From the IMG/VR virus record IMGVR_UViG_3300027744_000008: a stretch of 64,000 bases of DNA, one strand, 5' to 3'. Position numbers and translations under genes: made by a program. How positions within the stretch are numbered: position 1 is the first letter of the stretch; each line of letters starts with the position of its first letter. Under the pieces are notes generated by a model. That model did not search any database. It had not been told where the DNA came from and saw only the letters and a program-made list of their open reading frames with translations. Source of the stretch: a virus (taxonomy: Duplodnaviria > Heunggongvirae > Uroviricota > Caudoviricetes). Shown piece after piece: positions 1-64,000 of the stretch.

Positions 1-75
1 ACATTGATCCTTCAACATCGTTGGTGGGAAATTGATGTCGAAGGTTATATTGGTTGGCTACTGTCTAAACGCTAA
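1..75 (+). CDS. 3' end of a fatty acid desaturase (truncated by window edge; not in ORF track)
   Basis: Frame +1 reads TLILQHRWWEIDVEGYIGWLLSKR* (TAA 73-75). This matches the C-terminal desaturase motif in 9941..10732 (RRWWELDPTYWLI) and 55376..56083 (KWWEFDIGWLYI). Confidence 0.65.
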   Translation, partial: TLILQHRWWEIDVEGYIGWLLSKR

Positions 76-477
76 TTAAAACTTTTTAAATTTATCCGGA
101 AATCTAGTCGTAAACTGATCAATTGGTAAAGAAACAGCGGAGTCAGGCAGGGCTAGCACCGGAGCATCCAGTGAACTCCAAAATTCTTTAAATTCTATGC
201 CTTGTTTTTTTATCGTTTGATAAAAATCTTGTCTATAAGGAACTACTATATCTTTAAACTCATCGAGCCATAACTCATAAAAGTTTTGATCGTGCCAGTC
301 AACAACGTATTCGACATAGGATGCATCATCAGATACATACTCGTTGATATAATCAACATAGGGATTACCCTCATATAAAAAACAATTAGATAAACTGTTA
401 AATGATTTAATATTCCAAATTATCTCTAAAATATCGCTGCCCGGTTTTTCATATGTTGTTACTGAACGAAATATCAT
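76..477 (-). CDS. small hypothetical protein, possible ABM/Dabb (dimeric alpha-beta barrel) fold
   Basis: 133-aa ORF with AGGAG SD and TAAATA upstream. VVDWHDQNFYELW resembles the ABM W-x-S/D-x-x-x-F pattern. Confidence 0.5.
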   Translation of the reverse strand: MIFRSVTTYEKPGSDILEIIWNIKSFNSLSNCFLYEGNPYVDYINEYVSDDASYVEYVVDWHDQNFYELWLDEFKDIVVPYRQDFYQTIKKQGIEFKEFWSSLDAPVLALPDSAVSLPIDQFTTRFPDKFKKF

Positions 478-502
478 TGTTACTCCTATTGTATGTTACT
501 AT

Positions 503-1057
503 TTACTCGTTATTATTGTCTTCTAATAAAAATTCAGGTGTGGGATTAGTACTTATGGTCAATGTAATTCTAGGTACTTTAGTTTCATCCATCTCTATGC
601 TATGTATTTCTAAGGGACGTATTATTGTAGGTTCTGTTATTTGTACTCGGTCAACACGTATAATGTTATTTGGATCATATGATTGATAAGGTTGCCCTTT
701 TTTATTTAACATTAGTTTAGGCTTGATACTTGAATCTTTTAGCACATAGAAATTAGTCCAACTATTTTCGCAATTGAGAATAGGGATATTGATCCTAGCA
801 GGGTCAGTATAAGAGTCTCGATGTGCATTACCGTCTGTGTTAGTAAGCATAAAATAAGCAGCGACCGTTTTAGGTGTTAGCCCGTGCTCAGTAAATGCAT
901 CCATGATCTCAGGAACTGCTTTTATAAAATCATCAAATTTGATTGGTTGGAATGATGACCCCAATGAAAACTGATCTTTATTATTTTTTATATATTCCAG
1001 AGATTTAGTTTGGATAATCTCTAGATTTTTAATTTTAATTTTTTTCCAATAATTCAT
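503..1057 (-). CDS. 2OG-Fe(II) oxygenase/cupin-like protein (paralog of 4637..5182)
   Basis: HRD...IHSI...PRITL (HxD...H...R). Shares RINIPILNC and PRITLTxST with 4637..5182. Start moved to the ATG at 1057 (MNYWKK), 7 nt after the ubiB stop. Confidence 0.65.
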   Translation of the reverse strand: MNYWKKIKIKNLEIIQTKSLEYIKNNKDQFSLGSSFQPIKFDDFIKAVPEIMDAFTEHGLTPKTVAAYFMLTNTDGNAHRDSYTDPARINIPILNCENSWTNFYVLKDSSIKPKLMLNKKGQPYQSYDPNNIIRVDRVQITEPTIIRPLEIHSIEMDETKVPRITLTISTNPTPEFLLEDNNNE

Positions 1058-1064
1058 TACATTC

Positions 1065-2360
1065 TCACTTGATAATCCATTTGGCAAAATTCTTTAATAT
1101 TATTGGTTTTATTTCTTCTTTTAGATCAATTGTAGGATCAATAGTTTTAGCCATGCCTTCTGCTGCTATTAATGTTTTGATTAATAAGGTAAACTGTACT
1201 GGAGTTTTAACTCCAAATTTTTCTCCTAAATTTAACAACCTACGTAGAGCAGTCATTACTGAGTTTTTGGAGTGACTTGCTATTACATTATCTAAATTAT
1301 GAAATGCTGCACTTAAGGCATTTTTATCAACATCGGCAGGAAACCATTCTGCATCAATTTGTACTTTGACAAATTGTTGATAATCCTGCTTGGACAATGC
1401 TGTCATTAATTTAATAATAGTATCTCGATCTTCCTTGGTAAGCACACCCATGATACCAAAATCTAAATATACTCTTGACCCGTCATCCATAATCCACACA
1501 TTTCCAGAATGTGGATCGGCATGAAAAAATCTATCTCTAAAAACTTGTAATAGTAGCAATTCTATTCCTTGCTTTGCAACTTGTTTCAAATTAACACCCT
1601 TGGCAGTTAACTCACTTATATGATCAATAGGTGTTCCGTACATACGTTCCATCACAAGAACATTTCTAGTACTCATCTCTTTGTAAATTTTTGGGATATA
1701 GACTCCATGATAATCTTTTAAATTCTCCCTAAACTTTTCTGCATTCTCGGCTTCTAATAAAAAATTTAATTCTTGTTTGATACTGACTTCTAATTCTTCT
1801 ACTACACCTAAAAAATTAAAATCTTTTAAACTACTTTTGAATAAATTCATCGTTGATATTAGATCTTTGAGTAATCGCAGATCAATCCTTATAATAGATT
1901 TTATACCTGGTCTTAGAATTTTAACTGCTACTTCATCGCCATTTGGTAGTACAGCCAAGTGTACTTGTGATATACTAGCAGATGCTACAGGTGTTGGTGA
2001 AAAATATGCAAAGATATCATCCACTTTGCCTTTTAATTCTTGTTCAACAATTGAGATAGCAATATCATTATCAAAAGGTTTTACATGATCTCTAAGTTTA
2101 ACTAATTCGTCGGCTATATCTGAAGGCAGCAAATCTCGTCTAGTAGAAATTATTTGGCCAAGTTTGACAAATACCGGTCCCAATTCTTCGAGAGCTTTTC
2201 TCAATCTGTAACCCGGAGGACCTTCTACAGGCTTGCCAAATAAAAATTGTCTAACAAAATTGCCTCCAACATTTAAAAATTTAGTCCGATCGTGCTTCGA
2301 TAAATATTCGTCAAGTCTATACTTGGCAATTACTTTTACTAAATCTATTATACGTAACAT
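1065..2360 (-). CDS. ubiB: UbiB/ABC1 (AarF/COQ8) family atypical kinase
   Basis: LEELGPVFVKLGQIISTRRDLLP, PVASASISQVH, VAVKILRP, FFHADPHSGN and YLDFG are the family motifs. Confidence 0.93.
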   Translation of the reverse strand: MLRIIDLVKVIAKYRLDEYLSKHDRTKFLNVGGNFVRQFLFGKPVEGPPGYRLRKALEELGPVFVKLGQIISTRRDLLPSDIADELVKLRDHVKPFDNDIAISIVEQELKGKVDDIFAYFSPTPVASASISQVHLAVLPNGDEVAVKILRPGIKSIIRIDLRLLKDLISTMNLFKSSLKDFNFLGVVEELEVSIKQELNFLLEAENAEKFRENLKDYHGVYIPKIYKEMSTRNVLVMERMYGTPIDHISELTAKGVNLKQVAKQGIELLLLQVFRDRFFHADPHSGNVWIMDDGSRVYLDFGIMGVLTKEDRDTIIKLMTALSKQDYQQFVKVQIDAEWFPADVDKNALSAAFHNLDNVIASHSKNSVMTALRRLLNLGEKFGVKTPVQFTLLIKTLIAAEGMAKTIDPTIDLKEEIKPIILKNFAKWIIK

Positions 2361-2381
2361 TTAAATTCTCAAAGGTAAATT

Positions 2382-3020
2382 ATGATTAATTTTAGACAGT
2401 TAGACATTGGTGATGCAGAATCGGCTATCGAACTTATTAATTCTCGTCCTGAAGTATTTATGGGAAAATTAGATGATGATTTTAAAAATGAAATAATAGA
2501 AGCTTTGCCATTGGTCTTAATGGATCCATTATGTTTTAACCTTGGGATTTTTAGAGACGACATACTGATCGGTTTTGGACTGTTTAAAGAAATGACAACA
2601 CAACCTGCATGGGTTTGGGGACACTGGGTCACCAAGCAAGGTGACCAAAAAAATCTTATAAGTTTAGAAATGTTGCGTCTAATTGATAAAATGATGGATA
2701 TACTATTTGAAGAAATGGAGAGCCGGGGACTACATCGATTTTATATTGCATATAAACATAACAGTGGAGACGAAACCGATTTACGATCAATGGGTGCATC
2801 TGACAGGCTATTTAAGTTTATGACTAGATATAAAAAAGGTCATCAGTATCAATACAATTTTAGAATGTCCGAGTACAAGTTCTTCATTGACTGTAAAGTA
2901 CCTGCAAATACCAAACCAAAATACGCTTACCAATACGCCATATTAGGAGATAGGCTATGGCCCTTTGATTTAGATATACATGTAGGTATATTAGATCAAT
3001 CTAAAGAAAGAGGCTCGTAA
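2382..3020 (+). CDS. hypothetical protein with GNAT-like N-terminal region
   Basis: INFRQLDIGDAESAIEL...NLGIFRDDILIGFGLF is the typical GNAT beta1-alpha1 / beta2-beta3 pattern. No acetyl-CoA motif A is clearly recognisable. Confidence 0.5.
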   Translation: MINFRQLDIGDAESAIELINSRPEVFMGKLDDDFKNEIIEALPLVLMDPLCFNLGIFRDDILIGFGLFKEMTTQPAWVWGHWVTKQGDQKNLISLEMLRLIDKMMDILFEEMESRGLHRFYIAYKHNSGDETDLRSMGASDRLFKFMTRYKKGHQYQYNFRMSEYKFFIDCKVPANTKPKYAYQYAILGDRLWPFDLDIHVGILDQSKERGS

Positions 3021-3337
3021 CTTTCGCCGGTATCACCATCTGTGATTATTAGTTTAAGATCGTGTTTAAATGCCTCCATTTCAAATCGAGTCCAAAACAT
3101 TCTTCGTAACGGATGTTTTGATGCTTCGTCAAATGCTTGTTTACTTTCCCAAACTGTAGTAATATCCCAGCGGGTTTTGTCATAGTAATCATCAATTGCT
3201 TCAATAAATCCAGGAGGTGGCGTTACATTATTTTTCTTCATAAGATTTGCAAAAGTATGACCTTGTGTAGTAACAATTTTGAATCGATCCATATTGGCAG
3301 GCCCTTCGCATATTAATTTATAATAACGCTTATACAT
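2996..3337 (-). CDS. ABM/Dabb-like small protein
   Basis: ITTVWESKQAFDEA matches the ABM WES.EAF motif. It has an AGGAG SD and its own TAAATA. Confidence 0.55.
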   Translation of the reverse strand: MYKRYYKLICEGPANMDRFKIVTTQGHTFANLMKKNNVTPPPGFIEAIDDYYDKTRWDITTVWESKQAFDEASKHPLRRMFWTRFEMEAFKHDLKLIITDGDTGESYEPLSLD

Positions 3338-3417
3338 AACTTCTCCTATATACAGTATTTAAATAAATTTCTAGACCTTAAAAAATTTATCATAAATATC
3401 TAACTTGAGGAACTAGT

Positions 3418-3756
3418 ATGTACGGAAGAACAGCAATTTTTAAAACTGTCAAACAAAACAACAGATTAACACTCACGGAATTTATTCATGGAATATCGTC
3501 AAATATGATGTACGATACTATGACTAATGAATTACTCGAAACTGTGGGATTCATAAGAAAAGATTTTCTAATAGTCGATGACAAAAACGGATGTATAGCA
3601 GTATCACGTATAATTTTTGAAGACGAAGAATATTTTAACAACTATCTCAGCAACGAGGTGTATGAAATGATTTGGGACTACCTTCAAGTTACTGCCGAAG
3701 GAATCGGCATTACAATAACATTTGAAGACGGCAAAATTGATTCATTATATGGATAA
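3418..3756 (+). CDS. small hypothetical protein, possible ABM/Dabb fold
   Basis: 112 aa with GAGGA SD. SRIIFEDEEYFNNY aligns by eye with the two other small proteins. Confidence 0.45.
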   Translation: MYGRTAIFKTVKQNNRLTLTEFIHGISSNMMYDTMTNELLETVGFIRKDFLIVDDKNGCIAVSRIIFEDEEYFNNYLSNEVYEMIWDYLQVTAEGIGITITFEDGKIDSLYG

Positions 3757-4636
3757 AGAATTAGTTAACCGTATAAGGTCTAACGCAAGATTAAACCAGT
3801 ACGATATTTCTAAAATGAATTCGAGCCATACTAAACTTGGCCCTACACATCATCATCATAGCGGTTTATTTTCTTCGAGTAGTTGGGTTAAGCCTGGACC
3901 GTTACCCGAAAGCTATGCCAAACGTATGATGGCATTAGGAGAAAAGTATCAAAATCTAAGATGGCTACCGTTGGATATTCCTGTTATTGATTTTGAACAT
4001 AAAGAAGAATTTTTAGAAATTTGGAATAAGGAAAAAATTGCTTTACTTCCCACTGACGGTTCTATAACTGATCCTGAATTTTATGGGATGCATATTCATA
4101 GTAATTGTTTACTGGACTTTCAATATCATGACACATATTCGCAAAATACGAATATGGAACATATCAGTAAAGAATCGGGTATGTTGCAAGGAAGGCTACC
4201 GATTGGTTTATACACTAAGAAATTATTCAGGCATAGATTCTTTTCTAGAATAATAGATCAAATACTTTGCACATATCCTATTAATTTATTGTCTAATATA
4301 ATGATATTAGAAACTGCAAGAAATGTAGCACCGCATCGAGAAGAAACATGGGTGTGGAAATGTCCCACTGAGCTACGGTCCTTGTTGTTTGAAAATAAAC
4401 CTAAAATTTATGTAGCAGATATAGAGCATGGTGATATCAACTACGTTAACATGCCCACCGATACAAATACAGTTTGTTGGTCAAATGGCACACAGATTTA
4501 CGGGATCGATTATAATAATGAGCCTAGTTTCCAATTAGTAGTAAATGCTGTTTGGGACTATAAAAAAATAGATCATCTTTTAGAAACAAGTATTTCTAAA
4601 TATAAATCAATATTAAATTATAAATTGGAAATTTAA
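3749..4636 (+). CDS. hypothetical protein, degenerate cupin/dioxygenase-like C-terminus
   Basis: VAPHRE (HxE) followed by a beta-rich segment. The ATG at 3749 overlaps the previous gene by 8 nt. Confidence 0.45.
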   Translation: MDKELVNRIRSNARLNQYDISKMNSSHTKLGPTHHHHSGLFSSSSWVKPGPLPESYAKRMMALGEKYQNLRWLPLDIPVIDFEHKEEFLEIWNKEKIALLPTDGSITDPEFYGMHIHSNCLLDFQYHDTYSQNTNMEHISKESGMLQGRLPIGLYTKKLFRHRFFSRIIDQILCTYPINLLSNIMILETARNVAPHREETWVWKCPTELRSLLFENKPKIYVADIEHGDINYVNMPTDTNTVCWSNGTQIYGIDYNNEPSFQLVVNAVWDYKKIDHLLETSISKYKSILNYKLEI

Positions 4637-5182
4637 ATGCAATACTGGAAAAGACTTGAGCTAGACAACTGGGAATTGATTGCAGAAAAAACTTTAGATT
4701 ACATAAAGAATCATACTACACTATTAGATCAAAGTACGTTCAAGGGTCCCTTCAACCCATTTGATACAGCACATTTTATTTCAGAAGTTCCGGAACTGGC
4801 TCAATCATTTGCAAAGCATGGATTACACTACGAAGCAGCCAATGTATATGTTATGTGGGCAAATGAACAAAGTTTTCCACACAAGGATTACACCGATTCG
4901 ATTGGAAGAATAAACATTCCCATATTGAATTGTGCCGGGTCATCGACTATATTTTACTCAAACTTGCAGGGAAGAAGAGTGGTACTACCAACCGGTGCAC
5001 CATTCTATATGACGATGAATAGAAAAAGTTTAATACAAGTCGGCAGCATAGAAATTAACCAACCAACCATTATACGTATATGTGAAGGTCACGATGTTAA
5101 TCTACCTAACAATATGCCCGTTCCTAGAATCACACTAACTGTAAGTACAGTTCCAGACTGTGGTCTACTACTTGACGATTAG
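4637..5182 (+). CDS. 2OG-Fe(II) oxygenase/cupin-like protein (paralog of 503..1057)
   Basis: FPHKD...RINIPILNC...GHDV...PRITLTVST. Confidence 0.65.
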   Translation: MQYWKRLELDNWELIAEKTLDYIKNHTTLLDQSTFKGPFNPFDTAHFISEVPELAQSFAKHGLHYEAANVYVMWANEQSFPHKDYTDSIGRINIPILNCAGSSTIFYSNLQGRRVVLPTGAPFYMTMNRKSLIQVGSIEINQPTIIRICEGHDVNLPNNMPVPRITLTVSTVPDCGLLLDD

Positions 5183-6348
5183 ACTGCTTCAATTACAGCA
5201 ATTGAAGTACGTCCGCCGAATCCAAAACTAGCCTTCATAAATGCTTTGCTATGTAACGATCGTTGCTCAGTAATAACTCGAGAGTCGTTTGTGAGTGGGT
5301 TTGTTAGCCCAACGTTGGGGTGAATAAATCCATTCTTCACAGCTTCAATTCCATAGACACTTTCTAGTGCGCCACATGCGCTCATTGTATGTCCAATATA
5401 TCCTTTGAAGGCAACTATCGGAATGTCTATATCTTCAAACTTTTTAGCAAATGCATCAAACTCAATATCGTCTCCAACAGGGGTACTAGTTGCATGTGCA
5501 TTAAAAAAGGAGATATCATCATAGGATAATCCCGACTGATTAACAGCGCGATCCATAAGAAGTCCTTGATGTTCCCCTGTTGGATCGTGAGCAGTGATAG
5601 TGTGTACTTTTGCTCCGGCAACTATTGATCTGATAACAGCCTTTGGTGTAAGATTACGCTCTCTAAGAGTTGCCTCATCGCACAAGTATAAAAGTGTACC
5701 GCCTTCACCTTGCAAAAATCCATCACGGCTTTTATCAAAAGGTCTGCAAATGCCGCCATCTGTCGTTGATATCGCACTGGTGCATTGCCAGTGATATTGA
5801 AAACTTGGCCATAGTGGTGATTCAACACCTCCTACTAGGGCAGCTCCAGTGTCCCCTGCTCTGATCATTAGATAGGCAAGATATAGATTAAACATGCTAC
5901 TGGAGCAGGCTGCGTTAAGACTAGCACTGAATCCCTCTAAATTCAATCTTTTAGAAAGCAATGAACTCAATAGATCATGATTTGCCATGAATAATCTAGT
6001 AGGGCTAAATCGCCTTTGATGACTATCAAATGCCCTTAAAAAATCATCTTTAATGGACGATCCCAGTGCCATAGCACTGACAAGGATTGCAGTATCCTTT
6101 GGTAACTCGTATTTGCCGGCAAGTTCATCAGCAAGATCAACTGCCATCTTAAATCCAATATTTTCTTTTGGATTAAATTCTATTGGCATTTGATATCCGT
6201 TAGTTGTTAATACTTGTGGATATTCACTAGTGTCATATCTAGTAATTGGCTGAGGACCTTTAGTCAACGGCATGTTAAGATAATTTGAGCTAGCATTAAC
6301 ACCTAGGCAGTCTCTTACTGCATAGTCAACTATGTAAACGTCTTTCAT
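5179..6348 (-). CDS. fabF: beta-ketoacyl-ACP synthase (FabF/FabB-type)
   Basis: Cys-His-His triad in NAACSSS, NAHATST and KGYIGHT. Also CRPFDKSRDGFLQGEGG and a C-terminal SFGFGGR. Confidence 0.92.
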   Translation of the reverse strand: MKDVYIVDYAVRDCLGVNASSNYLNMPLTKGPQPITRYDTSEYPQVLTTNGYQMPIEFNPKENIGFKMAVDLADELAGKYELPKDTAILVSAMALGSSIKDDFLRAFDSHQRRFSPTRLFMANHDLLSSLLSKRLNLEGFSASLNAACSSSMFNLYLAYLMIRAGDTGAALVGGVESPLWPSFQYHWQCTSAISTTDGGICRPFDKSRDGFLQGEGGTLLYLCDEATLRERNLTPKAVIRSIVAGAKVHTITAHDPTGEHQGLLMDRAVNQSGLSYDDISFFNAHATSTPVGDDIEFDAFAKKFEDIDIPIVAFKGYIGHTMSACGALESVYGIEAVKNGFIHPNVGLTNPLTNDSRVITEQRSLHSKAFMKASFGFGGRTSIAVIEAV

Positions 6349-6704
6349 TTTTTAATTTTAGATGGATCTTGACTGTCGGTGATATATCCGATTAGATCGC
6401 TCCATTGTAATAGTGTAGCGATTTCTTTGTCATCAATAACAACTCCGAACTCTTCTTCAATCTGGATGACTAATTCTAAAATGTCAATGCTGTCAACTTC
6501 ATAGTTCTTTTTAACTTGTGCTAACATGTCTGGACTTAGGTCTTTGAGTTGTTCTCTAACACTTTGGTCGCCGTGCAATTTTAGATCTTTGATTGATAGT
6601 GTCGGATCTAACGGATATTCTAAATCCATTTTAAGATAGTCATTGATCATCTCAATGAATTTTTTTTCTACTTGTTCTTTAGTTAACACGGGTTTTGAAT
6701 CCAT
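6345..6704 (-). CDS. acpP: acyl carrier protein with ~27-aa insertion
   Basis: DSIDILELVIQIEEEFGVVIDD (phosphopantetheine Ser). Its stop overlaps the fabF start (ATGA-type coupling). Confidence 0.85.
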   Translation of the reverse strand: MDSKPVLTKEQVEKKFIEMINDYLKMDLEYPLDPTLSIKDLKLHGDQSVREQLKDLSPDMLAQVKKNYEVDSIDILELVIQIEEEFGVVIDDKEIATLLQWSDLIGYITDSQDPSKIKK

Positions 6705-6721
6705 TTTATCTCCTGTTTATA

Positions 6722-7243
6722 CTATTTAATGTACTCATCGCCTTCCCAGGGTTTAATTTGATTGTCAAATTTATAGACTGCCTTGAGCCTGGAAACTGAT
6801 GCAACCACTTGATCGTCAACTGTAATATACGCCTCAAATTCGCATAAATTACGCTTATTCCTAAGTGTCTTAGCATGGATTATTAGTTGATCTCCGGGGT
6901 GAACAACCTTTTTAAATTTTACACTTTCTGCGCTAACGAATAAAACTCCAGACTCTTTGCCTGCTTCTTTAATAACTCTCTTGTTGTCATATATTGATTC
7001 TTTTTGTTTATAAATCAATATAGAGCTAGCTTGGGCCATGGCTTCCATTAGCATTACTCCGGGCATGATATGATAATGCGGAAAGTGCCCTTGAACATAT
7101 GGTTCATTTACTGTAAAATTTTTAACTGCCACTATGTAGCCACCAGGGTCAGCAGCATCATAATCAATGACCTTATCGACCATTAAGAATGGATACCTGT
7201 GTGGTAAAATATCTAAAACTTCTGTTGTATTCAAAGCATTCAT
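6722..7243 (-). CDS. fabZ: 3-hydroxyacyl-ACP dehydratase
   Basis: LPHRYPFLMVDKV, GHFP, MPGV..EAMAQ and VKFKKVVHPGDQL; catalytic His and Glu present. Confidence 0.93.
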   Translation of the reverse strand: MNALNTTEVLDILPHRYPFLMVDKVIDYDAADPGGYIVAVKNFTVNEPYVQGHFPHYHIMPGVMLMEAMAQASSILIYKQKESIYDNKRVIKEAGKESGVLFVSAESVKFKKVVHPGDQLIIHAKTLRNKRNLCEFEAYITVDDQVVASVSRLKAVYKFDNQIKPWEGDEYIK

Positions 7244-7249
7244 CGTAGT

Positions 7250-7278
7250 ATTATAATATAAAAAGATTAGTTAGTCAA
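7250..7278 (-). promoter_or_regulatory. sigma70-type promoter for fabZ-acpP-fabF (leaderless)
   Basis: Minus strand TTGACT (7278-7273), 17 nt, TATAAT (7255-7250). Predicted +1 is the A of the fabZ ATG (7243). Confidence 0.8.
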
Positions 7279-8160
7279 TGCGATCGAAGTTATACCGGCA
7301 GTCAATTTAGCCACAACTTCATGATACTGGTGATCGCTGGTTCCTAACCATTTGTCTTTAAAGGATACAACTCGTTGTATATCTGGATGATTAAAGATTG
7401 GACTTTTTTCTACTATCTCGTAGCCGTGTTGTTTTACACGTTGCTCTAGGTTGAAATCAGTCCCATTATTGAATACATATACCTTGCTACTGTTAGTTCC
7501 TAACTTTCCCGGAAAACCATGATTGGCTAATTTTTCCATAGTCGGGTCTATCAAAAAAGACAACATCTGTTCAGGAGTATAGCTCAACAAGAAAGGAGTT
7601 CCATGTATGCCTTTTAGTTTCCAAAAATTAAGTTGACTATGAATAATTTCTTCTTCGTCCAAATACCATTTGTTGTCTTTTGGATTTAGCTTCATGTGCG
7701 GCGGGTCGTTGCCAGTGATCACTGTGCCGTCTAATTGACTGGCCAGCCACATGTTAGAGGACAGTTGCCAAGCGGCACATTGTATACTTTCTGCTATTTC
7801 TAGCAGTTGGCCAGATTCAACAAACTTGTCGTAGTCTAAATCAATGACTGTAGGAGTGATATTTTTTGCGTCGCAGTACTTAAACGCATATTTGGTTTCG
7901 TGATCATTATATGCGGTACGCATAATAACAACTTCTACTTCCATGCCCATTGCAGTTAACACACTTAACACATACTCGCTGTCTAGGCCTCCGCTGTAAC
8001 ACAACTGTAATTTGCCTACTTTCTGCGACCAAATCATTTCACATGCCCGTTTAGTTTCTTGGTAGTAACTGCGTACAGGTTGTGTTGGCGGATCAATCTC
8101 AACACACCAAGTTGGTCCGTTTCCGTGACTTCTTAAATAATTATTGTGTATGAGTTGCAT
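7267..8160 (-). CDS. PP-loop (AANH / N-type ATP pyrophosphatase) family protein
   Basis: QLCYSGGLDSE PP-loop and later VITGNDPP. It lacks the QueC Cys cluster. Confidence 0.7.
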   Translation of the reverse strand: MQLIHNNYLRSHGNGPTWCVEIDPPTQPVRSYYQETKRACEMIWSQKVGKLQLCYSGGLDSEYVLSVLTAMGMEVEVVIMRTAYNDHETKYAFKYCDAKNITPTVIDLDYDKFVESGQLLEIAESIQCAAWQLSSNMWLASQLDGTVITGNDPPHMKLNPKDNKWYLDEEEIIHSQLNFWKLKGIHGTPFLLSYTPEQMLSFLIDPTMEKLANHGFPGKLGTNSSKVYVFNNGTDFNLEQRVKQHGYEIVEKSPIFNHPDIQRVVSFKDKWLGTSDHQYHEVVAKLTAGITSIALTN

Positions 8161-8980
8161 TGTCGATCCAATCTAAAAAATGAACTTTTTGTTTTTCTAA
8201 CATTTTCTTTGACACAGTTACCATAATGGACTCTGCCTGATGTTTATCTTGCTTCCATGCTGTTTCCCACATGCGTTCATTCATAGTCCATTGTTTGCTA
8301 CTACTACCTTGATCAACATATTTTTTAACTAGTACATCTGTCCCAGATTCTCTGGGAATTGATACAGTAACAAACATTGCACCTGGTTGCCATTCAATCA
8401 TAGTAAACGGATATACTGCAATCCATACTGCTGCATGTTGAGTACTAATTTCTTTTTTAGGAACTACAGATTGTATACTTCCCCAATCTTGATAATCCCA
8501 TATTACCTCTACATCGTCAGTAATACCAATTTCTTCGTAGACATCTTTATGTACGATAGGAATGTGATCCACATCTAAGAATACATTCATTATGTTTTTA
8601 TAGTGGGCGTTGACATAGTCAATACGAGTTTCTTTTAATGTGAACTGTCTAAGGTCAACCCCGATGTTAGTCAAGTCAACATCGACACTGAATACTAAGC
8701 CGTTTGAAATATACGTACTAGAATTAAACAAGGGCTTGTCATTTAGTATTTCAGTGCATCCACTACTACTTGGAGTTCCTTGCTGTGTCCAACTCCATCC
8801 GTGATATTGACATGAAATTTCTGTTGACGGTTTACTAAGGATTAAACTTCCTTGATGTGGACAAATATTATTATATAAACGAATCTCACCGTCAACATTG
8901 GACAAAAATTTCTTGTTATAACATTGGACTAGTGGTTGGGATACTCCCGAGTTGATATCTGAGGTATGGGCTAAAAACAT
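8141..8980 (-). CDS. Rieske non-heme iron oxygenase, alpha-subunit-like
   Basis: Rieske ligands CPHQG and CQYHGW; mononuclear iron site DVDHIPIVH...QDKHQAE. Start moved to MFLAH (8980). Confidence 0.88.
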   Translation of the reverse strand: MFLAHTSDINSGVSQPLVQCYNKKFLSNVDGEIRLYNNICPHQGSLILSKPSTEISCQYHGWSWTQQGTPSSSGCTEILNDKPLFNSSTYISNGLVFSVDVDLTNIGVDLRQFTLKETRIDYVNAHYKNIMNVFLDVDHIPIVHKDVYEEIGITDDVEVIWDYQDWGSIQSVVPKKEISTQHAAVWIAVYPFTMIEWQPGAMFVTVSIPRESGTDVLVKKYVDQGSSSKQWTMNERMWETAWKQDKHQAESIMVTVSKKMLEKQKVHFLDWIDNATHTQ

Positions 8981-9035
8981 AGAGTATTTAATATAGTTTA
9001 TTTCGATGCTAAAAGAAAGTGACTTAAATACATAC

Positions 9036-9401
9036 ATGATTCAAGGACACGGCATAGACATTGTGCAAATTACAAGATTCAACGAGATGGACTATCCTCG
9101 TTTGGAAAAATTAGCCAACCGAATTTTAACTGACACAGAACTTGCAATATTTACAGAACTTGTCTATAGTAAAAAAACACACTACGTTGCTAAAATTTGG
9201 GCAGCTAAAGAAGCTGTATCAAAGGCATTCGGAACTGGGATTCGCGGAGATGTTGTTTGGAAAAATATGCAAGTGCAAAATGACAAACTAGGATGTCCAA
9301 GAGTAGAATTTTTAAATGCTTTGATAGATCAAGGGCATTGTCACCTGAGTATAAGTCATCACGGCGATTCTTTAATAGCTTCTGCTATATTAGAGAAATA
9401 A
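9036..9401 (+). CDS. acpS: holo-ACP synthase (4'-phosphopantetheinyl transferase)
   Basis: GHGIDIV, WAAKEAVSKAFGTG, NDKLGCP and HLSISH. The ATG at 9036 is 5 nt after TAAATA. Confidence 0.93.
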   Translation: MIQGHGIDIVQITRFNEMDYPRLEKLANRILTDTELAIFTELVYSKKTHYVAKIWAAKEAVSKAFGTGIRGDVVWKNMQVQNDKLGCPRVEFLNALIDQGHCHLSISHHGDSLIASAILEK

Positions 9402-9944
9402 ATGACAGTTAAAGTTTGGACTCCTGGGAGTAACCCAGAACTCGATATTCTTTTTGACAAACTGAGAATTGCACAGTTTGAAAATCAAGAAGATCGTCTT
9501 TGGTACAACTATTCAGAGTCTGCATTTTTAGAGTGTGATGCTCTGTGCATCGCATTTGATGATCAAGGAAATCCACAGTTTTGTAGCAGTATTTTAAGCA
9601 GATCCTGTTGGCCTGATAATACCTATAGAGTGTTGAATAGATTGTGGAAAACTATACCCAAGATGCATTCTTTACATAAGGGTCCTGGTCTAAGTTTTTT
9701 AAACAGCATTGCTGCTCAGATTCAATGGTTAAAAGAAAATCGCGCCGCAGATCTTATTTTTGTTAGTAGAAAAAATAATAATTGGCAAAATATATTACTT
9801 GACAGTCTTGACCGCTACGGTATGCCCTTCAAAACTGACAAGTATAAATACCTTACATGCAGTGATATAAACGACGAAGATTGTTGGCAATATATTGCAT
9901 ACTGCGGTGATGAATCTAGATTACTACAATGGGAAAGAAGATGA
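9402..9944 (+). CDS. hypothetical protein (possible GNAT/acyltransferase-like fold)
   Basis: Translationally coupled between acpS and the desaturase. The fold guess comes only from the beta-strand pattern (ALCIAFDDQGNPQFCSSI...YRVLNRLW). Confidence 0.45.
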   Translation: MTVKVWTPGSNPELDILFDKLRIAQFENQEDRLWYNYSESAFLECDALCIAFDDQGNPQFCSSILSRSCWPDNTYRVLNRLWKTIPKMHSLHKGPGLSFLNSIAAQIQWLKENRAADLIFVSRKNNNWQNILLDSLDRYGMPFKTDKYKYLTCSDINDEDCWQYIAYCGDESRLLQWERR

Positions 9945-10732
9945 CAGAAATATTAAAAGGCATGGTTAGAATGTACAGCATTGTACCAATACAGTTGGTT
10001 GGACTGTACGCTGTCTATACTATTTTTGCAGGAACTACACCTAGTTGGTGGTGGATCACAGCATTAGTAGGATATGTGTGCATTATGATGTTAGGTGTCT
10101 GTGCTTGTTATCATAGGATGTTGAGCCACAAAAGCTTCGAAACAACACGCCCAATGAAAATTTTTATGCTATGGTGTTCTGCACTGTCGGGACAGGGCAG
10201 TCCTATATTCTGGGCAACTATACACAGAGGTTACCACCATCGCTACACAGATCAAAATCTTGACCCGCATAGTCCTATACACGGTTTCTGGCACAGTTAT
10301 ATCCTATGGATGTTTAAGATCAAAGACGGTGATCATAATACCAAATATGTTGTAGATCTACTTAGAGACAAGGATGTAATGTTTTTCCACAAATACTACA
10401 ATCATATATTTTTAATAAGCCATATTGCCGTTTTATTGATCAGTTTTGATTTATGGATGTATCTCATGATATTGCCAGCATTTATTACAATTCATAGTTT
10501 TTCTATTCAAAATAATCTTAACCATTCTAAAGTTTATGGATATAAAAACACTGACACCAAGAACAACGGTGTAAATGTTGCATGGCTGTTTCCGTTGATT
10601 CTAGGTGAAGCATGGCACAACAACCATCATGCAGATGCTAAAAATCCGCAGTTTGGTAGGCGGTGGTGGGAGTTAGATCCAACCTATTGGCTGATCAAAT
10701 TGATTAGAATCAAGAAGGATTCGATTCTTTAA
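9941..10732 (+). CDS. membrane fatty acid desaturase (delta-9/OLE1-like)
   Basis: His boxes YHRMLSH, HRGYHH and WHNNHH, with hydrophobic TM stretches. ATGA overlap with the upstream gene. Confidence 0.92.
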   Translation: MTEILKGMVRMYSIVPIQLVGLYAVYTIFAGTTPSWWWITALVGYVCIMMLGVCACYHRMLSHKSFETTRPMKIFMLWCSALSGQGSPIFWATIHRGYHHRYTDQNLDPHSPIHGFWHSYILWMFKIKDGDHNTKYVVDLLRDKDVMFFHKYYNHIFLISHIAVLLISFDLWMYLMILPAFITIHSFSIQNNLNHSKVYGYKNTDTKNNGVNVAWLFPLILGEAWHNNHHADAKNPQFGRRWWELDPTYWLIKLIRIKKDSIL

Positions 10733-10958
10733 GAAAGACAATACCGTCGTGTAGGTCTTTTAATGTCTTAGCATTAACAGTCATCGGATTATCCATGTCT
10801 ATCTCAATACCAAATTCATCTTCGCAGGCCACAATCAGTTCAGTGAGACTTAGACTGTCTAACCCAAGATCTTCTCTAAGATTAAAGTTTAAAGTTACAG
10901 CAGTTACTCCGCTATAATGTTCAGCGAGAGAAATAAGTTTTTGAGCAATATTATTCAT
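10710..10958 (-). CDS. acpP: acyl carrier protein (canonical size)
   Basis: LREDLGLDSLSLTELIVACEDEFGIEID. Confidence 0.88.
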   Translation of the reverse strand: MNNIAQKLISLAEHYSGVTAVTLNFNLREDLGLDSLSLTELIVACEDEFGIEIDMDNPMTVNAKTLKDLHDGIVFLKESNPS

Positions 10959-11013
10959 ATGTGTTTTGTTAAGTATAACTATATATAGTAAAATATAACT
11001 TTAGGAGTTAAAT

Positions 11014-11184
11014 ATGAAAAAAGAATATCTAGTAGAGGAAATTTTTGAAGATATACCCGGTGACGAAGACAATGTCATAATGAAAATACCGCCAGAAATT
11101 CTTGAACAAATGGGATGGAACGAAGGTACAGTTTTAGACATAACATTAGAGGAAGGTGCAATCAGCATTAAGAAGCATGGCTAA
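11014..11184 (+). CDS. AbrB/MazE-like small protein, 56 aa (not in ORF track)
   Basis: [63 protein letters not shown]. IPxEI...GW..G..L.I....G.I.I is the SpoVT/AbrB pattern. Confidence 0.7.
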
Positions 11185-11398
11185 GAATTCAGAATTAATA
11201 GAGTTAATAGGCACAGTCACAGAGGTATTACCAAATTCTACATTTAGAGTTAAAGTAGAAAATATGGAACACATGTTAGTCTGCTACATTAGCGGAAAAC
11301 TCAAAAAACATAAAATTAAAGTGATCTTAGGAGATAATGTGAGATTAGAAGTTAGTCCATATGATCTAAGTAAAGGCAGGATAACATTTAGGTTGTAA
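11177..11398 (+). CDS. infA: translation initiation factor IF-1
   Basis: [29 protein letters not shown]...[37 protein letters not shown]. Confidence 0.93.
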
Positions 11399-11399
11399 T

Positions 11400-12062
11400 A
11401 TGAATGCAATTCTTGAACGTACATATTCTGTTTGCAATAGCGTTCGAGAGAATAATGTTGATCCTATCAGCTTTAAAAAACTAATAGCACAAGTACGTAA
11501 ACAATTTTTAATACATAACTTTGACATTCTGGTAACAGTCAAGAAAGAAAAGATTCTTGCAGAATCAGAATTTTATGTTATGGCCTATTACGACAACGAT
11601 GCAGACCGTGACAATGAAGTATCAATTGAAATTGTAGTACATCATAATTTTCTAAAAAATGGACCGTTTGGAAGAACTCAAATGTCAGAGCTACTCACTG
11701 AGATTTTTGATGCAACCGTGCATGAACATCGACATCAACAACAGAGTAGACAGAGACAATGCAGATCTTACGGAGAACATCATAGCAGTCCTTATGCCAA
11801 GTATTTGTCAGATCCAGATGAATTAGATGCTTACGCACTTAGCATAGCAATCGAGTTGCTGAGGTCCGTAGGAGAACAAAAATCCAAAACATATTTGACT
11901 AGGATAACCGTTTTAAGCAGGCGTAGAAATGGTATTAGGTATGCTAGTCCAAATTTAAATGCCTATATAAAATGTTTTGGTTTTGACTTTTTGGTAAGGC
12001 GCTTGGCTAAAAAGATTTATAAACATTTAGAAACACTTGACAAGCGTTACATTTTCCTGTAA
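11400..12062 (+). CDS. hypothetical protein with zincin-like HExxH motif (paralog of 15389..16117)
   Basis: TVHEHRHQQQ...YLSDPDELDAYA. Confidence 0.6.
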   Translation: MNAILERTYSVCNSVRENNVDPISFKKLIAQVRKQFLIHNFDILVTVKKEKILAESEFYVMAYYDNDADRDNEVSIEIVVHHNFLKNGPFGRTQMSELLTEIFDATVHEHRHQQQSRQRQCRSYGEHHSSPYAKYLSDPDELDAYALSIAIELLRSVGEQKSKTYLTRITVLSRRRNGIRYASPNLNAYIKCFGFDFLVRRLAKKIYKHLETLDKRYIFL

Positions 12063-12065
12063 AAT
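12037..12065 (+). promoter_or_regulatory. sigma70-type promoter (leaderless) for the metallophosphoesterase operon
   Basis: TTGACA (12037-42), 17 nt, TAAAAT (12060-65). Predicted +1 is the ATG at 12072. Confidence 0.8.
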
Positions 12066-12071
12066 AACACT

Positions 12072-12986
12072 ATGAAAATTGCAATCTGTTCTGATCTCCA
12101 TTTGGAATTTGGAGACATTATACTTAAGAATGAAGAATCTGCGGATGTGCTAATCCTTGGCGGAGATATTTTGGTGGCTGCTGACTTTGGTAAGTCTGAT
12201 CGATATAATGTTCTAGAACCCGGTGCCAAAGATTCTCGTTACATGGACTTTATGTCACGTTGTAGTTTCCAATTTCCGCATGTTATTTTGATTGTAGGTA
12301 ATCACGAACACTATCATGGCGATTTTCAAAAGACAATTCCAATCCTAAGGGATAAGTTTAAAGACTTAGCAAACGTTCACATTCTTGATCAAAGTCAAGT
12401 AGTCATTGACAATATTACCTTTATCGGTGGTACGCTGTGGACTGACATGAACAAAGAAGATCCGTTGACCATGCTTCATATAAAAGGCATGATGAACGAC
12501 TTTCGAACTGTGTACAACGGTACAATGCAACGCAGAGTTCCTGTGTATAAAGTAGACGAAGATGGAAAATATGTAGTCAATGAAAAGACTGGATTCTACA
12601 TTGAAGACGGCTTCAAATTCAAAGATGAGCCTGCTAAGTTTACACCGGCAGATGCAGTCAAGTATCATAGAGATATGATTGAGTACCTTCGATTGATAAT
12701 CGAAGGTAAGTTTGATCAAAAGTTTGTAGTCGTCGGGCACCACACACCTAGTCGCCTAAGTACGCATGAGATGTACAAAAACGAAACACTAATGAATGGC
12801 GGTTACAGCAGTCAGCTAGATGAATTCATTTTAGATCATCCGCAGATCAAACTGTGGACACATGGACATACTCATCATGAATTTGACTACATGATTGGAA
12901 GTACACGAATAGTATGTAACCCTAGAGGTTACATTAACTACGAAGCGCAGGCAGATAATTTTAAATTAAAATACGTGGAGGTATAA
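12072..12986 (+). CDS. calcineurin-like metallophosphoesterase
   Basis: SDLH, GGD, GNHE, GHH and HGHTH motifs; C-terminal CNPRGY. Confidence 0.9.
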   Translation: MKIAICSDLHLEFGDIILKNEESADVLILGGDILVAADFGKSDRYNVLEPGAKDSRYMDFMSRCSFQFPHVILIVGNHEHYHGDFQKTIPILRDKFKDLANVHILDQSQVVIDNITFIGGTLWTDMNKEDPLTMLHIKGMMNDFRTVYNGTMQRRVPVYKVDEDGKYVVNEKTGFYIEDGFKFKDEPAKFTPADAVKYHRDMIEYLRLIIEGKFDQKFVVVGHHTPSRLSTHEMYKNETLMNGGYSSQLDEFILDHPQIKLWTHGHTHHEFDYMIGSTRIVCNPRGYINYEAQADNFKLKYVEV

Positions 12987-13135
12987 TGGAAGAAATAAAA
13001 AACACACCGATTGATATTGCATCAGCAACACAGATAACAGCTCAGAATCTCTATGAGTTGTTAATGGAGTTGGCAGCTCATATTAGAAAGTTAGAGGCAG
13101 AAAATGCAGAACTCCGAAACAAAATTAATGAGTGA
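12986..13135 (+). CDS. 49-aa coiled-coil hypothetical protein (not in ORF track)
   Basis: MEEIKNTPIDIASATQITAQNLYELLMELAAHIRKLEAENAELRNKINE*. It has a GGAGG SD, fills the gap and overlaps both neighbours. Confidence 0.7.
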   Translation: MEEIKNTPIDIASATQITAQNLYELLMELAAHIRKLEAENAELRNKINE

Positions 13136-13436
13136 AACAGATTTAAAACTGTTCAAGGAGTGGCTTAAGTTCCATCTTAACACAGGGCCGGTCACTGTTA
13201 CTTTTACTAAGAAGGATGGATCTGAACGTATAATGAAATGTACCACAGATTCAACCTACATCTTGTTTAAAGATCCAACAGTTTTAGAATCTAAAAATGA
13301 AAAAACTATCAGTGAAGACGTTATGCCAGTCTACGATCTTGAATCAAATGGTTGGCGTAGTTTTCGCTGGGACAGTGTTAAAAGAGTTGAACTTTCTATT
13401 GGAGAACCTAGTGAGCACAGTAACCAGACACAGTGA
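13128..13436 (+). CDS. WYL_2/DUF2693-like SH3-barrel phage protein
   Basis: VTVTFTKKDGSERIMKCT...VYDLESNGWRSFRWDSV. Confidence 0.7.
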   Translation: MSETDLKLFKEWLKFHLNTGPVTVTFTKKDGSERIMKCTTDSTYILFKDPTVLESKNEKTISEDVMPVYDLESNGWRSFRWDSVKRVELSIGEPSEHSNQTQ

Positions 13437-13650
13437 AACTTGCACAATAAAACAGGTGCCTGCCAACAGATCCACGCAGGCAGTGGTGCATGAGTTCATT
13501 GAAAATGATAGACTTACAGTTATCCTCAACCAATCAGTTAAGGTTGGCATGAAATGGAATGGTCGTGTCTACGAAGGTCGTGCCGCAGGCATGGACTTTG
13601 AAAGTGCTGGGCCTTCAATTACAAAAACACAAACAGGCCTAAGAGGTTGA
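13411..13650 (+). CDS. hypothetical protein
   Basis: GTG start at 13411 after a GGAGA SD; in frame with track ORF 13297..13650. Confidence 0.6.
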   Translation: MSTVTRHSETCTIKQVPANRSTQAVVHEFIENDRLTVILNQSVKVGMKWNGRVYEGRAAGMDFESAGPSITKTQTGLRG

Positions 13651-13651
13651 C

Positions 13652-14083
13652 ATGAAGGTCGGATTAAGTTATAGTCGATGTATTAAAGACATTGTTGACG
13701 GAGTTGTGGCCATCGAGGATGTCTTGATTGTCATTAGTCGAACAGATTTTGATCCACACGATGATGCACAGTGGACTGGTATCTGGGAAGGATATGGCGG
13801 TGGCCAGACTTTTGGAAGTCCGTTTGGTAATCCAGAATGGATTGACCATCCTGCCGAAGATGAAGACCGATTTCGTTCAGTTAGTATTGAGTTATGGGAA
13901 ACAGGTAAACTACATCAACCACGCAAGTTTGGTGCTCATCCAAGACGTCGACCTGAGATTTGGTTGGAAACAGTTCTACCAAATAGCGAGTTGGAAAACA
14001 ATCCAGCGGCTAAGATAGCCTGGGAAAAGTTTCAAACTATTGCAGGATTGACCAACGTAAAATTAGACAAGGAATACAAATAA
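13652..14083 (+). CDS. hypothetical protein
   Basis: GAGG SD, tightly packed in the operon. Confidence 0.75.
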   Translation: MKVGLSYSRCIKDIVDGVVAIEDVLIVISRTDFDPHDDAQWTGIWEGYGGGQTFGSPFGNPEWIDHPAEDEDRFRSVSIELWETGKLHQPRKFGAHPRRRPEIWLETVLPNSELENNPAAKIAWEKFQTIAGLTNVKLDKEYK

Positions 14084-14319
14084 TGTTTGATTGGTTTAGA
14101 ACACAAAGAGATTATGAGATGCCCATAATACCCGTAATGCCAAAAGTTGAACCGCCTAAAAAAGAACAAGAGCAATACAGCATTAGTATAACTGATGATA
14201 ATCGTATAACTTTAAGAATAGGTTATACCACACTTACTATGAATCAAGAAGGTGTTCTCAATTTAATTGAGCAACTTGAATTATTTGCAAAACAGACAAG
14301 GAAAGAAAAAAATGATTAG
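14083..14319 (+). CDS. hypothetical protein
   Basis: TAATG coupling with the upstream gene; AAGGA SD. Confidence 0.7.
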   Translation: MFDWFRTQRDYEMPIIPVMPKVEPPKKEQEQYSISITDDNRITLRIGYTTLTMNQEGVLNLIEQLELFAKQTRKEKND

Positions 14320-14737
14320 AGAATTTATTAATATTGTAGAAAAATCCATGCTAGTAGAAAATCCTGTACATCAGTTTGCCAGTCGAGCTCACGAAGAATG
14401 GCGACATAATTTTGACCCAACTGGCTCTAAACCGCGTATTAAGAAAAACAGCGATGGTACCGAAGGCGATATTAATGTACCGTTTAACAAGTTACATCCA
14501 GATTGGCAAAAAGAAAATCTAGCCGCTGGTCAAGCCGCGGAAAATGCTGTAAAGAAATTTCCGCACGATATTGAAAAAGCGGCAGAGTATATTCACATCG
14601 AGTGGATGAAACGTAATCCCAAGGCTGATTATAATGCGGCACAACATGTACTGTATGATGAGCTACCTGAAGATGAAAAAGAAAAAGATCGGGTACATGT
14701 GCGTACAATGATGAAACTATTAAGACCCAAGGAATAA
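14312..14737 (+). CDS. RyR (ryanodine receptor repeat)-domain protein
   Basis: Two repeats: AHEEW...[14 protein letters not shown] and IHIEW...[14 protein letters not shown]. Confidence 0.65.
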
Positions 14738-14738
14738 C

Positions 14739-15329
14739 ATGCCTAATTTAGTACCAATGGTCATTGAGACCGAAGCCCGTGGCGAACGTGCATATGACAT
14801 TTACAGTCGATTGCTCAAAGATCGTATTGTTATGTTGGACACGGATGTCAACGAACATTCAGCAAGTTTAATTGTAGCTCAACTTTTATTTTTAGAAAGT
14901 CAAGGAAATGAAGATATTCACTTTTTCATTAATAGCCCTGGCGGTGTTGTTACCGCTGGTATGGCTATCTATGATACAATGCAGTTCATCAGACCCGACA
15001 TATCGACCATCGTTATGGGACAGGCTTGCAGTATGGGTTCTCTTCTTGCCACTGCTGGCGCTGCTGGCAAACGGAAAATTCTACCTAACGCACGTCATAT
15101 GATTCATCAGCCAAGTGGTGGTGCTGGCGGACAGGCTACAGACATGGAAATCCAAGTTAAAGAGATTCTAAAAATGAAACAAAGTCTAACCCAAATTTAT
15201 GTCAAGCATAATAGCAAGGGCAAAACTTTTGAAGAGTTTCACGCAGGTATGGAACGAGATAATTTTATGAGTGCTCAAGAAGCTGTAGATTTTGGTTTGG
15301 CGGACGAGATTATAACAAAACGCCCATAA
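14739..15329 (+). CDS. clpP: ATP-dependent Clp protease proteolytic subunit
   Basis: [27 protein letters not shown] (Ser), MIHQP (His) and ERDNFMSA (Asp). Confidence 0.95.
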
Positions 15330-15360
15330 AGTACGCATATAACTGAAAGCCGTAGTACAC

Positions 15361-15368
15361 TATAAATA
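15361..15368 (+). promoter_or_regulatory. T4-like late promoter TATAAATA
   Basis: Exact TATAAATA 20 nt upstream of the ATG at 15389, followed by an AGGAG SD. Confidence 0.6.
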
Positions 15369-15388
15369 ACTATGTCTAGGAGTGTGCT

Positions 15389-16117
15389 ATGGCCCGTGAA
15401 GGCTTTAATTGGTCTGCGTTAGACCGTTCTGCGTTATACTCAATGCTTTACAAACTCAAATCTGAGATTGTAGGTCAACGATTAACCGTTGGTGAAATAA
15501 GCAAATTGTTAAGCCAACATATCAAACAGCATATTCCGATCAACGTAAAAAGAAGCAGGATTGCTCTAGTTGGCAAGGAAGAGATATGGATCGGTGGCGC
15601 ATACTATTCCGATCTAGATCGTCTAAAGAGAAAACGTTTTATTGAAGTAGAATTTGCTTATCCCACCAATACCCCCACTATACAAATAAGCAACTATCGC
15701 TGGCAACGTATGTGCCAGTTATTTGCAGATACTGTACTGCATGAAATTATTCATACAAGACAATATCGCGCTAGAAAATTTAAAGCAATACCTGGTTATG
15801 AAAGTACAGCCTACTACGCTAGAACACGTAAAGAACAAGAGTATTACGGACACCGTGACGAAATGGGTGCCCATTCTTTTAACCTAGCGCAGGATATGAT
15901 TGATAAATTTGGATTTGATACAAAGGCAATACGGGAATATTTAGACTCAAAAGTTCCAAAACGAGTGCGTCCAACCGGTTGGGGACGTTTTATGAAATCG
16001 TTTGAATATGATCATGATCATCCAAAGGTACGCCAAATGAAACGTAAAATTATGACCCAATTGGAAAATGCCTACTACGGCAAACCATTTAAGACATCAG
16101 ATCACTTGACACATTGA
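15389..16117 (+). CDS. hypothetical protein with zincin-like HExxH motif (paralog of 11400..12062)
   Basis: VLHEIIHTRQY...YYGHRDEMGAHS. Confidence 0.6.
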   Translation: MAREGFNWSALDRSALYSMLYKLKSEIVGQRLTVGEISKLLSQHIKQHIPINVKRSRIALVGKEEIWIGGAYYSDLDRLKRKRFIEVEFAYPTNTPTIQISNYRWQRMCQLFADTVLHEIIHTRQYRARKFKAIPGYESTAYYARTRKEQEYYGHRDEMGAHSFNLAQDMIDKFGFDTKAIREYLDSKVPKRVRPTGWGRFMKSFEYDHDHPKVRQMKRKIMTQLENAYYGKPFKTSDHLTH

Positions 16118-16134
16118 TAATTAGACTGTATAAT
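16106..16134 (+). promoter_or_regulatory. consensus sigma70 promoter for the ligase operon
   Basis: TTGACA (16106-11), 17 nt, TATAAT (16129-34): perfect consensus. Confidence 0.85.
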
Positions 16135-16163
16135 ACTAATATTAACCACTGTTAGGAATCAAC

Positions 16164-17474
16164 ATGAGCAATCCTTGTTATCAAGTTATACGTGACCTAG
16201 AAACGCACAATCTACGTACCAATAAAGAACAAATTATTTTGGCTCAAGCAGAAGCAGGTAATGAAGAGTTCTTTGACGGATGTAGACTAGCACTCGATCC
16301 AATGATTACATTTGGGCTTAAACAGATACCGGAGAAAACTGATGAAGATGGTCCTGGCCTCGATTACAACAATTTTAGTCTTATTGTTAGCTGCCTTATT
16401 ACTCGTGACCTCACCGGAAATATTGCCCGCGATGCCGTTGCTGAGATGATGAAAGAATCCACTGTATCACAGTGGAATGATTGGTACAGACGTATTTTAA
16501 TCAAAGATCTACGCTGTGGTGTAAGTGAAAAAACTGTCAACAAGGTTGTGGAGAAAAACTATGCTTCGTATGCTATTCCTATTTTTGGTTGTCAGCTTGC
16601 TCACGATAGTGCTAATCATGAATCAAAGGTCCAAGGGAAAAAACTTATCGAAGTTAAGTTGGATGGCGTTAGGGTTATCACTATTCTATACCCTGACGGT
16701 CGTGTCAATATGTTTAGTCGTAATGGTAAAGAGCTTGTTAACTTCCCTCACGTAGTAGAGCAAATTGCGGCCGCATTTACTGATGGCGAAGAAGCGATGG
16801 TACTAGACGGTGAGATAATGAGTAGCAGTTTCCAAGACTTGATGAAGCAAGTGCATCGAAAAGACAATGTAGAAGCAGGTGATGCCATACTTAACTTGTT
16901 TGATATTTTGCCGCTAGCTGATTTTGAAAAAGGTAATTGGAGTCGTAAGCAAAGTCACCGCACACAAATGATAACCAATTGGGTCACTAAACGTCAACAT
17001 CTTATGCCTAATGTTACAGTTGTAGCGCAAGAGCTTGTAGATTTAGACACAGAAGAAGGTAATAAACGGTTTAGTGAGATCAATGCCAAGGCTGTTGCAG
17101 GCGGATATGAAGGCATTATGATTAAGGATCCAGAAGCACCTTATGAATGTAAGAGGACTGCCAGTTGGCTCAAGCTCAAACCATTTATTGAAGTTAGTCT
17201 TACTGTGGTAGCCACCGAAGAAGGTACTGGTAAGAACGTAGGTAAAATGGGTGCATTAGTCTGTGAAGGAATTGATGATGGGAAAGATATCCGTGTTAAT
17301 GTTGGCAGTGGCTTTACTGATGAACAGCGTGATGATCTTTGGTCATGCAAGGTCAACGGACACGTCATTGAAGTACGTGCAGATGCAGTAACACAAAATC
17401 AAGACGGCACCTACTCATTAAGATTCCCCCGATTCAAAGGATTTAGGGGGTTTGAACAAGGAGAAAAAATATGA
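16164..17474 (+). CDS. lig: ATP-dependent DNA ligase
   Basis: EVKLDGVR (adenylated Lys), VLDGE, LFD, EGIMIK, WLKLK and the OB-fold SLRFPRF. Confidence 0.93.
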   Translation: MSNPCYQVIRDLETHNLRTNKEQIILAQAEAGNEEFFDGCRLALDPMITFGLKQIPEKTDEDGPGLDYNNFSLIVSCLITRDLTGNIARDAVAEMMKESTVSQWNDWYRRILIKDLRCGVSEKTVNKVVEKNYASYAIPIFGCQLAHDSANHESKVQGKKLIEVKLDGVRVITILYPDGRVNMFSRNGKELVNFPHVVEQIAAAFTDGEEAMVLDGEIMSSSFQDLMKQVHRKDNVEAGDAILNLFDILPLADFEKGNWSRKQSHRTQMITNWVTKRQHLMPNVTVVAQELVDLDTEEGNKRFSEINAKAVAGGYEGIMIKDPEAPYECKRTASWLKLKPFIEVSLTVVATEEGTGKNVGKMGALVCEGIDDGKDIRVNVGSGFTDEQRDDLWSCKVNGHVIEVRADAVTQNQDGTYSLRFPRFKGFRGFEQGEKI

Positions 17475-17674
17475 TCAAAGAAGGAACTTGCTGGACTGGT
17501 CTCGGTGGCAAAATATTTTTAGTTCTCAAAAAAGTTGAACTAGACGGTCACACTTGGATATATTATCGAGACTACCGCCATAATATAGAAGATGACGTAC
17601 GAGAGTATAGTTGTTATGAAGAAACCTTCTTAGAAAGATTCCGCGAACTACCCGAAAGCACAAAAGAAAGATAA
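17471..17674 (+). CDS. hypothetical protein
   Basis: ATGA overlap with the ligase; GGAG SD. Confidence 0.7.
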   Translation: MIKEGTCWTGLGGKIFLVLKKVELDGHTWIYYRDYRHNIEDDVREYSCYEETFLERFRELPESTKER

Positions 17675-17675
17675 A

Positions 17676-18041
17676 ATGACAAACCCGTTTAGAGATCAAG
17701 AAAAATTCATGAAGGCCTGCGACCAGACAGTTGGTGGCGAGTTTGACAAAGATCAATTTAATTTGTATATTAGTTTGATTGAAGAAGAAGCAAAAGAACT
17801 TGCCGAAGCCATTGAAGCTCACGATCAAGTAGAAACACTGGATGCACTTATTGATATTCTAGTGGTCACCATTGGTGCTATCCATAGCATGGGCAGTGAT
17901 GCTGAGGGTGCGTGGAAAGAAGTCATGAAAACTAACTTTGCCAAGATTGATAAAGAAACAGGTAAAGTTCGTAAGCGTGAAGATGGAAAAGTTCTCAAGC
18001 CCATCGGCTGGACTCCTCCAGATTTAAAACAATTTATTTAA
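17676..18041 (+). CDS. MazG-like/PRA-PH NTP pyrophosphohydrolase
   Basis: LIEEEAKEL...DALIDILVV...EVMKTNFAK...REDGKVLKP. Confidence 0.82.
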   Translation: MTNPFRDQEKFMKACDQTVGGEFDKDQFNLYISLIEEEAKELAEAIEAHDQVETLDALIDILVVTIGAIHSMGSDAEGAWKEVMKTNFAKIDKETGKVRKREDGKVLKPIGWTPPDLKQFI

Positions 18042-18048
18042 GGAAAGA

Positions 18049-18888
18049 ATGATGGGTAGAAATTATTGGACATGCACAAAATTTGCAGACTGGATTCGTG
18101 GTACTGCCAAACCACGTGCTGAAACCATGGAAGGTTGGGACAACTGGCATACCACTGCTAAAATGCGTTATAACTTTCGCTATTGGCTAGCAGAAGAAGG
18201 ATTGGACTATATACAAAATGCTATCTACTACATTCCTGACCGAATTTATGCGGTCAAATATTACATCAATAATCGTTGGGTATCTCATACTCACGCTCTC
18301 ACTGCCCATAGTTCTCTTATATCTAAAGGACAGTGGTGCGATGTTGGTCACCGCTTTCTTCCTTGTTTGTTCAGCGAGCTTGTGGATTTTGTTGAAGTAG
18401 AGCTTGCTTGGTGGCACCTAGTTTGGGAAGATAAAGAAAAGCGCAAGAAGTATAATGCTCCCTGGTGGCGCTTTGGCTGGTGGAACATGCGCCTGTGGCG
18501 TTGTCCCCAAGCTGGCCTAGACAATCTTGCATGGCAAGCTAATCTTGTAAGAGATGAGCAATATACTAACAAAGATGATCCAGAATTTGGCAAACCCACT
18601 GAACAGGCAATTAGAGCCAAGGAAATTTTAGATCTTTACACATGGTGGACTGAAGTATATCTAAAACGTCCAGACCCCTATGAAGCCAGTGGATGGAGTG
18701 CCTACTGCGAAGCAAGCCGTACAGCTAATGGCGGTAGCCTAAGTTGGGGTGCAGATAAGAGTCCCGAACTTAAAAAGATGAGTGACAAATCACACAAGCT
18801 ACTTCGTAAGATTGAAGAAGCCTACGAAAAAGAAGACGAAGCCATGATGATTCGTTTGATTAAGATCCGTGGTAGTCTGTGGACTTAA
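18049..18888 (+). CDS. Trp-rich hypothetical phage protein
   Basis: Long ORF in the operon with an AAGGA SD; no recognised domain. Confidence 0.8.
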   Translation: MMGRNYWTCTKFADWIRGTAKPRAETMEGWDNWHTTAKMRYNFRYWLAEEGLDYIQNAIYYIPDRIYAVKYYINNRWVSHTHALTAHSSLISKGQWCDVGHRFLPCLFSELVDFVEVELAWWHLVWEDKEKRKKYNAPWWRFGWWNMRLWRCPQAGLDNLAWQANLVRDEQYTNKDDPEFGKPTEQAIRAKEILDLYTWWTEVYLKRPDPYEASGWSAYCEASRTANGGSLSWGADKSPELKKMSDKSHKLLRKIEEAYEKEDEAMMIRLIKIRGSLWT

Positions 18889-19707
18889 ATGAAAAAGTAT
18901 GTTGTTGGATTAGGGTGTAGTTGGACTCAAGGTCAGGGAGGGTATCCTAAAGAAATATGGGACAGATATAATGGTCGTATAGATATCAGTGGCGACGAAG
19001 ATCAACCTCTTAGAGAGTACGAACACTTTAACAGTTGGGTCAACTCTCTGTGCCGAGACTACCTTAGTGATCACATACCTATAAATCTTGGTGTACGAGG
19101 TTGCGGCAATCGTGGCGCTGTAAAACAATTATATTTTAGCAACATCGATTGGTCGCAAGGTTCCGGGTATATTATTTTAATGTTGTCCGGGCTTGACCGA
19201 TTCGACTTCTTAAGAGAAGATCTTCTAAAAGACGATAACGCATACCATCATTACAAATACAATACTATCTGGCCTATTGAATCTTCGGATAATGAACTAT
19301 GGCGTGGATACGCAAAAGCATGGTCGGAACAGATTGTGGCCCATGAAACAATGCTAGCCATGTTAGAACTTCAAAATTTTTGCAGATTATACAATTACAA
19401 ACTTATTGTAGCAAATGGTTTTAATACTGTAGACTTAGAAAATCACCTAGGGGAATTTGCTAAACCATTAGCTAATAAATTTAATTGGGATTATTATCTG
19501 CATAGCAAGACACCATATGTAGCTATGATAGAAAAATTAATAGAGTTAGATCAAGCAATAGACCAAAAAGACTGGAAAGATTTCTATACCAAATATAGTA
19601 ATTTTAATTATCCTAAAGAGTATCTTACTAATTGCTCGCATCCTACAATTAAAGGATATAATACTATTGCAGGTGAGCTTAATAAATTTATTTCTTTGTC
19701 AGCGTAA
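18889..19707 (+). CDS. SGNH/GDSL-like protein
   Basis: GLGCSWTQG (block I), NLGVRGCGN (block II) and CSHPTIKGY (block V). Confidence 0.6.
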   Translation: MKKYVVGLGCSWTQGQGGYPKEIWDRYNGRIDISGDEDQPLREYEHFNSWVNSLCRDYLSDHIPINLGVRGCGNRGAVKQLYFSNIDWSQGSGYIILMLSGLDRFDFLREDLLKDDNAYHHYKYNTIWPIESSDNELWRGYAKAWSEQIVAHETMLAMLELQNFCRLYNYKLIVANGFNTVDLENHLGEFAKPLANKFNWDYYLHSKTPYVAMIEKLIELDQAIDQKDWKDFYTKYSNFNYPKEYLTNCSHPTIKGYNTIAGELNKFISLSA

Positions 19708-19753
19708 TTAAGGGCTAGTGCGTTATAATATGTATGTTCTAAAGGAATTTAAA

Positions 19754-19864
19754 ATGAAATTAGTTATTGCCGCCGAGGAAGATGAATTATCACCGTACAT
19801 AACTGTTAGGCTAGCATTGGCCAGAGCCAAAGCAATGGCAAAGTACAGAGAAGTTTGGGGGTAA
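19754..19864 (+). CDS. 36-aa small protein (not in ORF track)
   Basis: MKLVIAAEEDELSPYITVRLALARAKAMAKYREVWG*. AAAGGA SD; followed by a terminator. Confidence 0.6.
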   Translation: MKLVIAAEEDELSPYITVRLALARAKAMAKYREVWG

Positions 19865-19883
19865 TACCCTAAACTTTTTTTTT
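19851..19883 (+). terminator. intrinsic terminator
   Basis: AAGTTTGGGGGT-AAT-ACCCTAAACTT hairpin (one bulge) running into a 9-T tract (19875-83). Confidence 0.6.
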
Positions 19884-19911
19884 GGTCATTATATTATTAG
19901 ATAATTACTGT

Positions 19912-21273
19912 ATGACCTCTAAACAACGAATTATAGAAATAAAAGAAATAACCGATCAAATAAGCCCTACATTTTGTTTGGCTAAATGGCATCATACTAC
20001 AATCTATCTTCAAACAGGAGAAACACATAGTTGTTATCATCCTGCTCCACACAAAATACCACTTGAAGAGATTAAAACTAATCCTAGTGCAATTCATAAT
20101 ACCATAGAGAAAAAACAACAACGTGCAGAAATGCTAGCAGGTGAAAAACCCCAAGGTTGTCAATACTGCTGGAACATAGAGGCATTAGGTGATGACTATA
20201 TCAGTGATCGACATGATCGTAACGCCAGTATCTATAAGCCGGAGAGACTACAGGAAATTATAGATCAAGGTCCAGATTTTAATGTCAACCCCGAATATCT
20301 TGAAATAAGTTTTGGTAATGAATGTAATTTCAAATGCGGTTACTGCCATCCCAAAGCATCTAGTAGTTTTTATAAAGAGATAAAAGAACACGGTGCATAT
20401 CCTGTTAACAATCACAGATTTACTGTTGACGGATTGTTTATCTACGAAGAAGACGTCAATCCATATGTAGCAGCGTGGTGGCGTTGGTGGCCTACACTGC
20501 GTAAAACTTTAAACATTCTGCGTATAACTGGAGGTGAGCCTCTACTGCAAAAGAACACATTCCTATTACTAGATAACTTAGATAGATATCCACTGCCCAA
20601 TTTAGAATTAAACATTAACAGTAATCTGGGTGTGAAACCCCTATTAGTAAATCGACTTGCAGAAAAAGTTGAAAAACTTCGTGTAGAAGGTAAAATTAGA
20701 AACTTCAAACTGTTTACCAGTATTGACACTTGGGGAGAACGAGCGGAATATATACGTACTGGATTAGACTTAGAAGTATGGGAAAGTAATTTCCATACAT
20801 ATCTAACTAAGACAGCGAACCCAATAACTTTTATGATTACTTTTAACATCTTAGCAGTTACTAGTTTCAAAAGTCTATTAGAAAAAATACTTGAATGGAG
20901 GAAACAGTATGGTTGGTATTCTAGTACTAATGAACATCGTATTCGTTTTGATACTCCTTACCTAAAGGAACCTTTACAATATGACATGAACATATTGCCC
21001 AAAGCAGAGTTCTTACCTTATATGCAAGAGGCTTTAGAATTCATGGCCGCTAATGTTGACAACTCTGCTGTTGATAAATTTACTGATCTAGAATATGAAA
21101 AGTTTCGTAGAGTAGTAACCTACATGGAAACTACTATATATTCAGATGCAAAAATAAACGAAGGTCGTGCAGACTTTTATCGTTGGTTTACAGAGTATGA
21201 TCGTAGACGAAAAACTGATTTTGTTAAAACATTTCCAGAATTAGAAAACTTTTATAAGTCTTGTAAAACATAA
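19912..21273 (+). CDS. radical SAM protein with N-terminal Cys-rich (twitch/SPASM-like) domain
   Basis: CNFKCGYC and ITGGEP; N-terminal CLAKW...CYH...CQYC. Confidence 0.85.
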   Translation: MTSKQRIIEIKEITDQISPTFCLAKWHHTTIYLQTGETHSCYHPAPHKIPLEEIKTNPSAIHNTIEKKQQRAEMLAGEKPQGCQYCWNIEALGDDYISDRHDRNASIYKPERLQEIIDQGPDFNVNPEYLEISFGNECNFKCGYCHPKASSSFYKEIKEHGAYPVNNHRFTVDGLFIYEEDVNPYVAAWWRWWPTLRKTLNILRITGGEPLLQKNTFLLLDNLDRYPLPNLELNINSNLGVKPLLVNRLAEKVEKLRVEGKIRNFKLFTSIDTWGERAEYIRTGLDLEVWESNFHTYLTKTANPITFMITFNILAVTSFKSLLEKILEWRKQYGWYSSTNEHRIRFDTPYLKEPLQYDMNILPKAEFLPYMQEALEFMAANVDNSAVDKFTDLEYEKFRRVVTYMETTIYSDAKINEGRADFYRWFTEYDRRRKTDFVKTFPELENFYKSCKT

Positions 21274-22562
21274 TGAATACAATCAAAATGGCCTATAACT
21301 GGATAGGTCCAAACGGGCCTCTTCCAAATATTGAAATACCCAACATTTTAAATTTAGCAGATGCTTCTATTGGTGGATCGTTAACTTCTAATAGGATTTG
21401 GATAGAAGGTATATGGCATATCTTTAAAGACCATTTTGAATTAAGTCCTACTGCTGTTATCCAAAATACTGATAAATTCATATACCCGTTAACTCTACAC
21501 TGGCGTGTGGACTTTGATGCTTATTTTACTACAGGCGATGGCATTTTAGAATATGCTCACCTTAGTAACGATATACTACACAAAATTAAACACGGCAACG
21601 GTTATATTTTGATAGATCATAGTCCCGAAGCATTTGTCTACGATAAACATCTTAATGTGATACATTCTTATTTCTCATCTCACGGTATTCCTTTATATAA
21701 GATATTGTATCTAACCGGATGTATGAATATCGAAGAAGTGTACAACAGCTATTGCAATCGATATCGTATCCCCGATGACAAAAGTCATAGAATAAAATTA
21801 GTATGCTATCCTTGTAGCATAGATAGTGCATCAAAGGATATTGAAAATTTAGAAGTTGAGCCTAGCTATAATACAGAAAGTATGCCTAAAAAAATATTTT
21901 TGAGTTGGAATAGAAGGCATAAAGCTCACAGAAACATGTTGACCTTGCTATTTGATAAAAACAATCTGCTAGATTGCAGTTACTTTAGTATGTCTAAATG
22001 TCAACCGGAGTTTCCTGATATAAAATTTGAAGATATTTTTCAAGACCACTGGCTTGACTTTTTTGATTTGTCAAAAGAAGACATATCTAACCTAGTAAAA
22101 AAACTACCACTAGTAGTCGACGGGGAGACTGCTATTAATAAAATGATGAAAGGTACACAATCTACATCAGAAAATTTTTACAAAAGCAGTCTAATAAGTA
22201 TCATAACAGAAACTAACTTTGTAGAAAATGAAATTTCAATGACAGAAAAATCTATTAAACCTGTTAAAGAAAAACATCCGTTTATCATGGTAGGTGTAAA
22301 AGGCACACTAAAAGCATATCATAGGCTCGGCTATAAAACATTTAGTGATTTTTGGAGTGAAGATTACGATAACATAGAGAACTGTTGGGAACGACTCCGT
22401 GAAATTATTAGGGTATGCACAGAAATTTCACAGTGGGATAGTGCTAAAATTCTAGATTTTAAAAGAAATGTTAAACCAATATTAGATCATAATTTTCAAA
22501 TTGCAAAAGCAGGCATCAGTCAACAAGCTGCAAACAGTATTATTCAACATGTCAACACATGA
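21273..22562 (+). CDS. putative glycosyltransferase (GT10/fucosyltransferase-like TEK motif)
   Basis: ISIITET...SMTEKSIKP...HPF...GYKTFSDFWSEDYD; paralog of 22559 and 25751. Confidence 0.5.
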   Translation: MNTIKMAYNWIGPNGPLPNIEIPNILNLADASIGGSLTSNRIWIEGIWHIFKDHFELSPTAVIQNTDKFIYPLTLHWRVDFDAYFTTGDGILEYAHLSNDILHKIKHGNGYILIDHSPEAFVYDKHLNVIHSYFSSHGIPLYKILYLTGCMNIEEVYNSYCNRYRIPDDKSHRIKLVCYPCSIDSASKDIENLEVEPSYNTESMPKKIFLSWNRRHKAHRNMLTLLFDKNNLLDCSYFSMSKCQPEFPDIKFEDIFQDHWLDFFDLSKEDISNLVKKLPLVVDGETAINKMMKGTQSTSENFYKSSLISIITETNFVENEISMTEKSIKPVKEKHPFIMVGVKGTLKAYHRLGYKTFSDFWSEDYDNIENCWERLREIIRVCTEISQWDSAKILDFKRNVKPILDHNFQIAKAGISQQAANSIIQHVNT

Positions 22563-23638
22563 AAATATATTATTTGCGATGTTACAATCTAGAATTAACA
22601 GAAAATCTAGAATTAGTAGCCAACAGAATTATCGACAGCGACCCCGATAGGATAATAATTTGGTGTGCCCAAGAATATGCCTACTATGAAATATTTGATC
22701 AGTTGTTTGATCTATTAGAAAACTGGGCCACATCTAACAATAAATTAGTTCATTTGATCACCACTTGTAAATCTGGATATGTTAGGCCGTGGATTCTAGC
22801 AGAAGGCACCTACGGTATACTATATAATTTTATGTTTGCACACATGATGGGATTCCCTACTGACCCAAAAATATGCGATAAAAAATTCATATACCTTAAC
22901 AATAACAAAGCACCAAGTCAAATCAATCCCACTAAAATTTTTACTTGTTATAATCACACTGCACATGCCCAAAGAGGACTGCTGGTAGATCTATTGGCAA
23001 GAGACAATTTGATAAAATTAGGCATAGTGACCTTTCACTATCCCGAACAATATCAGTGGATTTATCATAATGGAACAAAACTTCTTGACGAATTAGATTT
23101 CAAATTAGATAACAATAAGTACTCACCCGATATGGTTCCACAAAGTCAAACTTCTGCTTTTATGGACGTAGTTACAGAATCTCGATATGATATCAATGAA
23201 TACTTTATTACAGAAAAAACATTAAAAAGTCTAATGTTGTATAGACCCTTTCTAGTGTTAAGCTGTCAAGGGTTTCACAAATACCTTGTTGACCGCCTTG
23301 GACTCAGATTATACGATGAACTATTTGACTACGGTTTTGATAATGAACCATCGATCAACAATCGCGTTGAAGGCATCATAAAAAACATTAAACATATAGA
23401 AAAAAGTTTTAGCAGTACTACACAGTTAAATGAAATGTATGATTCTATTAGACCAAAATTATTATATAACAGAAATAGAATAGAAGAAATATTTGTCAAC
23501 AAGGATTTAATTGTACCAAAATCACTTAAATTCTTAATGGAACAAGACAATATTACAATAGAAAATGCCGGGTATGCAGACCTACCTGATTATATGATAA
23601 AAATGGGTTGGTCTAATATAAAGTTAAATAATGTATGA
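22559..23638 (+). CDS. putative glycosyltransferase (GT10-like TEK motif)
   Basis: DVVTES...FITEKTLK...RPF...LYDELFDYGFD. Confidence 0.5.
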   Translation: MKIYYLRCYNLELTENLELVANRIIDSDPDRIIIWCAQEYAYYEIFDQLFDLLENWATSNNKLVHLITTCKSGYVRPWILAEGTYGILYNFMFAHMMGFPTDPKICDKKFIYLNNNKAPSQINPTKIFTCYNHTAHAQRGLLVDLLARDNLIKLGIVTFHYPEQYQWIYHNGTKLLDELDFKLDNNKYSPDMVPQSQTSAFMDVVTESRYDINEYFITEKTLKSLMLYRPFLVLSCQGFHKYLVDRLGLRLYDELFDYGFDNEPSINNRVEGIIKNIKHIEKSFSSTTQLNEMYDSIRPKLLYNRNRIEEIFVNKDLIVPKSLKFLMEQDNITIENAGYADLPDYMIKMGWSNIKLNNV

Positions 23639-25764
23639 CTCCTGAAGAAGCCAATGACAAACACCTAATGACTCTTAAAGCCATTGCAGAGTATGCTAAA
23701 CCTGCACAGCAAAAGAATCTTACTAGTGTACAAATAGACTATGCTATTAGAAAAACTAGATTAATGCTAGTGATACTGCCGCAATGGGCAGCAGAATTTC
23801 CGCCGTTTAATCTCTGTAGACTTAGCTCTGTTGTTAAAGAAGCAGGTTACGAAAGCCGTATCATTGATGCTAATATTAAAGGCTATCAATACTATAAGAA
23901 ACATGTAGAAGATAAGATAAATTTTAAACTATGGGATCCAACAACAATCTGGCGTTGGGTCGGTGACAACTATAATGATATACATTCGTTAATTGAACCA
24001 ATATTAAATGAATGTTTAGACTCTATTATAGAGTACAATCCTACTATAGTAGGATTCAGCATGTATCAAATGAATGAAGAGCCTACTAAATGGATGGCTC
24101 AAGAACTTAAAAAACGTATGCCTCACGTTAAAATAGCAGTAGGCGGACCCAATGTACAAAAAGGATATTTTGTTAAACAACCTTACTATGATTATGTAGT
24201 CAGCGGCGAAGGTGAGGAAGCCATCCTAACGATATTAGATGAGATTGAAAGCGGGTTAGCAGGCACTGATCAAAAGCATCTAAGTCAGCCGGAAGGACAG
24301 AGATTAAATCTTAACAACTTCCCCATGCCTGACTATGACACTATAGATTTTAATGAATATAAAATACCCAACGGCGTTACTACAGAATTAAGTAGAGGGT
24401 GCATTGCCAAGTGTACATTCTGCGAGGAAACCCATTTCTGGAAATATAGACAGAGACAGGCTATTGACGCACTAACTGAGGTGGAATACTTATACAACGA
24501 AAAAGGCACAACAGTCTTTTGGTTCATTGACAGTCTTGTAAACGGCAATCTAAAAGAACTTAGGGCATTTGCCAAGGGTGTTGTGGCCAAGGGACTTGAT
24601 ATCAAATGGACTGGATATGCTAGGCATGATGGTCGTATGGATGTAGAATACTTGAAAGATTTATATGCCAGTGGATGCATGATGTTGAACTACGGATCAG
24701 AAGCAGGCAGTCAAAATGTATTAGATAGCATGGCCAAAGGGGTCACTATTGCAGAGATGGAACAGAATTTTAGAGACGGTCATGCTATAGGAATCAAAGC
24801 AGCAACAAACTGGATTGTGGGATTTCCGACTGAAACATATCAAAACTATGCAGATACTATGACCATGTTATGGCGTGTTAGAGATATGAGCGTACATAAT
24901 ATGAGTACAGGTGTAGGATTTTTTAACGGCCCTGAAACTATTGTGGGACAAAATCCAGAAAAGTTTAATATCTCAGATCATAAATATTTAGGTTATTGGA
25001 TTAGTAAAGACTTTACTAAGGGCGGCAGTCATTTGCTCATGCGTGTAAAATGTATGAGTATCTTCCTTGATCAGATTATAGGCAACAGAGGTATTAACTA
25101 TCCTCACAGACCTGCATTGGCCAGAGATCATTACACGATAAAATATATCAAACCTGGTATAGAAAAGGATGTTAACTACGAACAATTTGATTACGATATA
25201 ATCAAAACTGATATTAATCCTTATGCCGACTCTTTAGTAAACGAGATATGGCCATTGCTAAGGATGCTATGGAAGACACGTGGCGGCTATACTGCTACTA
25301 TTAAATTTAGTCCCGAATTAGACGATACAGAGTTTGGTCGTCATTTCGGCACTGGTCTATACACTGCCGAATTTAAGTTTACTATCTTAGAAAGAGGTAA
25401 TTGGGCAGCTGATTTTAAATATAAATTTGTACAGAATGTTGAGCCGGATCAATATAGGACTGCTAATAGATGGGGTGCATTTTTTGCACAAGATTATAGT
25501 AAGATGGAGGGCAATCCTGCTGCCCGTGCAAGACAACTGGCCAAGCCCGCATGGGGCAAAGATGGGCGAGGCGAAGTGGAATTTAATCAGTTAATCGATG
25601 AAGAAAAAGAATTAAATCGCACAATTGATTTTGGTTTTAACTATGCTTGGAAAGACACAGGTGACTGGAGCGACTATAGGAAGTATGAGATTAGCATTCC
25701 AGGAGCAGATATTCCAAGAGTAGAGGAACACCCCTTAGTGTTCAAACCACTTATAAAACATTGA
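23635..25764 (+). CDS. cobalamin-binding radical SAM enzyme (class B-like)
   Basis: N-terminal B12-binding region (PPFNL...VGFS...IAVGGP...GEGE); SRGCIAKCTFCEE; IDSLVNG; YGSEAGSQNVLDSMAKG; WIVGFPTET. Confidence 0.85.
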   Translation: MTPEEANDKHLMTLKAIAEYAKPAQQKNLTSVQIDYAIRKTRLMLVILPQWAAEFPPFNLCRLSSVVKEAGYESRIIDANIKGYQYYKKHVEDKINFKLWDPTTIWRWVGDNYNDIHSLIEPILNECLDSIIEYNPTIVGFSMYQMNEEPTKWMAQELKKRMPHVKIAVGGPNVQKGYFVKQPYYDYVVSGEGEEAILTILDEIESGLAGTDQKHLSQPEGQRLNLNNFPMPDYDTIDFNEYKIPNGVTTELSRGCIAKCTFCEETHFWKYRQRQAIDALTEVEYLYNEKGTTVFWFIDSLVNGNLKELRAFAKGVVAKGLDIKWTGYARHDGRMDVEYLKDLYASGCMMLNYGSEAGSQNVLDSMAKGVTIAEMEQNFRDGHAIGIKAATNWIVGFPTETYQNYADTMTMLWRVRDMSVHNMSTGVGFFNGPETIVGQNPEKFNISDHKYLGYWISKDFTKGGSHLLMRVKCMSIFLDQIIGNRGINYPHRPALARDHYTIKYIKPGIEKDVNYEQFDYDIIKTDINPYADSLVNEIWPLLRMLWKTRGGYTATIKFSPELDDTEFGRHFGTGLYTAEFKFTILERGNWAADFKYKFVQNVEPDQYRTANRWGAFFAQDYSKMEGNPAARARQLAKPAWGKDGRGEVEFNQLIDEEKELNRTIDFGFNYAWKDTGDWSDYRKYEISIPGADIPRVEEHPLVFKPLIKH

Positions 25765-26947
25765 GGTTTGTGTTGATCTTAAACCATTTTGTTATATGAT
25801 GGTTGTGTGCTAACACTTCAGACATCTCATTATACATCTCTTGTAGTTCATCAATAGACTTGCTGTCAATTAGATCAATGACATCTAATATCTTTAACAT
25901 GCGCCGTTCGTGATTTTCTTCAAGGTCATAACTTTCATCCCACCAACGATCAAAAGTGTTAAACCCAAAAGTTTTAAGATACTTTAAACTGTAGGGAGGT
26001 GCTACAAGTATTAAAGGTAATTTTGCCCGTAAAGGGTTTAAAGTTTTTTCACTGATATTTGCAAATGGCTGCGCGAACCGTGTTTCATTGACTACTGCAC
26101 AAAAACATTCTGCGTAACTGTTGATAAATTCAGTTGAGACAGGAGGTGCAACCTTACCAGGAATACACACAGAATTAAACTTGTCAACCGTTACAGAAGA
26201 TGTATCCCTATCAATGTGTAGATTAGAATTTTCTAAGACAGCCGATCCTGCTACTAATTTTAAAAATCTCAATGGGTTAGAATTTTCTAATTGATCTAAA
26301 TCAAACCAAACATTTTCTCGAAGTTTATCAAACTCGCATTTGATATGCCAACTATAATTTCCTTCTATGTTAACTAGATGAGACATGGAAATGTGTCTAT
26401 GAGTAGCGTATCTCCAATTTGAACACCAAAACTTTTTAGATATGTTGTGGTTAATAGTGTTGTATTTTGTAGGATGATTTAGGCTTCTTAAGAAGATATC
26501 AAAGCAGTGTAATTTTAAATTTGGATATTGGTCTTGTAGTAATTGTATCCCATACTCACAGGTATATACATTGATAAATTCAAGATTGTACGCTACTCTA
26601 AATTTTTCAACACTGTCTAATTCATCACTTCTTATATCAGATATACTTTCATCACCTTTAAATTCACTGTAAAATGATCTATTGTGAAATTCATTTGTTG
26701 ATAATTTAAAACACAAAGGCTCAAAGAAATAAACATCTAGTGCAGATAATTTTGACTTAACTTCTAAATTATCAAATTCGTTGATAAAGTTAGTACCAGT
26801 ATAGATAAAAGACGGAGTCTTGATGGTTTTAATATTTTTAAAGACATTCCATCTCAATTGAGAAACAGCCAAAAATCCCAAATGATCTTCTTGACCTGGA
26901 ATGTTTACCCAATACAATCCCGGCGTGTATTCAAGATCTAAGTTCAT
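25751..26947 (-). CDS. putative glycosyltransferase (GT10-like SEK motif)
   Basis: AVVNET...NISEKTLNP...LP...GFNTFDRWWDESYD. Confidence 0.5.
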   Translation of the reverse strand: MNLDLEYTPGLYWVNIPGQEDHLGFLAVSQLRWNVFKNIKTIKTPSFIYTGTNFINEFDNLEVKSKLSALDVYFFEPLCFKLSTNEFHNRSFYSEFKGDESISDIRSDELDSVEKFRVAYNLEFINVYTCEYGIQLLQDQYPNLKLHCFDIFLRSLNHPTKYNTINHNISKKFWCSNWRYATHRHISMSHLVNIEGNYSWHIKCEFDKLRENVWFDLDQLENSNPLRFLKLVAGSAVLENSNLHIDRDTSSVTVDKFNSVCIPGKVAPPVSTEFINSYAECFCAVVNETRFAQPFANISEKTLNPLRAKLPLILVAPPYSLKYLKTFGFNTFDRWWDESYDLEENHERRMLKILDVIDLIDSKSIDELQEMYNEMSEVLAHNHHITKWFKINTNLNVL

Positions 26948-27903
26948 GATTCTCTAATTAAATCCAATGTTACACAATGAAAACATCCGCCTAATGTCCT
27001 ACTATGACGCATGGGCAACATAGCGCATTCTATTCCGTATTTTTCTAATTCTACTCTAAGATTATGTTGATGTTCTTCAACTATAACAAGGCTTGGACTA
27101 ACACTTAATAAATTTACATTAATCCATTTAGATGAATTACACCATCCAGGATAATGCCCAACATCAACAGGTTCAGGAGAAAATATAACGTCCCAGTCCT
27201 GAAATGCCCTGGGCAACATATCTTTACTCTTAACTCTGCTAGGATTTACCAGCATGAGTCCTTCTCTTAGGAAGGCCACGGTACTGTCAATGTGCATATA
27301 ACTATAAACATTTTCTAATGTATGCACGGGAACATTTAGTAACTCTTGAAGATACTGAGCACCATTTTTGTTACCACTGTTTGAAACCAAATACATTAGT
27401 TTGTCATTGGCTTTAATAACATTGGCAGCATCAAACTTTGGATGATGATTTTGTAAGGCTAGTACCTCTGGATCGCCGAGACATTCTAGATTGTACATGT
27501 CATCGCCTTGATAATTAGGTACCACATGTATATTTTCTAAATGTTCAGCATAGGCTAGATACTCATTTTCACGGGCACGTAGACTCATAGGGGCTGCAAC
27601 TGCCTTATTGCCGTAGGCTATTATAGTATCTCTTGGACAATAATTGTAGTACTTTACAGGCTCTCTATGTGGGCGAACCACTTCTACACTGCACGACTTT
27701 AGAAAATTACTCAGCGTTTCTAAATCTTCATTTGCTTCATCTATTACTTGTGTTGGATATTGCCCTTGATGAATAGTGGATTCATCTTTTACATCAGCAT
27801 AGTTTACTGTGCGTAGACTAATATCTAAAGAGGGAATTGTTGCATAATCAGCAACTCCAACTACTACTTTTTTAAGGGTATCCCATTCGTTTAAAGCATT
27901 CAT
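26944..27903 (-). CDS. amidinotransferase (glycine/inosamine-phosphate amidinotransferase family)
   Basis: NEWDTLKKVVVG, CPRD, FDAAN, HIDST and GGCFHCVTLD (catalytic Asp/His/Cys). Confidence 0.9.
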   Translation of the reverse strand: MNALNEWDTLKKVVVGVADYATIPSLDISLRTVNYADVKDESTIHQGQYPTQVIDEANEDLETLSNFLKSCSVEVVRPHREPVKYYNYCPRDTIIAYGNKAVAAPMSLRARENEYLAYAEHLENIHVVPNYQGDDMYNLECLGDPEVLALQNHHPKFDAANVIKANDKLMYLVSNSGNKNGAQYLQELLNVPVHTLENVYSYMHIDSTVAFLREGLMLVNPSRVKSKDMLPRAFQDWDVIFSPEPVDVGHYPGWCNSSKWINVNLLSVSPSLVIVEEHQHNLRVELEKYGIECAMLPMRHSRTLGGCFHCVTLDLIRES

Positions 27904-27904
27904 T

Positions 27905-28660
27905 TTAAAATCCAACTGGTTGTCTGTAGTGCAAATTATATTTTTCTTTAATCATTGTAGTAATTATAGGAGCTAAGTCTTTATTTTTCGGTAAAGGAAT
28001 CATGTCAATGATGTCTTGGTGTATGCCGTGGCAAATATCCACTGTTTGATAATTCATCTCTAAATTTAAACTAGGGTATACTTGATCTCTTAAAAAATTT
28101 AAATGATGTAATACTGTAGGATGATCATCATATTGATATTGGCCAAACGCTTCAGTTCTATTGTAATCAAAAATAGTGTCAGTAGGGATAAATTCTTTAT
28201 AAAACTTAAACAATTTATTTTCTTTTTCTGTTAGATCTCTAGCATTACTTTCAAATTTTAATAAAGGTGTTACATTACTTTGAAAAGGAATTTTGTACAT
28301 CTTATTTGCAGATATGATTGCTGTGGAATTTTTTATAATATCGTTTTCAAGAGACCAGTATTTGCTAATAAATTTCCTATCATAAAATTCTTCATGAAAA
28401 ATATTCCCGTGTGTTTGCCAGTGTCTAATGTAACGATCTTCTCTATGCCAATGACTCCATAAAACAATTACTAAATCATCTTCTGTAATAGTATTCCTGA
28501 GATCGCATTCAACAAGTCTATGAAATATTCCTACATTACCTATTCCGCTCATGCCCCAGTTTTCACTAGGCACACCTAGGTCCCAAGCCATTATATCTGC
28601 CCATGTAGGCCATCCAAATCTTGTAAACGAACAACCAAAAGTAAAAAGTCTCTTATACAT
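27905..28660 (-). CDS. SGNH/GDSL-like protein
   Basis: FTFGCSFT, NWGMSGIGN and DDHPTVLHH; paralog of 18889..19707. Confidence 0.6.
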   Translation of the reverse strand: MYKRLFTFGCSFTRFGWPTWADIMAWDLGVPSENWGMSGIGNVGIFHRLVECDLRNTITEDDLVIVLWSHWHREDRYIRHWQTHGNIFHEEFYDRKFISKYWSLENDIIKNSTAIISANKMYKIPFQSNVTPLLKFESNARDLTEKENKLFKFYKEFIPTDTIFDYNRTEAFGQYQYDDHPTVLHHLNFLRDQVYPSLNLEMNYQTVDICHGIHQDIIDMIPLPKNKDLAPIITTMIKEKYNLHYRQPVGF

Positions 28661-29243
28661 TGAATACCTTCATTTTAGGGAGATATGGATAATCGTTGTA
28701 ACTCCAAGATGTCGGAGTAGAATTTATAGCAGTTGGCAACTTTTCTAACCCTAGTTGAGCAGTTTCGGGTGTCATATAATAATGATAACCCATTGTTTCA
28801 ATATCCTGCATTGCCCAAGGCTTATCTGATGTTCTTCCATCGTAACACAATTTCTTTAATGTTGTATACGCATCTTGGTTATCTGTTAAGATTGCGCCGC
28901 CTCGTACAAGATTAAGATGTTTTTTATACTGGAAACTTAGACACATCAATGTGTTGGGAATGTAACCTTTTTCTTTCCAATAGACCGCGGCATCTATGAT
29001 ATTTGTATTGCCTAAATAATAATAGTCCTGCCATTTAACTTCTTCAAAGGCCCATTTGATTCCTAACTTTTCAAATGTAAAAGGAAGAGACACGTAGGTC
29101 TGAGAGGGACAAGTGGCTGCTAGAACTTTATTATATCTTAATGACAGCTCAATAGCATGGGTGCAACAATCTACAGCAACGGCAAATGTAGACCCATAAA
29201 ATTTAGCAATAGCTTTTTCAAACTCATCAACTTTATTAAACAT
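28653..29243 (-). CDS. short DegT/DnrJ/EryC1/StrS PLP-dependent aminotransferase
   Basis: EFEKAIAKFYG...AVAVDCCTHA, IIDAA, LSFQYKKHL (PLP Lys), GGAILTD and GYHYYM. Confidence 0.82.
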   Translation of the reverse strand: MFNKVDEFEKAIAKFYGSTFAVAVDCCTHAIELSLRYNKVLAATCPSQTYVSLPFTFEKLGIKWAFEEVKWQDYYYLGNTNIIDAAVYWKEKGYIPNTLMCLSFQYKKHLNLVRGGAILTDNQDAYTTLKKLCYDGRTSDKPWAMQDIETMGYHYYMTPETAQLGLEKLPTAINSTPTSWSYNDYPYLPKMKVFNV

Positions 29244-29739
29244 TTTTTGTAAAAGTAACTTGTGCAGTGTACCTAGGTTCAAGTCCTATGTTGGCTGCTA
29301 GATGGGGAGTATCGTATTGCCATATAATATAGTCACCTGCTGACCATTTAGTAAAAGGAGTATCGTCAACTTCTAATATGTGCCCGGACCTCCAATCTTC
29401 TAAAAATACTATAGCTCTATAAATTGTAGTAGGATCTGTAATATTATGTACATTAATATAGGTTTTGTAACTATCACTGTGTCGTGGCAGCAAATCTCCG
29501 GTACTCATTTTAAGAAAATTAACACCTACATTTGTGCCGCCAAATAGTGTGAAGAAAGGTTCAGCCCAATCTGGCATGATATTTTTCATATCATATATTC
29601 CGCCCACTGAATCTCTCTCAGAATATCCTAAAGATTTCCACAGTTCTAAATCTTTAGGATTGTTAAACTGTGCATCTCGATATGTAAGTAGGGCATGTTT
29701 ATCGCCCCAGAATGGTTTAATCAGACCCGTCTCAAACAA
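29236..29739 (-). CDS. 2OG-Fe(II) oxygenase-like (Asp/Asn hydroxylase-like cupin)
   Basis: LPRHSD...TPHLAANIGLEPRYTAQVT; TTG start with a GGAGAG SD. Confidence 0.72.
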   Translation of the reverse strand: MFETGLIKPFWGDKHALLTYRDAQFNNPKDLELWKSLGYSERDSVGGIYDMKNIMPDWAEPFFTLFGGTNVGVNFLKMSTGDLLPRHSDSYKTYINVHNITDPTTIYRAIVFLEDWRSGHILEVDDTPFTKWSAGDYIIWQYDTPHLAANIGLEPRYTAQVTFTKNV

Positions 29740-29816
29740 AATGTCTCTCCAATAAATATGCTACTATTATTTATTTGAGGAACCTATGCGAATAATTTTT
29801 ATCAATGTGAGAATGT

Positions 29817-30575
29817 ATGAAAATAATACTAGTAACTGGCGGATTTGACCCCCTACATTCTGGACACATTTCCTATTTCGAAGCTGCTAAACGGTTAGGA
29901 AATAAGCTAGTAGTAGGACTAAATTCAGATGCGTGGCTCGAACGTAAAAAGGGTCGGGCTTTCATGCCCTTTGAAGAACGACAACGTATTATACAAAGTC
30001 TTCATATGGTAGATATGGTTATAGATTTTGATGATAATGATGGCACTGCCTGTGATGCCATTGCTAAAGTTCGCCTACATTACCCTATGAAATATGTAAA
30101 AGTAATCTTTGCCAACGGCGGTGATCGTACAGCAAACAATATACCTGAGATGACTGTACCAAATGTTGAGTTTGTATTTGGTGTAGGTGGTGAAAATAAA
30201 ATCAATTCAAGTAGCTGGATCTTAGATGAATGGCGGTCTCCTAAAACAGAACGACCGTGGGGATATTATCGAGTATTACATGAGGTCCCTGGAACTAAAG
30301 TAAAAGAACTTACAGTCATGCCTGGACAAAGTCTAAGCCTACAACGCCATAAAAACAGACATGAGATTTGGCATGTAGCAGAAGGCAAATGTGCAGTTGA
30401 ACAACGTATGTCTAGCGGTTATATTTTGCCAACAGTTAATTTAGAAAAATACAGTCAAATCAATATACCAATTAACAATTGGCATAGACTGTATAATCCA
30501 TTTGAGGAACCTTGCAAGATCATCGAAATACAATACGGCAAGTCTTGTGATGAAGAAGATATCGAACGGATTTAA
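29817..30575 (+). CDS. cytidylyltransferase-like (HIGH) domain fused to a mannose-6-phosphate isomerase type II cupin
   Basis: VTGGFDPLHSGH, FANGGDR and NSSS; C-terminal ERPWGYYRVL...SLSLQRH...EIW...WHRL.N...IIEIQYG...EEDIER. Confidence 0.88.
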   Translation: MKIILVTGGFDPLHSGHISYFEAAKRLGNKLVVGLNSDAWLERKKGRAFMPFEERQRIIQSLHMVDMVIDFDDNDGTACDAIAKVRLHYPMKYVKVIFANGGDRTANNIPEMTVPNVEFVFGVGGENKINSSSWILDEWRSPKTERPWGYYRVLHEVPGTKVKELTVMPGQSLSLQRHKNRHEIWHVAEGKCAVEQRMSSGYILPTVNLEKYSQINIPINNWHRLYNPFEEPCKIIEIQYGKSCDEEDIERI

Positions 30576-30608
30576 TTAAAGCTATATATAATATAAAGGA
30601 CTATTAAC

Positions 30609-31535
30609 ATGCAAAAAATTCTTATCACTGGCCTGTCAGGATTCATTGGCGGCTATCTTAAAGACCGTTTAGAATCAAAATATCAAATTTTTGATCTTGA
30701 TCGAGACCTATTAGACAAAGAAGGTATCGATCAACGCCTACAAGAAGTTGATCCCGATTTTATTATTCACCTGGCTGCAAGAACTGAAGTAGAAAAAAGT
30801 TTTTATGAGCAAACAAGTTTCAGTAGTGTTAACTATGTTGGCACTGTCAACATGATTGAATCAGCTAGGCATTTAAAAAATTTAAAATTATTTGTTTTTA
30901 GCAGTACTATGGAGACCTACGGCTGGCAACCCGAAAGCGATTTGATTCGTGACGGCCAAGAATATACACTGCCTGTCTTCACAGAAGAAACTAGGCAACA
31001 TCCAAATGCTCCATATGCTGTGGCCAAGGTGGGATGTGAATTATATCTAGAATATGCACAACGGTCATTTAACTTTCCATTCTGTGCATTCAGACAGACT
31101 AATAGCTATGGACGTAAAGATAATGATTTCTTTGTAGTAGAACAGATTATTTCACAAATGTTAAAAAATCCCAATGAAATTAATCTAGGTTATGGAGAAC
31201 CATATCGTAACTTCCTTTGGATTGACGACTTAATTCGGTTATATGAAACAGTAATCGACAAACATGAGCAAGCTCGTGGAGAAATCTTCTGCACCGGTCC
31301 AAATAATGCTCTTAAAATCAAAGACCTTGTTGACAAGATAGCCAAGAAAATTGATTGGGATGGACAGGTTAATTGGAACACTAAGCCAAAGAGGGACGGA
31401 GAAATTTGGGTACTAAACTCTAGCCCTGCCAAAGCAGAACGACTGCTAGGATGGAAACCAGAAATGGATTTGGACACCGGGTTGGATCTTACTATCCAAA
31501 TCTGGAGAGAAAAACTTCTAACCAAAATTGCTTGA
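30609..31535 (+). CDS. NAD-dependent NDP-sugar epimerase/dehydratase
   Basis: ITGLSGFIG, IHLAA, FSST and PYAVAK (YxxxK). Confidence 0.9.
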   Translation: MQKILITGLSGFIGGYLKDRLESKYQIFDLDRDLLDKEGIDQRLQEVDPDFIIHLAARTEVEKSFYEQTSFSSVNYVGTVNMIESARHLKNLKLFVFSSTMETYGWQPESDLIRDGQEYTLPVFTEETRQHPNAPYAVAKVGCELYLEYAQRSFNFPFCAFRQTNSYGRKDNDFFVVEQIISQMLKNPNEINLGYGEPYRNFLWIDDLIRLYETVIDKHEQARGEIFCTGPNNALKIKDLVDKIAKKIDWDGQVNWNTKPKRDGEIWVLNSSPAKAERLLGWKPEMDLDTGLDLTIQIWREKLLTKIA

Positions 31536-31560
31536 CTTCCTGTTAAATTGGTGTTATAAT
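31532..31560 (+). promoter_or_regulatory. sigma70 promoter with extended -10
   Basis: TTGACT (31532-37), 17 nt, TATAAT (31555-60), with TG at -15/-14. Confidence 0.85.
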
Positions 31561-31591
31561 ATTATTATTGTTTAACACACAGGAGCAAAAA

Positions 31592-32773
31592 TTGGCTAAA
31601 ACAGTATCTAAATCTAAAGTGGCAGCTAGGGCCAGTGTATCACGTACCAAACGAGATCACAGCCCAGATTGGACTGGACACGAATCTTGGGACAGTGACC
31701 TGTTTACCAAAAAGTTCCGAGAAGCCATGCAGTACTACAATTTTGAGTATTCAGGTAAAGACCTTAAGCCTCAAGTAGTGCGTTGGATGACTTCGACAAA
31801 TGTTAACAAAACACTTACAGAAGCATTTAAGAAAACACGCGATAACCGAAGTGGTGTCACCATGGGCGCCGTTGCAAGTTGTTTGCTCAAAGGTATGCCC
31901 GATGTTCGTACAGATTTCAATCAAGGGCGTAGTACAGTGGCGTGGTTAATGAACGCCATCGAAGATGTTATCCATGCAGGCAAGAGCGATGTTTCCGAGG
32001 AAGAAGTAGTAGATGCTAAACCTGCTACAAATCAACCTAGCATACAAGATCGATTACGTGAAGTTGCCATGCGAATGACTGAAGAAATTGAAGATGCCAT
32101 CGAAAGCTTCAACACAGATCCAGATAATTTTGATCCAAGAGCATTTAAGGTACTAAACTTGCTCAAAGGCAAAGATGCCAAGGCAGCACATGCTCGTACC
32201 ATTCGCGACTTTTACAAACGCAATCTTGAAGAACTTGAAGAACTTGCCAGCGGCAATGCTGACGAACAGTTGCGTGAAGGTTACAAACACCGCAGTAAAA
32301 AACAAATTCTTGCTTTAATTGCCTTTTACAAAGAAGTTAATAGTGCCTGCACTATGTTAATGCAAGAAGCCAAAGTCAATCGAGCACCACGTGCTAAGAA
32401 AGCACAGCCTAAAGAAAAGATTGTGGCTAAACTCAAATACATGAAGACGTTTGAAGCGTTAAAACTTGTATCAGTTAATCCTGCCGATATCATTGGCAGT
32501 AAGGAGTTGTGGATTTATAATACAAAGAGTCGCAAGTTAGGCAGATATGTTGCGGCTGAGTACCAAGAGTTAGGTGTTAAGGGCGCTTCAATTACTGGCT
32601 TCTCCGAAATACAAAGTATTTGCAAGACTCTGCGTAGACCCGAAGAGAAACTTAAAGAATTTAAGAGTGCAGGTAAAGTTGCACTACGTAAATTCTTAGA
32701 CGATATTAATGCCACAGACACTAAAATGAATGGACGCATTAACGAGGAAACCATCTTACTTAAGGTAGCTTAA
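31592..32773 (+). CDS. hypothetical phage protein (Lys-rich, helical)
   Basis: TTG start after an AGGAG SD; long ORF with no recognised domain. Confidence 0.8.
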   Translation: MAKTVSKSKVAARASVSRTKRDHSPDWTGHESWDSDLFTKKFREAMQYYNFEYSGKDLKPQVVRWMTSTNVNKTLTEAFKKTRDNRSGVTMGAVASCLLKGMPDVRTDFNQGRSTVAWLMNAIEDVIHAGKSDVSEEEVVDAKPATNQPSIQDRLREVAMRMTEEIEDAIESFNTDPDNFDPRAFKVLNLLKGKDAKAAHARTIRDFYKRNLEELEELASGNADEQLREGYKHRSKKQILALIAFYKEVNSACTMLMQEAKVNRAPRAKKAQPKEKIVAKLKYMKTFEALKLVSVNPADIIGSKELWIYNTKSRKLGRYVAAEYQELGVKGASITGFSEIQSICKTLRRPEEKLKEFKSAGKVALRKFLDDINATDTKMNGRINEETILLKVA

Positions 32774-32786
32774 GATAAGTATATAC

Positions 32787-32829
32787 AGCGGTCTCAGGCA
32801 TTCAACCCGCTATAGAAATTCTGCATGCC
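32787..32829 (+). ncRNA. preQ1-I-like riboswitch aptamer candidate (H-type pseudoknot) in the queD leader
   Basis: P1 AGCGG(32787-91)/CCGCT(32807-11). Loop TCTCAGGCATTCAAC starts with U and ends AAC. A-rich ATAGAAA follows. Pseudoknot options are CAG/CTG(32821-23) or GGCAT/ATGCC(32825-29). It lies directly upstream of a queD SD. Confidence 0.6.
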
Positions 32830-32853
32830 ATTGCTCATCTTAAGGAGATAACA

Positions 32854-33381
32854 ATGGCAAATTTAAATGAAGTAGGGCATCGTTGGATGTCTGCAAGACA
32901 GTACAAATACACTAGCACCAAAGAGTACCACGACGCATTTCCCTGTGCATACAGACAGTGGAGGGCAGATAGTCATTGTAATTTAATACACGGCTATTCA
33001 TTCTCAATGAAGTTCTATTTTGGCACAGACAACTTAGATGTGCGTAATTGGGCGGCAGACTATGGCGGCTTAAAAGAGCTCAAAACCATTTTAGAAAGTC
33101 AATTTGATCATACACTATTAGTGGCGCAAGATGATCCAGAACTTGAATTCTATAAAGAAATGGAGAAGCGTAAACTAGCCAAACTGACTGTGCTTCCCAG
33201 ATTGGGCTGTGAAGGTCTAGCGGACATGTTGTACAAATATGTAAATGGAGTGTACGTTCCGGATATGTGGGGTCCAAGTGAAGCAGAACGACTGTGGTGC
33301 TATCGTGTAGAAGTACGTGAAACTCAAAGTAACATGGCTTTCCGTGAAGGCCATCGTGAATGGAATGAAGAACTGCTTTAA
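32854..33381 (+). CDS. queD: 6-carboxy-5,6,7,8-tetrahydropterin synthase (QueD/PTPS)
   Basis: HCNLIHGYS, ADYGGLKELK, FDHTLL, EGLA and VEVRET. Confidence 0.88.
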   Translation: MANLNEVGHRWMSARQYKYTSTKEYHDAFPCAYRQWRADSHCNLIHGYSFSMKFYFGTDNLDVRNWAADYGGLKELKTILESQFDHTLLVAQDDPELEFYKEMEKRKLAKLTVLPRLGCEGLADMLYKYVNGVYVPDMWGPSEAERLWCYRVEVRETQSNMAFREGHREWNEELL

Positions 33382-33392
33382 CACCGTTTAAC

Positions 33393-33421
33393 TAGACTGT
33401 AATGGACATAGATGTTATAAT
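33393..33421 (+). promoter_or_regulatory. sigma70-type promoter for uvsE
   Basis: TAGACT (33393-98), 17 nt, TATAAT (33416-21). Confidence 0.7.
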
Positions 33422-33451
33422 ACACTATGTCCATTTTTATTGATTGTACAC

Positions 33452-34480
33452 ATGACTAAACGTATCGGTTTTGCCTGCAAATGGATTGATAATCCAGATC
33501 AGGTCGGCGGCATCAAACCCAAAGATGATGCTAAAAAATATAATACTGGATCAACCACTGTATCTTGGTTAAATAGACAGAGCAAAGATGTGGCAGTTGA
33601 AAAACTGTGGAGCCTAGCCAAAGGTAATATTGAGTCCACTCGTTTGCTAGTTGAACGTGTGGGAGCACTCGATGAAAATCTTAGAATGGTACGACTCAGT
33701 AGCGATATCCTTCCTGTGTACACTGAGTCATCTTGGAGCTGGTTCTGGCGGCTTCCCGATGTACGGGAATATCTCGAAAGAGCATTTTGTGAAGTGGGAG
33801 ATGTGGCTCGTAAGAGCAATGTTCGCCTGTCTTTTCATCCTGGCCAGTTTACTGTCTTGGCAAGTGCTAGTGAAGGGATTGTAGAACGAAGCATAGAAGA
33901 ATTCGAATATCATGCAGACATGGCTAGATATATGGGCTACGGTAAGACGTTCCAAGATCTTAAAATCAACGTACACATTTCCGGACGGCAGGGTCCTGAA
34001 GGTATACGCAAGGCCTACTCCAGGCTCTCGCAAGAAGCACGTAATTGTATTACTATCGAGAACGAAGAAATTAGTTGGGGATTAGATGACTGTCTTAGTA
34101 TTAGTGATATTGTTCCTATTGTGCTTGATATCCATCACAACTGGATTCGTGAAGGTGAATATATCCTCCCAACTAATGACCGTGTTAAACGTGTTGTTGA
34201 TAGTTGGCGTGGGCTCCGTCCTACTATGCATTACAGTGTTAGCCGTGAAGATGTACTTGTCGGACATAGCACTAGTGATCGCCCAGAATTGGAGTCTCTG
34301 CTTGTAGAAGGCTACAAAAGACAAAAACTTAGGGCACATTCAGATTTCTATTGGAATACAACAGTTAACGAATGGGCACTAAGTTTTCTAAATACACACG
34401 ATATTATGTGTGAATCAAAGGGTAAAAATCTTGCTAGCCGTGCTCTTTACGAGCAGGCAAAGACATTAAACCTTCTTTGA
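33452..34480 (+). CDS. uvsE: UV-damage endonuclease (UvsE/UVDE)
   Basis: RIGFAC, MVRLSSDILP, VRLSFHPGQFTVLAS, INVH, ITIENEE, VLDIHH, MHYS, AHSD and DIMCESKGK. Confidence 0.92.
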   Translation: MTKRIGFACKWIDNPDQVGGIKPKDDAKKYNTGSTTVSWLNRQSKDVAVEKLWSLAKGNIESTRLLVERVGALDENLRMVRLSSDILPVYTESSWSWFWRLPDVREYLERAFCEVGDVARKSNVRLSFHPGQFTVLASASEGIVERSIEEFEYHADMARYMGYGKTFQDLKINVHISGRQGPEGIRKAYSRLSQEARNCITIENEEISWGLDDCLSISDIVPIVLDIHHNWIREGEYILPTNDRVKRVVDSWRGLRPTMHYSVSREDVLVGHSTSDRPELESLLVEGYKRQKLRAHSDFYWNTTVNEWALSFLNTHDIMCESKGKNLASRALYEQAKTLNLL

Positions 34481-34717
34481 TGCTGTAGTTTTTTTGGCTG
34501 CGGCTGTTTTAGCTGATACTTTTTTGGCTGCGGCTTTAACTTTAGTAACAACTTCTGTTACTTCAGTTACAACAGCTTCCTCTACCTTAACGGCTGCGGC
34601 CACTACATCTTTAACGTCAACATTGCCATCTTTGTTTATATCCAAAGTTGGTGACTTACGATTGAAATAGAGCACAACTGCTACAGCAACAATCACTAAT
34701 AGAATAATAATTTCCAT
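34466..34717 (-). CDS. small membrane-anchored protein with EF-hand-like loop and Lys/Ala-rich tail
   Basis: N-terminal TM (IIILLVIVAVAVVLYF), LDINKDGNVDVKD and an AAAKK-repeat tail. It has an AAGGAG SD and TATAAATA at 34743-36. Confidence 0.7.
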   Translation of the reverse strand: MEIIILLVIVAVAVVLYFNRKSPTLDINKDGNVDVKDVVAAAVKVEEAVVTEVTEVVTKVKAAAKKVSAKTAAAKKTTASKKV

Positions 34718-34757
34718 GTTTATCTCCTTGTAGGTTATTTATACGGTAAATATACGT

Positions 34758-35315
34758 ATGGCATACAATTTCATTCAAAAATTCATTGTTGAAGGTCGTA
34801 AAGACAAACTCATACAGTTAACATTGCCGTACGATCGCAACGATCTTGATCCTGTGAAATCTAAAGAAACCATAGATTATCACTACGGCACACTGTACAA
34901 AGCCTATGTTGATCGATATAATAAGGGCGAAGGTGATGACGATTTCAACGAAGCTGGTGCATTTTTACATAATATCTATTTTGGTCAACTACAAAAACCA
35001 GAGGGATCCAACAGACCCTATGATGCTATTTTACAGTTCATAGAAAAACATTTTGATACCTTTGATCGTTTCAAAGAAGAATTTGAAAAAACAGCCATGA
35101 AGATACAGGGCAGCGGGTGGGCATACCTAGCAGATGATGGCAAGATCAAAACCATTGTTAATCACGAAATTAGAAAAGATATTGTGTTATTAGTGGATTG
35201 GTGGGAACATGCTTGGGCTCTGGACTATCAAGCCGATAAAAAAAGATATCTAACCAACATATGGAAAATAATAGACTGGAGAATGATCAACGCTAGAGTT
35301 GGTCAAGTGTCTTAA
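34758..35315 (+). CDS. sod: Fe/Mn superoxide dismutase
   Basis: Metal ligands in DYHYG, LHNIYF and DWWEHAW; QGSGWAYL. Confidence 0.9.
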   Translation: MAYNFIQKFIVEGRKDKLIQLTLPYDRNDLDPVKSKETIDYHYGTLYKAYVDRYNKGEGDDDFNEAGAFLHNIYFGQLQKPEGSNRPYDAILQFIEKHFDTFDRFKEEFEKTAMKIQGSGWAYLADDGKIKTIVNHEIRKDIVLLVDWWEHAWALDYQADKKRYLTNIWKIIDWRMINARVGQVS

Positions 35316-35580
35316 GGCTACTCACTGGCATATCCCACACACGGCGTCTTTCGACGCCTTTCTCTTGAGCAAAACGTTTAGCATCACAGAGGTTGCAAAC
35401 GTGATAAAAATTATTACTAATCCTACTAGGACTCATTGATCCCTTGTCACGGCTGAACAACTCAGTACAACAGTCACACCTAAAGACTAACACGGTCTTT
35501 TTTCGTTGGTAACTATGTGAATGTCCGAGCTTACTAGAACGATAATGCGTAGTTGTGACGTATTCTTGTTTGATGAACAT
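35293..35580 (-). CDS. putative zinc-binding hypothetical protein
   Basis: CDCC and CNLC pairs; the ATG is 4 nt after TAAATA. Confidence 0.65.
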   Translation of the reverse strand: MFIKQEYVTTTHYRSSKLGHSHSYQRKKTVLVFRCDCCTELFSRDKGSMSPSRISNNFYHVCNLCDAKRFAQEKGVERRRVWDMPVSSLKTLDQL

Positions 35581-35641
35581 TAATTATTTACATTAAGATT
35601 ATAAAATGTTTATGATAAATATCATATAATAGGGGCTCCTC

Positions 35642-35965
35642 ATGATCAGTGTAACAGATTCTGCTATAGAAAAGATACGCGATATTCTATCAGAAGAAAA
35701 TAATCCTAAACTAAAACTTCGAATGTTTGTTCAGGGTGGCGGTTGTTCAGGATTTAGTTACGGATTTACCTTAGATGAAGACATAGCAGAAGATGACTAT
35801 GATGTAGAAGCCAATGGCATACATGTGTTAGTTGATGCTATGAGCCTACAATACCTAAACAATGCAACAGTTGACTACAAAGATGAATTAATGGGCAGTC
35901 AATTTGTAATAAGCAACCCAAACGCTAAAACTAGCTGTGGTTGCGGTTCTAGCTTCGGAGTTTAA
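35642..35965 (+). CDS. erpA: A-type Fe-S cluster carrier (ErpA/IscA/HesB)
   Basis: [21 protein letters not shown] and [14 protein letters not shown]. Confidence 0.9.
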
Positions 35966-35972
35966 TAGAAAA

Positions 35973-38900
35973 ATGACAAAACAAACAGTTAATATTGGTG
36001 TACAGGGTAACGACGGTACTGGTGATAGTATCCGTGAATCATTCCGTAAAGTCAATGAAAACTTTACTGAGATTTATGCCGCTTTTGGTTTAGAAGGAAA
36101 AATACAGTTTAAAAAATTAGGCGATGTTGATCCTAGTTTATCTATTGCTGGTACGTTTGGCTCTGAAAGCATCCTTATTTCTAATACGGCTGGAAACTTA
36201 CTAACTGCTAAATCACTTAACGCAGGTTACGGTATTAGTATTGACATCGACAATACAGCAAAAACAGTAACTATTAGATCCAACCAATCTAAGTTGATCA
36301 ACGATACATATCCGACACTAGGTGCTCCATTAAATGCTGCTACAAATACCATCGGTAACTTAGCAGATCCGGACGAAACTGCCGTTGCAAACTTTAATAC
36401 AACACACAGTCAATATGGTTGGACTACTACTTTGGCCAAACTAGCAGTCAATAGAGGATATGTTGATGATAATTTTATTAAACTTGTTGACGGCCGTATT
36501 GTCGGACCTCTGCGTGTTCGAGACGAACCCATTGCCCCCGAAGCCGACGATGCTGATTATGACTCAACACTCAGCGGAAATTATCTAAAATCTGAAGCAA
36601 TACAACGTCAGGATGCTGTTTATCGCGGCGGCGATGTTATGCTTGGTGCTTTAACACTAGCTGATCATCCTGGCAGTCTAGCAGGAATCGGAAAACCTAA
36701 AGGTGACGACGACTTACAAGCCGCTACAAAATTCTACGTTGACAACGCAACAATGTACTCTCAAGTCAACTTATTTGTGTCAACAAACGGTGATGACGTA
36801 CAGACTCTAAGTCCTCTGGGGAAAGAAGGTCGAGCTTGGAATTATGCTTATAAAACTATCGGCGCTGCTGCGTTGGCTGCTGAGAACTTTATGAACTTAT
36901 CCAACACAGAGCCTGGTCCATATAAACAGCGAATTGGGTACACCACTGGTGTTGCAGATCAAGATTTAACCTTTAGTAAGGTCACAGGCTATGATTATAT
37001 TGGCGGAAATGTAGGTGATGCAGATTACGTAGATGCCTACACACTTCTAGTCCAAAACAAAGAATTTATTCAAACTGAAGTCGTTGCCTATATCAATAAC
37101 AAATATGTCAACAGTATCGATTTTGATGCTACCGTTTTTTCTCAAGCTATTGCAGATATTGTATCGGCTGCTGCTGATGACCTAGTATTAGACACTAACT
37201 ATCGATCTGCTGCCAAGGCTGCATCATTAGTAGGAATAAATCTAACAGACCAATTAACTACAACCATCGACGGCATCGACTATGCCTTGAGTATCATTCA
37301 GGGATACCAATATAACGAAATCAATAGAAAAGCAAAGATTGCACAGACACTAGATGCTATTGGTTGGGATATTTTATTTGCTAGTAATTACCAAAGTGTA
37401 CGCATGGGGCAGTCATATTTTTATGCTCCTGGCCAAACTACTACAAGTGGAGAATTTGAACAAACTGTAGGTGCTTTAGATTTTATTAGAGATACCCTAG
37501 TTGCTCTACCTAGTCTAGTTGGACAATCAACGGCGATTGTAAGAATGTCTGATAGTATTGATGTCATTAAAAATATTCTTTCTAACGGAGCATTGCAGGC
37601 AGCAAGTTTAGAAATGCCAGTATCCGGTGATTCGCTTTCAGGTTCAGCATCAGTTAGAGATTTGTTATTGGGTAACATTAGTTTTATTCAAGCAGAAGTT
37701 ATAGGTTACCTAGCTGTTGAATATTCAAGTTTGAGCTACAACAAGACCACTTATAAACGCAATATAAAATTAATGATAGAAGCTGTGGTCTATGACATTG
37801 TCTACGGTGGAAATAGTGCTAGTCGTTATGCAGGACAGCAATACTATAACGGCGCAACAGGAATCCTTCAGGCAAACGAAATAGTACCATTTAAGGATGC
37901 TATAGATTATATTGCTCTTATTGCCAAAGATATTGTACAAAATGATACTCCAGCCACTGTATATCAACAATCATTTAGACAGTATACAAATATATCGTTA
38001 ACAGGTGGTGCTGCCCGCACAACAGATATTGATAATAAATTTGCTGTCATTACAACAATTATTAACGATGGAGTTACACAAGGTGCAGTAACTCTTGTAA
38101 ATCCTACAGTAACTAGTGCTAGTCCAACATTATTAGATGCACAAACAGCCATCGATGATGACAGTGGTGATATACAAGATTTGACCATCACTTATATCAA
38201 CGATACATTCGCAGTGATAAATGATAATGCTGCTCAGTCTAGTATTCAGACGAGTTTTGGGATTGTTACTACTACGCTGACTTCAGGGTTAGCGGCATTA
38301 CCGGCTATCACTTACACTAGTCCTGTGAATCTAGCAGCTGGTTTTACCCATGCTAGGGTGTTATTATCAAACAATATCGAATTTATACAAGAAGAAATAG
38401 CAGGATGGATAACCGCTACTAATATAGATTTTTATATTGCCAACACCGCAGTTGATCTTAAGCGTGAACTAAAATATATTGTCGAAGCATTAATGTTTGA
38501 CATTACTTATGGTGGTAATAGCGCCATAGTAGCTGCTACTGATCAGTATATAGCTAATGAGTCTAGCCAATTTTCAACCAATGACCTTGAAATTATTATA
38601 GATGCATTTGATTACGCAAATGAATTATCTAAAAAGATTATAAAAAATCAACAACCCGACAGTCATTATGCCCAGGTAACTGCTGGTAGCTTTGAAATAG
38701 GTACAACCTACACTATTATCGACCTAGGCAGTACTACCAATGGCCAATGGAATACTGCTGCTGGAACTTCTACTACTGTTTATAGTGTAGGAAGTACATT
38801 TGTTGCTGCTGCCGTGGGAACAGGAACTGGTACAGTTAGCTATCAATATAAAAACGCTAGTCTTAGCCAAGGTGCAAGTGCAGAGACTAAAGTTAACACT

Positions 38901-41900
38901 CTATGGTCTGATCTAGCAGGTAAAGTTGGAGACACTGCGGCCATTTCTACTACTGGTCCTACGTATGCCGGGCAAGAGTTTGATACATCATTCCTTGATG
39001 CTCGAACACTGCTATTAACACAAAAATCCATCATTGGTGTTAATGCTGTAACTTATTTAGAAACTACCTATGCTGGCGGGTTCCAATATGCAGAAACTAC
39101 TTGCTTTAGAGACTTAGGATACCTAGTACAGGCTGCGGCATTTGATATATTATTTGACAGCAACTATCAAAGTATTAATGCTGGTAAGAGTTACTATAGA
39201 AATGCCAGTGCCAAGGCTGTTGCTATTGGTACACAGTATGAAGAAACACTGGATGCTATCAACTATGCAAAAACTGTGGCCTTGGCTGTTTTAAATCAAG
39301 AAAACATAGAAATATACCAAGATGCTGTTAATCAATATTTCAACGTAGCACTTGCTCCTTCGGAGACTGCTATAGCTACTATATCGTCTAATTGGACTAT
39401 TGTCACAGACATTATCCAATATGGTCTAGGTGCTAGTTCTGCTAGTTCACCAAATCTAGGTTCTGGTCTTGTTGAAATTAAATTTGACAACGGAGGCAAT
39501 GGATTCGTTGACCAAGGTTATCCGTTGAACAATGAACTTATTGCAGGCAAACTATTATTGGGTGCAAGCTCATTTGCCAACGCAACTGTTATCAGTTATA
39601 CTCCCGGAAGTGAAACTGGTGTTAATGAAACTGACACTATTATAGCAAGACTAAATCTACCAATTGATTTCATTGAAGCTGATGGCGGTGAAGAATTAGA
39701 GTTTGCCGAGAGTGTAAAAGATTTACAAATAACTATCTTTGTTGAGAGTGGTATTTACTACGAAGACTACCCAATTAGACTGGCGGAAAACGTATCAATT
39801 AAAGGTAACGATTTCCGCCGTACAATTATTCGTCCTAGAGATCGAGTGAGTCAAAGTGTATGGGCACGTATTTTCTTCTATCGCGATGCAGTCATGGATG
39901 GTATGCAAATTGGTTACTTAGATGAAGACACTGACTATGCTACTTCAGTATCGGCAACTATATCAGATGTTCTTGGTACCATCACTATTACATTAACTTC
40001 CGGCGTAGTACCCGGTGAATGGGTCGGTCGAGTATTTAAATCGGGCGTTGGTAAAGCTCAGATTGACAGTGTAGCCAACAACTATATGAATTGTACAGTG
40101 ATATATCCATTTGCTGCCGCTGGAGAAATTATCAGCGGCAGTTGGAGCGTATACGGTCCTAAGAATTACGGACGCCACTACTTAACAGATCCATTTGATA
40201 TTACAAGTACTCCTAAGAATAATAGAGATATCGACGTATTCTTATGTAACAATGCAACTCGCGTTAATAATTTATCAGGCCAGGGGCATGGCGGATTTAT
40301 GATGGTGCTTGATCCAGAAGGACAAATTCTAAGTAAATCACCGTACGGTCAAGTTTGCTCAAGTTTTTCTGGATCAATTAATAAACAACGATGGGCAGGT
40401 GGTCAATTTGTCGACGGTTTTGCAGGAAGACTAAAAGGTCAAATTACTGCACTAGATGATCTGCAGGTTGCATCGGGATCACTGCTAGACGGTTATCTAA
40501 ATGTCACTATAACAGGATATAAAAATTCAGGTTTAGATGTACGTGCTCCAAAAACTCCATGTTCGTTCTTCTGGAGAGGCATACGTTATCAAGTAAACAA
40601 TATATTAGACTACAACAGTACCACATATACGCTTCAGGTAGAACTAGATAAAAATACTCCGTACTTGGTCAGTACTCCTGTTACAACCACAGAAACTGGT
40701 AATGGCGGTGGTGGCACTCTAATTACGTTAACTTATCCTGTACAGGTAGGGTCTCCTTACGTCAAAGGAAGTAGTGTACAATTAACTGGCTATAGCCCAA
40801 TCGAGTATAACAGTTATTTTGTAGTTGACTCAAGTTCTCCTACACAAACAACACTGGTAAAATTTGCAGTTGGACAGGCAATACGTGTAGTTGGGACGTT
40901 ACTTGGTGACGCTACAGGAATTAGTGCAGGTACCTACTATATCATTGCAACTAATGGTTCTTCAACATTTACACTGTCAGCTTCTAATAGTGGAGCGGCT
41001 CTAACTACTTCAGGAACTACGGTCACTGGCTTAACCTTTAGTCTAAATATTGCAGGAACATTTGACACTATAAACAGCGTGGCAGTTACAGGTGTTGGCG
41101 GTCAATTTAGTTGTACAACAGAAATTCCAACAGCTGGTATAACAATACATGGCAGCATAAACGGTACTGGTTATAATCCAATTAATATTGAAATGGGTGG
41201 TAACCGAAGTATGCTGGCCAACGACTTTGCCATGATTAACGATCTTGGCTACGCTATTGTTGCAGGCAACGCCGGATTAACAGAACAAGTTTCAACATTT
41301 ACATACTACTGCTATACTCACTATTGGTCATTTAACGGCGGACAGATTCGTTCGGTTGCCGGGTCCAATGCTCACGGTGTATACGGTCTACGGGCCAGCG
41401 GATATGACGTAACAGAATTACCCGACCAAGTTGTAACTGCACAGAATCTTGTACAAGTCATGAAAATCTACAAGAAAAGATTAACTGTTAACAGCATGGA
41501 GTCTGGAGATCTTGAAGTATATGTTTCAAATTATGAATATGCTCCCCAAAATGTCAGTGAGCTAGAAATTGATCATACTAGTTCTGGTGGAACTATAACT
41601 CGATACGAAGTTAAAACAGTATCTGAATCTGGCTATACTACTGATCCAACATTTAATCAACCCGTATATGGAGTTCCGGTTAAAACTGGAACTGGTCCTT
41701 ATTATGTGACATACACCGTGCCTTTACAAACTCAAATAGCTGCCGCTGGTAGCTTTGTAATAGGAGTCACTTACACTATTGTTAGCGTGGGTACAACAGT
41801 CTTTACTACTGTAGGAGCAGCACCAGGAGATGGCGTTGGTGATACTTTTGTGGCAACGGGTACAGGTACTACGGCTACAACAGGTGGTACTGCTAGTTAT

Positions 41901-44900
41901 GTACGTGCTCCTGGCATTGGTGTGTTCTATAAAATTAGTGGTAACAGTAACGAAGAGTACAACAGTAATATTTTATGCACTGCCAGCACTACTACAAGCA
42001 TAACACTAGAATATCAAACAGATCCGGGAACTGTGGGGGTAACTGGTTTTGCACTATTAACCATAGCAAACTATTCGCCCAACGTTGCTAGAGCAACATT
42101 TGCCCTACAGGCGAGTGCTCCATACAATATCGGTGATACCATTTATATTTCTGGAGTAAGTACCGAAGCATGGAATAACTCCTATCTAGTAACAGACTGT
42201 GGCACCACCTATGTGCAATTTAGTTCAGGTGTGGCTACAACTGTTCCTACCAGTGGTTATGTGACTAGTACACTGCTAACTGGCCAAAAAGTTTTATCGT
42301 TGAATTTCAGTACTAGCGGTAATGATAACACCTCAACTGCTGGATTGGCTTATACTTTATTCCATGAGCAGACCGTGTCCGTGAGGGCATTACAGTATAT
42401 TAAATTTACAGGTATTGCCAATGTAAACCCAACTCGACCAAGTACTGCATTACAATTCAACGAAAAGTTGTCTGAAATCTATCGAGTTATATCCTATGGT
42501 CTAACAGATAGTACAGGCAATCAATTAGTTGATGGCACAGCAGTACTAACTACTGATACGTCATTTAACTACATTAAAGTATATACTGACTCCGCTAACA
42601 CAGTTGAGAGTGATCCCAATGATACTTATGAAGCTGTGATCACAGCCACCATTGATGACGGTGCTGGCAGTGCTGGTACTACTATGACAGTCTCAGCCAG
42701 AACTAGTGGCATTATAAGAATTGGTCAAATAATTTCAGGACCAGTTATTTCTATCGGTGACGCTGTTACATTTAGCGGGCTGTTGTCGGGCACTGGAAGT
42801 ATTGTAGGCTATACTAATCCATCAACATATTATGTCGCCAGTACTAATGGCTCAACTACATTTGTGTTATCAGACACATATCAACATGCGTTAGATAACA
42901 CTGACTTTATTACAACTACACCTGGCACTATCATTGCTGCTACTTCAATTGTAGTTACTACTACAGGTGGAAATGTAACTCTCAGTAATGTAGAAACTAC
43001 AGGTTCATCAGGGGAATTTGAATGTGATAACATTAACACTGTGGCAGCTGGATCAATAGTACTTGCACAAATATCTGGCACTAGCGGAGATGTTGGAACT
43101 TATACCGTAAGCATTAGTCAGCTGGTAAGTCCTGCTATAACTATCAGTTGCGGTCCAAAAACTCTAGGATCTAGTATTGGTGATACAAAAATTGCTATTA
43201 GTCCTATTACAGATCAAACTATAGCCGATCAGCTGTCAAAGGGAATTTACATAACCACACTAGGCGGAAGGGTTCACCGAGTAACAGGTTATACTATTAC
43301 TACTGGAACTGTTATTACCCTAACTGGTGCTAGTGGTACTGGAAGTATATGTACATTGACTTTTGCTGAACAAGCGGTGGCTCCGTTTATTGTGGGCGAC
43401 GTAATTGAAGTTGCCTATGCAAGGCCCACTGCGTATAATGGAACGTTTGTGGTCACAGACTGCACTACAACTTCGATTAGTTTCCCAGGTACAGCAACAG
43501 GAATATTAAGTTTACCAATTAGTGCAATCTTATACGGTTCTGGCCGTCCGGCATATATTAATATAGATCCAACTCCTGTAAAAGAAACAGCAGGAAATTA
43601 TGATGAAGGGTTTGCAATTACCAGTATTGCTCTTAAAACAGGTGCCGGACCTTACTACGTAAAATATAATATTCCGAGCCAAGATTGGCCTATTGAAGTC
43701 GACACATACTTTAAGATATCGGGAAATGCATCAACTGGGTATAATGGTAGTCATAACGTAACAGCCGGTGTTTCGTTGTCCACTGTCAGTGTTTCAGGCG
43801 ACGGCACAACGGTTACAATTACCTATGCACCACAATCGTCTGCACCTTTTGCGGTTGACTCTATTGTCACACTAAGTGGTGTAGTGAACTCAGCATATAA
43901 TAAGTCATACACTATTCTTACTTGTAATGCTACTACATTAACTGCTGCCAGCACTGTTACTGGTGCAGCCAGCGTCCAAGGCATACTCAGCCAACAGTCA
44001 GACTCTACTGTTAATACAGTGACCGTGGCCTATGTAGATGATCCAGGTACTTGGATTGATCCACAAAGCATTACTATTACCAGTTTTGCCAGTAAGTCTG
44101 CAGGCTTAGGTACTACTGAAAATGTAGTGTTTAACATTCCATATCAAGCAGTGATAACTGCTACAATTGATGACGGTGCTGGCCTTGCTGGTACTATTAT
44201 GACAGTCTCAGCCGTATCTAGTGGTGTACTAGCGCCGGGACAAACTATTGGTGGTGCAGGCGTTACCGCAGACACTACTATTGTTAATCAGCTAACTGGT
44301 ACTACTGGTAGCACTGGCACCTACACCGTAAGCATTAGCCAACTACTAACTCCAGCGGTGCTTGATAATGTCAATGCCAACACTATACCAACTGTGGGTA
44401 CTAGTGTGTATTACACAATCTATGGTAACAGTAATGTTGACTATAACGGATTAGTCAACGCCACTACTGCCACCATCAACACCATAACATTTAACTATCC
44501 AAGTGATCCTGGAATATATGGCGGTGGTACAACTAAGATAATATCAGGATCTTCAGTAATGCGTAGACCACATACTGGTATCGATAAACCGTTGTCCGCT
44601 GACACTAGTTACACCATGCGTATTGGTTATCCTAAGAATATTGGTGGTCAAGTTACAGTTAAAATTTCAACTACTCGTGCCACAGGACATGACTTCTTAG
44701 ATATAGGTACTGGCGGTTACAATACCACTAACTATCCAAATCAAATCTTTGGTAGTCCAACTATATCCAAAACTGGTATTGTAGGTGAAGTTAAGGAAGA
44801 TGGTGTTGGTCGTGTATTCCACGTAAGCACTGATCAAGACGGTATCTTCCGTGTAGGTCGATTCTTTACAGTTGACCAAGGTACTGGTACAGTTACATTC

Positions 44901-47102
44901 TCAGCTGCTATTGCTCTGAGTAACTTAGACGGTCTAGGATTTAAACGTGGTGTCACAGTCAGTGAATTCTCGACTGATAACACCTTTACTAATAATTCAT
45001 CCGACACTGTGCCTGTTCAAAGTGCCATTAGAGGATACATTGATCGTAGACTAGGTCTAACACATGCTGGCGGCTTTGTATCAAGTGTTAATCGTAGAGG
45101 TCCAGGTTACATGGCGCTAAATGGTGTACTGGCCATGAGCGGCAGTATGAACCTTGGCGGCAACAGTGTTCAAAATGTGGCCAACAGTGTTTTTAGAGTA
45201 AGCTCGGGAACTGACGCAGCCAACGTAGCCTATGTTGACGGTCGTGTTGGATCTTTTGAAACATTTAACCAAATGAGGGATGTTAAGTTTAGTTCGCTGG
45301 CCTCTGGGGATATTCCAGTTTACGATAATGATAACAGTGTTAGTCTTGCTGTCACAAGCAGCATCACCGGAACAGGTATAATTGGCACAGCAACATTTAG
45401 TGTTGCTCAAGTAAGTGCTCCGTTTGCTGTTGAATCATCTATAACAATTTCTGGAGTAACTGGTACAACAGCCTGGAATAATACTTGGGTTGTTATAACT
45501 TGTGATACTACCACAGTAACATTTGCTGCATCTGTTTCAGGTATAGGTGACGGTGGAACAATCAAACAACAGAGATGGAGAAATGTACCGCAACCTACAG
45601 GTGATGTTAATGTTACCTATGACTATGTAACTAAAACTTTAACTTCTACAATTCAAAGTGGAGTGATTGTTAATGCCGATGTTAATGCAAGTGCAGCCAT
45701 TGACCAAACTAAATTATCATTAGATAACGCTGTGGTCACTACTGCTGCAAGTATTGCAGTGACTGGTGCTGTCAGAGTCGGAACTGTTGCTACCTTAACA
45801 TTTGCAACACAAACTGTTGCTCCGTTTGCTGCCGGTGCAAGAATTGTAGTCAGCGGATTTAGTACAACTGCATACAACGGCACTGTTACTGTGTTAGGTG
45901 CACCTAATGCGCCAACAGTAACTACTGTATCATACACCATTGACGTTGCTGCTGTAACACCGGCTGTGTTGGGATCAGGTGCCGTGAAGGCATTAGGTGG
46001 TATTGCAAGTTTTAGCAGTAACAACTTTAGTGTAACCAATGGATTTTTAAGTTTCAAATCAGGTGGTATTTCTTACGCTAACATCCAAGACGTTACAGCC
46101 AACCGTATGCTGGGTAACTTAACTGCTAGTGCTGCTTCAATGTCTGAAGTTACTCCAGAAGCAATCCTTAAGAGATCATACTTTGATCTAGCAACTACCC
46201 AATCTGCAACTACTAGCACTGAATATGTGTATTCATTCACACTTGGTGCCAGCGAAGCTGCAAGTAGCTTTACCAAACTCGAAGCAAGTACAAGCGGTGC
46301 TGATAGCAGTCTTGTAAAAACTTCAGCAAGTGGTGTAATAGATGTCAAAGGACTATACATCGCCGGTGATGAAATTATTGCAGTTGTTGGTGATGTACTA
46401 ACCGTGACAACACCTGGCGGTTGGGATTTTATGAGCATCAGCGGAACTACCTCAGCCAGTGTGTTAACTGTGCCTGTTACCATTGATAACAGCGGCGGCA
46501 TTATGGTCACTACTGATTTAAGAGCAGACGCAGCTGGCAATGGCGCTACTGCTGCTAATCTTATCGGTACTTGGCAAGTTGGTGGCACTAGTAGCATTGA
46601 TCTTGCCAGCAACAATGGTACACTACTGACTAGAACACTAAACACCGGGGATGCTGCAACGACTGGTTCAGTCGAAGGTACTTGGACATTAACTATTGGT
46701 AGTCAATGGGAATCAACATTTGGTGCTGACTTAGCTGAATACTATCTAACCGATGCTGAGTACGAGCCAGGAACGGTGCTGGTATTTGGTGGTTCCGCAG
46801 AAGTTACTACTACTAGTATAGAAGCTGATGCCACAGTAGCAGGCGTAGTTTCAACCAAGGCACAACTTACAATGAATGGTAAGATAAAAAATCAAGGAGC
46901 AGTGTTAATGGCTCTAGTGGGTCGTGTGCCAGTTAAGGTAATAGGTCCAGTTAATAGAGGTGAGATGTTGACCACTAGTACAACTCCAGGGTATGCTTGT
47001 AGGGCTGCTAGTCCCACAATAGGTACTATCATAGGTAAGGCCATGGAAGCAAAGACTACTCCAGGTACGGGCATAATTGAAGTAGCAATAGGAAGACTAT
47101 AA
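35973..47102 (+). CDS. giant (~3709 aa) virion structural protein / long tail fibre with C-terminal intramolecular-chaperone-like domain
   Basis: N-terminal NDGTGDSIRESFRKVNENF baseplate-anchor motif; Thr/Gly/Ser-rich beta repeats; C-terminal GADLAEYY...EPGTVL...ALVGRVPVKV...GIIEVAI. Start set at the ATG at 35973. Confidence 0.8.
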   Translation: MTKQTVNIGVQGNDGTGDSIRESFRKVNENFTEIYAAFGLEGKIQFKKLGDVDPSLSIAGTFGSESILISNTAGNLLTAKSLNAGYGISIDIDNTAKTVTIRSNQSKLINDTYPTLGAPLNAATNTIGNLADPDETAVANFNTTHSQYGWTTTLAKLAVNRGYVDDNFIKLVDGRIVGPLRVRDEPIAPEADDADYDSTLSGNYLKSEAIQRQDAVYRGGDVMLGALTLADHPGSLAGIGKPKGDDDLQAATKFYVDNATMYSQVNLFVSTNGDDVQTLSPLGKEGRAWNYAYKTIGAAALAAENFMNLSNTEPGPYKQRIGYTTGVADQDLTFSKVTGYDYIGGNVGDADYVDAYTLLVQNKEFIQTEVVAYINNKYVNSIDFDATVFSQAIADIVSAAADDLVLDTNYRSAAKAASLVGINLTDQLTTTIDGIDYALSIIQGYQYNEINRKAKIAQTLDAIGWDILFASNYQSVRMGQSYFYAPGQTTTSGEFEQTVGALDFIRDTLVALPSLVGQSTAIVRMSDSIDVIKNILSNGALQAASLEMPVSGDSLSGSASVRDLLLGNISFIQAEVIGYLAVEYSSLSYNKTTYKRNIKLMIEAVVYDIVYGGNSASRYAGQQYYNGATGILQANEIVPFKDAIDYIALIAKDIVQNDTPATVYQQSFRQYTNISLTGGAARTTDIDNKFAVITTIINDGVTQGAVTLVNPTVTSASPTLLDAQTAIDDDSGDIQDLTITYINDTFAVINDNAAQSSIQTSFGIVTTTLTSGLAALPAITYTSPVNLAAGFTHARVLLSNNIEFIQEEIAGWITATNIDFYIANTAVDLKRELKYIVEALMFDITYGGNSAIVAATDQYIANESSQFSTNDLEIIIDAFDYANELSKKIIKNQQPDSHYAQVTAGSFEIGTTYTIIDLGSTTNGQWNTAAGTSTTVYSVGSTFVAAAVGTGTGTVSYQYKNASLSQGASAETKVNTLWSDLAGKVGDTAAISTTGPTYAGQEFDTSFLDARTLLLTQKSIIGVNAVTYLETTYAGGFQYAETTCFRDLGYLVQAAAFDILFDSNYQSINAGKSYYRNASAKAVAIGTQYEETLDAINYAKTVALAVLNQENIEIYQDAVNQYFNVALAPSETAIATISSNWTIVTDIIQYGLGASSASSPNLGSGLVEIKFDNGGNGFVDQGYPLNNELIAGKLLLGASSFANATVISYTPGSETGVNETDTIIARLNLPIDFIEADGGEELEFAESVKDLQITIFVESGIYYEDYPIRLAENVSIKGNDFRRTIIRPRDRVSQSVWARIFFYRDAVMDGMQIGYLDEDTDYATSVSATISDVLGTITITLTSGVVPGEWVGRVFKSGVGKAQIDSVANNYMNCTVIYPFAAAGEIISGSWSVYGPKNYGRHYLTDPFDITSTPKNNRDIDVFLCNNATRVNNLSGQGHGGFMMVLDPEGQILSKSPYGQVCSSFSGSINKQRWAGGQFVDGFAGRLKGQITALDDLQVASGSLLDGYLNVTITGYKNSGLDVRAPKTPCSFFWRGIRYQVNNILDYNSTTYTLQVELDKNTPYLVSTPVTTTETGNGGGGTLITLTYPVQVGSPYVKGSSVQLTGYSPIEYNSYFVVDSSSPTQTTLVKFAVGQAIRVVGTLLGDATGISAGTYYIIATNGSSTFTLSASNSGAALTTSGTTVTGLTFSLNIAGTFDTINSVAVTGVGGQFSCTTEIPTAGITIHGSINGTGYNPINIEMGGNRSMLANDFAMINDLGYAIVAGNAGLTEQVSTFTYYCYTHYWSFNGGQIRSVAGSNAHGVYGLRASGYDVTELPDQVVTAQNLVQVMKIYKKRLTVNSMESGDLEVYVSNYEYAPQNVSELEIDHTSSGGTITRYEVKTVSESGYTTDPTFNQPVYGVPVKTGTGPYYVTYTVPLQTQIAAAGSFVIGVTYTIVSVGTTVFTTVGAAPGDGVGDTFVATGTGTTATTGGTASYVRAPGIGVFYKISGNSNEEYNSNILCTASTTTSITLEYQTDPGTVGVTGFALLTIANYSPNVARATFALQASAPYNIGDTIYISGVSTEAWNNSYLVTDCGTTYVQFSSGVATTVPTSGYVTSTLLTGQKVLSLNFSTSGNDNTSTAGLAYTLFHEQTVSVRALQYIKFTGIANVNPTRPSTALQFNEKLSEIYRVISYGLTDSTGNQLVDGTAVLTTDTSFNYIKVYTDSANTVESDPNDTYEAVITATIDDGAGSAGTTMTVSARTSGIIRIGQIISGPVISIGDAVTFSGLLSGTGSIVGYTNPSTYYVASTNGSTTFVLSDTYQHALDNTDFITTTPGTIIAATSIVVTTTGGNVTLSNVETTGSSGEFECDNINTVAAGSIVLAQISGTSGDVGTYTVSISQLVSPAITISCGPKTLGSSIGDTKIAISPITDQTIADQLSKGIYITTLGGRVHRVTGYTITTGTVITLTGASGTGSICTLTFAEQAVAPFIVGDVIEVAYARPTAYNGTFVVTDCTTTSISFPGTATGILSLPISAILYGSGRPAYINIDPTPVKETAGNYDEGFAITSIALKTGAGPYYVKYNIPSQDWPIEVDTYFKISGNASTGYNGSHNVTAGVSLSTVSVSGDGTTVTITYAPQSSAPFAVDSIVTLSGVVNSAYNKSYTILTCNATTLTAASTVTGAASVQGILSQQSDSTVNTVTVAYVDDPGTWIDPQSITITSFASKSAGLGTTENVVFNIPYQAVITATIDDGAGLAGTIMTVSAVSSGVLAPGQTIGGAGVTADTTIVNQLTGTTGSTGTYTVSISQLLTPAVLDNVNANTIPTVGTSVYYTIYGNSNVDYNGLVNATTATINTITFNYPSDPGIYGGGTTKIISGSSVMRRPHTGIDKPLSADTSYTMRIGYPKNIGGQVTVKISTTRATGHDFLDIGTGGYNTTNYPNQIFGSPTISKTGIVGEVKEDGVGRVFHVSTDQDGIFRVGRFFTVDQGTGTVTFSAAIALSNLDGLGFKRGVTVSEFSTDNTFTNNSSDTVPVQSAIRGYIDRRLGLTHAGGFVSSVNRRGPGYMALNGVLAMSGSMNLGGNSVQNVANSVFRVSSGTDAANVAYVDGRVGSFETFNQMRDVKFSSLASGDIPVYDNDNSVSLAVTSSITGTGIIGTATFSVAQVSAPFAVESSITISGVTGTTAWNNTWVVITCDTTTVTFAASVSGIGDGGTIKQQRWRNVPQPTGDVNVTYDYVTKTLTSTIQSGVIVNADVNASAAIDQTKLSLDNAVVTTAASIAVTGAVRVGTVATLTFATQTVAPFAAGARIVVSGFSTTAYNGTVTVLGAPNAPTVTTVSYTIDVAAVTPAVLGSGAVKALGGIASFSSNNFSVTNGFLSFKSGGISYANIQDVTANRMLGNLTASAASMSEVTPEAILKRSYFDLATTQSATTSTEYVYSFTLGASEAASSFTKLEASTSGADSSLVKTSASGVIDVKGLYIAGDEIIAVVGDVLTVTTPGGWDFMSISGTTSASVLTVPVTIDNSGGIMVTTDLRADAAGNGATAANLIGTWQVGGTSSIDLASNNGTLLTRTLNTGDAATTGSVEGTWTLTIGSQWESTFGADLAEYYLTDAEYEPGTVLVFGGSAEVTTTSIEADATVAGVVSTKAQLTMNGKIKNQGAVLMALVGRVPVKVIGPVNRGEMLTTSTTPGYACRAASPTIGTIIGKAMEAKTTPGTGIIEVAIGRL
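42651..44213 (+). repeat. near-identical 48-bp intragenic direct repeat (42651-42698 / 44166-44213)
   Basis: attgatgacggtgctggc(ag/ct)tgctggtacta(c/t)tatgacagtctcagcc, 45/48 identical; encodes IDDGAGxAGTxMTVSA. Confidence 0.85.
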
Positions 47103-47410
47103 TGACACAAAAACAAATAAACATTGGTAGCAGTCCCAACAAAGGCGACGGTGATCCGTTACGTACAGCATTTGGTAAAATTAACGATAACTTCGACGAA
47201 CTATATTTACTCACTGGGGTAGTTAGTTTAACGGAGCTGGCACAAGACTATGCGGCAGAAATGTTAGTAAACGGAGTACATGCTGGTGTGAGTGTAGCAT
47301 ATAATGATACCAATAATACGTTAAATATTACAGTAGAACAAGATATCGATGGAGGTGCTTCCTCCACGTTTTTCGACGACGACTTAACCATAAACGGGGG
47401 CGGAGCATAA
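47102..47410 (+). CDS. short baseplate/fibre-anchor protein
   Basis: INIGSSPNKGDGDPLRTAFGKINDNFDELY N-terminal motif shared with 35973 and 56108. Confidence 0.7.
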   Translation: MTQKQINIGSSPNKGDGDPLRTAFGKINDNFDELYLLTGVVSLTELAQDYAAEMLVNGVHAGVSVAYNDTNNTLNITVEQDIDGGASSTFFDDDLTINGGGA

Positions 47411-47411
47411 C

Positions 47412-48419
47412 ATGGCACGTAGAATACAACTAAGACGCGACACAGCGGCAAACTGGGCTAGCACAAATCCAGCGCTGGCGCAGGGTGAAATAGGTATAGA
47501 CTTAACCAGTAGTAAGATTAAAATAGGTAACGGTACTACATTATGGAATGCACTTGCCTATTGGGATGACGCAGACATTAATATTCCAAATGGTCGTGCG
47601 AATGTAACCGGTACTGCTAATACGGTTGGCGGTGGTGCAACGGTCGGAGTACGTAGTATATTAGCAATTGACTCAGCATTTGGTAGCAATGACGTAAATG
47701 CTCCAGCAAGCGCACAAGCAATACGTGGTCGTGTTACAGGTAGCAATCTAACTAAAACACGTAATTATGTAGCCGGTGTAACCGGTCAATACTTAGTTAC
47801 TGGTACCAATGCAAGCGAATTTATTAACACTGGTTTACTTGGTGTCGTAGGAGACCAAACAACTACAGCAAATGCGGCTGTTGTTGCTTACTTAGACGGT
47901 GACGGTGGATTGACTACCGCTGGTTCAGCATATGGTGTCAGTATGAAAAACTCAACTCCTGGATCAGGATTTGATTACGGTCTTGATTTACAATTTATTG
48001 ATTTAAATGTAGCCGGAACAACTGCCCCATTCAAGCAAGCAGATATTCGTTTTAATAACGGAGCCTTACAAAGAGACACTGGCACAGTTTCATGTCCAGG
48101 CAACGCCAGTACTGTGGTTTACACAGCGTCAGGTCAAGGTCAACACACTATAAGATTATTGATACAGGTCGAAGGTAGCGAAGGTGCGCCAGAGGGATGG
48201 GACACACAAGCATGTGAAATGATCATAGCCAAAAGTTTTAGAACCGATGACGTAGCCGCAACAGTGTATGCTGTTGTACATACTAGTGCGGCACCATTGG
48301 CAACATTTACCGCACAGTGGAACGCACTGACCAGCAGAGTAGAAGTACTGTGCGCCACGCCCAGTGCCAACTCAGTATACGTTAGAACATTCGCAACAGA
48401 AATTACAACAGCAGATTAA
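47412..48419 (+). CDS. tail fibre/spike with Mtd_N (hyaluronidase N-terminal)-like domain
   Basis: RIQLRRDTAANWASTNPALAQGEIGIDL...KIKIGNGTTLWNAL.Y. Confidence 0.8.
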   Translation: MARRIQLRRDTAANWASTNPALAQGEIGIDLTSSKIKIGNGTTLWNALAYWDDADINIPNGRANVTGTANTVGGGATVGVRSILAIDSAFGSNDVNAPASAQAIRGRVTGSNLTKTRNYVAGVTGQYLVTGTNASEFINTGLLGVVGDQTTTANAAVVAYLDGDGGLTTAGSAYGVSMKNSTPGSGFDYGLDLQFIDLNVAGTTAPFKQADIRFNNGALQRDTGTVSCPGNASTVVYTASGQGQHTIRLLIQVEGSEGAPEGWDTQACEMIIAKSFRTDDVAATVYAVVHTSAAPLATFTAQWNALTSRVEVLCATPSANSVYVRTFATEITTAD

Positions 48420-48432
48420 GGAATAATATAAC

Positions 48433-51400
48433 ATGGCAAATAAACCTTTCGCAATACAAGGCTCCGACCTAACACTAGGCGGCGTTAACATACAAGCAGG
48501 TACTGACAGTATTGTTATTCCTGGCATTACACAAGTAACCAACTATGTCGTAGAAGAAGTTAATGAGAATGGCAGCAACCTCAGTCAAGACCTTGGCGAT
48601 AATGCTGGTGCTATTACTGTGATTGACAATGCTGAATACCTATATCTTGTCGATGACGGCGACTCTCCGAGTGCTGATTATGTTGCAGCCACTTACAGTG
48701 TTGATGAACTAGACGATGGCAATATTGAAGAGATCACAGTTGACACAGCGGGCGTGTTTTTGGCTGCTGACAAAAACCGTGTTGAAGCAGCCAACATGTG
48801 GGCTACCACAACGCCTACACCATTTGTGTCATTTAGCGCAGGCAACTGGACACAGATTCCTTTCCGTCCTAAGATGCGAGCAGGTGAGATTGAGAATGTT
48901 GGTGGTAATGCTGACACTGGAAACTTCTCATTCGACGAAGACACTATCACAAATAGCAATGGAATGACGCTGGTTACTGATAGAGGATCATTGGCCATGG
49001 GTACCAACATGGAAGTGCCAGGTGTAGCGGGACACTTCCACATTGCCTTTGACGGTAGTAACAGTAATCCGCCCGCTAGTGACCTGTTCCTAGGTGACGA
49101 CAACAACTATGTTAAATTACCTGGATATGAACTCAACCCCGCCACATATGGTGTGGAGATTGGCACAGACAATAGAAACTTTGGGCCACAGAATATTGAA
49201 GTTGGTACGGTAGATGAACTTGTGCCACCAGGTGGCGTTTGGCGGTTGTTTATTGATCACGAAGATTATCCCAACTTGGGAGCTTCTGTCAGCGTAGGTG
49301 ACACAGTGACCACCTCATGGGGAACACCCATAACTGCTACAATCACAGACGTTGTTGAAGAACCTGGTAATTGGTGGAAAATTCATGTTGCTCAAGATAT
49401 TACCGCTGGATTCAGTGGTGGTGACACAGTTTCATTTGGTACATCGGGCGGCAGTCATACTTGGCGATTTGGCACAGATGGCACACTGACATTGCCACAA
49501 GGTGGCACTATTAGTGAAACGGAAGTCAACAGCAGCCACAGTATTTTATTAACACCAAGTGCTCCTTCATACGCCAATCCAGATATGGCGGTGAAAATAT
49601 ATCCAACATTCAACGACGACGATCATATACACATCACCGCGGGAGATCCTACCACAGTTGATCTATATCTAGGTGATGATGACCAGTATGTTAAGATTGA
49701 GAAAAACGGTGGTGACGTTGTCATTGGTACTAACACAAATACCAATCATTGGACATTTGATACCAGTGGTGCGTTGACACTACCTCAAGGTGGTGTTATT
49801 GATGAAACGCCCGCTGTCGAAACACTTACTCTTGTTGGTGCTAACCTAGCCGTGGTAAATCAAACCTACACCAAAACTAGCCTCACACTTTATACAGGTA
49901 GTGATGGTGTAACTATTGAAGAAATCAGTCCTGGGATTTGGTTTATTATTCAAGGTGGTGATACAAAATACTCATCAGCTGATGACCTAATTACTTGGAG
50001 TGATAGCACAGGTGGACTACCTGTGCCTACTGGCACAATTAACACACTACCTGAAACTGTTAATATCACAGTTGGCACCGAAACATGGACATTTGGCACA
50101 GATGGTAGTTTAACATTACCAGAAGGTGGTGACATTGTTGACAGCTCAGGCACTACAGTGTTGGGTGGTAATGGATCACTCACATCCACCAGCAGTATTG
50201 CTGTTCAAACTGGCGATACAGATCGTTGGTTAGTGCGACTGCGTAGAGAAGGCAGTGAGCAGGACCCCAGTGGCGGTGACGGTGTCGCAGTCTACAGCAC
50301 CAACTACGACAGCGAGGGCAATGCCATTGTGGTTGCTCGAATTTATCTCAGCGATGGTGGTGATGGTGATGGCATAGTGGTTGCCAAGTTCACATCAGCA
50401 GGTGTGTTGGTGTGGAAGAAAAGCATAGGTGACGTTGACGATAGCTTCTATCCAGAAAGCAATGCTGTGATTGACAGCAGTGACAACATCCTGCTGGCAG
50501 TGAATCCAGATAGCTCACAAGCCAAAATCATTGTCAAAATCAACGGTGATACCGGCGCTGTGGTATTCAGTGAAGAATTAGCATTGACCAGCTCGTTCAA
50601 TATCCGAGCCATGGCAGTTGACGGCAGCAACAACATCATCATTGGTGGTGACTTTGATTTATCTGGCAACACCACAGCGTTCGTGGCCAAGCTGACACCC
50701 ACTGCCAACACAATCACTTGGCAAAAGAGCCTAACTAATTTTAGCGATTCTTATGGCGATCGACAATCAACCATTTTCTCAGTGGCGGTGGATTTCAACA
50801 ACGACATCATTGCGGTGGGCTCAGCTGATCGTAGCATCACCGGAGTCCCAGGCTTGACCGAAACAATGTCAGTGGTCAAGATCACTTCAGCAGGTGGATC
50901 AAGTTGGGGAAAGTCAGTGCTGCTTGAGGGCGATACACCGTTTGGTGAAGCTTGGAATCTAAGTCTTGACAGTGTGGGCAACATCTATGTTGCTGGAACT
51001 TACTATGTTGACAACGCAGAAGCAACAGGAAATCCAGGGTATTCAGGCCTGAAAAGCAATGCTGTGGTCCTATTCAAGATGACCACTTTGGGTGTGATAT
51101 CTTGGGATCGCAGAGTTGGACCTGGCCAGTGTGATTGGGTTGGTGTCAGCACCGCAGTGGGTGACGATGGCGACTTATACCTGTTGGCCAGCACTTATCA
51201 ACTGAACCCAGCAGGTGGCGCGGACGAGACATTGGGAATTTGGAATTCTACTCTGGCTCTGGCCCGATACAACAAGACCACAGGTGCTGTGATCTGGCAA
51301 AGTTATTTTGACAATCCTCAGGCTCAAGAAATGGCAGGTAGTTCTAATGATGGACCTTGGGGCGATACCAGCACAGACCTAATGGCAGTGCGGGGTGACA

Positions 51401-54378
51401 AGATACTGATTGGTGGCGTGGTTAAACTTGGAGCAAGTGAAGCAGACATGTTCGGTTCTGCTGACAATGATTATTTTAGTCAAGGATTCGTAGCACAGTT
51501 TGACACTGCGGCCACACAGTGGTCAGCAGAAGGTTGGACACTGTCAACAAGTCGTATTCCCGGCAAGTTGATGAACACCCTGGTCACCGCAAGCGGTTAT
51601 TGGCAGTTTCGAACTGACATTGCCATGACTGCCGAAGGTTCCCTAATGCTGTCCACAGTGGCAGTGGGCATCAGCGTGAGACGCAACACCAGCAAGGTCA
51701 ACACTTGGACATTTGGCAAGGACGGCACATTCACAGCACCAGTGGATGCTGACATTCGCCTACAACAACAGCAGTTGGGCTCGGCCACAATGTATGGCGT
51801 GTTTAATAACGATCAAGATGATATTTGGTTTGAAACTGTGTGCCACGACGCAGAAGGATTTGCCTATGCTGTGGGCAGTAATGATTGGTCTTTCAACCGT
51901 GCTTACATTTACAAGTTCACACCAGAAGGTTCAGCAGTGTGGCAAAGAGAACTACGCAGTGGAACTGGCGCCCAGTTCACTGTGGTGGTCACATCAGGTG
52001 TCTACGCTACGCCCACAGTGACCACCGGTGGTGAAGGCTATAAAGTAGGTGATAGGATCCTTATTGACGGTGACAGTCTCGGAGGCGATCCCAGTAATAC
52101 ACTGACTTTAGAAGTGGCCACCATTACCGATGCTGAAGACTATGTTGGTGAAGTAGCCACAGTCACCATTGCGAGCGGTGTGGGAGCGGTGGGAGTTACC
52201 AATACATATACCACTGTTCAAGACCCTGATGACAACGCACAGTGTGAAGTGCGTTCAATGACCTACAATCCAGTCACTGGCAACATTGAGGTTATCATCA
52301 CAACAACAACACAGTTAGGTGATCCTGACGCTTGGAGTCTTGACAGCAACTGGTCAGAAACTGTGATCGTGACCATTGACTCAGGATCAGGCACAGTGGT
52401 CAGCACACGCACACTACAAGATGAGGGTGATGTCTATGCCTATGATGCAGCAGTCAGTTCAACTGGTAAGATTGCTGTGGTTGGTGAAAAGTTCAACGAA
52501 TATGAGGAATACGGCGCCATTACTCCGTTAGTGGGCAGTGGTGTAGATAAACTATGGGTTGCTAAATCAGACATTGATGCTGAACATTTCCCAGGTGAAA
52601 TTATTCCAGGTGGCGGCAGTATCACTGACTGGTGGATTACCGGCACTGGTATCACTGATCAGATTCGAGTTCAAAATATAAACCTATACACAGGATTGGC
52701 AACCACTACCAACAGCGTGGCCGGCAGCGGTGCTACTATCACAGTGGAATTTGACCCCACAACTGGGGCGTATGAAAGTCACAGCTTTGAGTTTGGGGGA
52801 TCTGATTATGAAGTAGGCGACACCATCACCATCAGTGGACTGCTGTTGTCCGGGGGAACATCACCTGCCAACGACATAGTTTTCACAGTTGTCACAGTGA
52901 ATTCCGGCATTCTGGTATCTATCACCCATGCCAGTGGTGCTCATCCCTCAACACATCTACTGATAAACACCAACGCCACAGTGAACTATGCCGCAGGTGG
53001 AGCCACATTTGAGATCAAGCAGAACTTGGGTGGAGAAGCATTTGTTTGGACTCCGGACTTTACCAAGGCCATTGGCGGCGCAAGTGGTGACCGTTTCACT
53101 GGTGTGGCGTGGAACACCGCTGGCACAAGTCTATATGCTGTGGGTCAAGGACACTATGAAGTAGACTATAATCAAGCCCTGGTGGTGAAATTCTCCAGCG
53201 CAGGTGTAATCACAGCCAGCAAGTTTGTCAACGATGATATGGGTGACACCAGTGCCTCCCGTGGAGCAGTGGCACTAATGGCCAATGATTCAATAGTTGT
53301 GGTTCACCAACAGTATAACGTAGGGAGAGATGAAAGTGACGAAGTCTTGGTCACCAAGTTGGACAGCAGCCTAAATATCATATGGCAACAGTTTATTGGC
53401 GTAGACAGCGATGATGGTTGGGCCAGTCCATCCAGTAACATCAGTGTAGCAGTTGATCCTGCTACAGATGAGATTGTGATTGCGTGGGAAGCCTACGATG
53501 ACTACGAGTTCTTTGATGACAGTGCCATAGTGATTGTGAAGTTGGACACTGATGGTGAAGTTGTTTGGAAGCGTTGGTGGGGTGTTGGCGAAAGCGACAC
53601 TCGGTTGAACTATGAAGAGTATGGCAACCGGGCCCTGAGCATACATGGTGATCAGTTTACTTTGGTGGGCCACACTGATGCGGTGGATGATGACTATGAC
53701 AATGGGTTCATAGTGACTCTGCCATTAGACGGCACAGGTCTGGGAGAGCACGGCATTTGGAAGTATGTGGAACCCAACGATGACCGAATCAAAGTTTGGC
53801 GTCTGAGTGGTAGAACAGCAACAGTATTCACTGCCACTGAGCACACTGGCAGTATCACTGCTGAGTCCAACATTAAACATTACTACACTGACTATCCTCT
53901 CGAAGAATTCACATTCTATCCTGAGACCATACTGAGTAATCAAGGTGGTGCTGTAGAGTTCGCTGATGGCAGTCGTCAGACATTCAGCACAGCCATTGTG
54001 CCACAGGTAAAGATCAGTGCTGGTTGGTATACACTACGAGCAGAAGATAGTGGCAGACATATTCTTATTGAAACCAGCAACTACAGTGTAGTTATTCCCA
54101 ACTGGCAACGAGTCTCACTACCAGTGGGATATACAGTGACCGTGATCAACATCAGCGGTAGCGATGCTTACGTGTCAAATGAATCAAGCGACAACCTTCA
54201 AGGTCAAATGTGGTTCTCAGGTGGTGATGACAAAACTCCTGATATCGGAATCCGTGATAACGGATCAGGACAGATGATTACACTGATCAAGATCAAAGAA
54301 GGCACACGTTCAGACGACGGTGAAATGCATGGTGACATCTGGATGGTGGCTGGTGCTGACATTTACAACAACGATTAA
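48433..54378 (+). CDS. large acidic modular virion protein (1981 aa) with beta-propeller repeats
   Basis: Four TW(T/R)FGxDGxLTLP-type linkers (49459, 49747, 50083, 51703). Repeated (A/S)VDxxxNIxxxG / VAKxxxxGxxxWxK propeller blades. Confidence 0.72.
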   Translation: MANKPFAIQGSDLTLGGVNIQAGTDSIVIPGITQVTNYVVEEVNENGSNLSQDLGDNAGAITVIDNAEYLYLVDDGDSPSADYVAATYSVDELDDGNIEEITVDTAGVFLAADKNRVEAANMWATTTPTPFVSFSAGNWTQIPFRPKMRAGEIENVGGNADTGNFSFDEDTITNSNGMTLVTDRGSLAMGTNMEVPGVAGHFHIAFDGSNSNPPASDLFLGDDNNYVKLPGYELNPATYGVEIGTDNRNFGPQNIEVGTVDELVPPGGVWRLFIDHEDYPNLGASVSVGDTVTTSWGTPITATITDVVEEPGNWWKIHVAQDITAGFSGGDTVSFGTSGGSHTWRFGTDGTLTLPQGGTISETEVNSSHSILLTPSAPSYANPDMAVKIYPTFNDDDHIHITAGDPTTVDLYLGDDDQYVKIEKNGGDVVIGTNTNTNHWTFDTSGALTLPQGGVIDETPAVETLTLVGANLAVVNQTYTKTSLTLYTGSDGVTIEEISPGIWFIIQGGDTKYSSADDLITWSDSTGGLPVPTGTINTLPETVNITVGTETWTFGTDGSLTLPEGGDIVDSSGTTVLGGNGSLTSTSSIAVQTGDTDRWLVRLRREGSEQDPSGGDGVAVYSTNYDSEGNAIVVARIYLSDGGDGDGIVVAKFTSAGVLVWKKSIGDVDDSFYPESNAVIDSSDNILLAVNPDSSQAKIIVKINGDTGAVVFSEELALTSSFNIRAMAVDGSNNIIIGGDFDLSGNTTAFVAKLTPTANTITWQKSLTNFSDSYGDRQSTIFSVAVDFNNDIIAVGSADRSITGVPGLTETMSVVKITSAGGSSWGKSVLLEGDTPFGEAWNLSLDSVGNIYVAGTYYVDNAEATGNPGYSGLKSNAVVLFKMTTLGVISWDRRVGPGQCDWVGVSTAVGDDGDLYLLASTYQLNPAGGADETLGIWNSTLALARYNKTTGAVIWQSYFDNPQAQEMAGSSNDGPWGDTSTDLMAVRGDKILIGGVVKLGASEADMFGSADNDYFSQGFVAQFDTAATQWSAEGWTLSTSRIPGKLMNTLVTASGYWQFRTDIAMTAEGSLMLSTVAVGISVRRNTSKVNTWTFGKDGTFTAPVDADIRLQQQQLGSATMYGVFNNDQDDIWFETVCHDAEGFAYAVGSNDWSFNRAYIYKFTPEGSAVWQRELRSGTGAQFTVVVTSGVYATPTVTTGGEGYKVGDRILIDGDSLGGDPSNTLTLEVATITDAEDYVGEVATVTIASGVGAVGVTNTYTTVQDPDDNAQCEVRSMTYNPVTGNIEVIITTTTQLGDPDAWSLDSNWSETVIVTIDSGSGTVVSTRTLQDEGDVYAYDAAVSSTGKIAVVGEKFNEYEEYGAITPLVGSGVDKLWVAKSDIDAEHFPGEIIPGGGSITDWWITGTGITDQIRVQNINLYTGLATTTNSVAGSGATITVEFDPTTGAYESHSFEFGGSDYEVGDTITISGLLLSGGTSPANDIVFTVVTVNSGILVSITHASGAHPSTHLLINTNATVNYAAGGATFEIKQNLGGEAFVWTPDFTKAIGGASGDRFTGVAWNTAGTSLYAVGQGHYEVDYNQALVVKFSSAGVITASKFVNDDMGDTSASRGAVALMANDSIVVVHQQYNVGRDESDEVLVTKLDSSLNIIWQQFIGVDSDDGWASPSSNISVAVDPATDEIVIAWEAYDDYEFFDDSAIVIVKLDTDGEVVWKRWWGVGESDTRLNYEEYGNRALSIHGDQFTLVGHTDAVDDDYDNGFIVTLPLDGTGLGEHGIWKYVEPNDDRIKVWRLSGRTATVFTATEHTGSITAESNIKHYYTDYPLEEFTFYPETILSNQGGAVEFADGSRQTFSTAIVPQVKISAGWYTLRAEDSGRHILIETSNYSVVIPNWQRVSLPVGYTVTVINISGSDAYVSNESSDNLQGQMWFSGGDDKTPDIGIRDNGSGQMITLIKIKEGTRSDDGEMHGDIWMVAGADIYNND

Positions 54379-54387
54379 GGATCCGCA

Positions 54388-55374
54388 ATGAGCATTGTTC
54401 AAACAGTAATAGGAGCCATTGCGTCCAGTGGTGGTTATACTCCTCCACCTACTTATACGCTGACACCAGAGGCCAACTCAGTCAACGAAGGTGCGAGCCT
54501 AACATTTACAGTGGGCGGAACTCATATTGTGAACGGAACTTACTATTGGACTGTGGGTGCTGACAGCGCCGGCCCCGGCGACTTTGGCGCAATAAATGGC
54601 ACAGTTAGTGTCACAGTTAGTAGTGGATCATTCTCAGTGACACCCACTGCGGATGATACTACAGAAGGAGCAGAAACATTCAACGTGACTCTGCGTTCAG
54701 ACAGCATCACAGGCACAATTTTAGCAACCAGTGAATCGGTGACCATCACAGACACAAGCCTAACACCGGTGGCACCATTCAGCTTGAACTTTCCGAACAC
54801 TGGAAATCAGTTTGTGTTGGTTAGCGATATAGGCTTTGATTGGAGCCTGGGCACCGTATATACCATTGAGTTCTGGAGCAAGCAGACCAATGCCAGCACC
54901 GGCGGCATACGAACTGTGATGTCACAAGGCGCAGCCTCAGGCAGGATTGATCTAGGCTATGCTAACGGACATTTACTGTGGAATGGTAGCGAGTCTCTAA
55001 CCCCTGAGCCTACTCCGGGAGTATGGACTCACGTGGCATTTGTAGCAGATGGTGGCGGCAACATTACTCTATACTACAACGGTGTAAATCAAACAACATT
55101 CAATGCTGGTCCGGCATTGACCGACGCTGCATCAGAAGTAAGGATTGGGCGACGCGGTGCTGCGGCGGCCCAATACTTCTACGGTAAACTGGCCATGATT
55201 CGAGTCAGTAGCACAGCCAAGTATCTGGCCGACTTTAACCCCACAGTGACTTATGGTGTTGAAGCAGACACAAAACTGATGTTGGGATCAGATACTCCAT
55301 TGGTGGATACCAGTGCCAGTGCTCACACCATCACAAATACAGGTGTGACTCGAAGCATGGACTTCCCAACATAA
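54388..55374 (+). CDS. Calx-beta/Ig-like plus LamG (ConA-like lectin) domain protein
   Basis: YTLTPEANSVNEGASLTFTV...ADDTTEGAETFNVTLR; YTIEFW...WTHVAFV...LYYNG...FYGKLAMIRVS. Confidence 0.75.
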   Translation: MSIVQTVIGAIASSGGYTPPPTYTLTPEANSVNEGASLTFTVGGTHIVNGTYYWTVGADSAGPGDFGAINGTVSVTVSSGSFSVTPTADDTTEGAETFNVTLRSDSITGTILATSESVTITDTSLTPVAPFSLNFPNTGNQFVLVSDIGFDWSLGTVYTIEFWSKQTNASTGGIRTVMSQGAASGRIDLGYANGHLLWNGSESLTPEPTPGVWTHVAFVADGGGNITLYYNGVNQTTFNAGPALTDAASEVRIGRRGAAAAQYFYGKLAMIRVSSTAKYLADFNPTVTYGVEADTKLMLGSDTPLVDTSASAHTITNTGVTRSMDFPT

Positions 55375-55375
55375 T

Positions 55376-56083
55376 ATGACAGAAATCTTATTCACACTCA
55401 TAGCCACACACCTTACCATCATATGCGTTACCTTGTATCTACATCGCTGCCAAGCACATAGAGGTGTAGAATTCCATCCTGCGTTAGCACATGCTATGCG
55501 ATTCTGGTTGTGGCTGACCACAGGCATGACCACTAAAGCATGGGTTGCAATACATCGCAAACATCACGCATTTACAGAAAAACCCGAAGATCCTCATAGC
55601 CCGCAGATCCACGGAATACTAACTGTACTGTTTAAAGGTGCATTTTTATATGCACAAGCAGCAAAAGATGAAAAAATGGTCAACTCGTACGGTGTAGGTA
55701 CACCCAGCGATTGGCTAGAACAACGAGTTTATACTCCCTACCCCTGGTTAGGAATTCTCCTAATGTTGATCATAGATCTTTTATTATTTGGTCCTACCGG
55801 GTTTTTAATGTGGGGAGTTCAAATGCTATGGATCCCATTCTGGGCTGCGGGTGTAATCAACGGCCTAGCACATTGGTGGGGATATCGCAATGGAGAAACT
55901 AGGGATACCAGCCGTAATCTAGTACCTTGGGCTATTATCGTAGGCGGAGAAGAACTGCATAATAATCATCACCTTAATCCTGCTAGCCCTAAACTTAGCA
56001 TAAAATGGTGGGAATTTGACATAGGATGGCTTTATATTAGAATGTTTACCCTGCTAGGATTAGCAAAATCCAAAATCAACTAA
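55376..56083 (+). CDS. acyl-CoA/acyl-lipid desaturase (DesA-like)
   Basis: YLHRCQAH, IHRKHH and LHNNHH His boxes; WAAGVINGLAHWWGYRN; WWEFDIGW. Confidence 0.92.
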   Translation: MTEILFTLIATHLTIICVTLYLHRCQAHRGVEFHPALAHAMRFWLWLTTGMTTKAWVAIHRKHHAFTEKPEDPHSPQIHGILTVLFKGAFLYAQAAKDEKMVNSYGVGTPSDWLEQRVYTPYPWLGILLMLIIDLLLFGPTGFLMWGVQMLWIPFWAAGVINGLAHWWGYRNGETRDTSRNLVPWAIIVGGEELHNNHHLNPASPKLSIKWWEFDIGWLYIRMFTLLGLAKSKIN

Positions 56084-56107
56084 ATACATGATAAAAAAAC
56101 AATCATT

Positions 56108-56782
56108 ATGGCATTAGAAACTATTTTTCCTGGAACGTATGCTAATGATGGGACCGGCGACGATCTCAGATCAGCATTCCAAAAAGTTAATAATAACTTT
56201 AATGCACTAGCGCCTGCTATTCTAGACGGTGAAAATATAGGTTCCGGCTTTGGTATCTTTAGTGGTGTCAATGCAGAAACTAATACAATTCAGTTTAATA
56301 GCATAGCAGCAGGCAATAATGTTGGATTAGTATTAGTAGATGGTGCATTAACTGTTTCAGTTGTCGGCAGTGCTTTTAATATTTTACAAGATGATTTAGA
56401 TCTAAATGGAAATAGCATACTGGGAACTGGAACTATTGACATAGAAGGTAGCGTTACAACAACTGGGATGATTGAAGCTGGTGATGTTCAATCAACAGTG
56501 TGGGGTATAGACATTAGAAATCTATACTTGTTAATGTTGTTAGTCAGCGGCCAGGATGTTGATTTTGGAGGGTTAGCTGTACCCACACAAGGTACTCTTG
56601 ATCTTGGATCGTTTGTTAGCCCGTATGGTGTTGGCTACGATTTTGGTACATTCATTGGGAGCAGTGGCCCAACTGTTATTCAGGAAGATTTTGGAACGTT
56701 TAATAATCCCCTCCCAGGAGGGTATGATTTTGGGTCATTTGCATTCCCACTATCAGGGAATAATGATGCCGGAACATTTTAA
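56108..56782 (+). CDS. baseplate/fibre-anchor structural protein with C-terminal DFGTF repeats
   Basis: NDGTGDDLRSAFQKVNNNF; DFGGL/DLGSF/DFGTF/DFGTF/DFGSF/DAGTF repeats. Confidence 0.7.
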   Translation: MALETIFPGTYANDGTGDDLRSAFQKVNNNFNALAPAILDGENIGSGFGIFSGVNAETNTIQFNSIAAGNNVGLVLVDGALTVSVVGSAFNILQDDLDLNGNSILGTGTIDIEGSVTTTGMIEAGDVQSTVWGIDIRNLYLLMLLVSGQDVDFGGLAVPTQGTLDLGSFVSPYGVGYDFGTFIGSSGPTVIQEDFGTFNNPLPGGYDFGSFAFPLSGNNDAGTF

Positions 56783-56795
56783 TTAGGAGAATACA

Positions 56796-58670
56796 ATGGC
56801 TTTAAAATTAAGACGAGGACTTGAAGCAGATCGTGATGGTATATTACCTGCAGAAGGTGAGTTAATTTACACAACAGATCAAAAGCAACTGTTTGTAGGT
56901 GATGGGGAAACTGCTGGCGGTACTCTTGTTTCGTCTGCTGTGGTTAGTGTTAACGGAAATAACGGTGTAGTAACTTTAACAACTGATGATGTTGATGAAG
57001 GTACTACTAATAAGTATTTTACAAACACTCAAGCAAGAAACGCTATTAGTGTAACAGGTGCGGGTGGCACATACAATCCGACTACTGGTGTTATTGACCT
57101 AACCGGTGGTGGTACAAGTAGTGATTCCTTCAAAACTATTACAGTAGCAGGGCAAAGCAATGTTGTAGCCGATAGCGCCACTGACACACTAACACTGGTA
57201 GCTGGTACAAATATTACTATTACAACCAACGATACTACTGATACTGTCACTATCAACTCTACTGCCAGTAGCAGTGTAGAAAATCTTGACGATCTATTAG
57301 ATGTTGATGCAGTAGCTCCGAGTAATGGACAAGCATTGGTTTGGAATTCAGGTACTACTAAATGGGAAGCAGGTACTGTAGGGTCCGGCACTGTCAGTAC
57401 TGGAATTATTAATCAAATTCCATACTATACCAACACGAATACTCTAAGTGGAAGTACTAAATTCACAGTAGACCCTAGCACAGGTGATCTTTTAATCAAT
57501 GAAGGCGGATTGTTCGGGGTCTATGCAGTGTTACAAGCTGATTCAAATTTTCCCCCTCCGTTAATAATGAGTCAATACCATAGTGGCGGAGAAACGCCAT
57601 CTATTGCCATGCAGAGAGCGAGGGGCACTCGAAGCGCCCCTGCGGTTCTTCAAATTTATGATAATCTTGGAAAAATTTATTCTCTGGCCCATGATGATGT
57701 AAAATTTGTTAACAGTTCTGCTATAGAAACTTATATAACCGGGGCTATTACCAACGGTGTAGCAGACTTAGAAGCTACATTAGCCACAGGAACTGCAATC
57801 GTCACGCTTACTGTAGGAGATACTACAGGGTTAGTAGCAGGTCAATATATAACTAAGCAAAGCGGTGTGGGAACATTTGGTACTAGTTGGGACGGAGTTC
57901 CACCATACATTGCATCAGTTGATAGCCTAACACAGTTAACATTAAGTGTAAATCATTCCGTGGCCGGTGCTGTAGTGTTTGAGGTTGACGGTATTATTCC
58001 TACTACCATGGCATTTAGCAATACAACATCAGACGGTAAAAAACGTCGTCTATTAAAATTAGAAAATAATGGTTCTGTGACAGTGGGTCCAAGTGTTGCA
58101 GACTTTAACGGCGCTGACTTCACTGGTATATTTACTATTCTATCAATGAAAAGTGCAGATGTTGCAGTAAGTTCACTTTATTCATTATCAAACAGTGCAT
58201 TTAAAATTGGTGGGATCTTTGACGGTGTACGGGGACAAGAGATAGCGTTTTCAAGAGTTAGAGGTACTGTTGAAGAAGGCGGTAGTGTTGCCACACCTAC
58301 CACAATACTAACAGGTGACGAACTTGGAGCATTGGCCTTTTACGGCTATAATACCGGGACTCCGGGTATTGATAATTTACTGAGCAGCCGTATTGTATCA
58401 GAAGTAAGTGGTACCGTAACAAGCACTGCCCTGCCTGGCCAATTAACGTTACAAACTGCAAACAATAGTGGTACATTGACCAACGGTCTAACAGTGGACA
58501 GATACCAAATGACCACATTTGGCGGCATGGCTAAAGTGGCAACTTATGCTGACGAAGCAGCCGCTGCCGCTGCGATAGGCGGCACGCCAACTAACGGCAT
58601 GATGTACTATGACACTGGAGCAAACTGCGCTAAGATGTACGGAAATGGTGCTTGGAACCTATTGTGGTAA
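56796..58670 (+). CDS. tail fibre protein with Mtd_N-like N-terminus
   Basis: ALKLRRGLEADR...PAEGELIYTTDQKQLFVGDGETAGG; two RARGT/SRVRGT...GDxLG repeats. Confidence 0.75.
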   Translation: MALKLRRGLEADRDGILPAEGELIYTTDQKQLFVGDGETAGGTLVSSAVVSVNGNNGVVTLTTDDVDEGTTNKYFTNTQARNAISVTGAGGTYNPTTGVIDLTGGGTSSDSFKTITVAGQSNVVADSATDTLTLVAGTNITITTNDTTDTVTINSTASSSVENLDDLLDVDAVAPSNGQALVWNSGTTKWEAGTVGSGTVSTGIINQIPYYTNTNTLSGSTKFTVDPSTGDLLINEGGLFGVYAVLQADSNFPPPLIMSQYHSGGETPSIAMQRARGTRSAPAVLQIYDNLGKIYSLAHDDVKFVNSSAIETYITGAITNGVADLEATLATGTAIVTLTVGDTTGLVAGQYITKQSGVGTFGTSWDGVPPYIASVDSLTQLTLSVNHSVAGAVVFEVDGIIPTTMAFSNTTSDGKKRRLLKLENNGSVTVGPSVADFNGADFTGIFTILSMKSADVAVSSLYSLSNSAFKIGGIFDGVRGQEIAFSRVRGTVEEGGSVATPTTILTGDELGALAFYGYNTGTPGIDNLLSSRIVSEVSGTVTSTALPGQLTLQTANNSGTLTNGLTVDRYQMTTFGGMAKVATYADEAAAAAAIGGTPTNGMMYYDTGANCAKMYGNGAWNLLW

Positions 58671-58689
58671 TTTAATGTAAGGATTTCAA

Positions 58690-61359
58690 ATGGCCTTAGA
58701 GATATGGCAGGAGCGTTCTGGCTATTCGTTTGGCACATTTCAAGAACGCATTCCTTTAGAATTAAATCTGCCAGTGTCTCCGGACGCTGGCGTGGAAACG
58801 TTCATCGGTAGTCGACTGATAGTCGATTTAGGAACGTTCGGTAATCCACGATATTCTAATATTGATCTTGGTACAGAGTTTTCTGAATCAGAATATGCCT
58901 ACGAATTTGCGGCCGCAGACAAACCTATCTTTATTCCGCCAGATGGCGTTACCTATGAGTTAATTGCTGGATCATTACCCCCAGGCATGCGATTATCGGG
59001 TGCAAAGATTGTAGGGACACCATTCGAAGTTCCGAGACCTACTACATTTACATTTTGTATTAGAGCAACAAGTATAGACGGTATTGCTGATAGGACTCTT
59101 AATTTAACCATTGAAGGTGCAGACCTACCTAGTTTCCAAACTGCTGCCGGAGATCTACCACTTGGTCCAAACAATGCCTACTATGTTTTAGATTCTTCTT
59201 TTGTAGATTTTCGACTTGATTCTGTAGATTTTGATACTGCTGCCGGGCAACGTCTACATTTCTTTATTGCCAATGACGACGGAGATCTTCCTCCTGGCCT
59301 AACCCTTGATGGTGACGGAAGAATAACCGGATTAGTTGAGCCTGCCACTATTATTAAGAAAAGCGACGGCGACGGATCCTACGATAGTGGACCTTATGAT
59401 GCTGTAGTCTATGACTTTGGCAGCAGACCAAGTGACGGTTATGACAGCTATGTGTATGATATTGTAACCTACGATTATAATATACCTACAAATACACCTA
59501 CTAGAGTTAATAGAAATTATGAATTCATAGTCTCATTAAGCGATGGAGATACTGTAAGACAAAGAAAATTTAAAATATTTGTTGTAGCCGATGATTATTT
59601 TAGAGCCGATAACGTACTACTTCCGGCGAGTGCAGGAATATTTAAAGCTGATGGTACATTCTTAAGAAACCCAATTTGGAAGACTGATGCCTATATAGGA
59701 CAATACAGAGCCAATAACTATCTAACATTAATGTTAGATATTTACTCAACTATAGATACTGGTCTAGTAAGTTATGGTATCGAGGCCACTAATTTTTATG
59801 ATGCCGACTTGTCCTATCAAATAGATGACAAAGTATTGTTTAACGACAAAACTTACATCTGTATTAAAAATAACTCTTTATCTGTAGATACGCCAGACCT
59901 CGACTCTGAACATTGGATACAGTCTAGGGTGCCGCCTGGTTTATCATTTGATATATCAAATGGTGAGTTATTTGGTGTTGTACCTTATCAGCCTGCTGTT
60001 ACTAAACAATATGTCTTTAATGTTCTAGCAACACGTTATTCAAATACACTAGAAACGTCATACTCAAGTAGAACATTTACTATAGATTTAATTGGTGAAA
60101 TTGATAGCACCATTTATTGGCTAACTGATAGCAATCTAGGTGATCTTGCTGCTAACTACACTTCTAACTTAAAAGTAGAAGCCAGTACTAGTGTCGTCGG
60201 CGCAATTTTAGTTTACAGCATAGAAAGCGGAATACTTCCTCCAGGATTAACACTTTCCACAGATGGAGAGATAATTGGAAAAGTAAATCAATATTCAACT
60301 GTTGACAAACTTGGTCTAACTAGATTTTATGACGAGGTTGGATTTGAGTTTATCTATACTACATTTGATCAAGATACCACAACTGTAGATAGATCGTACA
60401 CATTTACAATTAAAGCAAAAGATCAATATAATTACAGTGCAATTACAAAAGAGTTTCATGTTACAATCACAACTCCAAATAATAAACTTTATAGTAACTT
60501 AACAGTAAGGCCATTTATGCCCCTTGCACAACGAACAGTGTTTAAATCATTTATAACAAATAATATAGTGTTCACGGCCGGTAGTATCTATAGACCCAAT
60601 GATCCAGAATTTGGTATACAAACACAATTAAAAATGTTGGCCTACGCCGGTATTGAAACTAGAGAGGCAGCAGTGTATGTCAGTGCCATTGGTCTAAATC
60701 ATAAAAAGAAACAGTTTAAGTTTGGTGAAGTTAAAAAAGCTGTAGCAAAAAAACCTGGTACAAATACTGTTCTTTACGAAGTAATATATATAGAAATGTC
60801 TGATCCATTAGAACCTAATGGGTTACGACTGAATAACAAACTAATAGATAAAAGTAAAGATCAAAATAAAATAACTATTGATGCCACAAATGATTTCTGG
60901 AGTCTTAATCTAGATACGCTGGAAGAAGATAATTTTTTTAATGGGCGCAGACCTATTCCGTCTATCAGCATAGATCAAACAAATATTCAAGTAAGTAATC
61001 CAAATACTAGAGCTATATTTCCATCTAGCATTTCTAATTGGCAGGATCGAATTAAAAATTGGACAGACGACGACGGAGTAGGCTTATCGACAGAACGTAA
61101 TTATTTGCCATTATGGATGAGATCAATACAACCAGAAAGTAAACAAGAACTCGGATTTATTTTAGCTATTCCAATCTGTTTCTGTCTTCCTGATAAATCA
61201 ACTGATATTTTAGTTAATATTAAAAACTATATTAAAACTACAGGATTTAGTTTTAACAAATTAGATTATACTGTAGATAGATACATAATAGATTCAGTAG
61301 CTGACAACGACGGGGATAAATACCTAGTATTTAAAAATGACAGGAATACTATAACGTGA
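58690..61359 (+). CDS. putative baseplate wedge protein with putative-Ig (He_PIG-like) repeats
   Basis: Four LPPG/VPPG...G.I.G.P/V...F.I.A repeats; located in the structural module. Confidence 0.65.
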   Translation: MALEIWQERSGYSFGTFQERIPLELNLPVSPDAGVETFIGSRLIVDLGTFGNPRYSNIDLGTEFSESEYAYEFAAADKPIFIPPDGVTYELIAGSLPPGMRLSGAKIVGTPFEVPRPTTFTFCIRATSIDGIADRTLNLTIEGADLPSFQTAAGDLPLGPNNAYYVLDSSFVDFRLDSVDFDTAAGQRLHFFIANDDGDLPPGLTLDGDGRITGLVEPATIIKKSDGDGSYDSGPYDAVVYDFGSRPSDGYDSYVYDIVTYDYNIPTNTPTRVNRNYEFIVSLSDGDTVRQRKFKIFVVADDYFRADNVLLPASAGIFKADGTFLRNPIWKTDAYIGQYRANNYLTLMLDIYSTIDTGLVSYGIEATNFYDADLSYQIDDKVLFNDKTYICIKNNSLSVDTPDLDSEHWIQSRVPPGLSFDISNGELFGVVPYQPAVTKQYVFNVLATRYSNTLETSYSSRTFTIDLIGEIDSTIYWLTDSNLGDLAANYTSNLKVEASTSVVGAILVYSIESGILPPGLTLSTDGEIIGKVNQYSTVDKLGLTRFYDEVGFEFIYTTFDQDTTTVDRSYTFTIKAKDQYNYSAITKEFHVTITTPNNKLYSNLTVRPFMPLAQRTVFKSFITNNIVFTAGSIYRPNDPEFGIQTQLKMLAYAGIETREAAVYVSAIGLNHKKKQFKFGEVKKAVAKKPGTNTVLYEVIYIEMSDPLEPNGLRLNNKLIDKSKDQNKITIDATNDFWSLNLDTLEEDNFFNGRRPIPSISIDQTNIQVSNPNTRAIFPSSISNWQDRIKNWTDDDGVGLSTERNYLPLWMRSIQPESKQELGFILAIPICFCLPDKSTDILVNIKNYIKTTGFSFNKLDYTVDRYIIDSVADNDGDKYLVFKNDRNTIT

Positions 61360-62153
61360 CCAGCTCAATTAACACAGATAATATTGATCCAGAATTTCCA
61401 GTTGCTGGACAGGATAACAACAGCCAAGGATTTAGGGATAACTTTCTTTACATAAAAGAAGGACTAGAATCTGCTGCTGCCGACATTACAAATTTGCAGG
61501 TTAACGGTGCAAGGCTTGATGATGATAATAATTTTCAAAGTAATTTAATCACTAACGCAACCACTGTTGAAGTGTACGGATTAGTTTATTCTGCTAGTGA
61601 AGGAAGTCCAGCTGGCGATGCAGATATTAATTTGTTAGTTGGATCTCTACAGTTCCTATACGTTAATAGCGAAAACTTAACTATAACATTTAGAGATTGG
61701 CCAGATACTGATCGATATGCATCTGTTAGGGTTCATATGATCGGTGATTCAACATCAACTAAAACAGTAACTTTAGAAACAGAAAATTCTGGATTAATAA
61801 AGTTTGCTAAAGGTCTTACTAACGGATTAACATTAATATACGATGTTAGTAAAACTGTTGTAGGAACATATTCATCAGGATCACCGCAAATAGTAGTAGA
61901 CAATGTTTCAGATCTAGAAATTGGGTTTAATGTAACTGCACAGCCTGGTATAATTTCAGCTGGGACAACCATTGAAGCTATTGATTCTACTACCAATGTT
62001 GTTACATTTAATAATGCTCTTGTAGGCGCATTAATCAATGATGCTACTATAGAATTTACTAGTGCTGTAATTAAATCTAAAGTAATTGAGGCGTGGACTT
62101 ATGACGGTGGTGTCACAGTCTATATCAATTATGTAGGAGAATTCGAACTATGA
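61356..62153 (+). CDS. structural protein (baseplate/tail associated, hypothetical)
   Basis: IDPEFPVAGQDNNSQGFRDNF N-terminus with coiled coil; GTGA overlap with the upstream gene. Confidence 0.65.
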   Translation: MTSSINTDNIDPEFPVAGQDNNSQGFRDNFLYIKEGLESAAADITNLQVNGARLDDDNNFQSNLITNATTVEVYGLVYSASEGSPAGDADINLLVGSLQFLYVNSENLTITFRDWPDTDRYASVRVHMIGDSTSTKTVTLETENSGLIKFAKGLTNGLTLIYDVSKTVVGTYSSGSPQIVVDNVSDLEIGFNVTAQPGIISAGTTIEAIDSTTNVVTFNNALVGALINDATIEFTSAVIKSKVIEAWTYDGGVTVYINYVGEFEL

Positions 62154-62383
62154 TGCATCCGTTGACTGAAGATTTTAATGAATTGAAAGATGTAGAAATT
62201 GAGTCTCGTATCCAAGATTTATCTAAAAAATATTTTATGAGTCAAAATCCGTCAATACAGAGACAGATTGGCATGTTTCTAGATATGTATAAAGCTGAAC
62301 TACATCATCGTCGTGCAGTTGCTTGGCAAAAAGACTATCAAAAACGTAATAAATCTCTTGACGACTTGATTAAAGTAAGTTAA
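62150..62383 (+). CDS. hypothetical protein
   Basis: ATGA overlap; helical 77 aa. Confidence 0.75.
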   Translation: MMHPLTEDFNELKDVEIESRIQDLSKKYFMSQNPSIQRQIGMFLDMYKAELHHRRAVAWQKDYQKRNKSLDDLIKVS

Positions 62384-62386
62384 AAT
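62358..62386 (+). promoter_or_regulatory. sigma70-type promoter (leaderless) for the DnaE-like fragment
   Basis: TTGACG (62358-63), 17 nt, TAAAAT (62381-86). Predicted +1 is the ATG at 62393. Confidence 0.75.
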
Positions 62387-62392
62387 AGCAGG

Positions 62393-62902
62393 ATGAACCC
62401 TGACAAATATAGTAATCCCGTTTTTACAGAAGAAGATATTTTTGAATTGTTGTATCAAGGACAATTCCAAAAGTTAGACCAATTGTTTGTAGAAGACTCA
62501 AAAGAAATTCAAAAACTAGAACTTGAATCTAATATTTCATTTAAAAAGCCCTCAAAAGATTTTTATAATTTAGATGTAGAAGATTTTGATCAAATTCTAC
62601 AATCAGATTGGTTTATGCCCGAAGAATATAAAACTTTTGACATTGAGGCTTATTGTATTGCTCAATGCGACTCTATTGAACAACAAACTAGAATATTTGA
62701 AGAATTTGAAGAATACAAAAAGCGTAATATGTTAAACCTATTGCGGTGGCTTAAATATTTTGTAGATACCTGCAGATCTAACAGTATTGTTTGGGGAGTA
62801 GGCAGAGGATCAAGCGTGGCCAGCTATGTGCTCTTTATTATTGGTGTTCATAAGATCAACAGCATTAGATATAATCTAGACTGGCATGAATTTTTAAGAT
62901 AA
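62393..62902 (+). CDS. stand-alone fragment of DNA polymerase III alpha (DnaE) palm region
   Basis: RIFEEFEEY...YFVDTCRSNSIVWGVGRGSSVASYVLFIIGVHKINSIRYNLDWHEFLR* aligns with the DnaE G.GRGS.A.S.V.Y.LGI..IDP..Y.L.FERFL segment. Confidence 0.75.
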   Translation: MNPDKYSNPVFTEEDIFELLYQGQFQKLDQLFVEDSKEIQKLELESNISFKKPSKDFYNLDVEDFDQILQSDWFMPEEYKTFDIEAYCIAQCDSIEQQTRIFEEFEEYKKRNMLNLLRWLKYFVDTCRSNSIVWGVGRGSSVASYVLFIIGVHKINSIRYNLDWHEFLR

Positions 62903-62926
62903 GTAATATATCGTAAGGAGAAAATT

Positions 62927-63187
62927 ATGGCAATGAAAGAACAACAAAGATCTGTATATAAAACAATGCAAGGTCGAGAAATCGACATGCACAAGTTAAG
63001 TATGCAACACGAGATGACCGTGGCAGTTGGCAATGCTAGGGTTAACGCTAGAGGTGACGAACTCGGCCCAGGCGGTAAAATTATTCGTAAACGAGAAGAT
63101 GTATTTGAAGAATTTTATCAAGGCCACGCAGACGCTGCACCAGACGAAGTAGTAATTAGAAAAAAATCACAAAGATCTAAGGAATAA
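62927..63187 (+). CDS. hypothetical protein
   Basis: AAGGAG SD; ATAAGTA motif upstream (62899-905). Confidence 0.8.
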   Translation: MAMKEQQRSVYKTMQGREIDMHKLSMQHEMTVAVGNARVNARGDELGPGGKIIRKREDVFEEFYQGHADAAPDEVVIRKKSQRSKE

Positions 63188-63188
63188 G

Positions 63189-63587
63189 ATGAATGTTGTT
63201 AAAGGTAAAATAATCCCGATTAATGATAATGTCCTAGTCAGTGACATGCATTTTGACGAAATCAAAACAGCAACAGGTATTATTATCCGCAGTGATGATG
63301 GCAAAAGTGAAGGTATCAAACCGCGTTGGGCAAAAGTTTGGGCAGTTGGACCAAACCAAACTGATGTTAAAGTTGGTGAATGGATACTAGTAGAACACGG
63401 GCGTTGGACCAGGGGGATTACCATTGAAGACCAAACCGGTAACGAAATTGTTATACGCAGAGTTGAAATAAAATCCATCATGATGTCCGCTGACGAAAAA
63501 CCAACTGATTTTTATCAAGGCAGCATGTCTAGTTCACAAAAAGAACATACATTTAAACCAGAGATGTTTGCTGGGCCTCAATTTTAA
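63189..63587 (+). CDS. groES: co-chaperonin GroES-like protein
   Basis: IIPINDNVLV...TATGIII...AKVWAVGP...VKVGEWILV...I..V....IM. Confidence 0.85.
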   Translation: MNVVKGKIIPINDNVLVSDMHFDEIKTATGIIIRSDDGKSEGIKPRWAKVWAVGPNQTDVKVGEWILVEHGRWTRGITIEDQTGNEIVIRRVEIKSIMMSADEKPTDFYQGSMSSSQKEHTFKPEMFAGPQF

Positions 63588-63603
63588 CTTCATTTTGAAC
63601 ATC

Positions 63604-63630
63604 GGGGCTCTTGACGAGCCCTATTTTTTT
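63604..63630 (+). terminator. intrinsic terminator after groES
   Basis: GGGGCTC-TTGAC-GAGCCCT followed by A and a 7-T tract. Confidence 0.85.
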
Positions 63631-63639
63631 GTGTATAAT
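63611..63639 (+). promoter_or_regulatory. sigma70 promoter nested in the terminator (leaderless)
   Basis: TTGACG (63611-16), 17 nt, TATAAT (63634-39). Predicted +1 is the ATG at 63646. Confidence 0.78.
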
Positions 63640-63645
63640 AATAGT

Positions 63646-64000
63646 ATGAGCTATATTACTAAAACTGGTAGACTGTTACCTGCACATAAAATGCTAGATT
63701 CTCAAGGTCTGACTTCAGAATATGCTACGCCTGATACCGAAGATTTATTTTTAAAGAATTTAAAAATACAACCTGCAAACTGGCACTATAAAACAAACAA
63801 AGTAAACTACAGAGTAAACTCTGATGGTTATAGAACTAAAGAATTCGACTCAATCGATTGGGCAAATTCAGTTGTTATATTTGGTTGCTCAGAAGTGTTT
63901 GGTACAGGAGTAGATGAGTCTCACACAGTTGCAAGTTTTTTATCCGATTTAATTAAACTTCCTGTAATTAATTTAGGAGTATCCGGGTCATCAATTATGT
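63646..64000 (+). CDS. 5' part of an SGNH-like protein (runs off window; not in ORF track)
   Basis: MSYITKTG...YRVNSDGYRTKEF...VVIFGCSEVFG...VINLGVSGSSIM, open to the window end. Confidence 0.7.
   Translation, partial: MSYITKTGRLLPAHKMLDSQGLTSEYATPDTEDLFLKNLKIQPANWHYKTNKVNYRVNSDGYRTKEFDSIDWANSVVIFGCSEVFGTGVDESHTVASFLSDLIKLPVINLGVSGSSIM

Follow-up and report, generated by a model that had tools for sequence, protein, structure and literature searches.

A conserved island of genes predicted to build and oxidise fatty acyl chains in an uncultured giant phage from a lake and in related phages

The window analysed here is a stretch of phage DNA of 64,000 nucleotides, and positions 1–10958 contain the part within the window of a block of about 20 genes, predicted to build and oxidise a fatty chain, that is conserved between this uncultured giant phage from a lake and related phages. 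The island continues for about 1.8 kb beyond the left edge of the window, a region that was viewed on a near-identical contig, which differs at 6 of 10,477 bases. The core gene order FabZ-ACP1-KS-u304-u112-u113-u212 was kept in all ten related loci, which came from independent assemblies, and likewise on contigs of 271, 290 and 365 kb. AcpS, u180, the PP-loop protein and at least one desaturase were each present in nine of these ten loci, while the Rieske protein, UbiB, ACP2 and u181 were accessory (5–7 of 10), so that part of the chemistry would be optional. Some relatives' islands additionally held a short-chain dehydrogenase/reductase (SDR), a radical SAM enzyme or a methyltransferase. The catalytic residues of the ketosynthase, FabZ, AcpS, both carrier proteins, the Rieske protein, the PP-loop protein and the desaturases were invariant at 30–77% identity.

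An earlier note, made from the letters of the window, had listed the genes of this region as an acyl-tailoring cluster and had named a lack of co-conservation in related phages, or a host chimera, as grounds for abandoning the idea. Its inventory was borne out by Pfam/NCBIfam, fold and motif evidence, except for the part concerning ABM proteins. The note's further idea, that host chains are diverted onto the phage carrier proteins, processed there and passed to an acceptor, is a conjecture. The island is phage-borne and no host chimera: every one of the 10 related phage loci shows the core in synteny, and the same order recurs on contigs of up to 365 kb. Contigs from four lake RNA libraries covered the island by tiling, at ≥99% identity; this hints weakly at expression, as such contigs may contain DNA.

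The ketosynthase (KS) gene (5179–6348, minus strand) encodes a FabF-like beta-ketoacyl-ACP synthase with both thiolase-fold domains (PF00109, 72 bits; PF02801, 77 bits) and an intact Cys148-His285-His320 triad, as the earlier reading had it, that was invariant across 20 relatives. Against the NCBIfam FabF equivalog model TIGR03150 it scored 165.7 bits and did not reach the cutoff of 493.75; judged by its sequence, it is a FabF-like enzyme and no FabF ortholog. The KS clade comprised approximately 98 clusters, all metagenomic, at 49–98% identity, after which the next match dropped to 34%. It was seen solely in phage-like contigs; a search of 185,579 species genomes of bacteria and archaea yielded no member, the best match there having 31% identity. 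No relatives of the KS were found in the phage collection searched, and other phage KS families had none of the island's partner genes alongside.

Both of the acyl carrier proteins (ACPs) that had been claimed exceeded the PF00550 cutoff of 20.8 bits. ACP1 (6345–6704, minus strand; 25.2 bits; 10 of 10 loci), whose gene overlaps the start of the KS gene by 4 bases, is atypical in having about 35 extra residues ahead of its DSI serine, and ACP2 (10710–10958, minus strand; 37.1 bits; 7 of 10 loci) is a canonical small carrier protein with a DSL serine. Ser72 and helix II of ACP1 were invariant, as was Ser35 of ACP2, and both are, by sequence, carrier proteins with a predicted phosphopantetheine serine in a DS(I/L) motif. 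The FabZ-type 3-hydroxyacyl-ACP dehydratase (6722–7243, minus strand) and the AcpS-type 4'-phosphopantetheinyl transferase (9036–9401, plus strand) were likewise confirmed, with 151 bits against NF000582 (cutoff 113) and 85.1 bits against TIGR00516 (cutoff 59.8), respectively. FabZ scored 145.3 bits against TIGR01750, slightly under its cutoff of 155.15, and its His53 and Glu67 were invariant. In AcpS, D18, E69 and K73 were invariant and conservation began at Met11.

FabD, FabG and FabI had been reported as absent, which held in the window and on the upstream check: neither the window nor the 6 kb before it, as viewed through related contigs, yielded an SDR, FabD or FabI homolog. A Pfam/NCBIfam search revealed no thioesterase among the island ORFs. 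With FabD, FabG, FabI and a thioesterase missing here, elongation would depend on the host accepting a divergent ACP.

Two desaturases had been proposed, and both were recovered, together with a third in tandem upstream. Membrane desaturase A (9929–10732, plus strand; PF00487, 59.2 bits, cutoff 29.7) is adjacent to ACP2 and complete, with three His boxes of the Delta9/SCD type, the eight histidines of which were invariant over 18 paralogs. Membrane desaturase B is represented in the window by its final 24 codons (1–72, plus strand), which matched at 100% the C-terminus of a 254-aa desaturase in contig L032. Three related contigs (L032, L033 and L034) carry two tandem FA_desaturase genes (254 and 252 aa) upstream of the window's start, corresponding to desaturases B and C, and these lay within about 1.8 kb of the left edge on the near-identical contig. 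The full gene for desaturase B, on a related contig, has all three His boxes intact. The Delta9-type desaturases of the island could simply work on the membrane lipids of the host, the role usually assigned to desaturases of cyanophages.

Such enzymes bring up the reading that these are ordinary auxiliary metabolic genes, which top up host type II fatty acid synthesis (FAS II) and adjust membrane fluidity in cold lakes, with the unknown neighbours being unrelated. Lone desaturases are known cyanophage auxiliary genes, and this explanation would account for the membership of KS, FabZ, ACP and AcpS in FAS II families, for the Delta9/SCD-type His boxes, and for a fourth desaturase at 55376–56083, distant from the island. 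However, the KS shares no more than 31% identity with any cellular KS and falls far under the FabF equivalog cutoff, ACP1 is atypical, and the pacemaking or missing steps (FabD, FabG, FabI, FabH and Acc) are not supplied. Moreover, in 9–10 of 10 loci the FAS-like genes keep company, always in one order, with genes for PP-loop, GNAT-like and oxygenase-fold proteins. We consider this reading unlikely, and favour it less than a phage-private pathway, to which we give roughly an even chance.

The Rieske non-heme iron oxygenase of alpha-subunit type (8141–8980, minus strand; PF00355, 35.1 bits, cutoff 20.3), found in 5 of 10 loci and on the 271-kb contig, upheld its earlier assignment, as the cluster-ligand motif CxH...CxxH (C40/H42/C57/H60) and the mononuclear iron-site motif DxxHxxxxH (D136/H139/H144) were both invariant. 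Its score against the catalytic-domain model PF00848 was 21.4 bits, under the cutoff of 24.9, and its PDB profile matches were ring-hydroxylating dioxygenase alpha subunits, SxtT/SxtDIOX and CntA. Two or three 2-oxoglutarate (2OG)-Fe(II)-like enzymes had also been suggested. Of these, u181 (4637–5182, plus strand) and its paralog u194 (503–1087, minus strand) are candidate 2OG/Fe(II) oxygenases by motif: HxD...H...R was complete in u181, with H82, D84, H152 and R164 invariant, and for u194 the H, D, H and R were invariant in an alignment of 10 sequences. A weak PF05118 lead for u181 came from the Atlas; Pfam searches of the island ORFs gave zero PF05118 matches.

The third, u304 (3722–4636, plus strand; probable start Met10 at 3749), qualified by fold but not by a complete iron triad. 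It is a double-stranded beta-helix protein with a 2OG-oxygenase fold; its AF2 model had a pLDDT of 75 (core >85) and matched the PDB by Foldseek at E 6e-6, and with VIA Z scores of 8.4–9.2 its top 50 PDB matches were all 2OG oxygenases. The top Swiss-Prot model was OlsC, a hydroxylase of the acyl chains of ornithine lipids, which shared its rank with AlkB-type enzymes and prolyl hydroxylases, and Atlas features pointed to PF05118-like clusters. His205-x-Glu207 is present in u304, but Tyr260 takes the place of the distal His and no basic 2OG-binding residue follows. This sole copy in the window, which belongs to subfamily A and is without the canonical iron ligand, may be no enzyme. Relatives also have a subfamily B of u304, with PHRD...IHG...R/K.

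The PP-loop ATP pyrophosphatase (7267–8160, minus strand), a predicted adenylating enzyme, was the most conserved protein of the island, at 71–77% identity where KS showed 54–58%. The S56-G-G-x-D60-S61 motif (SGGxDS) of this HUP-class domain was invariant, in keeping with the earlier assignment as an adenylating enzyme; adenylation itself is predicted from this motif. The best PDB match was NH3-dependent NAD synthetase (E 1e-3), and family models were all under their cutoffs (e.g., QueC, 17.2 vs 22). At least 580 relatives were found, none with an informative name (JGI: hypothetical protein), one of which carries PF00733 Asn_synthase. The UbiB/ABC1 atypical kinase (1065–2360, minus strand; 5 of 10 loci) was verified by PF03109 (257 bits) and scored 427 bits against TIGR01982, under the equivalog cutoff of 488.

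Three small proteins had been described as ABM/Dabb-like. Two of these, u113 (2996–3337, minus strand; 52–64% identity across loci) and u112 (3418–3756, plus strand), are conserved core proteins and distant paralogs of each other (hhalign probability 76%, E 2.2e-5), and the ABM/Dabb assignment (families PF03992/PF07876) survives for them as sub-threshold hints: u113 matched Pfam ABM at E 0.066 (13.8 bits vs a cutoff of 23.1), and the best PDB match of u112 was a 113-aa 'oxygenase' at a weak E of 0.35. The third, u133 (76–477, minus strand), has homologs in 6 of 10 related loci but no detectable relation to u112/u113 and no Pfam or PHROG match.

Two GNAT-like ORFs complete the island. The first, u180 (9402–9944, plus strand), is a GNAT-fold protein of an uncatalogued family and was borne out by a confident fold (AF2 pLDDT 92; Foldseek E 3e-5; VIA Z 10–11.4). 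Its relatives numbered 245 representatives, and none of those tested had a Pfam family. The second, u212 (2382–3020, plus strand; core, 10 of 10 loci), is a probable GNAT-like acyltransferase by weak profile matches, the four best in the PDB being all GNATs (E 0.0066), and its family was detected only within this phage clade. Domains resembling u180 and u212 were fused elsewhere, in P0342 (hhalign probability 83%, E 8e-6, 179 columns) and, with a weaker match, in P0315 (probability 38%, E 3e-4, 129 columns). The P0315 gene overlaps a desaturase gene next downstream, and a 181-aa ORF comes after that. By eye, the Q/RxxGxG/A CoA-binding motif was absent from the conserved columns of the u180 and u212 alignments, which is compatible with, and no proof of, a donor other than CoA. 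Pfam searches gave no matches to the OlsB family, Autoind_synth or Acetyltransf_5.

The structural matches of u180 bear on the possibility that the island makes a diffusible small molecule acting on other cells, such as an acyl-homoserine-lactone (AHL)-like signal, an N-acyl amino acid or a polyyne-type antibiotic. LasI, TofI and RpaI are AHL synthases and FeeM is an N-acyl amino acid synthase; all four, along with five Swiss-Prot LuxI-type entries, were among the tied top matches, and an ACP with several membrane desaturases forms the core of alkyne/polyyne cassettes. Nevertheless, LasI, TofI and FeeM were tied among general GNATs, the AHL-synthase matches were not separated from generic GNATs (Z within 1), neither Autoind_synth nor Acetyltransf_5 was matched, and the island is without a fatty acyl-AMP ligase, thioesterase or exporter. 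A diffusible product of this kind appears rather improbable.

The pairing of u180 with u212 also recalls enzymes that attach an acyl chain to a macromolecule, here one of phage or host. A virion protein might be lipidated, or an amino sugar might be N-acylated in the way that NodA uses the chain made by NodF/NodE. The paired or fused island proteins resemble the paired GNAT architecture of N-myristoyltransferase and of the Fem transferases, and relatives carry a radical SAM gene between KS and u304 (24% identity to the B12-type enzyme of this window) that would suit this explanation. Structural genes, however, do not adjoin the island, and we regard attachment to a macromolecule as highly doubtful.

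A lineage-specific, phage-private pathway that makes and tailors a fatty acyl chain on carrier proteins, as opposed to borrowed host fatty-acid genes, is the reading given about an even chance above; it would proceed in five steps, each of them suggested by homology. The AcpS-type transferase would load phosphopantetheine on both phage carrier proteins, and the FabF-like KS and FabZ would then extend an acyl chain on ACP1, with malonyl loading and reductions borrowed from the host or, in some relatives, with their own SDR supplying reduction. The three Delta9-type island desaturases would introduce double bonds, and oxygen would be added by the Rieske oxygenase and the HxD...H...R proteins u181 and u194. 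The PP-loop enzyme would use ATP to adenylate a carboxylate for amide formation or acid loading, and finally u180 and u212, as a pair, would take the acyl group off the carrier protein and join it to an amine. Our tentative guess is that this yields an amide-linked (N-acyl) lipid, unsaturated or hydroxylated, which ends up in the envelope of the infected cell. Because every component is a small protein, either soluble or membrane-bound, the proposal could be put to the test in E. coli.

Phage lipid auxiliary genes have so far been mostly single enzymes, e.g., desaturases, and we found no description of a comparable phage pathway. Here, a lineage of 270–365 kb phages retains about 20 genes together, among them those for a private KS, a dehydratase, two carrier proteins and the enzyme that activates them. 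It is conceivable, at less than an even chance, that this giant freshwater phage lineage holds the first virus-borne, carrier-protein-based lipid assembly line, with unnamed families (the u180/u212 pair, the PP-loop enzyme and u112/u113), and that its product, an N-acyl lipid found with the phage alone and either unsaturated or oxidised, remodels the envelope of the infected cell. Should the island produce a lipid of its own, complete specialised-lipid pathways would be within the repertoire of phages, and infected lake cells would hold lipids that are unpredicted by host genomes or lipid databases. The island also gives an acyl-carrier context to families of 'hypothetical proteins', namely the ≥580 PP-loop relatives and the 245 representative u180 relatives.

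Compared to known systems, the layout analogy with aryl-polyene and polyyne clusters drawn in the earlier note failed, as there was no KS/CLF pair, ketoreductase, fatty acyl-AMP ligase or thioesterase. An aryl-polyene (Ape) identity was rejected because the window has a single KS and lacks both a CLF and a reductase; by score its dehydratase is a FabZ, with ApeI/ApeP appearing only as overlapping clan matches on relatives. Alkyne/polyyne cassettes (JamA/JamB/JamC; cay, pgn) resemble the island in the close linkage of a carrier protein with at least one membrane di-iron desaturase, which would work on the tethered chain, but such an identity was also rejected: although ACP and desaturases are present, the island ORFs include no ANL-family ligase or thioesterase and have instead a PP-loop ATPase, with KS, FabZ and GNAT-like proteins in addition. 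Ornithine-lipid and lipid A tailoring (OlsB, OlsC/LpxO) similarly combines an acyl-ACP-dependent, GNAT-related N-acyltransferase with a 2OG oxygenase of the Asp/Asn-hydroxylase family. The Ols pathways, however, need no private KS, FabZ or ACP, and the island has no Pfam match to PF05118 or the OlsB family, its OlsC match being tied with AlkB and prolyl hydroxylases. The rhizobial NodF/NodE system (with NodA) is alike in using a dedicated ACP and a KAS II-like ketosynthase that lean on housekeeping FAS II to make a special unsaturated chain, which an N-acyltransferase then passes to an amine, as the island genes would suggest for the phage. The island differs in having GNAT-like transferases outside the NodA family, in being phage-borne, and in adding FabZ, AcpS, a second ACP, three desaturases, a PP-loop ATPase, and Rieske and 2OG-type oxygenases.

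Pfam and NCBIfam scans recognised five genes of the acyl-gene island in a tightly packed minus-strand run: a Rieske oxygenase (8141–8980), a PP-loop ATPase with the motif SGGxDS (7267–8160), FabZ (6722–7243), the carrier protein ACP1 (6345–6704) and the ketosynthase (KS, 5179–6348). In the ORF listing, the Rieske and PP-loop genes share 20 bases and the ACP1 and KS genes share 4, and the remaining gaps in the run measure 17 and 23 bases. Divergent from it on the plus strand lie AcpS (recognised in the same scans, with conservation from Met11, base 9036), u180 (9402–9944; like the other u-numbered ORFs, it has no family name) and the membrane desaturase A (9929–10732), with which the second carrier protein, ACP2 (10710–10958), is convergent. 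The ORFs u112, u304 and u181 (3418–5182, plus strand) are convergent with KS; to their left stand u113, u212, UbiB, u194 and u133, in that order, and bases 1–72 code for the C-terminal 24 residues of a further desaturase. In the related contig L032, with 6 mismatches to the window over the 10,477 bases they share, and in L033 and L034, tandem desaturases (254 and 252 aa) with all His boxes intact lie directly upstream; farther out follow a metallophosphoesterase, small ORFs and a 905-aa propeller/cytochrome protein. Since the tandem desaturases extend upstream, the window truncates an island of ~12.7 kb and ~21 genes. Homologs of SDR, FabD and FabI were found neither in the window nor in the 6 kb upstream.

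Most of the gene inventory proposed in the earlier note was thereby recovered, except that the ABM hints for u112 and u113, which are distant paralogs, were sub-threshold; hhalign did not link u133 to either of them. Searches of Pfam (E up to 10), PHROGs and NCBIfam returned nothing for u133, u194, u181, u304 and u180, nor did PDB profile searches for u304, u180, u181 and u113. A sigma-70 promoter/terminator scan gave 42 sites, not above chance (49.8 expected); one near-consensus TTGACT-17-TATAAT lies at 7250–7278 (minus strand), within the 3' end of the PP-loop gene and just upstream of fabZ. Contigs from four lake RNA libraries tiled the island at ≥99% identity. These contigs carry no information on strand, ends or expression level, and they give a weak hint that the island may be expressed in lakes, because such libraries can contain DNA. 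In clpP (window 15099–15279), a contig in three RNA libraries skips 131 bases, matches the window over only 25 bases on either side of this gap and diverges beyond; it is most likely another organism's conserved clpP rather than a processed transcript.

The earlier note had read the region as a phage-encoded type II FAS/PKS-like acyl-tailoring cluster, which implies that its genes are co-conserved in related phages and that the contig is not a host chimera. Homologs of the KS formed ~98 clusters at 49–98% identity, all of 387–394 aa and all metagenomic, followed after a gap by the next match at 34%. The phage genes for DNA ligase, ClpP, metallophosphoesterase and IF-1 flank this island alike on nine IMG/VR contigs (up to 365 kb), on one JGI contig of 271 kb and on one ENA contig of 290 kb. 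The core order FabZ-ACP1-KS-u304-u112-u113-u212 was kept in all ten related loci compared; AcpS, u180, the PP-loop protein and at least one desaturase were each present in 9 of 10, ACP2 and the u181 family in 7, UbiB in 5, and the Rieske protein in 5 as well as on the 271-kb contig. Relatives carried an SDR, a radical SAM enzyme or an FkbM methyltransferase as extra genes. In 185,579 species genomes of bacteria and archaea, the KS clade was not found (best match 31%). Thus, synteny in related loci and absence of the clade from species genomes bore out both co-conservation and phage origin.

Recovery of relatives from IMG/VR needed an alignment-based search, as a single-sequence pattern search gave only one unrelated KS. 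Among 50,697 deposited phage records, megablast and tblastn detected no relative; what tblastn matched there, at ≤31% identity, was host FabF/FabB carried in prophage or contaminated records. No partner genes were shared with other phage KS families.

Several further genes were also noted. A radical SAM protein of 486–526 aa, with its SAM domain in the C-terminal half and 24% identity to the 709-aa protein at window 23635–25764, lies between KS and u304 in L005:11157–12617, L012:11157–12737 and the 271-kb JGI contig. At window 11014–11398 (plus strand), a 56-aa AbrB/MazE-like ORF and the phage IF-1 gene overlap, and this pair adjoins ACP2 in most related loci. Proteins with DUF2828 and DUF7788 recur beside the island in several relatives (L007:15301–16710, L008:5060–6508 and L006:16116–17024). 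Far from the island, at 55376–56083 (plus strand), lies the gene of a fourth membrane desaturase, a 235-aa protein with three His boxes (PF00487, 58 bits); its neighbours are a Laminin_G_3/lectin-type protein on one side and tail-fibre-like genes on the other.

Across relatives at 30–77% identity, catalytic residues were invariant in KS (Cys148/His285/His320), FabZ (His53/Glu67), AcpS (Asp18/Glu69/Lys73), the PP-loop protein (SGGxDS) and the Rieske protein (CxH...CxxH and DxxHxxxxH), as were the eight histidines of the three desaturase boxes across 18 paralogs and the DS(I/L) serine of both ACPs, which in ACP1 is preceded by ~35 extra residues. The KS is FabF-like, its closest PDB relatives being KAS II, and it scored far under the NCBIfam FabF equivalog cutoff. 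That such enzymes provide plain auxiliary support for host fatty-acid synthesis and membrane fluidity appears unlikely. The PP-loop protein is the best-conserved gene product of the island, with at least 580 relatives, none informatively named ('hypothetical protein' at JGI). Among solved structures, NH3-dependent NAD synthetases come closest to it (E 1e-3), and an Asn-synthase domain is present in one relative; together these point to a role in carboxylate adenylation. Assignment to the cispentacin proteins AmcF, AmcB and AmcE was rejected, as these weak NCBIfam matches were all far under cutoffs.

The predicted structure of u304 has the double-stranded beta-helix fold of 2OG oxygenases, and among reviewed models OlsC ranks first in a tie with AlkB-type enzymes; a protein-language-model search led to Asp/Asn-hydroxylase-like clusters. 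The family splits into two subfamilies, of which B has PHRD...IHG plus a basic residue. In A, the sole copy type in the window phage, Tyr replaces the distal His, and so this subfamily may not be a canonical enzyme. The subfamily B copy, with its complete HxD...H motif, was lost in the window phage, in which the block of u304A and u181 (3418–5182, cf. L002:11130–13419) is also inverted relative to relatives; L032 and L033 share the window arrangement. The paralogs u181 and u194, in which HxD...H...R is invariant, are candidate oxygenases by motif, and hhalign did not link u181 to u304.

A GNAT fold was predicted for u180 (pLDDT 92; Foldseek E 3e-5; VIA-align Z 10–11.4), and in structure comparison AHL synthases and FeeM tied with generic GNATs; a diffusible acylated metabolite seems a distinctly unlikely product. 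For u212, GNAT profile matches were weak (E 0.0066). Halves resembling u180 and u212 are fused in two metagenomic proteins from short contigs, P0342 (L115:973–2133; hhalign probability 83%, E 8e-6 over 179 columns) and, with weaker hhalign support, P0315. Directly after the P0315 gene comes a desaturase gene that overlaps it, with a 181-aa ORF next in line. The fusions and the overlapping desaturase gene thus functionally link u180, u212 and the desaturase. The distant u180 relatives tested carried no Pfam family, and complex prediction of u180 with ACP1 (score 0.01) was uninformative for or against pairing.

From these genes we infer a pathway in which AcpS would activate both ACPs, and KS and FabZ would extend a chain on ACP1, with malonyl loading and reductions from the host. 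The Delta9-type desaturases, the Rieske oxygenase and the candidate oxygenases u181 and u194 would then unsaturate and oxidise the chain, the PP-loop enzyme would adenylate a carboxylate, and the u180/u212 pair would transfer the acyl chain onto an amine. That the chain instead lipidates a glycan or protein is very unlikely. The observation of the earlier note is confirmed; of its interpretation, phage origin and co-conservation of the core (10/10 loci) hold, and the biochemistry is conjectural. We put a private acyl-tailoring pathway, in general, at roughly even chances, and suggest only tentatively that its product is an N-acyl lipid in the envelope.

No published description of the cluster was found; the nearest, PMC13573597 (2026), names a 'Host-interface island' of Flavobacterium jumbophages in which ACPs are duplicated, and offers no usable gene table. 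Likened by description rather than sequence, it may be the same thing. Functionally closest to the island are NodF/NodE/NodA and the ACP-desaturase alkyne cassettes, but it lacks the NodA family of the former and the acyl-AMP ligase and thioesterase of the latter; a flavour of OlsB/OlsC is also present, although the OlsB family is missing. Because KS/CLF pair, ketoreductase, acyl-AMP ligase, thioesterase, NodA and OlsB families are missing, the island belongs to none of these systems. It is a type II FAS-like specialised-lipid cluster with an unexpected carrier, a phage, and is built in part from uncatalogued protein families.

Follow-up and report, generated by a model that had tools for sequence, protein, structure and literature searches.

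A densely packed island of 13 genes in a giant, uncultured lake phage, whose enzymes all look soluble, probably encodes a cytoplasmic route that builds and tailors an amino- and guanidino-bearing glycan; we place the probability of this reading at about 60%. The island was found in a 64,000-nucleotide stretch of viral DNA, hereafter the window (Table 1). Gene order, protein family and fold, intact catalytic motifs, and linkage statistics were established for the island, and from these we infer its substrates, step order, product, and target. The initial annotation of the window had proposed a pathway that makes and transfers an amino/amidino sugar. This core fits the nucleotide-sugar enzymes, the StrB1-type amidinotransferase linked to an aminotransferase, and the three GT-B proteins, and the interpretation as a whole is partly supported. 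The "methyl" and "acyl" modifications it included would follow by family analogy only, and its link between the island and an acyl cluster at 1-11 kb was unsupported; a search of five related records for a marker of that cluster returned nothing, which speaks neither for nor against the link.

Table 1. Island features by position in the window.
Feature	Position	Strand	Remarks
SGNH/GDSL-like esterase or acyltransferase, copy 1	18889..19707	+	272 aa
N-terminal-twitch radical SAM enzyme	19915..21273	+	ORF open from TTG 19882; homologues favour start near 19915
GT-B fold glycosyltransferase-like protein a	21273..22562	+	429 aa
GT-B-like paralogue b	22559..23638	+	359 aa
B12-binding (class B) radical SAM enzyme	23635..25764	+	709 aa, long C-terminal region
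GT-B-like paralogue c	25751..26947	-	398 aa
StrB1-type arginine-dependent amidinotransferase	26944..27915	-	likely start Met5 at 27903
SGNH-like protein, copy 2	27905..28660	-	251 aa, motif FGCSFT
Half-size DegT-family sugar aminotransferase (mini-DegT)	28653..29243	-	196 aa from Met14
Small 2OG/Fe(II)-oxygenase-like cupin	29236..29739	-	167 aa
Divergent spacer	29740..29816		ATAAATA on each strand: 29752 +, 29774 -
Cytidylyl/adenylyltransferase-like domain fused to phosphomannose-isomerase-type cupin	29817..30575	+	PF01467 and PF01050
Extended SDR, NDP-sugar 4,6-dehydratase- or epimerase-like	30609..31535	+	308 aa; PF16363 and PF01370

Open reading frames were found where the initial annotation had placed them, with two arms converging at 25751-25764 in a 14-nt overlap. 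Its description of nearly all junctions as 1-8 nt was borne out except for three wider ones: 174-207 nt before the radical SAM gene, the 77-nt divergent spacer, and 33 nt before the SDR gene. Overlaps in the cluster measure 1, 4, 4, 4, and 8 nt, with further gaps of 1 and 6 nt if homologue-supported starts are used (Met5 for the amidinotransferase, Met14 for DegT). As the identical gene set and two-arm layout recur in other phage contigs (L001, L026, L066, and L162-164), the convergent architecture is not a product of chance. ATAAATA occurs 11 times in the window, and six copies lie at most 90 nt upstream of a same-strand start (about 0.4 expected); the pair within the spacer may serve the two arms as late-type promoters. 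In four studies, metatranscriptome contigs identical to the window span pieces of both arms, and may include DNA carry-over. Giant fibre-type proteins are encoded a few kb downstream of the island.

The families assigned in the initial annotation held up in Pfam/NCBIfam, fold, or motif analysis, more tentatively for the oxygenase-like and SGNH-like proteins. The amidinotransferase aligned with StrB1 (1bwd) over residues 7-321 of 323 (E 6.5e-58), followed by HsvA, AGAT, and SxtG. Its catalytic motifs (FDAAN, HIDST, and FHC) are invariant in six phage members, and the combination of full-length homology with a catalytic Cys-His-Asp set argues for a StrB1/AGAT-type enzyme. The substrate of StrB1 itself is a phosphorylated cyclitol rather than a sugar nucleotide. 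The amidinotransferase gene is present on at least 293 viral contigs and belongs to a tightly linked trio. Of the 67 viral loci in which it is flanked by 3 kb or more on either side, the mini-DegT gene was present in 66 and the oxygenase-like gene in 59; a GT-B paralogue was found in 41 and the B12 radical SAM gene in 22.

The mini-DegT protein matched PF01041 at 57.9 bits (cut-off 19.8), and the motifs bearing the PLP Asp and Lys (D-A-A and S-F-x-x-x-K) are invariant in 45 members. Its predicted model (pLDDT 94) was closest in structure to DesI (Z 19.0, rmsd 2.4, 184 residues aligned). In place of the two-domain architecture of about 360-400 residues, the protein lacks about 55 large-domain residues and the entire C-terminal domain, so its substrate may differ from those of classical NDP-sugar aminotransferases. 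This short form is normal, as nearly all of the best 120 database relatives are 194-210 aa long. Homodimer prediction gave 0.85 against 0.00 for the best control, a result which may reflect likeness only, since DegT dimers have already been solved. Of proteins with solved structures, 20 of 30 known as pairs and 1 of 23 known as single chains attained this mark; contacts agreed to at least 97% between runs, and partner pLDDT was no lower than 93. The third member of the trio had no Pfam match. It carries an invariant HxD...H...R motif (H87, D89, H146, and R156), its profile weakly matched AtsK (E about 0.8), and its nearest Atlas clusters contain PF05118 in about 20% of members. A homologue in cyanophage S-SCSM2R carries a 2OG-Fe(II) oxygenase annotation. 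Judged by this motif and weak family links, the small protein may be a 2OG-oxygenase.

Enzymes of nucleotide-sugar metabolism accompany the trio. In the fusion protein, the N-terminus best matched RfaE domain II and the C-terminus matched the end of GMP_PMI. The SDR, which has T-M-E and YxxxK motifs, had dTDP-glucose 4,6-dehydratase and LegB as its best NCBIfam matches. Orthologues of the SDR (53-55% identity) adjoin the trio in other phages, as do UDP-glucose/GDP-mannose dehydrogenases in other loci.

The initial annotation would have been undermined had its glycosyltransferase-like proteins lacked a GT-B fold. For GT-B a, the predicted model (pLDDT 89.3, pTM 0.88) contains two Rossmann-like domains separated by a cleft, indicating a GT-B fold; proteins b and c are paralogous to it. 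Every one of the 50 listed Foldseek and 50 listed VIA matches was of GT-B type, nearly all annotated as glycosyltransferases, with structural matches at Z 8-12 (the best with Z 12.1 over 290 aligned residues, rmsd 4.6). Arg220, Glu325, and Lys326 of GT-B a are invariant in the alignment, and b aligns with a and c through a common E...EK...P...G motif. None of the three had a Pfam match at E <= 0.01, and a profile of 57 family members found no solved chain at E <= 10, so transferase activity is a prediction from fold and motifs. With 14,839 representative clusters at E <= 0.001, the family is very large, and mostly viral. Fusions of family members to an NDP-sugar SDR recur (P0264; a 90-member viral cluster, 100% Epimerase/GDP_Man_Dehyd). 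GT-B c follows the trio in many phages, with its orthologue adjoining the trio in L026, L066, L168, and L175, and in 51 of 80 viral loci the twitch radical SAM gene has a GT-B paralogue no more than 10 kb away.

Two radical SAM enzymes and two SGNH proteins complete the island. The twitch enzyme matched NF033640 end to end at 324.8 bits (cut-off 170), with an invariant CxxxCxxC motif and four invariant N-terminal Cys, and its relatives are encoded on 474 viral contigs. This family also occurs away from GT-B neighbours, both in sister phages (L005-L007) and on chromosomes of Bdellovibrionota, in which it stands alone, in tandem arrays, amid unrelated housekeeping genes; the substrate of the enzyme may therefore be something other than a sugar. 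The second enzyme combines a B12 domain (PF02310, 44.7 bits, cut-off 32.1) with a radical SAM core (PF04055, 43.9 bits, cut-off 29.5) bearing the CxxxCxxC motif as C-I-A-K-C-T-F-C, as expected for class B. It matched many class B families in part but below their cut-offs, and its best matches among solved structures were weak (TokK, and 9ccb, an unnamed protein with a radical SAM core). Joint alignment of both SGNH copies with 23 relatives revealed invariant G, S, and T, followed by G-N and H-P, such that both copies contain the block I Ser, block II/III Gly and Asn, and block V His of SGNH/GDSL proteins. The nucleophile motif of copy 1 is GCS, compared to GDS in relatives (G-L-G-D-S-F-T-Q-G). 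Neither window protein had a Pfam match; three of the 25 matched Lipase_GDSL (best E 5e-4) and two weakly matched DUF6071.

A plausible pathway can be assembled from these parts. The nucleotidyltransferase-cupin and SDR would activate a hexose phosphate to an NDP-keto(deoxy)sugar. The oxygenase-like protein would supply or prepare the keto position, which the half-size DegT would transaminate to an amine, and the amidinotransferase could then move the amidino group of arginine onto this amine to give a guanidino sugar. The three GT-B paralogues would pass sugars stepwise to a soluble acceptor. Finally, the product could be edited by the B12 radical SAM enzyme (probably C-methylation) and by radical chemistry of the twitch enzyme, with O-acyl groups added or removed by both SGNH proteins.

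Comparison of sister phages showed this locus to be hypervariable. Five or more distinct islands occupy it between the same flanking genes, which encode DNA metabolism (ligase, MazG, queD, and UvdE) and form a conserved backbone whatever the island. Even in the closest relative, L001, identity falls to 76% for GT-B a, 59% for GT-B b, and 71% for SGNH copy 2, compared to 85-94% for their neighbours, and SGNH copy 1 is missing. Such differing gene sets are as expected for a structure under diversifying selection.

We rank the phage's own virion proteins first among potential acceptors, followed by DNA or a free metabolite. Tentatively, the phage may coat its own particle (e.g. giant fibre-type proteins) with a cationic, guanidino-bearing, C-methylated oligosaccharide, such that sister phages would change "serotype" by swapping the island. 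No cluster protein contained a membrane-like segment (highest 19-residue hydropathy 1.58), and a Pfam scan of the cluster found no flippase, polymerase, lipid-carrier transferase, or polysaccharide export gene. With membrane segments and the first three of these activities missing, a self-contained route to the host surface is less likely. It is also unlikely that the glycan is placed on phage DNA, as a hypermodified base shielding against host nucleases. GT-B enzymes of T4 glucosylate hydroxymethylcytosine, and the T4 beta- and alpha-glucosyltransferases were among the matches to GT-B a (Z 11.8 and 10.4). However, they were tied with many other GT-Bs, and the likeness is no better than to dozens of GT-B families. 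While the island sits among DNA-metabolism genes and its hypervariability would suit an arms race with restriction systems, those genes are backbone in sister phages regardless of the island, and the scanned parts of the window contained no hydroxymethylase or other base-activating enzyme.

Another improbable reading has the radical SAM enzymes, perhaps with the oxygenase and amidinotransferase, acting on a peptide or protein in a RiPP-like maturation of a glycosylated peptide or virion protein. Peptides are frequent substrates of twitch/SPASM enzymes, the twitch family stands alone in Bdellovibrionota, and among its partial NCBIfam matches the B12 enzyme scored best against a RiPP C-methyltransferase family (TIGR03975, 110.6 bits, cut-off 281.85). 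The Atlas also ties the small oxygenase to Asp/Asn hydroxylase-type proteins. However, a search for a conserved precursor peptide found none; the 36-aa ORF preceding the radical SAM gene corresponds to the end of a protein that is 112-124 aa long in relatives. Moreover, the aminotransferase model resembles sugar aminotransferases, and the trio co-occurs with nucleotide-sugar enzymes. Least probable, in our view, is a free aminoglycoside- or aminocyclitol-like cationic pseudo-oligosaccharide, a phage secondary metabolite that decorates no macromolecule and could hit host ribosomes or competing phages. All island enzymes look soluble, StrB1 of streptomycin biosynthesis is the closest solved relative of the amidinotransferase, and the island families match the standard aminoglycoside tool kit of DegT-type aminotransferases, twitch radical SAM (BtrN), B12 radical SAM methylases (GenK), and GT-B enzymes. 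Homologues in S-SCSM2R were termed "antibiotic synthesis genes" by their authors (PMC12801897). Against this, Pfam/NCBIfam scans revealed no cyclitol-forming enzyme (inositol-phosphate synthase, 2-deoxy-scyllo-inosose synthase, or inositol dehydrogenase), and cluster scans found neither the kinase or phosphatase needed for the phosphorylated substrate of StrB1 nor an exporter or self-resistance gene. The usual neighbours of the trio are nucleotide-sugar enzymes, and the fast turnover of transferases among sister phages is easier to reconcile with a surface structure than with a bioactive metabolite.

Phage-encoded glycosylation is known for the DNA of T-even phages and for mycobacteriophage virions, and involves simple sugars. 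To our knowledge, a guanidino-bearing, C-methylated oligosaccharide on a virion would be glycan chemistry undescribed for any virus, and we know of no description of guanidino sugars in any glycoconjugate. Predicted guanidino-sugar enzymes are widespread among uncultured aquatic phages. The island also draws attention to two large families lacking a described function, the half-size sugar aminotransferase and the GT-B family lacking a Pfam model. If present on the virion or DNA, the product would give phage-host recognition and defence evasion a further dimension. As compact tools, the enzymes would allow amino and guanidino groups to be placed on sugars, and the trio is small, apparently soluble, and amenable to direct in vitro work.

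Known systems resemble the island in part. GT-B a was structurally similar to the GT10 alpha-1,3-fucosyltransferases Helicobacter pylori FucT (5ZOI, Z 11.6) and human FUT9 (Z 10.5), and the Glu-Lys pair and Arg in its C-terminal domain presumably resemble the GDP-fucose binding residues of GT10. The Pfam-bearing Atlas clusters nearest to the family are also GT10, with a score of only 0.80. However, neither the three paralogues nor the 57-member profile had a sequence match to PF00852 or any solved GT, and the structural scores were tied with many other GT-B families. The streptidine branch (StsC then StrB1, 1BWD) likewise pairs a DegT-family aminotransferase with an arginine-dependent amidinotransferase of the same family. 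It differs in belonging to an actinomycete gene cluster rather than a phage; the island aminotransferase is half-size, its partners are nucleotide-sugar enzymes and GT-B transferases, and Pfam/NCBIfam analysis of the 13 genes and their neighbours found no cyclitol-forming or -oxidising, kinase, or phosphatase genes.

In mycobacteriophage O-glycosylation loci, we know of no amino- or guanidino-sugar or radical SAM tailoring. As far as the work of Freeman et al. 2023 is cited in PMC12619734, these loci also encode glycosyltransferases, which act in the cytoplasm on capsid and tail proteins of the phage itself; they are small (one to few transferases) and use host sugar nucleotides. According to that account the virion is the target, whereas for the island a virion target is a proposal. 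A further counterpart is S-SCSM2R ORF301-310 (PQ898602), whose antibiotic label was a proposal by its authors. This T4-like marine cyanophage has transferases with GT2 or GT25 annotations in place of the GT-B family of the island, and a short radical SAM protein (266 aa). Nevertheless, it encodes the same trio adjoining a radical SAM gene among glycosyltransferases: a 195-aa "AHBA synthase", a 164-aa 2OG oxygenase, and an "inosamine amidinotransferase" 60% identical to the island enzyme.

The window comes from a giant uncultured lake phage, and the stretch is present in metagenomes dated 2017 to 2025; 14 DNA runs contain at least 85% of the sequence words of the region. It carries 13 ORFs within 18889-31535, in three transcription directions, that make up a genuine phage island, intact and conserved. 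We assign this island to glycan synthesis and tailoring, i.e. phage-encoded glycosylation, with a probability of roughly 60%. The convergent layout described in the initial annotation was borne out: a plus arm (18889-25764) meets a minus arm (29739-25751), the two overlapping by 14 nt. Beyond a 77-nt spacer, a further plus unit (29817-31535) is transcribed away from the minus arm. Nearly all junctions had been described as tight. Most are: genes overlap by 1, 4 or 8 nt or, with homologue-supported starts, lie 1-6 nt apart. Three junctions are wider, namely the 174-207 nt ahead of the twitch radical SAM gene, the 77-nt divergent spacer, and the 33 nt ahead of the SDR gene.

Features of the island and of other window regions (window coordinates)
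Feature	Position	Strand
SGNH copy 1	18889-19707	+
36-aa ORF	19754-19864	+
Terminator-like hairpin and T-run	19858-19880	
Twitch radical SAM	19882/19915-21273	+
GT-B paralogue a	21273-22562	+
GT-B paralogue b	22559-23638	+
B12 enzyme (class B radical SAM)	23635-25764	+
GT-B paralogue c	25751-26947	-
StrB1-type amidinotransferase	26944-27915	-
SGNH copy 2	27905-28660	-
Mini-DegT aminotransferase	28653-29243	-
2OG-oxygenase-like protein	29236-29739	-
Nucleotidyltransferase (RfaE-domain-II/TagD-like) fused to phosphomannose-isomerase-type cupin	29817-30575	+
Extended SDR, nearest NDP-hexose 4,6-dehydratases; T-M-E and YxxxK motifs	30609-31535	+
ClpP protease (PF00574, E 4e-75)	14739-15329	+
Fe/Mn superoxide dismutase	34758-35315	+
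Giant-ORF block (ORFs of 3721, 1981 and 889 aa)	35937-61359	+
Mtd_N tropism-determinant protein	47412-48419	
Concanavalin-like lectin-domain protein	54388-55374	
Mtd_N tropism-determinant protein	56796-58670	

The motif ATAAATA occurs on each strand of the divergent spacer and is enriched in front of window genes (6 of 11 copies vs ~0.4 expected). Scans for sigma-70 promoters and terminators gave no clear excess over shuffles, and the 17-34 kb stretch had no Rfam or tRNA match. Parts of both arms were covered by window-identical metatranscriptome contigs from four studies, in which DNA carry-over is possible. In single runs, several parts of the region have no RNA contig, and we draw no inference from these holes.

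Pfam, PHROGs and NCBIfam together named only part of the island set. The twitch radical SAM protein is a full member of NF033640 (324.8 bits vs a cut-off of 170), with invariant CxxxCxxC and four N-terminal cysteines, and had only insignificant matches among solved structures. The B12 enzyme scored above both Pfam domain cut-offs and attained no equivalog model. For the amidinotransferase, StrB1 (1bwd) aligned over the full length (E 6.5e-58), followed by HsvA, AGAT and SxtG, and the catalytic motifs are invariant. The two SGNH copies were barely similar in pairwise comparison. In an alignment that includes their relatives, three blocks are invariant in both copies (Gly-x-Ser-x-Thr, Gly-Asn and His-Pro); the canonical GDSFTQG is found in relatives of copy 1, and a few family members match Lipase_GDSL or DUF6071 weakly. 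On this motif evidence we accept both as putative SGNH-like proteins. The weakest assignment of the set is the small 2OG-oxygenase-like protein. Its HxD...H...R pattern is invariant, PF05118 occurs in ~1/5 of the members of its Atlas neighbours, and the homologue from cyanophage S-SCSM2R carries a 2OG-Fe(II) oxygenase annotation; a profile search gave chance-level matches only.

The three GT-like proteins are clear paralogues that lack a Pfam match. Paralogue a, folded from an alignment of the paralogues with 54 relatives from related loci, gave a confident model (pLDDT 89.3, pTM 0.88). Foldseek and an exhaustive VIA search placed GT-B glycosyltransferases at all top positions (Z 8-12), among them Gtf3, EXT1, T4 beta-glucosyltransferase and GT10 fucosyltransferases. 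Lack of this fold was among the conditions that the initial annotation had named as refuting its glycan pathway; since the fold is present in paralogue a, that reading is not refuted. Paralogue a is not assignable to a CAZy family, as its structural scores were tied and no solved chain matched the family profile. With 14,839 representative clusters at E <= 0.001, the family is very large, and its structural neighbours in the Atlas are all viral, none with a Pfam family. Fusions to NDP-sugar SDRs recur in it (database protein P0264; a viral cluster of 90 members), which ties the family to nucleotide-sugar chemistry. Many members (P0123-P0151) are tandem double-domain proteins of 740-1090 aa; a Pfam match was found in neither half of the seven scanned (0/7).

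The mini-DegT protein spans 196 residues from Met14, the start used by its homologues. It keeps the PLP-binding motifs D-A-A and S-F-x-x-x-K while lacking ~55 residues of the large domain and the entire C-terminal domain. We rejected the idea that it is a fragment, as almost all of the best 120 relatives, out of 7,658 in the database, are 194-210 residues long. Its model (pLDDT 94) superposes on sugar aminotransferases (DesI: Z 19.0, rmsd 2.4, 184 residues). The predicted homodimer scored 0.85 against 0.00 for the best control, passing a mark attained by 20/30 proteins whose solved structure is a pair and by 1/23 whose solved structure is a single chain, and its runs agreed in at least 97% of contacts with pLDDT of at least 93. 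As DegT dimers are among solved structures, this pass may only reflect likeness to them.

A profile scan with the amidinotransferase identified relatives on at least 293 viral contigs. Linkage was counted at 67 of the retrieved loci, those flanked by 3 kb or more on each side. Mini-DegT was present at 66 of these and the oxygenase-like gene at 59, followed by a GT-B paralogue (41/67), the twitch radical SAM (28/67) and the B12 enzyme (22/67). From this co-occurrence we conclude that the oxygenase-like protein, mini-DegT and amidinotransferase, hereafter the trio, are one functional unit. Other frequent neighbours of the trio are nucleotide-sugar enzymes, including an SDR 53-55% identical to that of the island, and UDP-glucose/GDP-mannose dehydrogenase-family proteins. 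The complete convergent layout was found again at loci L026, L066 and L162-164, on different phage backbones. The twitch radical SAM had 474 viral relatives, with a GT-B paralogue at most 10 kb away in 51 of 80 loci.

Outside phages, the twitch radical SAM was found at 79 bacterial loci, mostly metagenome bins labelled as the predatory Bdellovibrionota (L083-L161), often as tandem arrays of four or five paralogues (L099, 3724-9470; L102, 7935-15618). These 79 loci showed no conserved neighbour (methylase, RNase PH, GGDEF, PhoH and Obg genes adjoin) and thus offer no functional clue. Some non-Bdellovibrionota "MAG" contigs (L129, L131, L128) also carry GT-B and mini-DegT genes, and resemble phage DNA that was placed in bacterial bins.

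A Megablast query with the whole region returned no match among isolated phages. Distant amidinotransferase relatives (22-24% identity) occur in Campylobacter phages CP220, CPt10, CP20 and others and in two Enterococcus phages. The jumbo Ralstonia phage RsoM2USA (MG752970; L082) is the sole isolated phage in our collection with a twitch relative (217327-218748; 37% identity). The genes next to this relative are all annotated as hypothetical, and the phage is a possible culturable model.

Sister phages share an upstream flank (ligase, MazG and a 279-aa protein) and a downstream flank (a 401-aa protein, queD and uvdE) and differ in the content between them. The window holds 13 genes in this slot, and its closest relative, L001, holds 12, lacking SGNH copy 1. 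L168 carries four radical SAM genes, a dehydrogenase, the trio and one GT-B gene; L002-L004 and L008-L010 carry radical SAM, SDR, GT-B and SGNH genes; L011 and L012 carry four radical SAM genes and an SGNH-like gene; and L005-L007 carry a radical SAM gene and one small gene. In comparison with L001, identity is 59-76% for two transferases and one SGNH gene, whereas the neighbours of these genes stand at 85-94%. Such turnover and uneven identity, as in surface-polysaccharide loci, suggest that diversifying selection acts on the island product.

We observed the order of the genes, their folds and families, the intact catalytic residues and the linkage, and from these infer every step of the following route. 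A hexose phosphate would be activated and converted to a keto sugar by 4,6-dehydration or by the oxygenase-like protein. Mini-DegT would convert the ketone to an amine, to which the amidinotransferase would transfer an amidino group from arginine, giving a guanidino sugar. On a soluble acceptor, the three GT-B enzymes would build a short glycan. This glycan could then be C-methylated by the B12 enzyme and undergo some radical chemistry by the twitch enzyme, with O-acyl groups added or removed by the SGNH proteins. For the acyl cluster at 1-11 kb, which the initial annotation had considered a possible acyl source, a viral-contig scan with the 1065-2360 protein gave no relative and five related records (11-60% complete) were empty for the 5179-6348 protein; neither result is proof of absence.

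No membrane-like segment was found in the island proteins, and a flippase, a polymerase and a polyprenyl-phosphate transferase were all missing from the family scans. We predict cytoplasmic chemistry, and the island is unlikely to hold a complete route of its own to an exported polysaccharide. About 4 kb downstream of it lies the giant-ORF block, in which Mtd_N and lectin-like domain proteins are interleaved and G+C is 0.47-0.49, vs about 0.35-0.40 elsewhere. This block probably encodes fibre or receptor-binding proteins. Together, the soluble proteins, the nearby fibre-like block and ATAAATA in the spacer are hints that favour the virion as target of the glycan. Placement on phage DNA instead appears improbable, as no base-activating enzyme was seen in the scanned parts of the window.

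The radical SAM enzymes might alternatively act on a peptide or protein, and a 36-aa ORF does precede the twitch gene; a TTATAAT box lies in front of this ORF, and a terminator-like hairpin with a T-run follows it. We rejected this ORF as a RiPP precursor. In L001, L008, L009 and L010, a longer acidic protein (112-124 aa) stands ahead of the radical SAM gene; the ORF matches its conserved C-terminal tail, and in the window SGNH copy 1 takes the place of the front part. With this ORF a remnant and no conserved precursor peptide found, a peptide substrate is similarly improbable. A free aminoglycoside-like metabolite is also an improbable product, as the Pfam and NCBIfam scans of the cluster found no cyclitol, kinase or export genes.

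Our literature search found trio homologues described only in the S-SCSM2R paper, where a 195-aa "AHBA synthase", a radical SAM protein and an "inosamine amidinotransferase" were listed, untested, as antibiotic synthesis genes (PMC12801897). Its authors described these genes as "never reported in cyanophage genomes" (PMC12801897). The new elements of the island are two large uncharacterised enzyme families and, probably, guanidino-sugar chemistry.

Follow-up and report, generated by a model that had tools for sequence, protein, structure and literature searches.

A conserved, covarying pseudoknot in the leader of a phage queD-like gene: a candidate ON riboswitch of preQ1-I-like form

Comparison among related phage sequences indicates that the leader of a queD-like gene in an uncultured lake phage (Caudoviricetes; IMG/VR record IMGVR_UViG_3300027744_000008, of which the 64,000-nt stretch analyzed here is referred to as the window) contains a real, conserved cis-regulatory pseudoknot, which makes up 43 nt (32787-32829) of the 72-nt leader and has so far been encountered in contigs of uncultured (freshwater) phages only. 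The pseudoknot covaries, it carries conserved unpaired bases, and it overlaps with a helix that sequesters the ribosome-binding site. The element is probably a metabolite-sensing riboswitch of the ON type that resembles preQ1-I in form, where we infer the binding and the identity of a ligand, the switching direction and the start of the RNA. Features found in riboswitches in general are present, i.e., a covarying aptamer, invariant unpaired bases, a platform based on alternative pairing and a location in the 5' leader, and the eight invariant unpaired positions are counted in favor of a candidate ligand pocket. Against the ON-riboswitch reading stand the association with a single gene family, which also fits a protein-binding operator, and the fact that ON switches are uncommon for biosynthetic genes. 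The failure to match any Rfam family, the weak fold of the single sequence, the short overlap in the commonest platform type and an adapter junction inside the hairpin in one metatranscriptome contig (see below) also count against it. More tentatively, the element may represent a virus-only riboswitch class, derived from or convergent with preQ1-I, that senses an intermediate of the H2NTP/CDG/preQ0 type and activates translation of the queD-like gene.

To our knowledge, riboswitches of phages are few, and the known ones are copies of bacterial classes. If the above proposal is correct, a conserved, covarying aptamer that is missed by every catalogued model and has been found in uncultured freshwater phages only would imply that viruses evolve metabolite sensors of their own. 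The preQ1-like fold would then have its first member of the ON type, a metabolite sensor evolved in phages, and an ON-type design would be added to the smallest known riboswitch fold, perhaps with a new ligand specificity. The element would also offer a handle on the question of why large phages carry FolE, QueD and QueE, and the 43-nt aptamer is small enough for direct binding assays and crystallography.

Architecture and conservation of the leader element

The features of the leader are collected in Table 1. All sequence strings that the initial annotation had listed for this region were found where it had placed them. The single leader sequence is unremarkable in terms of its minimum free energy (MFE; z-score -1.59), and in the MFE fold P1 is unused, while a strong hairpin (32826-33/32852-59) covers the Shine-Dalgarno (SD) sequence and the AUG; the significance of the element thus follows from comparison among relatives rather than from the fold of a single sequence. 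A covariance model finds one copy in the 64-kb window (67.8 bits) and no second one.

Table 1. Coordinates of features in and around the queD leader (numbering of the window)
Feature	Position	Strand	Remark
Upstream 401-aa ORF	end = 32773		
Motif ATAAGTA	32775-32781	+	T4-type late-promoter-like; predicted start ~32787, 5 nt past the motif
P1 5' strand, AGCGG	32787-32791	+	partner 32807-11
Loop between P1 strands, 15 nt	32792-806	+	
L1 plus linker, UCUCA	32792-32796	+	C32793 invariant; linker length variable
P2 5' strand, GGCAU	32797-32801	+	partner 32825-29
L2, UCAAC	32802-32806	+	3'-terminal C32806 invariant
P1 3' strand, CCGCU	32807-32811	+	partner 32787-91
L3, AUAGAAAUUCUGC	32812-32824	+	A-rich first half, then conserved UCUGC
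Segment ATAGAAATT-CTG-C	32812-24	+	DNA spelling of L3
P2 3' strand (switching strand), AUGCC	32825-32829	+	partner 32797-801; 32826-29 also in sequestering helix
SD, AAGGAG	32842-47	+	
Sequestering hairpin	32826-32859	+	UGCCAUUG (32826-33) with CAAUGGCA (32852-59)
Inner stem of sequestering hairpin	32837-41 with 32845-49	+	hairpin as a whole buries part of SD (32842-47) and start codon (32854-56)
queD-like gene, PTPS fold, 175 aa	32854..33381	+	ATG at 32854

Related loci were retrieved from IMG/VR by a search with the QueD-like protein only, which gave 592 related stretches, of which 80 (82-91% amino-acid identity) were kept. Their leaders align with that of the window from P1 through the start codon. 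A covariance model (R1), built from 24 leaders (alignment A2), detects one copy of the element in 70 of the 81 sources (the window and the 80 loci), always before queD; the sources that lack a copy either are truncated or have queD abutting the QueE-like gene without a leader, i.e., where queD abuts queE the aptamer is missing. A DNA core pattern yielded at least 120 additional IMG/VR contigs and, among the matches listed, queD directly follows the match in 111 of 119. Of the other eight listed matches, five are separated from queD by an extra gene, which is a cupin gene, an unknown 243-aa ORF or an ORF insertion of 280-290 aa, and the last three are explained by a chance match within a coding sequence, a contig end and a variant queD start. 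At one protein-retrieved locus (L066), a methyltransferase gene is found between the aptamer and queD. Among the loci and the matches listed, the element was seen only before queD or queD-containing operons, and an association with several different pathway genes was not encountered. As a separate observation, an inserted ORF of ~290 aa separates the aptamer switch from queD in L171 (4922-5800) and L179; judging from its sequence, this ORF may be an insertion of the homing-endonuclease type.

Outside these contigs, a degenerate pattern gave chance-level results in bacterial and archaeal genome contigs, where, among the matches listed, a P1 complement of any kind was present in 3 of 120 and the loop was missing throughout. 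Model R1 had no match in five genomes behind the loci or in 2 x 151 genomes from two phyla; this search of cellular genomes was made without a cellular positive control, so that the result reads as "not found in those searched" and not as "absent". With the aptamer as query, blastn returned noise only (E~1-9) from 50,697 deposited phage records, for the 3-kb region no DNA match was found, and R1 did not match the queD loci of four cultured phages, where these genes are leaderless. A description of the element was not found in the literature searched.

The helices were assessed in alignment A3, which has 52 distinct rows, all from protein-retrieved loci, and P1 was absent from the model behind this alignment. 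Overall, 94.9% of the cells are paired, compared to 35-47% when the partners are slid, with P1 paired in 99.6% and P2 in 89.6% of the cells. Two-sided changes are found at 6 of the 10 pairs (3 of the 5 in P1), any of the covariation measures was matched in 0 of 500 shuffles, and alignment A2 gives the same picture. Judged by these alignments, the element is an H-type pseudoknot formed by P1 (32787-91/32807-11) and P2 (32797-801/32825-29). The variants of P1 are AGCGG/CCGCU, ACCGG/CCGGU, AGAGG/CCUCU, AGUGG/CCACU and UGCGG/CCGCA, and those of P2 that preserve pairing include GGCAU/AUGCC, GGCA/UGCC, GGCG/CGCC, GGUG/CACC, GGCU/AGCC, GGCUU/AAGCC, GACUU/AAGUC, GACGC/GUGUC and GGGC/GCCC. Because the GGC/GCC core is common to all P2 variants, a swap test on the longest P2 helix is uninformative (4.06 vs 3.93), and column-wise counts were used instead; in terms of duplex energy, the P2 strands modestly favor their own partner (-5.3 vs -3.9). 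A pairing of CUGC with the P1 5' strand, which appears in the MFE fold, was rejected as CUGC is unchanged beside the P1 variants ACCGG and AGAGG.

The initial annotation had proposed a structured cis-regulatory RNA in this leader with a preQ1-I-like topology. Both proposals hold: the element is conserved in the majority of sources, its pairs covary, and compensatory changes occur in both helices of the H-type pseudoknot. The details of P2 had to be revised, i.e., CAG/CUG (32795-97/32821-23), which had been assigned as P2, is unconserved and missing in most relatives, while GGCAU/AUGCC, regarded earlier as a deviation that offers an alternative pairing, does pair but as the true, covarying P2. 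The assignment of L2 and L3, as well as the suggestion that a U replaces the ligand-contacting A, fall with the proposed P2. An additional pairing of the loop UCUC with GAGA in the SD region is present in no fold and finds no comparative support; L1 is a generic pyrimidine run.

In addition to the helices, eight unpaired positions are invariant in all 52 rows, namely C32793, U32802, C32806, A32814, A32816, A32818, U32820 and C32821, as would be expected for a binding pocket. C32803 and A32804 are each conserved in 51 of 52 rows, and U32813, A32817, U32822, G32823 and C32824 in at least 90%. G32791, C32806 and C32807 (52/52 each) correspond to a G-C floor and the C before the P1 3' strand. The first position of L1 varies (U in 21, C in 23 and A in 8 of 52; U32792 in the window), whereas the second (C32793) is C in 52/52. 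The window deviates from its relatives at 32805, where it has A compared to U in 44/52, and at the unusual G32815, which is C in 33/52. In the alignment of 126 unique aptamers, L3 positions 4 and 6 are changed to A and U exclusively in aptamers whose third P1 pair is A-U or U-A rather than C-G. This co-change, which is carried by few lineages, hints at a placement of L3 in the P1 minor groove. Two singletons among the same 126 aptamers have a joint change at L1 position 3 and at the C of CUGC; both sets of co-changes possibly reflect tertiary contacts.

Transcript start and expression platform

The ATAAGTA motif upstream of P1 has one mismatch to the core of the TATAAATA-like late box, and the T4-type late promoter is quoted as 5'-TATAAAT-3' (PMC9004378). 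The location of the element just downstream of such a motif, pointed out in the initial annotation, is a recurrent feature: 79% of 126 unique leaders have TAA[AG]TA in the 45 nt that precede P1, compared to 2.4% of random 45-nt windows, and its spacing from P1 is mostly 5-11 nt. Some relatives instead have TTGACA-17-TATAAT, which ends ~8 nt before P1. From this enrichment and spacing of upstream motifs, a start of the queD RNA at P1 or slightly before it is plausible. Of the 76 TAA[AG]TA copies in the window, 23 are located <=100 nt upstream of genes on the same strand. Where a copy is intergenic, the motif-to-ATG distance is mostly ~20-30 nt, and the queD leader with its 72 nt is long by comparison.

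At other genes of the window, TAAATA boxes are found 4-5 nt before the starts, i.e., at the SOD-like gene 34758 (34747-34760), at the B12 radical SAM gene 23635 (23625-23637) and, on the minus strand, at 35581-35590 before the ORF 35293-35580. This arrangement suggests leaderless or near-leaderless late mRNAs at genes 34758, 23635 and 35580. A readthrough or frameshift pseudoknot serving the ORF upstream of the queD leader was rejected as the frame closes 13 codons on.

Assemblies of lake metatranscriptomes (four runs from four studies) contain contigs that span the leader and queD, e.g., 32714-33392 and 32640-33368, and one such contig starts with adapter at 32792-95, inside the hairpin; contigs of this type cannot show RNA starts or strands, and DNA may have been present. 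Two of the lake contigs begin with Illumina adapter exactly at 32792-32795 and 33463, respectively. These junctions could mark recurrent fragment or RNA ends, which contigs cannot define.

The link between the pseudoknot and translation would be provided by UGCC (32826-29), a 4-nt overlap that is common to P2 and to an 8-bp helix with CAAUGGCA (32852-59), which contains the AUG. The calculated energies are -13.0 kcal/mol for the sequestering hairpin, -5.5 for P1 and about -5.3 for the P2 duplex. P1 together with the sequestering hairpin yields -18.5, compared to about -14 for P1, P2 and the residual hairpin, so that the sequestering fold wins unless energy is added by tertiary contacts or a ligand. 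An 8-bp arm of the window type is reached in just 1% of shuffles. When the aptamer is held folded, the mean unpaired probability of the SD increases from 0.31 to 0.59 in 53 unique leaders, with an increase in 40 and a decrease in none, while the accessibility of the AUG changes both ways. The arms found among relatives include UGCCAUUG/CAAUGGCA, UGCCAUCU/AGAUGGCA, UGUC(A/G)UC/GAUGGCA and CCUAUG/CAUAGG, i.e., at least four platform designs are distributed among the lineages, each of which reuses the P2 3' strand; in the commonest type, which is not that of the window, the overlap is ~2 nt only.

Because the P2 3' strand competes with the helix that sequesters the SD and AUG, the wiring reads ON, i.e., opposite to that of the preQ1 gene-off switches, and from this modeled competition we infer an ON direction of switching. 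The feedback repression that had been suggested initially does not agree with this wiring. The proposed mechanism is as follows. The queD mRNA would start at or just before A32787, with the aptamer at its 5' end. Without ligand, AUGCC would be taken by the more stable helix 32826-33/32852-59, which together with the inner stem would bury the SD and the AUG, and translation would be off. A small ligand would bind between P1 and P2, where it would be read by C32806 and conserved bases of L1 and L3; the likeliest candidate is a compound with a guanine- or pterin-like face from the GTP -> H2NTP -> CPH4 -> CDG/preQ0 route. The bound ligand would lock P2, UGCC would leave the sequestering helix and the ribosome site would open, thereby turning translation on. 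This model is akin to the adenine riboswitch of Vibrio vulnificus add, which is a translational ON switch: in both cases the 3' strand of an aptamer helix alternatively pairs with the SD/AUG region, and the ligand frees the ribosome site. The add riboswitch differs in that its aptamer is a three-way junction with another ligand pocket and that it is bacterial rather than viral.

As a side observation, in the commonest leader type (e.g., L003:2590-2600, L010 and L090) the loop of the SD hairpin reads TGCTATAAT, TGCTAAAAT or TGCTATTAT, i.e., an extended -10-like box located between the aptamer and the SD, which is absent from the window. These leaders could conceivably have an internal promoter that circumvents the switch.

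Alternative readings and relation to known RNA elements

A translational operator, where the 5' pseudoknot is bound by the QueD-like protein or by another protein of the phage, which then sets the level of translation, is a rather unlikely alternative, for which the pseudoknot in the leader of the T4 gene 32 mRNA, where gp32 acts, serves as a model. Both elements are H-type pseudoknots at the 5' end of the mRNA of a T4-type phage, and control of translation, which is the function of the gene 32 leader, is proposed also for the phage element. The restriction to queD and queD operons among the loci and the matches listed, the failure to find the element in the sampled bacterial genomes and its location where a transcript from a predicted T4-type late promoter would have its 5' end all fit such an operator. 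However, the T4 pseudoknot is a nucleation site for protein, located far from the SD and without a competing sequestering helix, and the alternative helix of the phage element would work protein-free. Furthermore, the element is very small with many invariant single-stranded bases, its architecture matches that of a known metabolite aptamer, and no candidate binding protein is conserved beside it.

It is unlikely that the element is a divergent but true preQ1-I riboswitch, which upon binding of preQ1 or preQ0 would repress queD by feedback. In preQ1-I (RF00522), with examples in B. subtilis (queC), T. tengcongensis, C. antarcticum and E. coli, U6 at the first L1 position reads N9 of preQ1. The L3 is A-rich and runs straight into the P2 3' strand, with the last A contacting the ligand, and the ligand-bound fold hides SD bases or makes a terminator, i.e., the gene is turned off. 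The defining features of types I-III are here taken from PMC11625349, which describes a strictly conserved specificity C 5' of the P1 3' strand, a G-C pocket floor and the preQ1 classes as gene-off switches. With these aptamers the phage element shares the small H-type topology with a 5-bp P1 closed by G-C, a P2 in which the hairpin loop pairs with the 3' tail, an invariant C right before the P1 3' strand (C32806, at the position of the specificity base), an A-rich start of L3 (AUA.AAA) and a link to queuosine/7-deazaguanine genes, and the core from P1 to L3 resembles real preQ1-I aptamers side by side. In most phage members, P1 is preceded by UC and the tail C is conserved, as in preQ1-I type I (PMC11625349); the window has AC.

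In contrast to preQ1-I, the position equivalent to U6 is variable in the phage element, and the second L1 base (C) is invariant. In addition, the loop is enlarged, and the 13-nt L3 carries an invariant UC, then a conserved UGC ahead of P2, such that AUAGAAAU is followed by UCUGC, and C32824 instead of A precedes the P2 3' strand. P2 contains no SD bases and, as outlined above, competition with the sequestering helix predicts ON. Searches with covariance models agree with this distinction. At gathering thresholds, Rfam 15 has no match in the whole 64 kb, and the Rfam 15 preQ1 families gave no match to segments of 201 nt and 83 nt at E<=10, which speaks against the Rfam preQ1 membership that the initial annotation had raised and in favor of its view that the element is a variant rather than a canonical preQ1-I. 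As a positive control, RF00522 (gathering score of 39 bits) recovers genuine aptamers in two Paenibacillus genomes with 55 and 45.5 bits. Conversely, the model of the phage element does not match these Paenibacillus preQ1-I loci, also with filters off. Detection thus fails in both directions as RF00522 misses the phage element and the phage model misses true preQ1-I. The phage element is, moreover, seen only in uncultured phage contigs. Its fold is of the preQ1-I type, but membership in preQ1-I is not demonstrable.

An improbable alternative is a structured leader that acts without a ligand, e.g., by affecting mRNA stability, by a fold that responds to temperature or Mg or by timing translation kinetically on late transcripts. 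Two alternative folds are available without the need for a ligand, and contigs from RNA libraries cover the leader and the gene together, but stability alone does not readily explain the invariant unpaired bases of L1, L2 and L3 or the preservation of P2 through many sequence changes. A chance hairpin or a terminator of the upstream gene, as might be considered given the weak z-score and the hairpin 13 nt past the upstream stop codon, is effectively refuted by the strong conservation and covariation in many contigs with different upstream genes, and a U-run after the hairpin is missing.

The queD-like gene, its pathway and the surrounding window

The queD-like product passes the Pfam PTPS threshold (3.5e-14), scores 32.4 bits with the NCBIfam QueD model (TIGR03367, CPH4 synthase) compared to a cut-off of 89, and is 47-55% identical to QueD of cultured phages with 7-deazaguanine clusters. 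Residues C42, H46, D85-H86 and E156 align with C27, H31, D70-H71 and E110 of E. coli QueD, and the catalytic Cys, Asp-His and Glu are retained. Two of the three zinc histidines of the E. coli protein, H16 and H33, are replaced by Tyr33 and Tyr48 in the window protein. Both Tyr substitutions are common to four relatives from uncultured contigs and to three of the four cultured-phage QueDs (ACP17, R5C and BUDD), while QueD of the cultured phage Me-ZS1 has Phe at the first of these sites. The clusters that hold the queD genes of the cultured phages contain QueC, QueE, FolE and TGT or some of these, and these queD genes have no leader.

Genes that neighbor the aptamer-bearing genes include, among the matches listed, FolE at 104 of 199 loci, a QueE-like gene at 81 of 199 and a YhhQ-type preQ0/preQ1 transporter at 14 of 199; these neighbors point to the pterin/7-deazaguanine pathway. 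Within the 64-kb window none of the three (FolE, QueE-like, YhhQ) was found. FolE and QueD are present in two near-complete relatives (98% and 100% by CheckV), in which Pfam TGT was not found and QueC was matched weakly and in part at most. In four whole IMG/VR records (L050, L046, L038 and L005), two of which are 98-100% complete, GTP cyclohydrolase I is carried together with the aptamer, and in L046 FolE precedes the aptamer by ~290 nt. A search of these four records for Pfam TGT/DpdA found none, and QueC gave one weak partial match; the pathway in these phages may end with CPH4/CDG or depend on host enzymes.

The first part of the window (1-36000) is dense in auxiliary metabolic genes, which encode an ABC1 kinase, a beta-ketoacyl synthase, FabA, a fatty-acid desaturase, a Rieske oxygenase, ClpP and an ATP-dependent DNA ligase, as well as a twitch radical SAM and a B12 radical SAM protein, sugar-nucleotide enzymes, UvdE, an Fe/Mn SOD and an IscA-like protein. 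Further downstream, at 35937-54378, ORFs of 3721 aa and 1981 aa are found.

Follow-up and report, generated by a model that had tools for sequence, protein, structure and literature searches.

The window, by which we mean the whole stretch of 64,000 nucleotides analysed here, encodes a 169-aa ORF running from ATG to TAA at 62393-62902 (+). The best explanation of this gene as a whole, which we consider likely, is that its product is the N-terminal subunit of a minimal C-family (Pol III alpha-like) nucleotidyltransferase, made of two chains and free of inteins, of a group 2.2 jumbo phage. The parts of this explanation differ in strength. We are nearly certain that the ORF forms a split pair with a 193-aa ORF (P0338) of the same phage. 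It is quite probable that the two-chain enzyme is catalytically active; given activity, its anatomy and gene neighbourhood somewhat favour a role in short-patch DNA synthesis. Genes of this kind have been published, as the split minimal Pol III alpha of group 2.2 jumbo phages was described from sequence by Iyer et al. (2021, Viruses 13:63, PMC7824862). The window gene belongs to this split minimal Pol III alpha of GAP32/RaK2/PA5oct-like phages, whose defining stand-alone GRGS chain, distant C-chain gene and family B polymerase were found. New here are the split point, a predicted leaderless promoter in 46/46 freshwater relatives and an invariant Glu at the position of DnaE Arg390.

The GRGS motif of DnaE is found at residues 137-140 of the ORF (62801-62812, +) and is the sole such motif in any long ORF of the window. 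Its R138, G139 and S140 correspond to R362, G363 and S364 of Escherichia coli DnaE and are invariant in 38/38 aligned sequences. Residues 96-168 match positions 22-94 of the 260 positions of the Pfam profile PF07733 (E 2e-9), and the ORF also matches positions 16-171 of PHROG 11127 (E 4e-39). Since this PHROG has 171 positions and is matched to the last of them, the short form is a protein family of its own. Homologs among cultured phages include those of PA5oct, Atu_ph07, SCTP-2, 121Q/PBECO4, CBB, RaK2-like phages and Xanthomonas jumbo phages. Single-sequence searches of the PDB gave no match, and profiles and folds were required. In the AlphaFold model of the chain (pLDDT 88), residues 61-169 superpose on residues 271-393 of E. 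coli DnaE (Z 10.2-11.5, rmsd about 3, about 100 residues aligned); the best structural match is 5lew (Z 12.8, rmsd 2.2, 97 aligned). The structural alignment starts at residue 61, and residues 1-60 (62393-62572, +), a small phage-specific alpha/beta segment that touches the partner in the co-fold, have no DnaE counterpart. These 60 residues matched no named fold or family, which does not establish a new fold. No Pfam match to PHP was obtained for the ORF; the sequence-only reading of this DNA had likewise described a 169-aa ORF with the GRGS segment of DnaE and no PHP domain.

According to the same reading, the gene stops a few residues before the catalytic motif of C-family polymerases, and the alignment bears this out. 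At the C-terminus, the alignment with E. coli DnaE extends to L392/N393, 8 residues before D401. The last residues, W164-H165-E166-F167-L168-R169, correspond residue for residue to F388-E389-R390-F391-L392-N393, so that the ORF ends six residues before the equivalent of the MPDxD motif (M399-P400-D401 in E. coli). The split point is the C-terminal E-F-L-R-stop (62888-62902, +), where E166 (38/38) takes the position of R390 and R169 (37/38) that of N393.

The sequence-only reading proposed as one possibility a naturally split, non-intein DnaE with the aspartate-bearing half encoded elsewhere, and suggested looking for an ORF that begins near PDIDxD. No PD(I/F/V/L)DxD motif occurs in the six frames of the 64-kb window, and a partner protein has no tblastn match there. 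An exact DNA scan of metagenome_contigs during the search for the partner was empty, and the partner was not found on 24 partial contigs with the N gene, which are fragments. Weak PF17657 matches led to partner genes in 121Q, CBB and Atu_ph07 and thus to the family PHROG 11778. About 85 IMG/VR loci were then found to encode the partner, which starts with its DxD motif at residues 2-6. The system is very widespread, as at least 7,436 protein clusters match the partner.

The partner of this phage was found by a walk from the window through overlapping contigs, in which direct overlaps are 98.6-100% identical and two links lie inside single contigs. It is the 193-aa P0338 (L559:14602-15183), about 160 kb downstream by the sum of the walk coordinates, and it matches PHROG 11778 with E 3e-66. 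The walk passes an RFC clamp loader and an 890-aa family B polymerase (PolB), then baseplate, portal and gp23 capsid genes, then terminase, SSB, RecA and a UvsW-like helicase before reaching P0338, with primase and DnaB close behind. The PolB gene lies 26 kb downstream of the window gene, on a contig that shares 2.66 kb of identical sequence with the window. The longest contigs that carry the exact window protein, the exact P0338 and the exact PolB all have a length of 320,469 bp, and P0338 is also present in samples 3300017780 and SRR5260432, which carry the exact N gene. The presence of both halves in one phage rests on this walk, which crosses strains of one population, together with the matching length of 320,469 bp.

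P0338 begins with MPDIDIDF and contains H35, K67, D69, R136-P137 and FKKSH at 165-169. Its D3, D5, K67 and D69 correspond to D401, D403, K553 and D555 of E. coli DnaE; hence all three catalytic aspartates are kept. The same four positions (D3, D5, K66 and D68 in the numbering of the PHROG 11778 reference row) are invariant in 51/51 aligned sequences. The partner model (pLDDT 93) aligns with deletions to DnaE residues 400-784 (Z 7-10); its comparison with 4jom gave Z 8.9, rmsd 4.0 and 184 aligned residues. The RefSeq call of the Atu_ph07 partner (58304-58798) starts 27 codons late and omits PDIDID; the open frame has 191 aa (NC_042013.1 58304-58879, equal to L090:1348-1923, minus strand). Within L559:13428-15550 the partner gene is flanked by conserved genes of no assigned function, belonging to PHROG 11758, PHROG 11058 and a convergent PHROG 11637. 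The PHROG 11058 neighbour has a weak zinc-finger match, and similar genes surround the partner in 121Q, CBB and Atu_ph07. The three flanking genes may encode further subunits. We also considered a DnaQ-like proofreader next to the C gene and rejected it: 121Q has a PF00929 protein at that place, and the gene of this phage there is unrelated.

Both halves occur in 5/5 tested IMG/VR genomes of at least 90% completeness and also in four large partial IMG/VR genomes. The counts of cultured phages with the N and the C half agree by genus, for example 34/34 for Escherichia, 11/11 for Pseudomonas and 8/8 for Salmonella. Trees of the two halves were too poorly resolved to pair them. PolB is present in all five related genomes tested. 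Searches for PHP (PF02811) in the five related complete genomes (>=90%) gave no match, while 14/14 controls were detected. As separate PHP pieces are absent from these five genomes, the enzyme is a minimal one and not a full DnaE encoded in parts. With this qualification, the split, non-intein arrangement proposed by the sequence-only reading is supported. Features of group 2.2 found here are Gp23, Portal_T4, DEAD/Helicase_C and RecA proteins, SSB, a clamp loader and a 320-kb contig (>200 kb). Divergent copies of both halves are encoded about 11 kb apart in Alishewanella phage Slicko01 (OQ508956.1), at L105:1489-1998 (-) and L104:5968-6579 (+). Since the Slicko01 genome is only 141 kb long, the split system also exists outside jumbo genomes. 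In Slicko01 the PolB matches are spread over two frames (578 and 322 aa), and in PA5oct over two separate frames (825 and 379 aa, NC_071039.1 217618-221395).

The halves are complementary and do not overlap in structural alignments: the N chain covers E. coli residues 271-393 and the C chain covers 400-784. Between the N chain, which reaches 393, and the C chain, which begins at 399, only the intervening residues 394-398 are encoded by neither gene. Distances between conserved positions are shorter in the phage partner than in E. coli: 30 vs 108 residues from D403 to H511, 34 vs 44 from H511 to D555, 67 vs 84 from D555 to R639, and 33 vs 121 from R639 to H760. Judging by the domain limits of the E. 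coli structure, we take the first of these gaps to contain the thumb and the last to contain most of the fingers. PHP, clamp-binding and OB parts are missing from both chains. The partner conserves the primer-side Lys (equivalent of K553) and the RP and FKKSH finger motifs.

Co-folding of the parts, as the sequence-only reading had advised, predicts that they fit together. The window chain was co-folded with Mg and the partner of a relative (66% identical to P0338); the score of 0.93, against 0.01 for the best control, indicates compatibility and not binding, because halves of split genes tend to pass by their likeness to solved DnaE. The mark used for such scores was reached by 58/80 solved complexes and by 2/110 mismatched pairs. 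Three runs agreed in 100% of contacts, and the pLDDT of the partner was 93. In the co-fold, residues 130-143 of the N chain are placed on partner residues 2-9, which hold two aspartates; the predicted packing places N-chain residues 134-135 on partner residues 6-8, beside the aspartates.

Residues R362, R390, R709 and R710 of E. coli DnaE contact dATP, and G363 and S364 form part of the pocket (PMC4374717). Equivalents of R362, G363 and S364 are kept in the phage N chain, and the GRGS loop (38/38) and the three catalytic aspartates (51/51) are all present across the two chains. The nucleotide contact of Arg390, a feature of active C-family polymerases, is not found, as Glu166 occupies this position in 38/38 sequences. 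Neither gene encodes R396, and nothing in the partner can be aligned with the R709/R710 segment. The lysines of the partner motif RPAK(R/K) were tried as copies of R709/R710 and rejected, as 422/500 shuffles scored as well. With Glu in place of R390, R396 unencoded and R709/R710 unalignable, activity would require a rewired triphosphate pocket. The lost arginines may be compensated for by the terminal R169 (37/38) and the invariant lysines of the partner.

The pair resembles the published split Pol III alpha of group 2.2 phages in having a stand-alone GRGS chain and, in one genome with it, both a distant gene for the Mg-binding C chain and a family B polymerase; an example is 121Q gp56 (PHROG 11127) with gp16 (PHROG 11778). 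It differs from the cultured members in belonging to an uncultured freshwater lineage, the N chain matching the PA5oct gene over its full length with 41% identity and that of 121Q with 34%. The halves lie about 160 kb apart here vs 31 kb in 121Q and 44 kb in PA5oct, and the N gene has a predicted leaderless promoter of sigma70 type, absent at this place from the cultured phages of enterobacteria and Pseudomonas. With bacterial DnaE (E. coli 2hnh and 4jom, Thermus aquaticus 3e0d, mycobacterial 5lew and 7pu7) the pair shares the palm fold, GRGS, three aspartates and the motifs K-x-D-x-L, RP and F-x-K-S-H in the same order, here distributed over two chains. Unlike DnaE, it has 362 aa in two chains instead of 1160 aa in one, no PHP, clamp-binding or OB parts, largely deleted thumb and fingers segments, Glu at the R390 position and no encoded R396. 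A canonical DnaE replicative alpha is therefore ruled out, as such a subunit unites PHP, complete thumb and fingers, HhH, clamp-binding and OB parts in one chain. Cyanobacterial intein-split DnaE (mentioned in PMC3919608) is likewise encoded by two genes, but there a split intein rejoins the halves into a full-length replicase. In the phage the break comes shortly before the first catalytic aspartate, and non-covalent association is required to join the chains. An intein-split DnaE was rejected: there is no intein Pfam match, and the alignment to DnaE takes in the N chain to residue 169 and the C chain from its first residue.

The N gene is preceded by a putative sigma70-type promoter, TTGACG-17-TAAAAT (62358-62386, +), 6 nt 5' of the ATG and within the last codons and stop of an upstream 77-aa ORF with no assigned function (62150-62383, +). 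The sequence-only reading regarded this site as a leaderless promoter. Taken alone, the site is at chance level (10 sites found vs 8.3 +/- 2.8 in shuffles). Comparison of relatives strengthens the claim: in 46/46 distinct freshwater relatives the site recurs 6-7 nt 5' of the ATG, always with no SD. Within the upstream ORF, the -35 box falls in Leu-Asp codons, which are CTT GAC in 44/45 relatives; the usage of these codons in the window is 0.22 for CTT and 0.33 for GAC, and synonymous sites are strongly diverged already among the closest relatives. In one relative whose upstream sequence differs, TTGACA-16-TATACT stands equally far from the ATG. Recurrence of the site in all 46 relatives, which are non-independent samples, together with the kept CTT GAC codons, makes a leaderless transcript of the N gene by the host polymerase likely. 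Such a site is absent at this position from cultured enterobacterial and Pseudomonas phages, and no sigma70-type promoter is found directly 5' of the partner gene.

The N gene is followed by a gene of PHROG 14844 with no assigned function (62927-63187, +), which has its own SD (AAGGAG, 62915-62920), and by a gene for a GroES-like co-chaperonin (63189-63587, +). The same order, with a small gene of no known function between the N gene and GroES, is conserved in PA5oct, 121Q, CBB and Atu_ph07 (4/4 neighbourhoods). Further downstream, another sigma70-type promoter (TTGACG-17-TATAAT, 63611-63639, 11 of 12) also lies 6 nt 5' of an ATG (63646) and overlaps a terminator-like hairpin (63604-63622). 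Given this second case, leaderless starts may be a habit of this phage.

The mechanism that we propose would be as follows. By sequence, the N chain supplies the first half of the palm (E. coli 271-393) with the GRGS loop, and the C chain supplies the catalytic aspartates, K67 and a shrunken finger piece ending in FKKSH. The two chains are predicted to fold non-covalently into one palm, and the dimer would bind Mg and dNTP and add nucleotides to the 3' end of a primer. With little thumb and no clamp-binding part, the enzyme should be distributive. The phage also encodes a full family B polymerase and an RFC-type clamp loader, and genes for SSB, RecA, a UvsW-like helicase, primase and DnaB form the neighbourhood of the partner gene. 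The most likely job of the dimer would be short-patch synthesis beside the family B replicase, that is, gap filling or extension of RecA/UvsY/UvsW recombination intermediates. We found no biochemical or genetic test of this enzyme in the literature.

An ORF that ends inside a domain could also be a pseudogene, an assembly error, or a gene rejoined by frameshift, intron or protein splicing; the position of the end is the sole point in favour of such readings, which are already largely refuted and in our estimate very improbable. Independent assemblies contain the identical gene: two IMG/VR contigs match the window with 100% identity over 4.8 and 2.7 kb, 18 JGI, ENA and Logan contigs encode the exact N protein, and a contig of a DNA run that is not flagged as a possible source crosses the whole gene with no difference, indel or joint. 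The stop is fixed in 80/80 IMG/VR loci of 49-100% identity, where the protein is 162-170 aa long and the distance from the first G of GRGS to its end is 33 residues. It is at the identical position in PA5oct and Atu_ph07 and one residue later in 121Q and CBB, thus within one codon in these four cultured phages. The dN/dS values against three close relatives (0.04-0.11) indicate purifying selection on the N gene. All three frames after the stop are closed or part of the next gene and are not conserved, which speaks against a frameshift or read-through product; the sequence-only reading had likewise seen no continuation in other frames. Both chains align to DnaE to their very ends, leaving no room for intein parts. 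A search for N+C fusions among proteins of 297-2000 aa gave one match of 360 aa (P0001, L109:10001-11083), whose extra part is unrelated to the partner. P0001 translates only with TGA=W and is thus a gene-calling join of an upstream gene with the N half; the lack of a natural fusion in this size range is weak evidence. The two circumstances named in advance as fatal to a split gene, an assembly error and a continuous dnaE at this place in relatives, were both looked at and not found. Contigs of three RNA runs, which carry no strand, start or level, cover the flanks; one covers 62539-62936 of the gene and two leave the gene uncovered.

If the gene is intact, its product could still be a catalytically dead decoy or inhibitor of the host replisome, alone or paired, which was the other proposal of the sequence-only reading. 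The N chain alone has no metal ligands, a phosphate-binding Arg is lost, and in the freshwater clade the gene has a host-sigma70-type, probably early promoter of a kind not seen directly before the partner gene. We nevertheless disfavour a dead module and regard it as improbable: all three aspartates are kept in 51/51 partner sequences, the partner and the N chain occur together, and the DnaE parts for binding the clamp and other replisome subunits are missing. Another reading, which we consider unlikely, accepts an active pair and gives up ordinary template-directed DNA synthesis. The pair would then be a repurposed pol-beta-fold nucleotidyltransferase derived from the C family, almost thumbless, with a rewired pocket and a new substrate or product, and its early leaderless N chain and replication-operon C chain would pair to switch it on. 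It might add a few untemplated nucleotides, use a modified or ribo-nucleotide substrate, or make a primer or a small nucleotide product. The deletion of most of the DNA-gripping thumb and fingers, with the aspartates yet invariant, fits this reading, as do the losses at R390, R396 and R709/R710, the novel 60-residue segment that joins the interface, and the complete PolB, which makes a second polymerase needless for bulk replication. Template-directed synthesis by the two-chain minimal polymerase is favoured instead by the conservation of the primer-binding Lys (K553 equivalent) and the RP and FKKSH motifs, by the location of the partner gene in a replication-recombination cluster, and by the best structural matches, all of which are DnaE or PolC.

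A cognate pair of 169 and 193 aa, its exact break point and a predicted interface are now available, which allows asking whether a 360-residue, nearly thumbless two-chain Pol III core makes DNA and why phages with PolB keep such an enzyme. If active, the pair would be a model for the minimal Pol III catalytic core and, to our knowledge, far smaller than any known C-family polymerase.

Elsewhere in the window, two regions (5179-10732 and 35937-54378) contain a cluster of genes related to fatty acids and very long ORFs, as judged by inspection of translations. The cluster includes acyl-carrier-, FabZ-, AcpS- and desaturase-like genes, and the very long ORFs, of 3721 and 1981 aa, probably encode tail-fibre or adhesin proteins.
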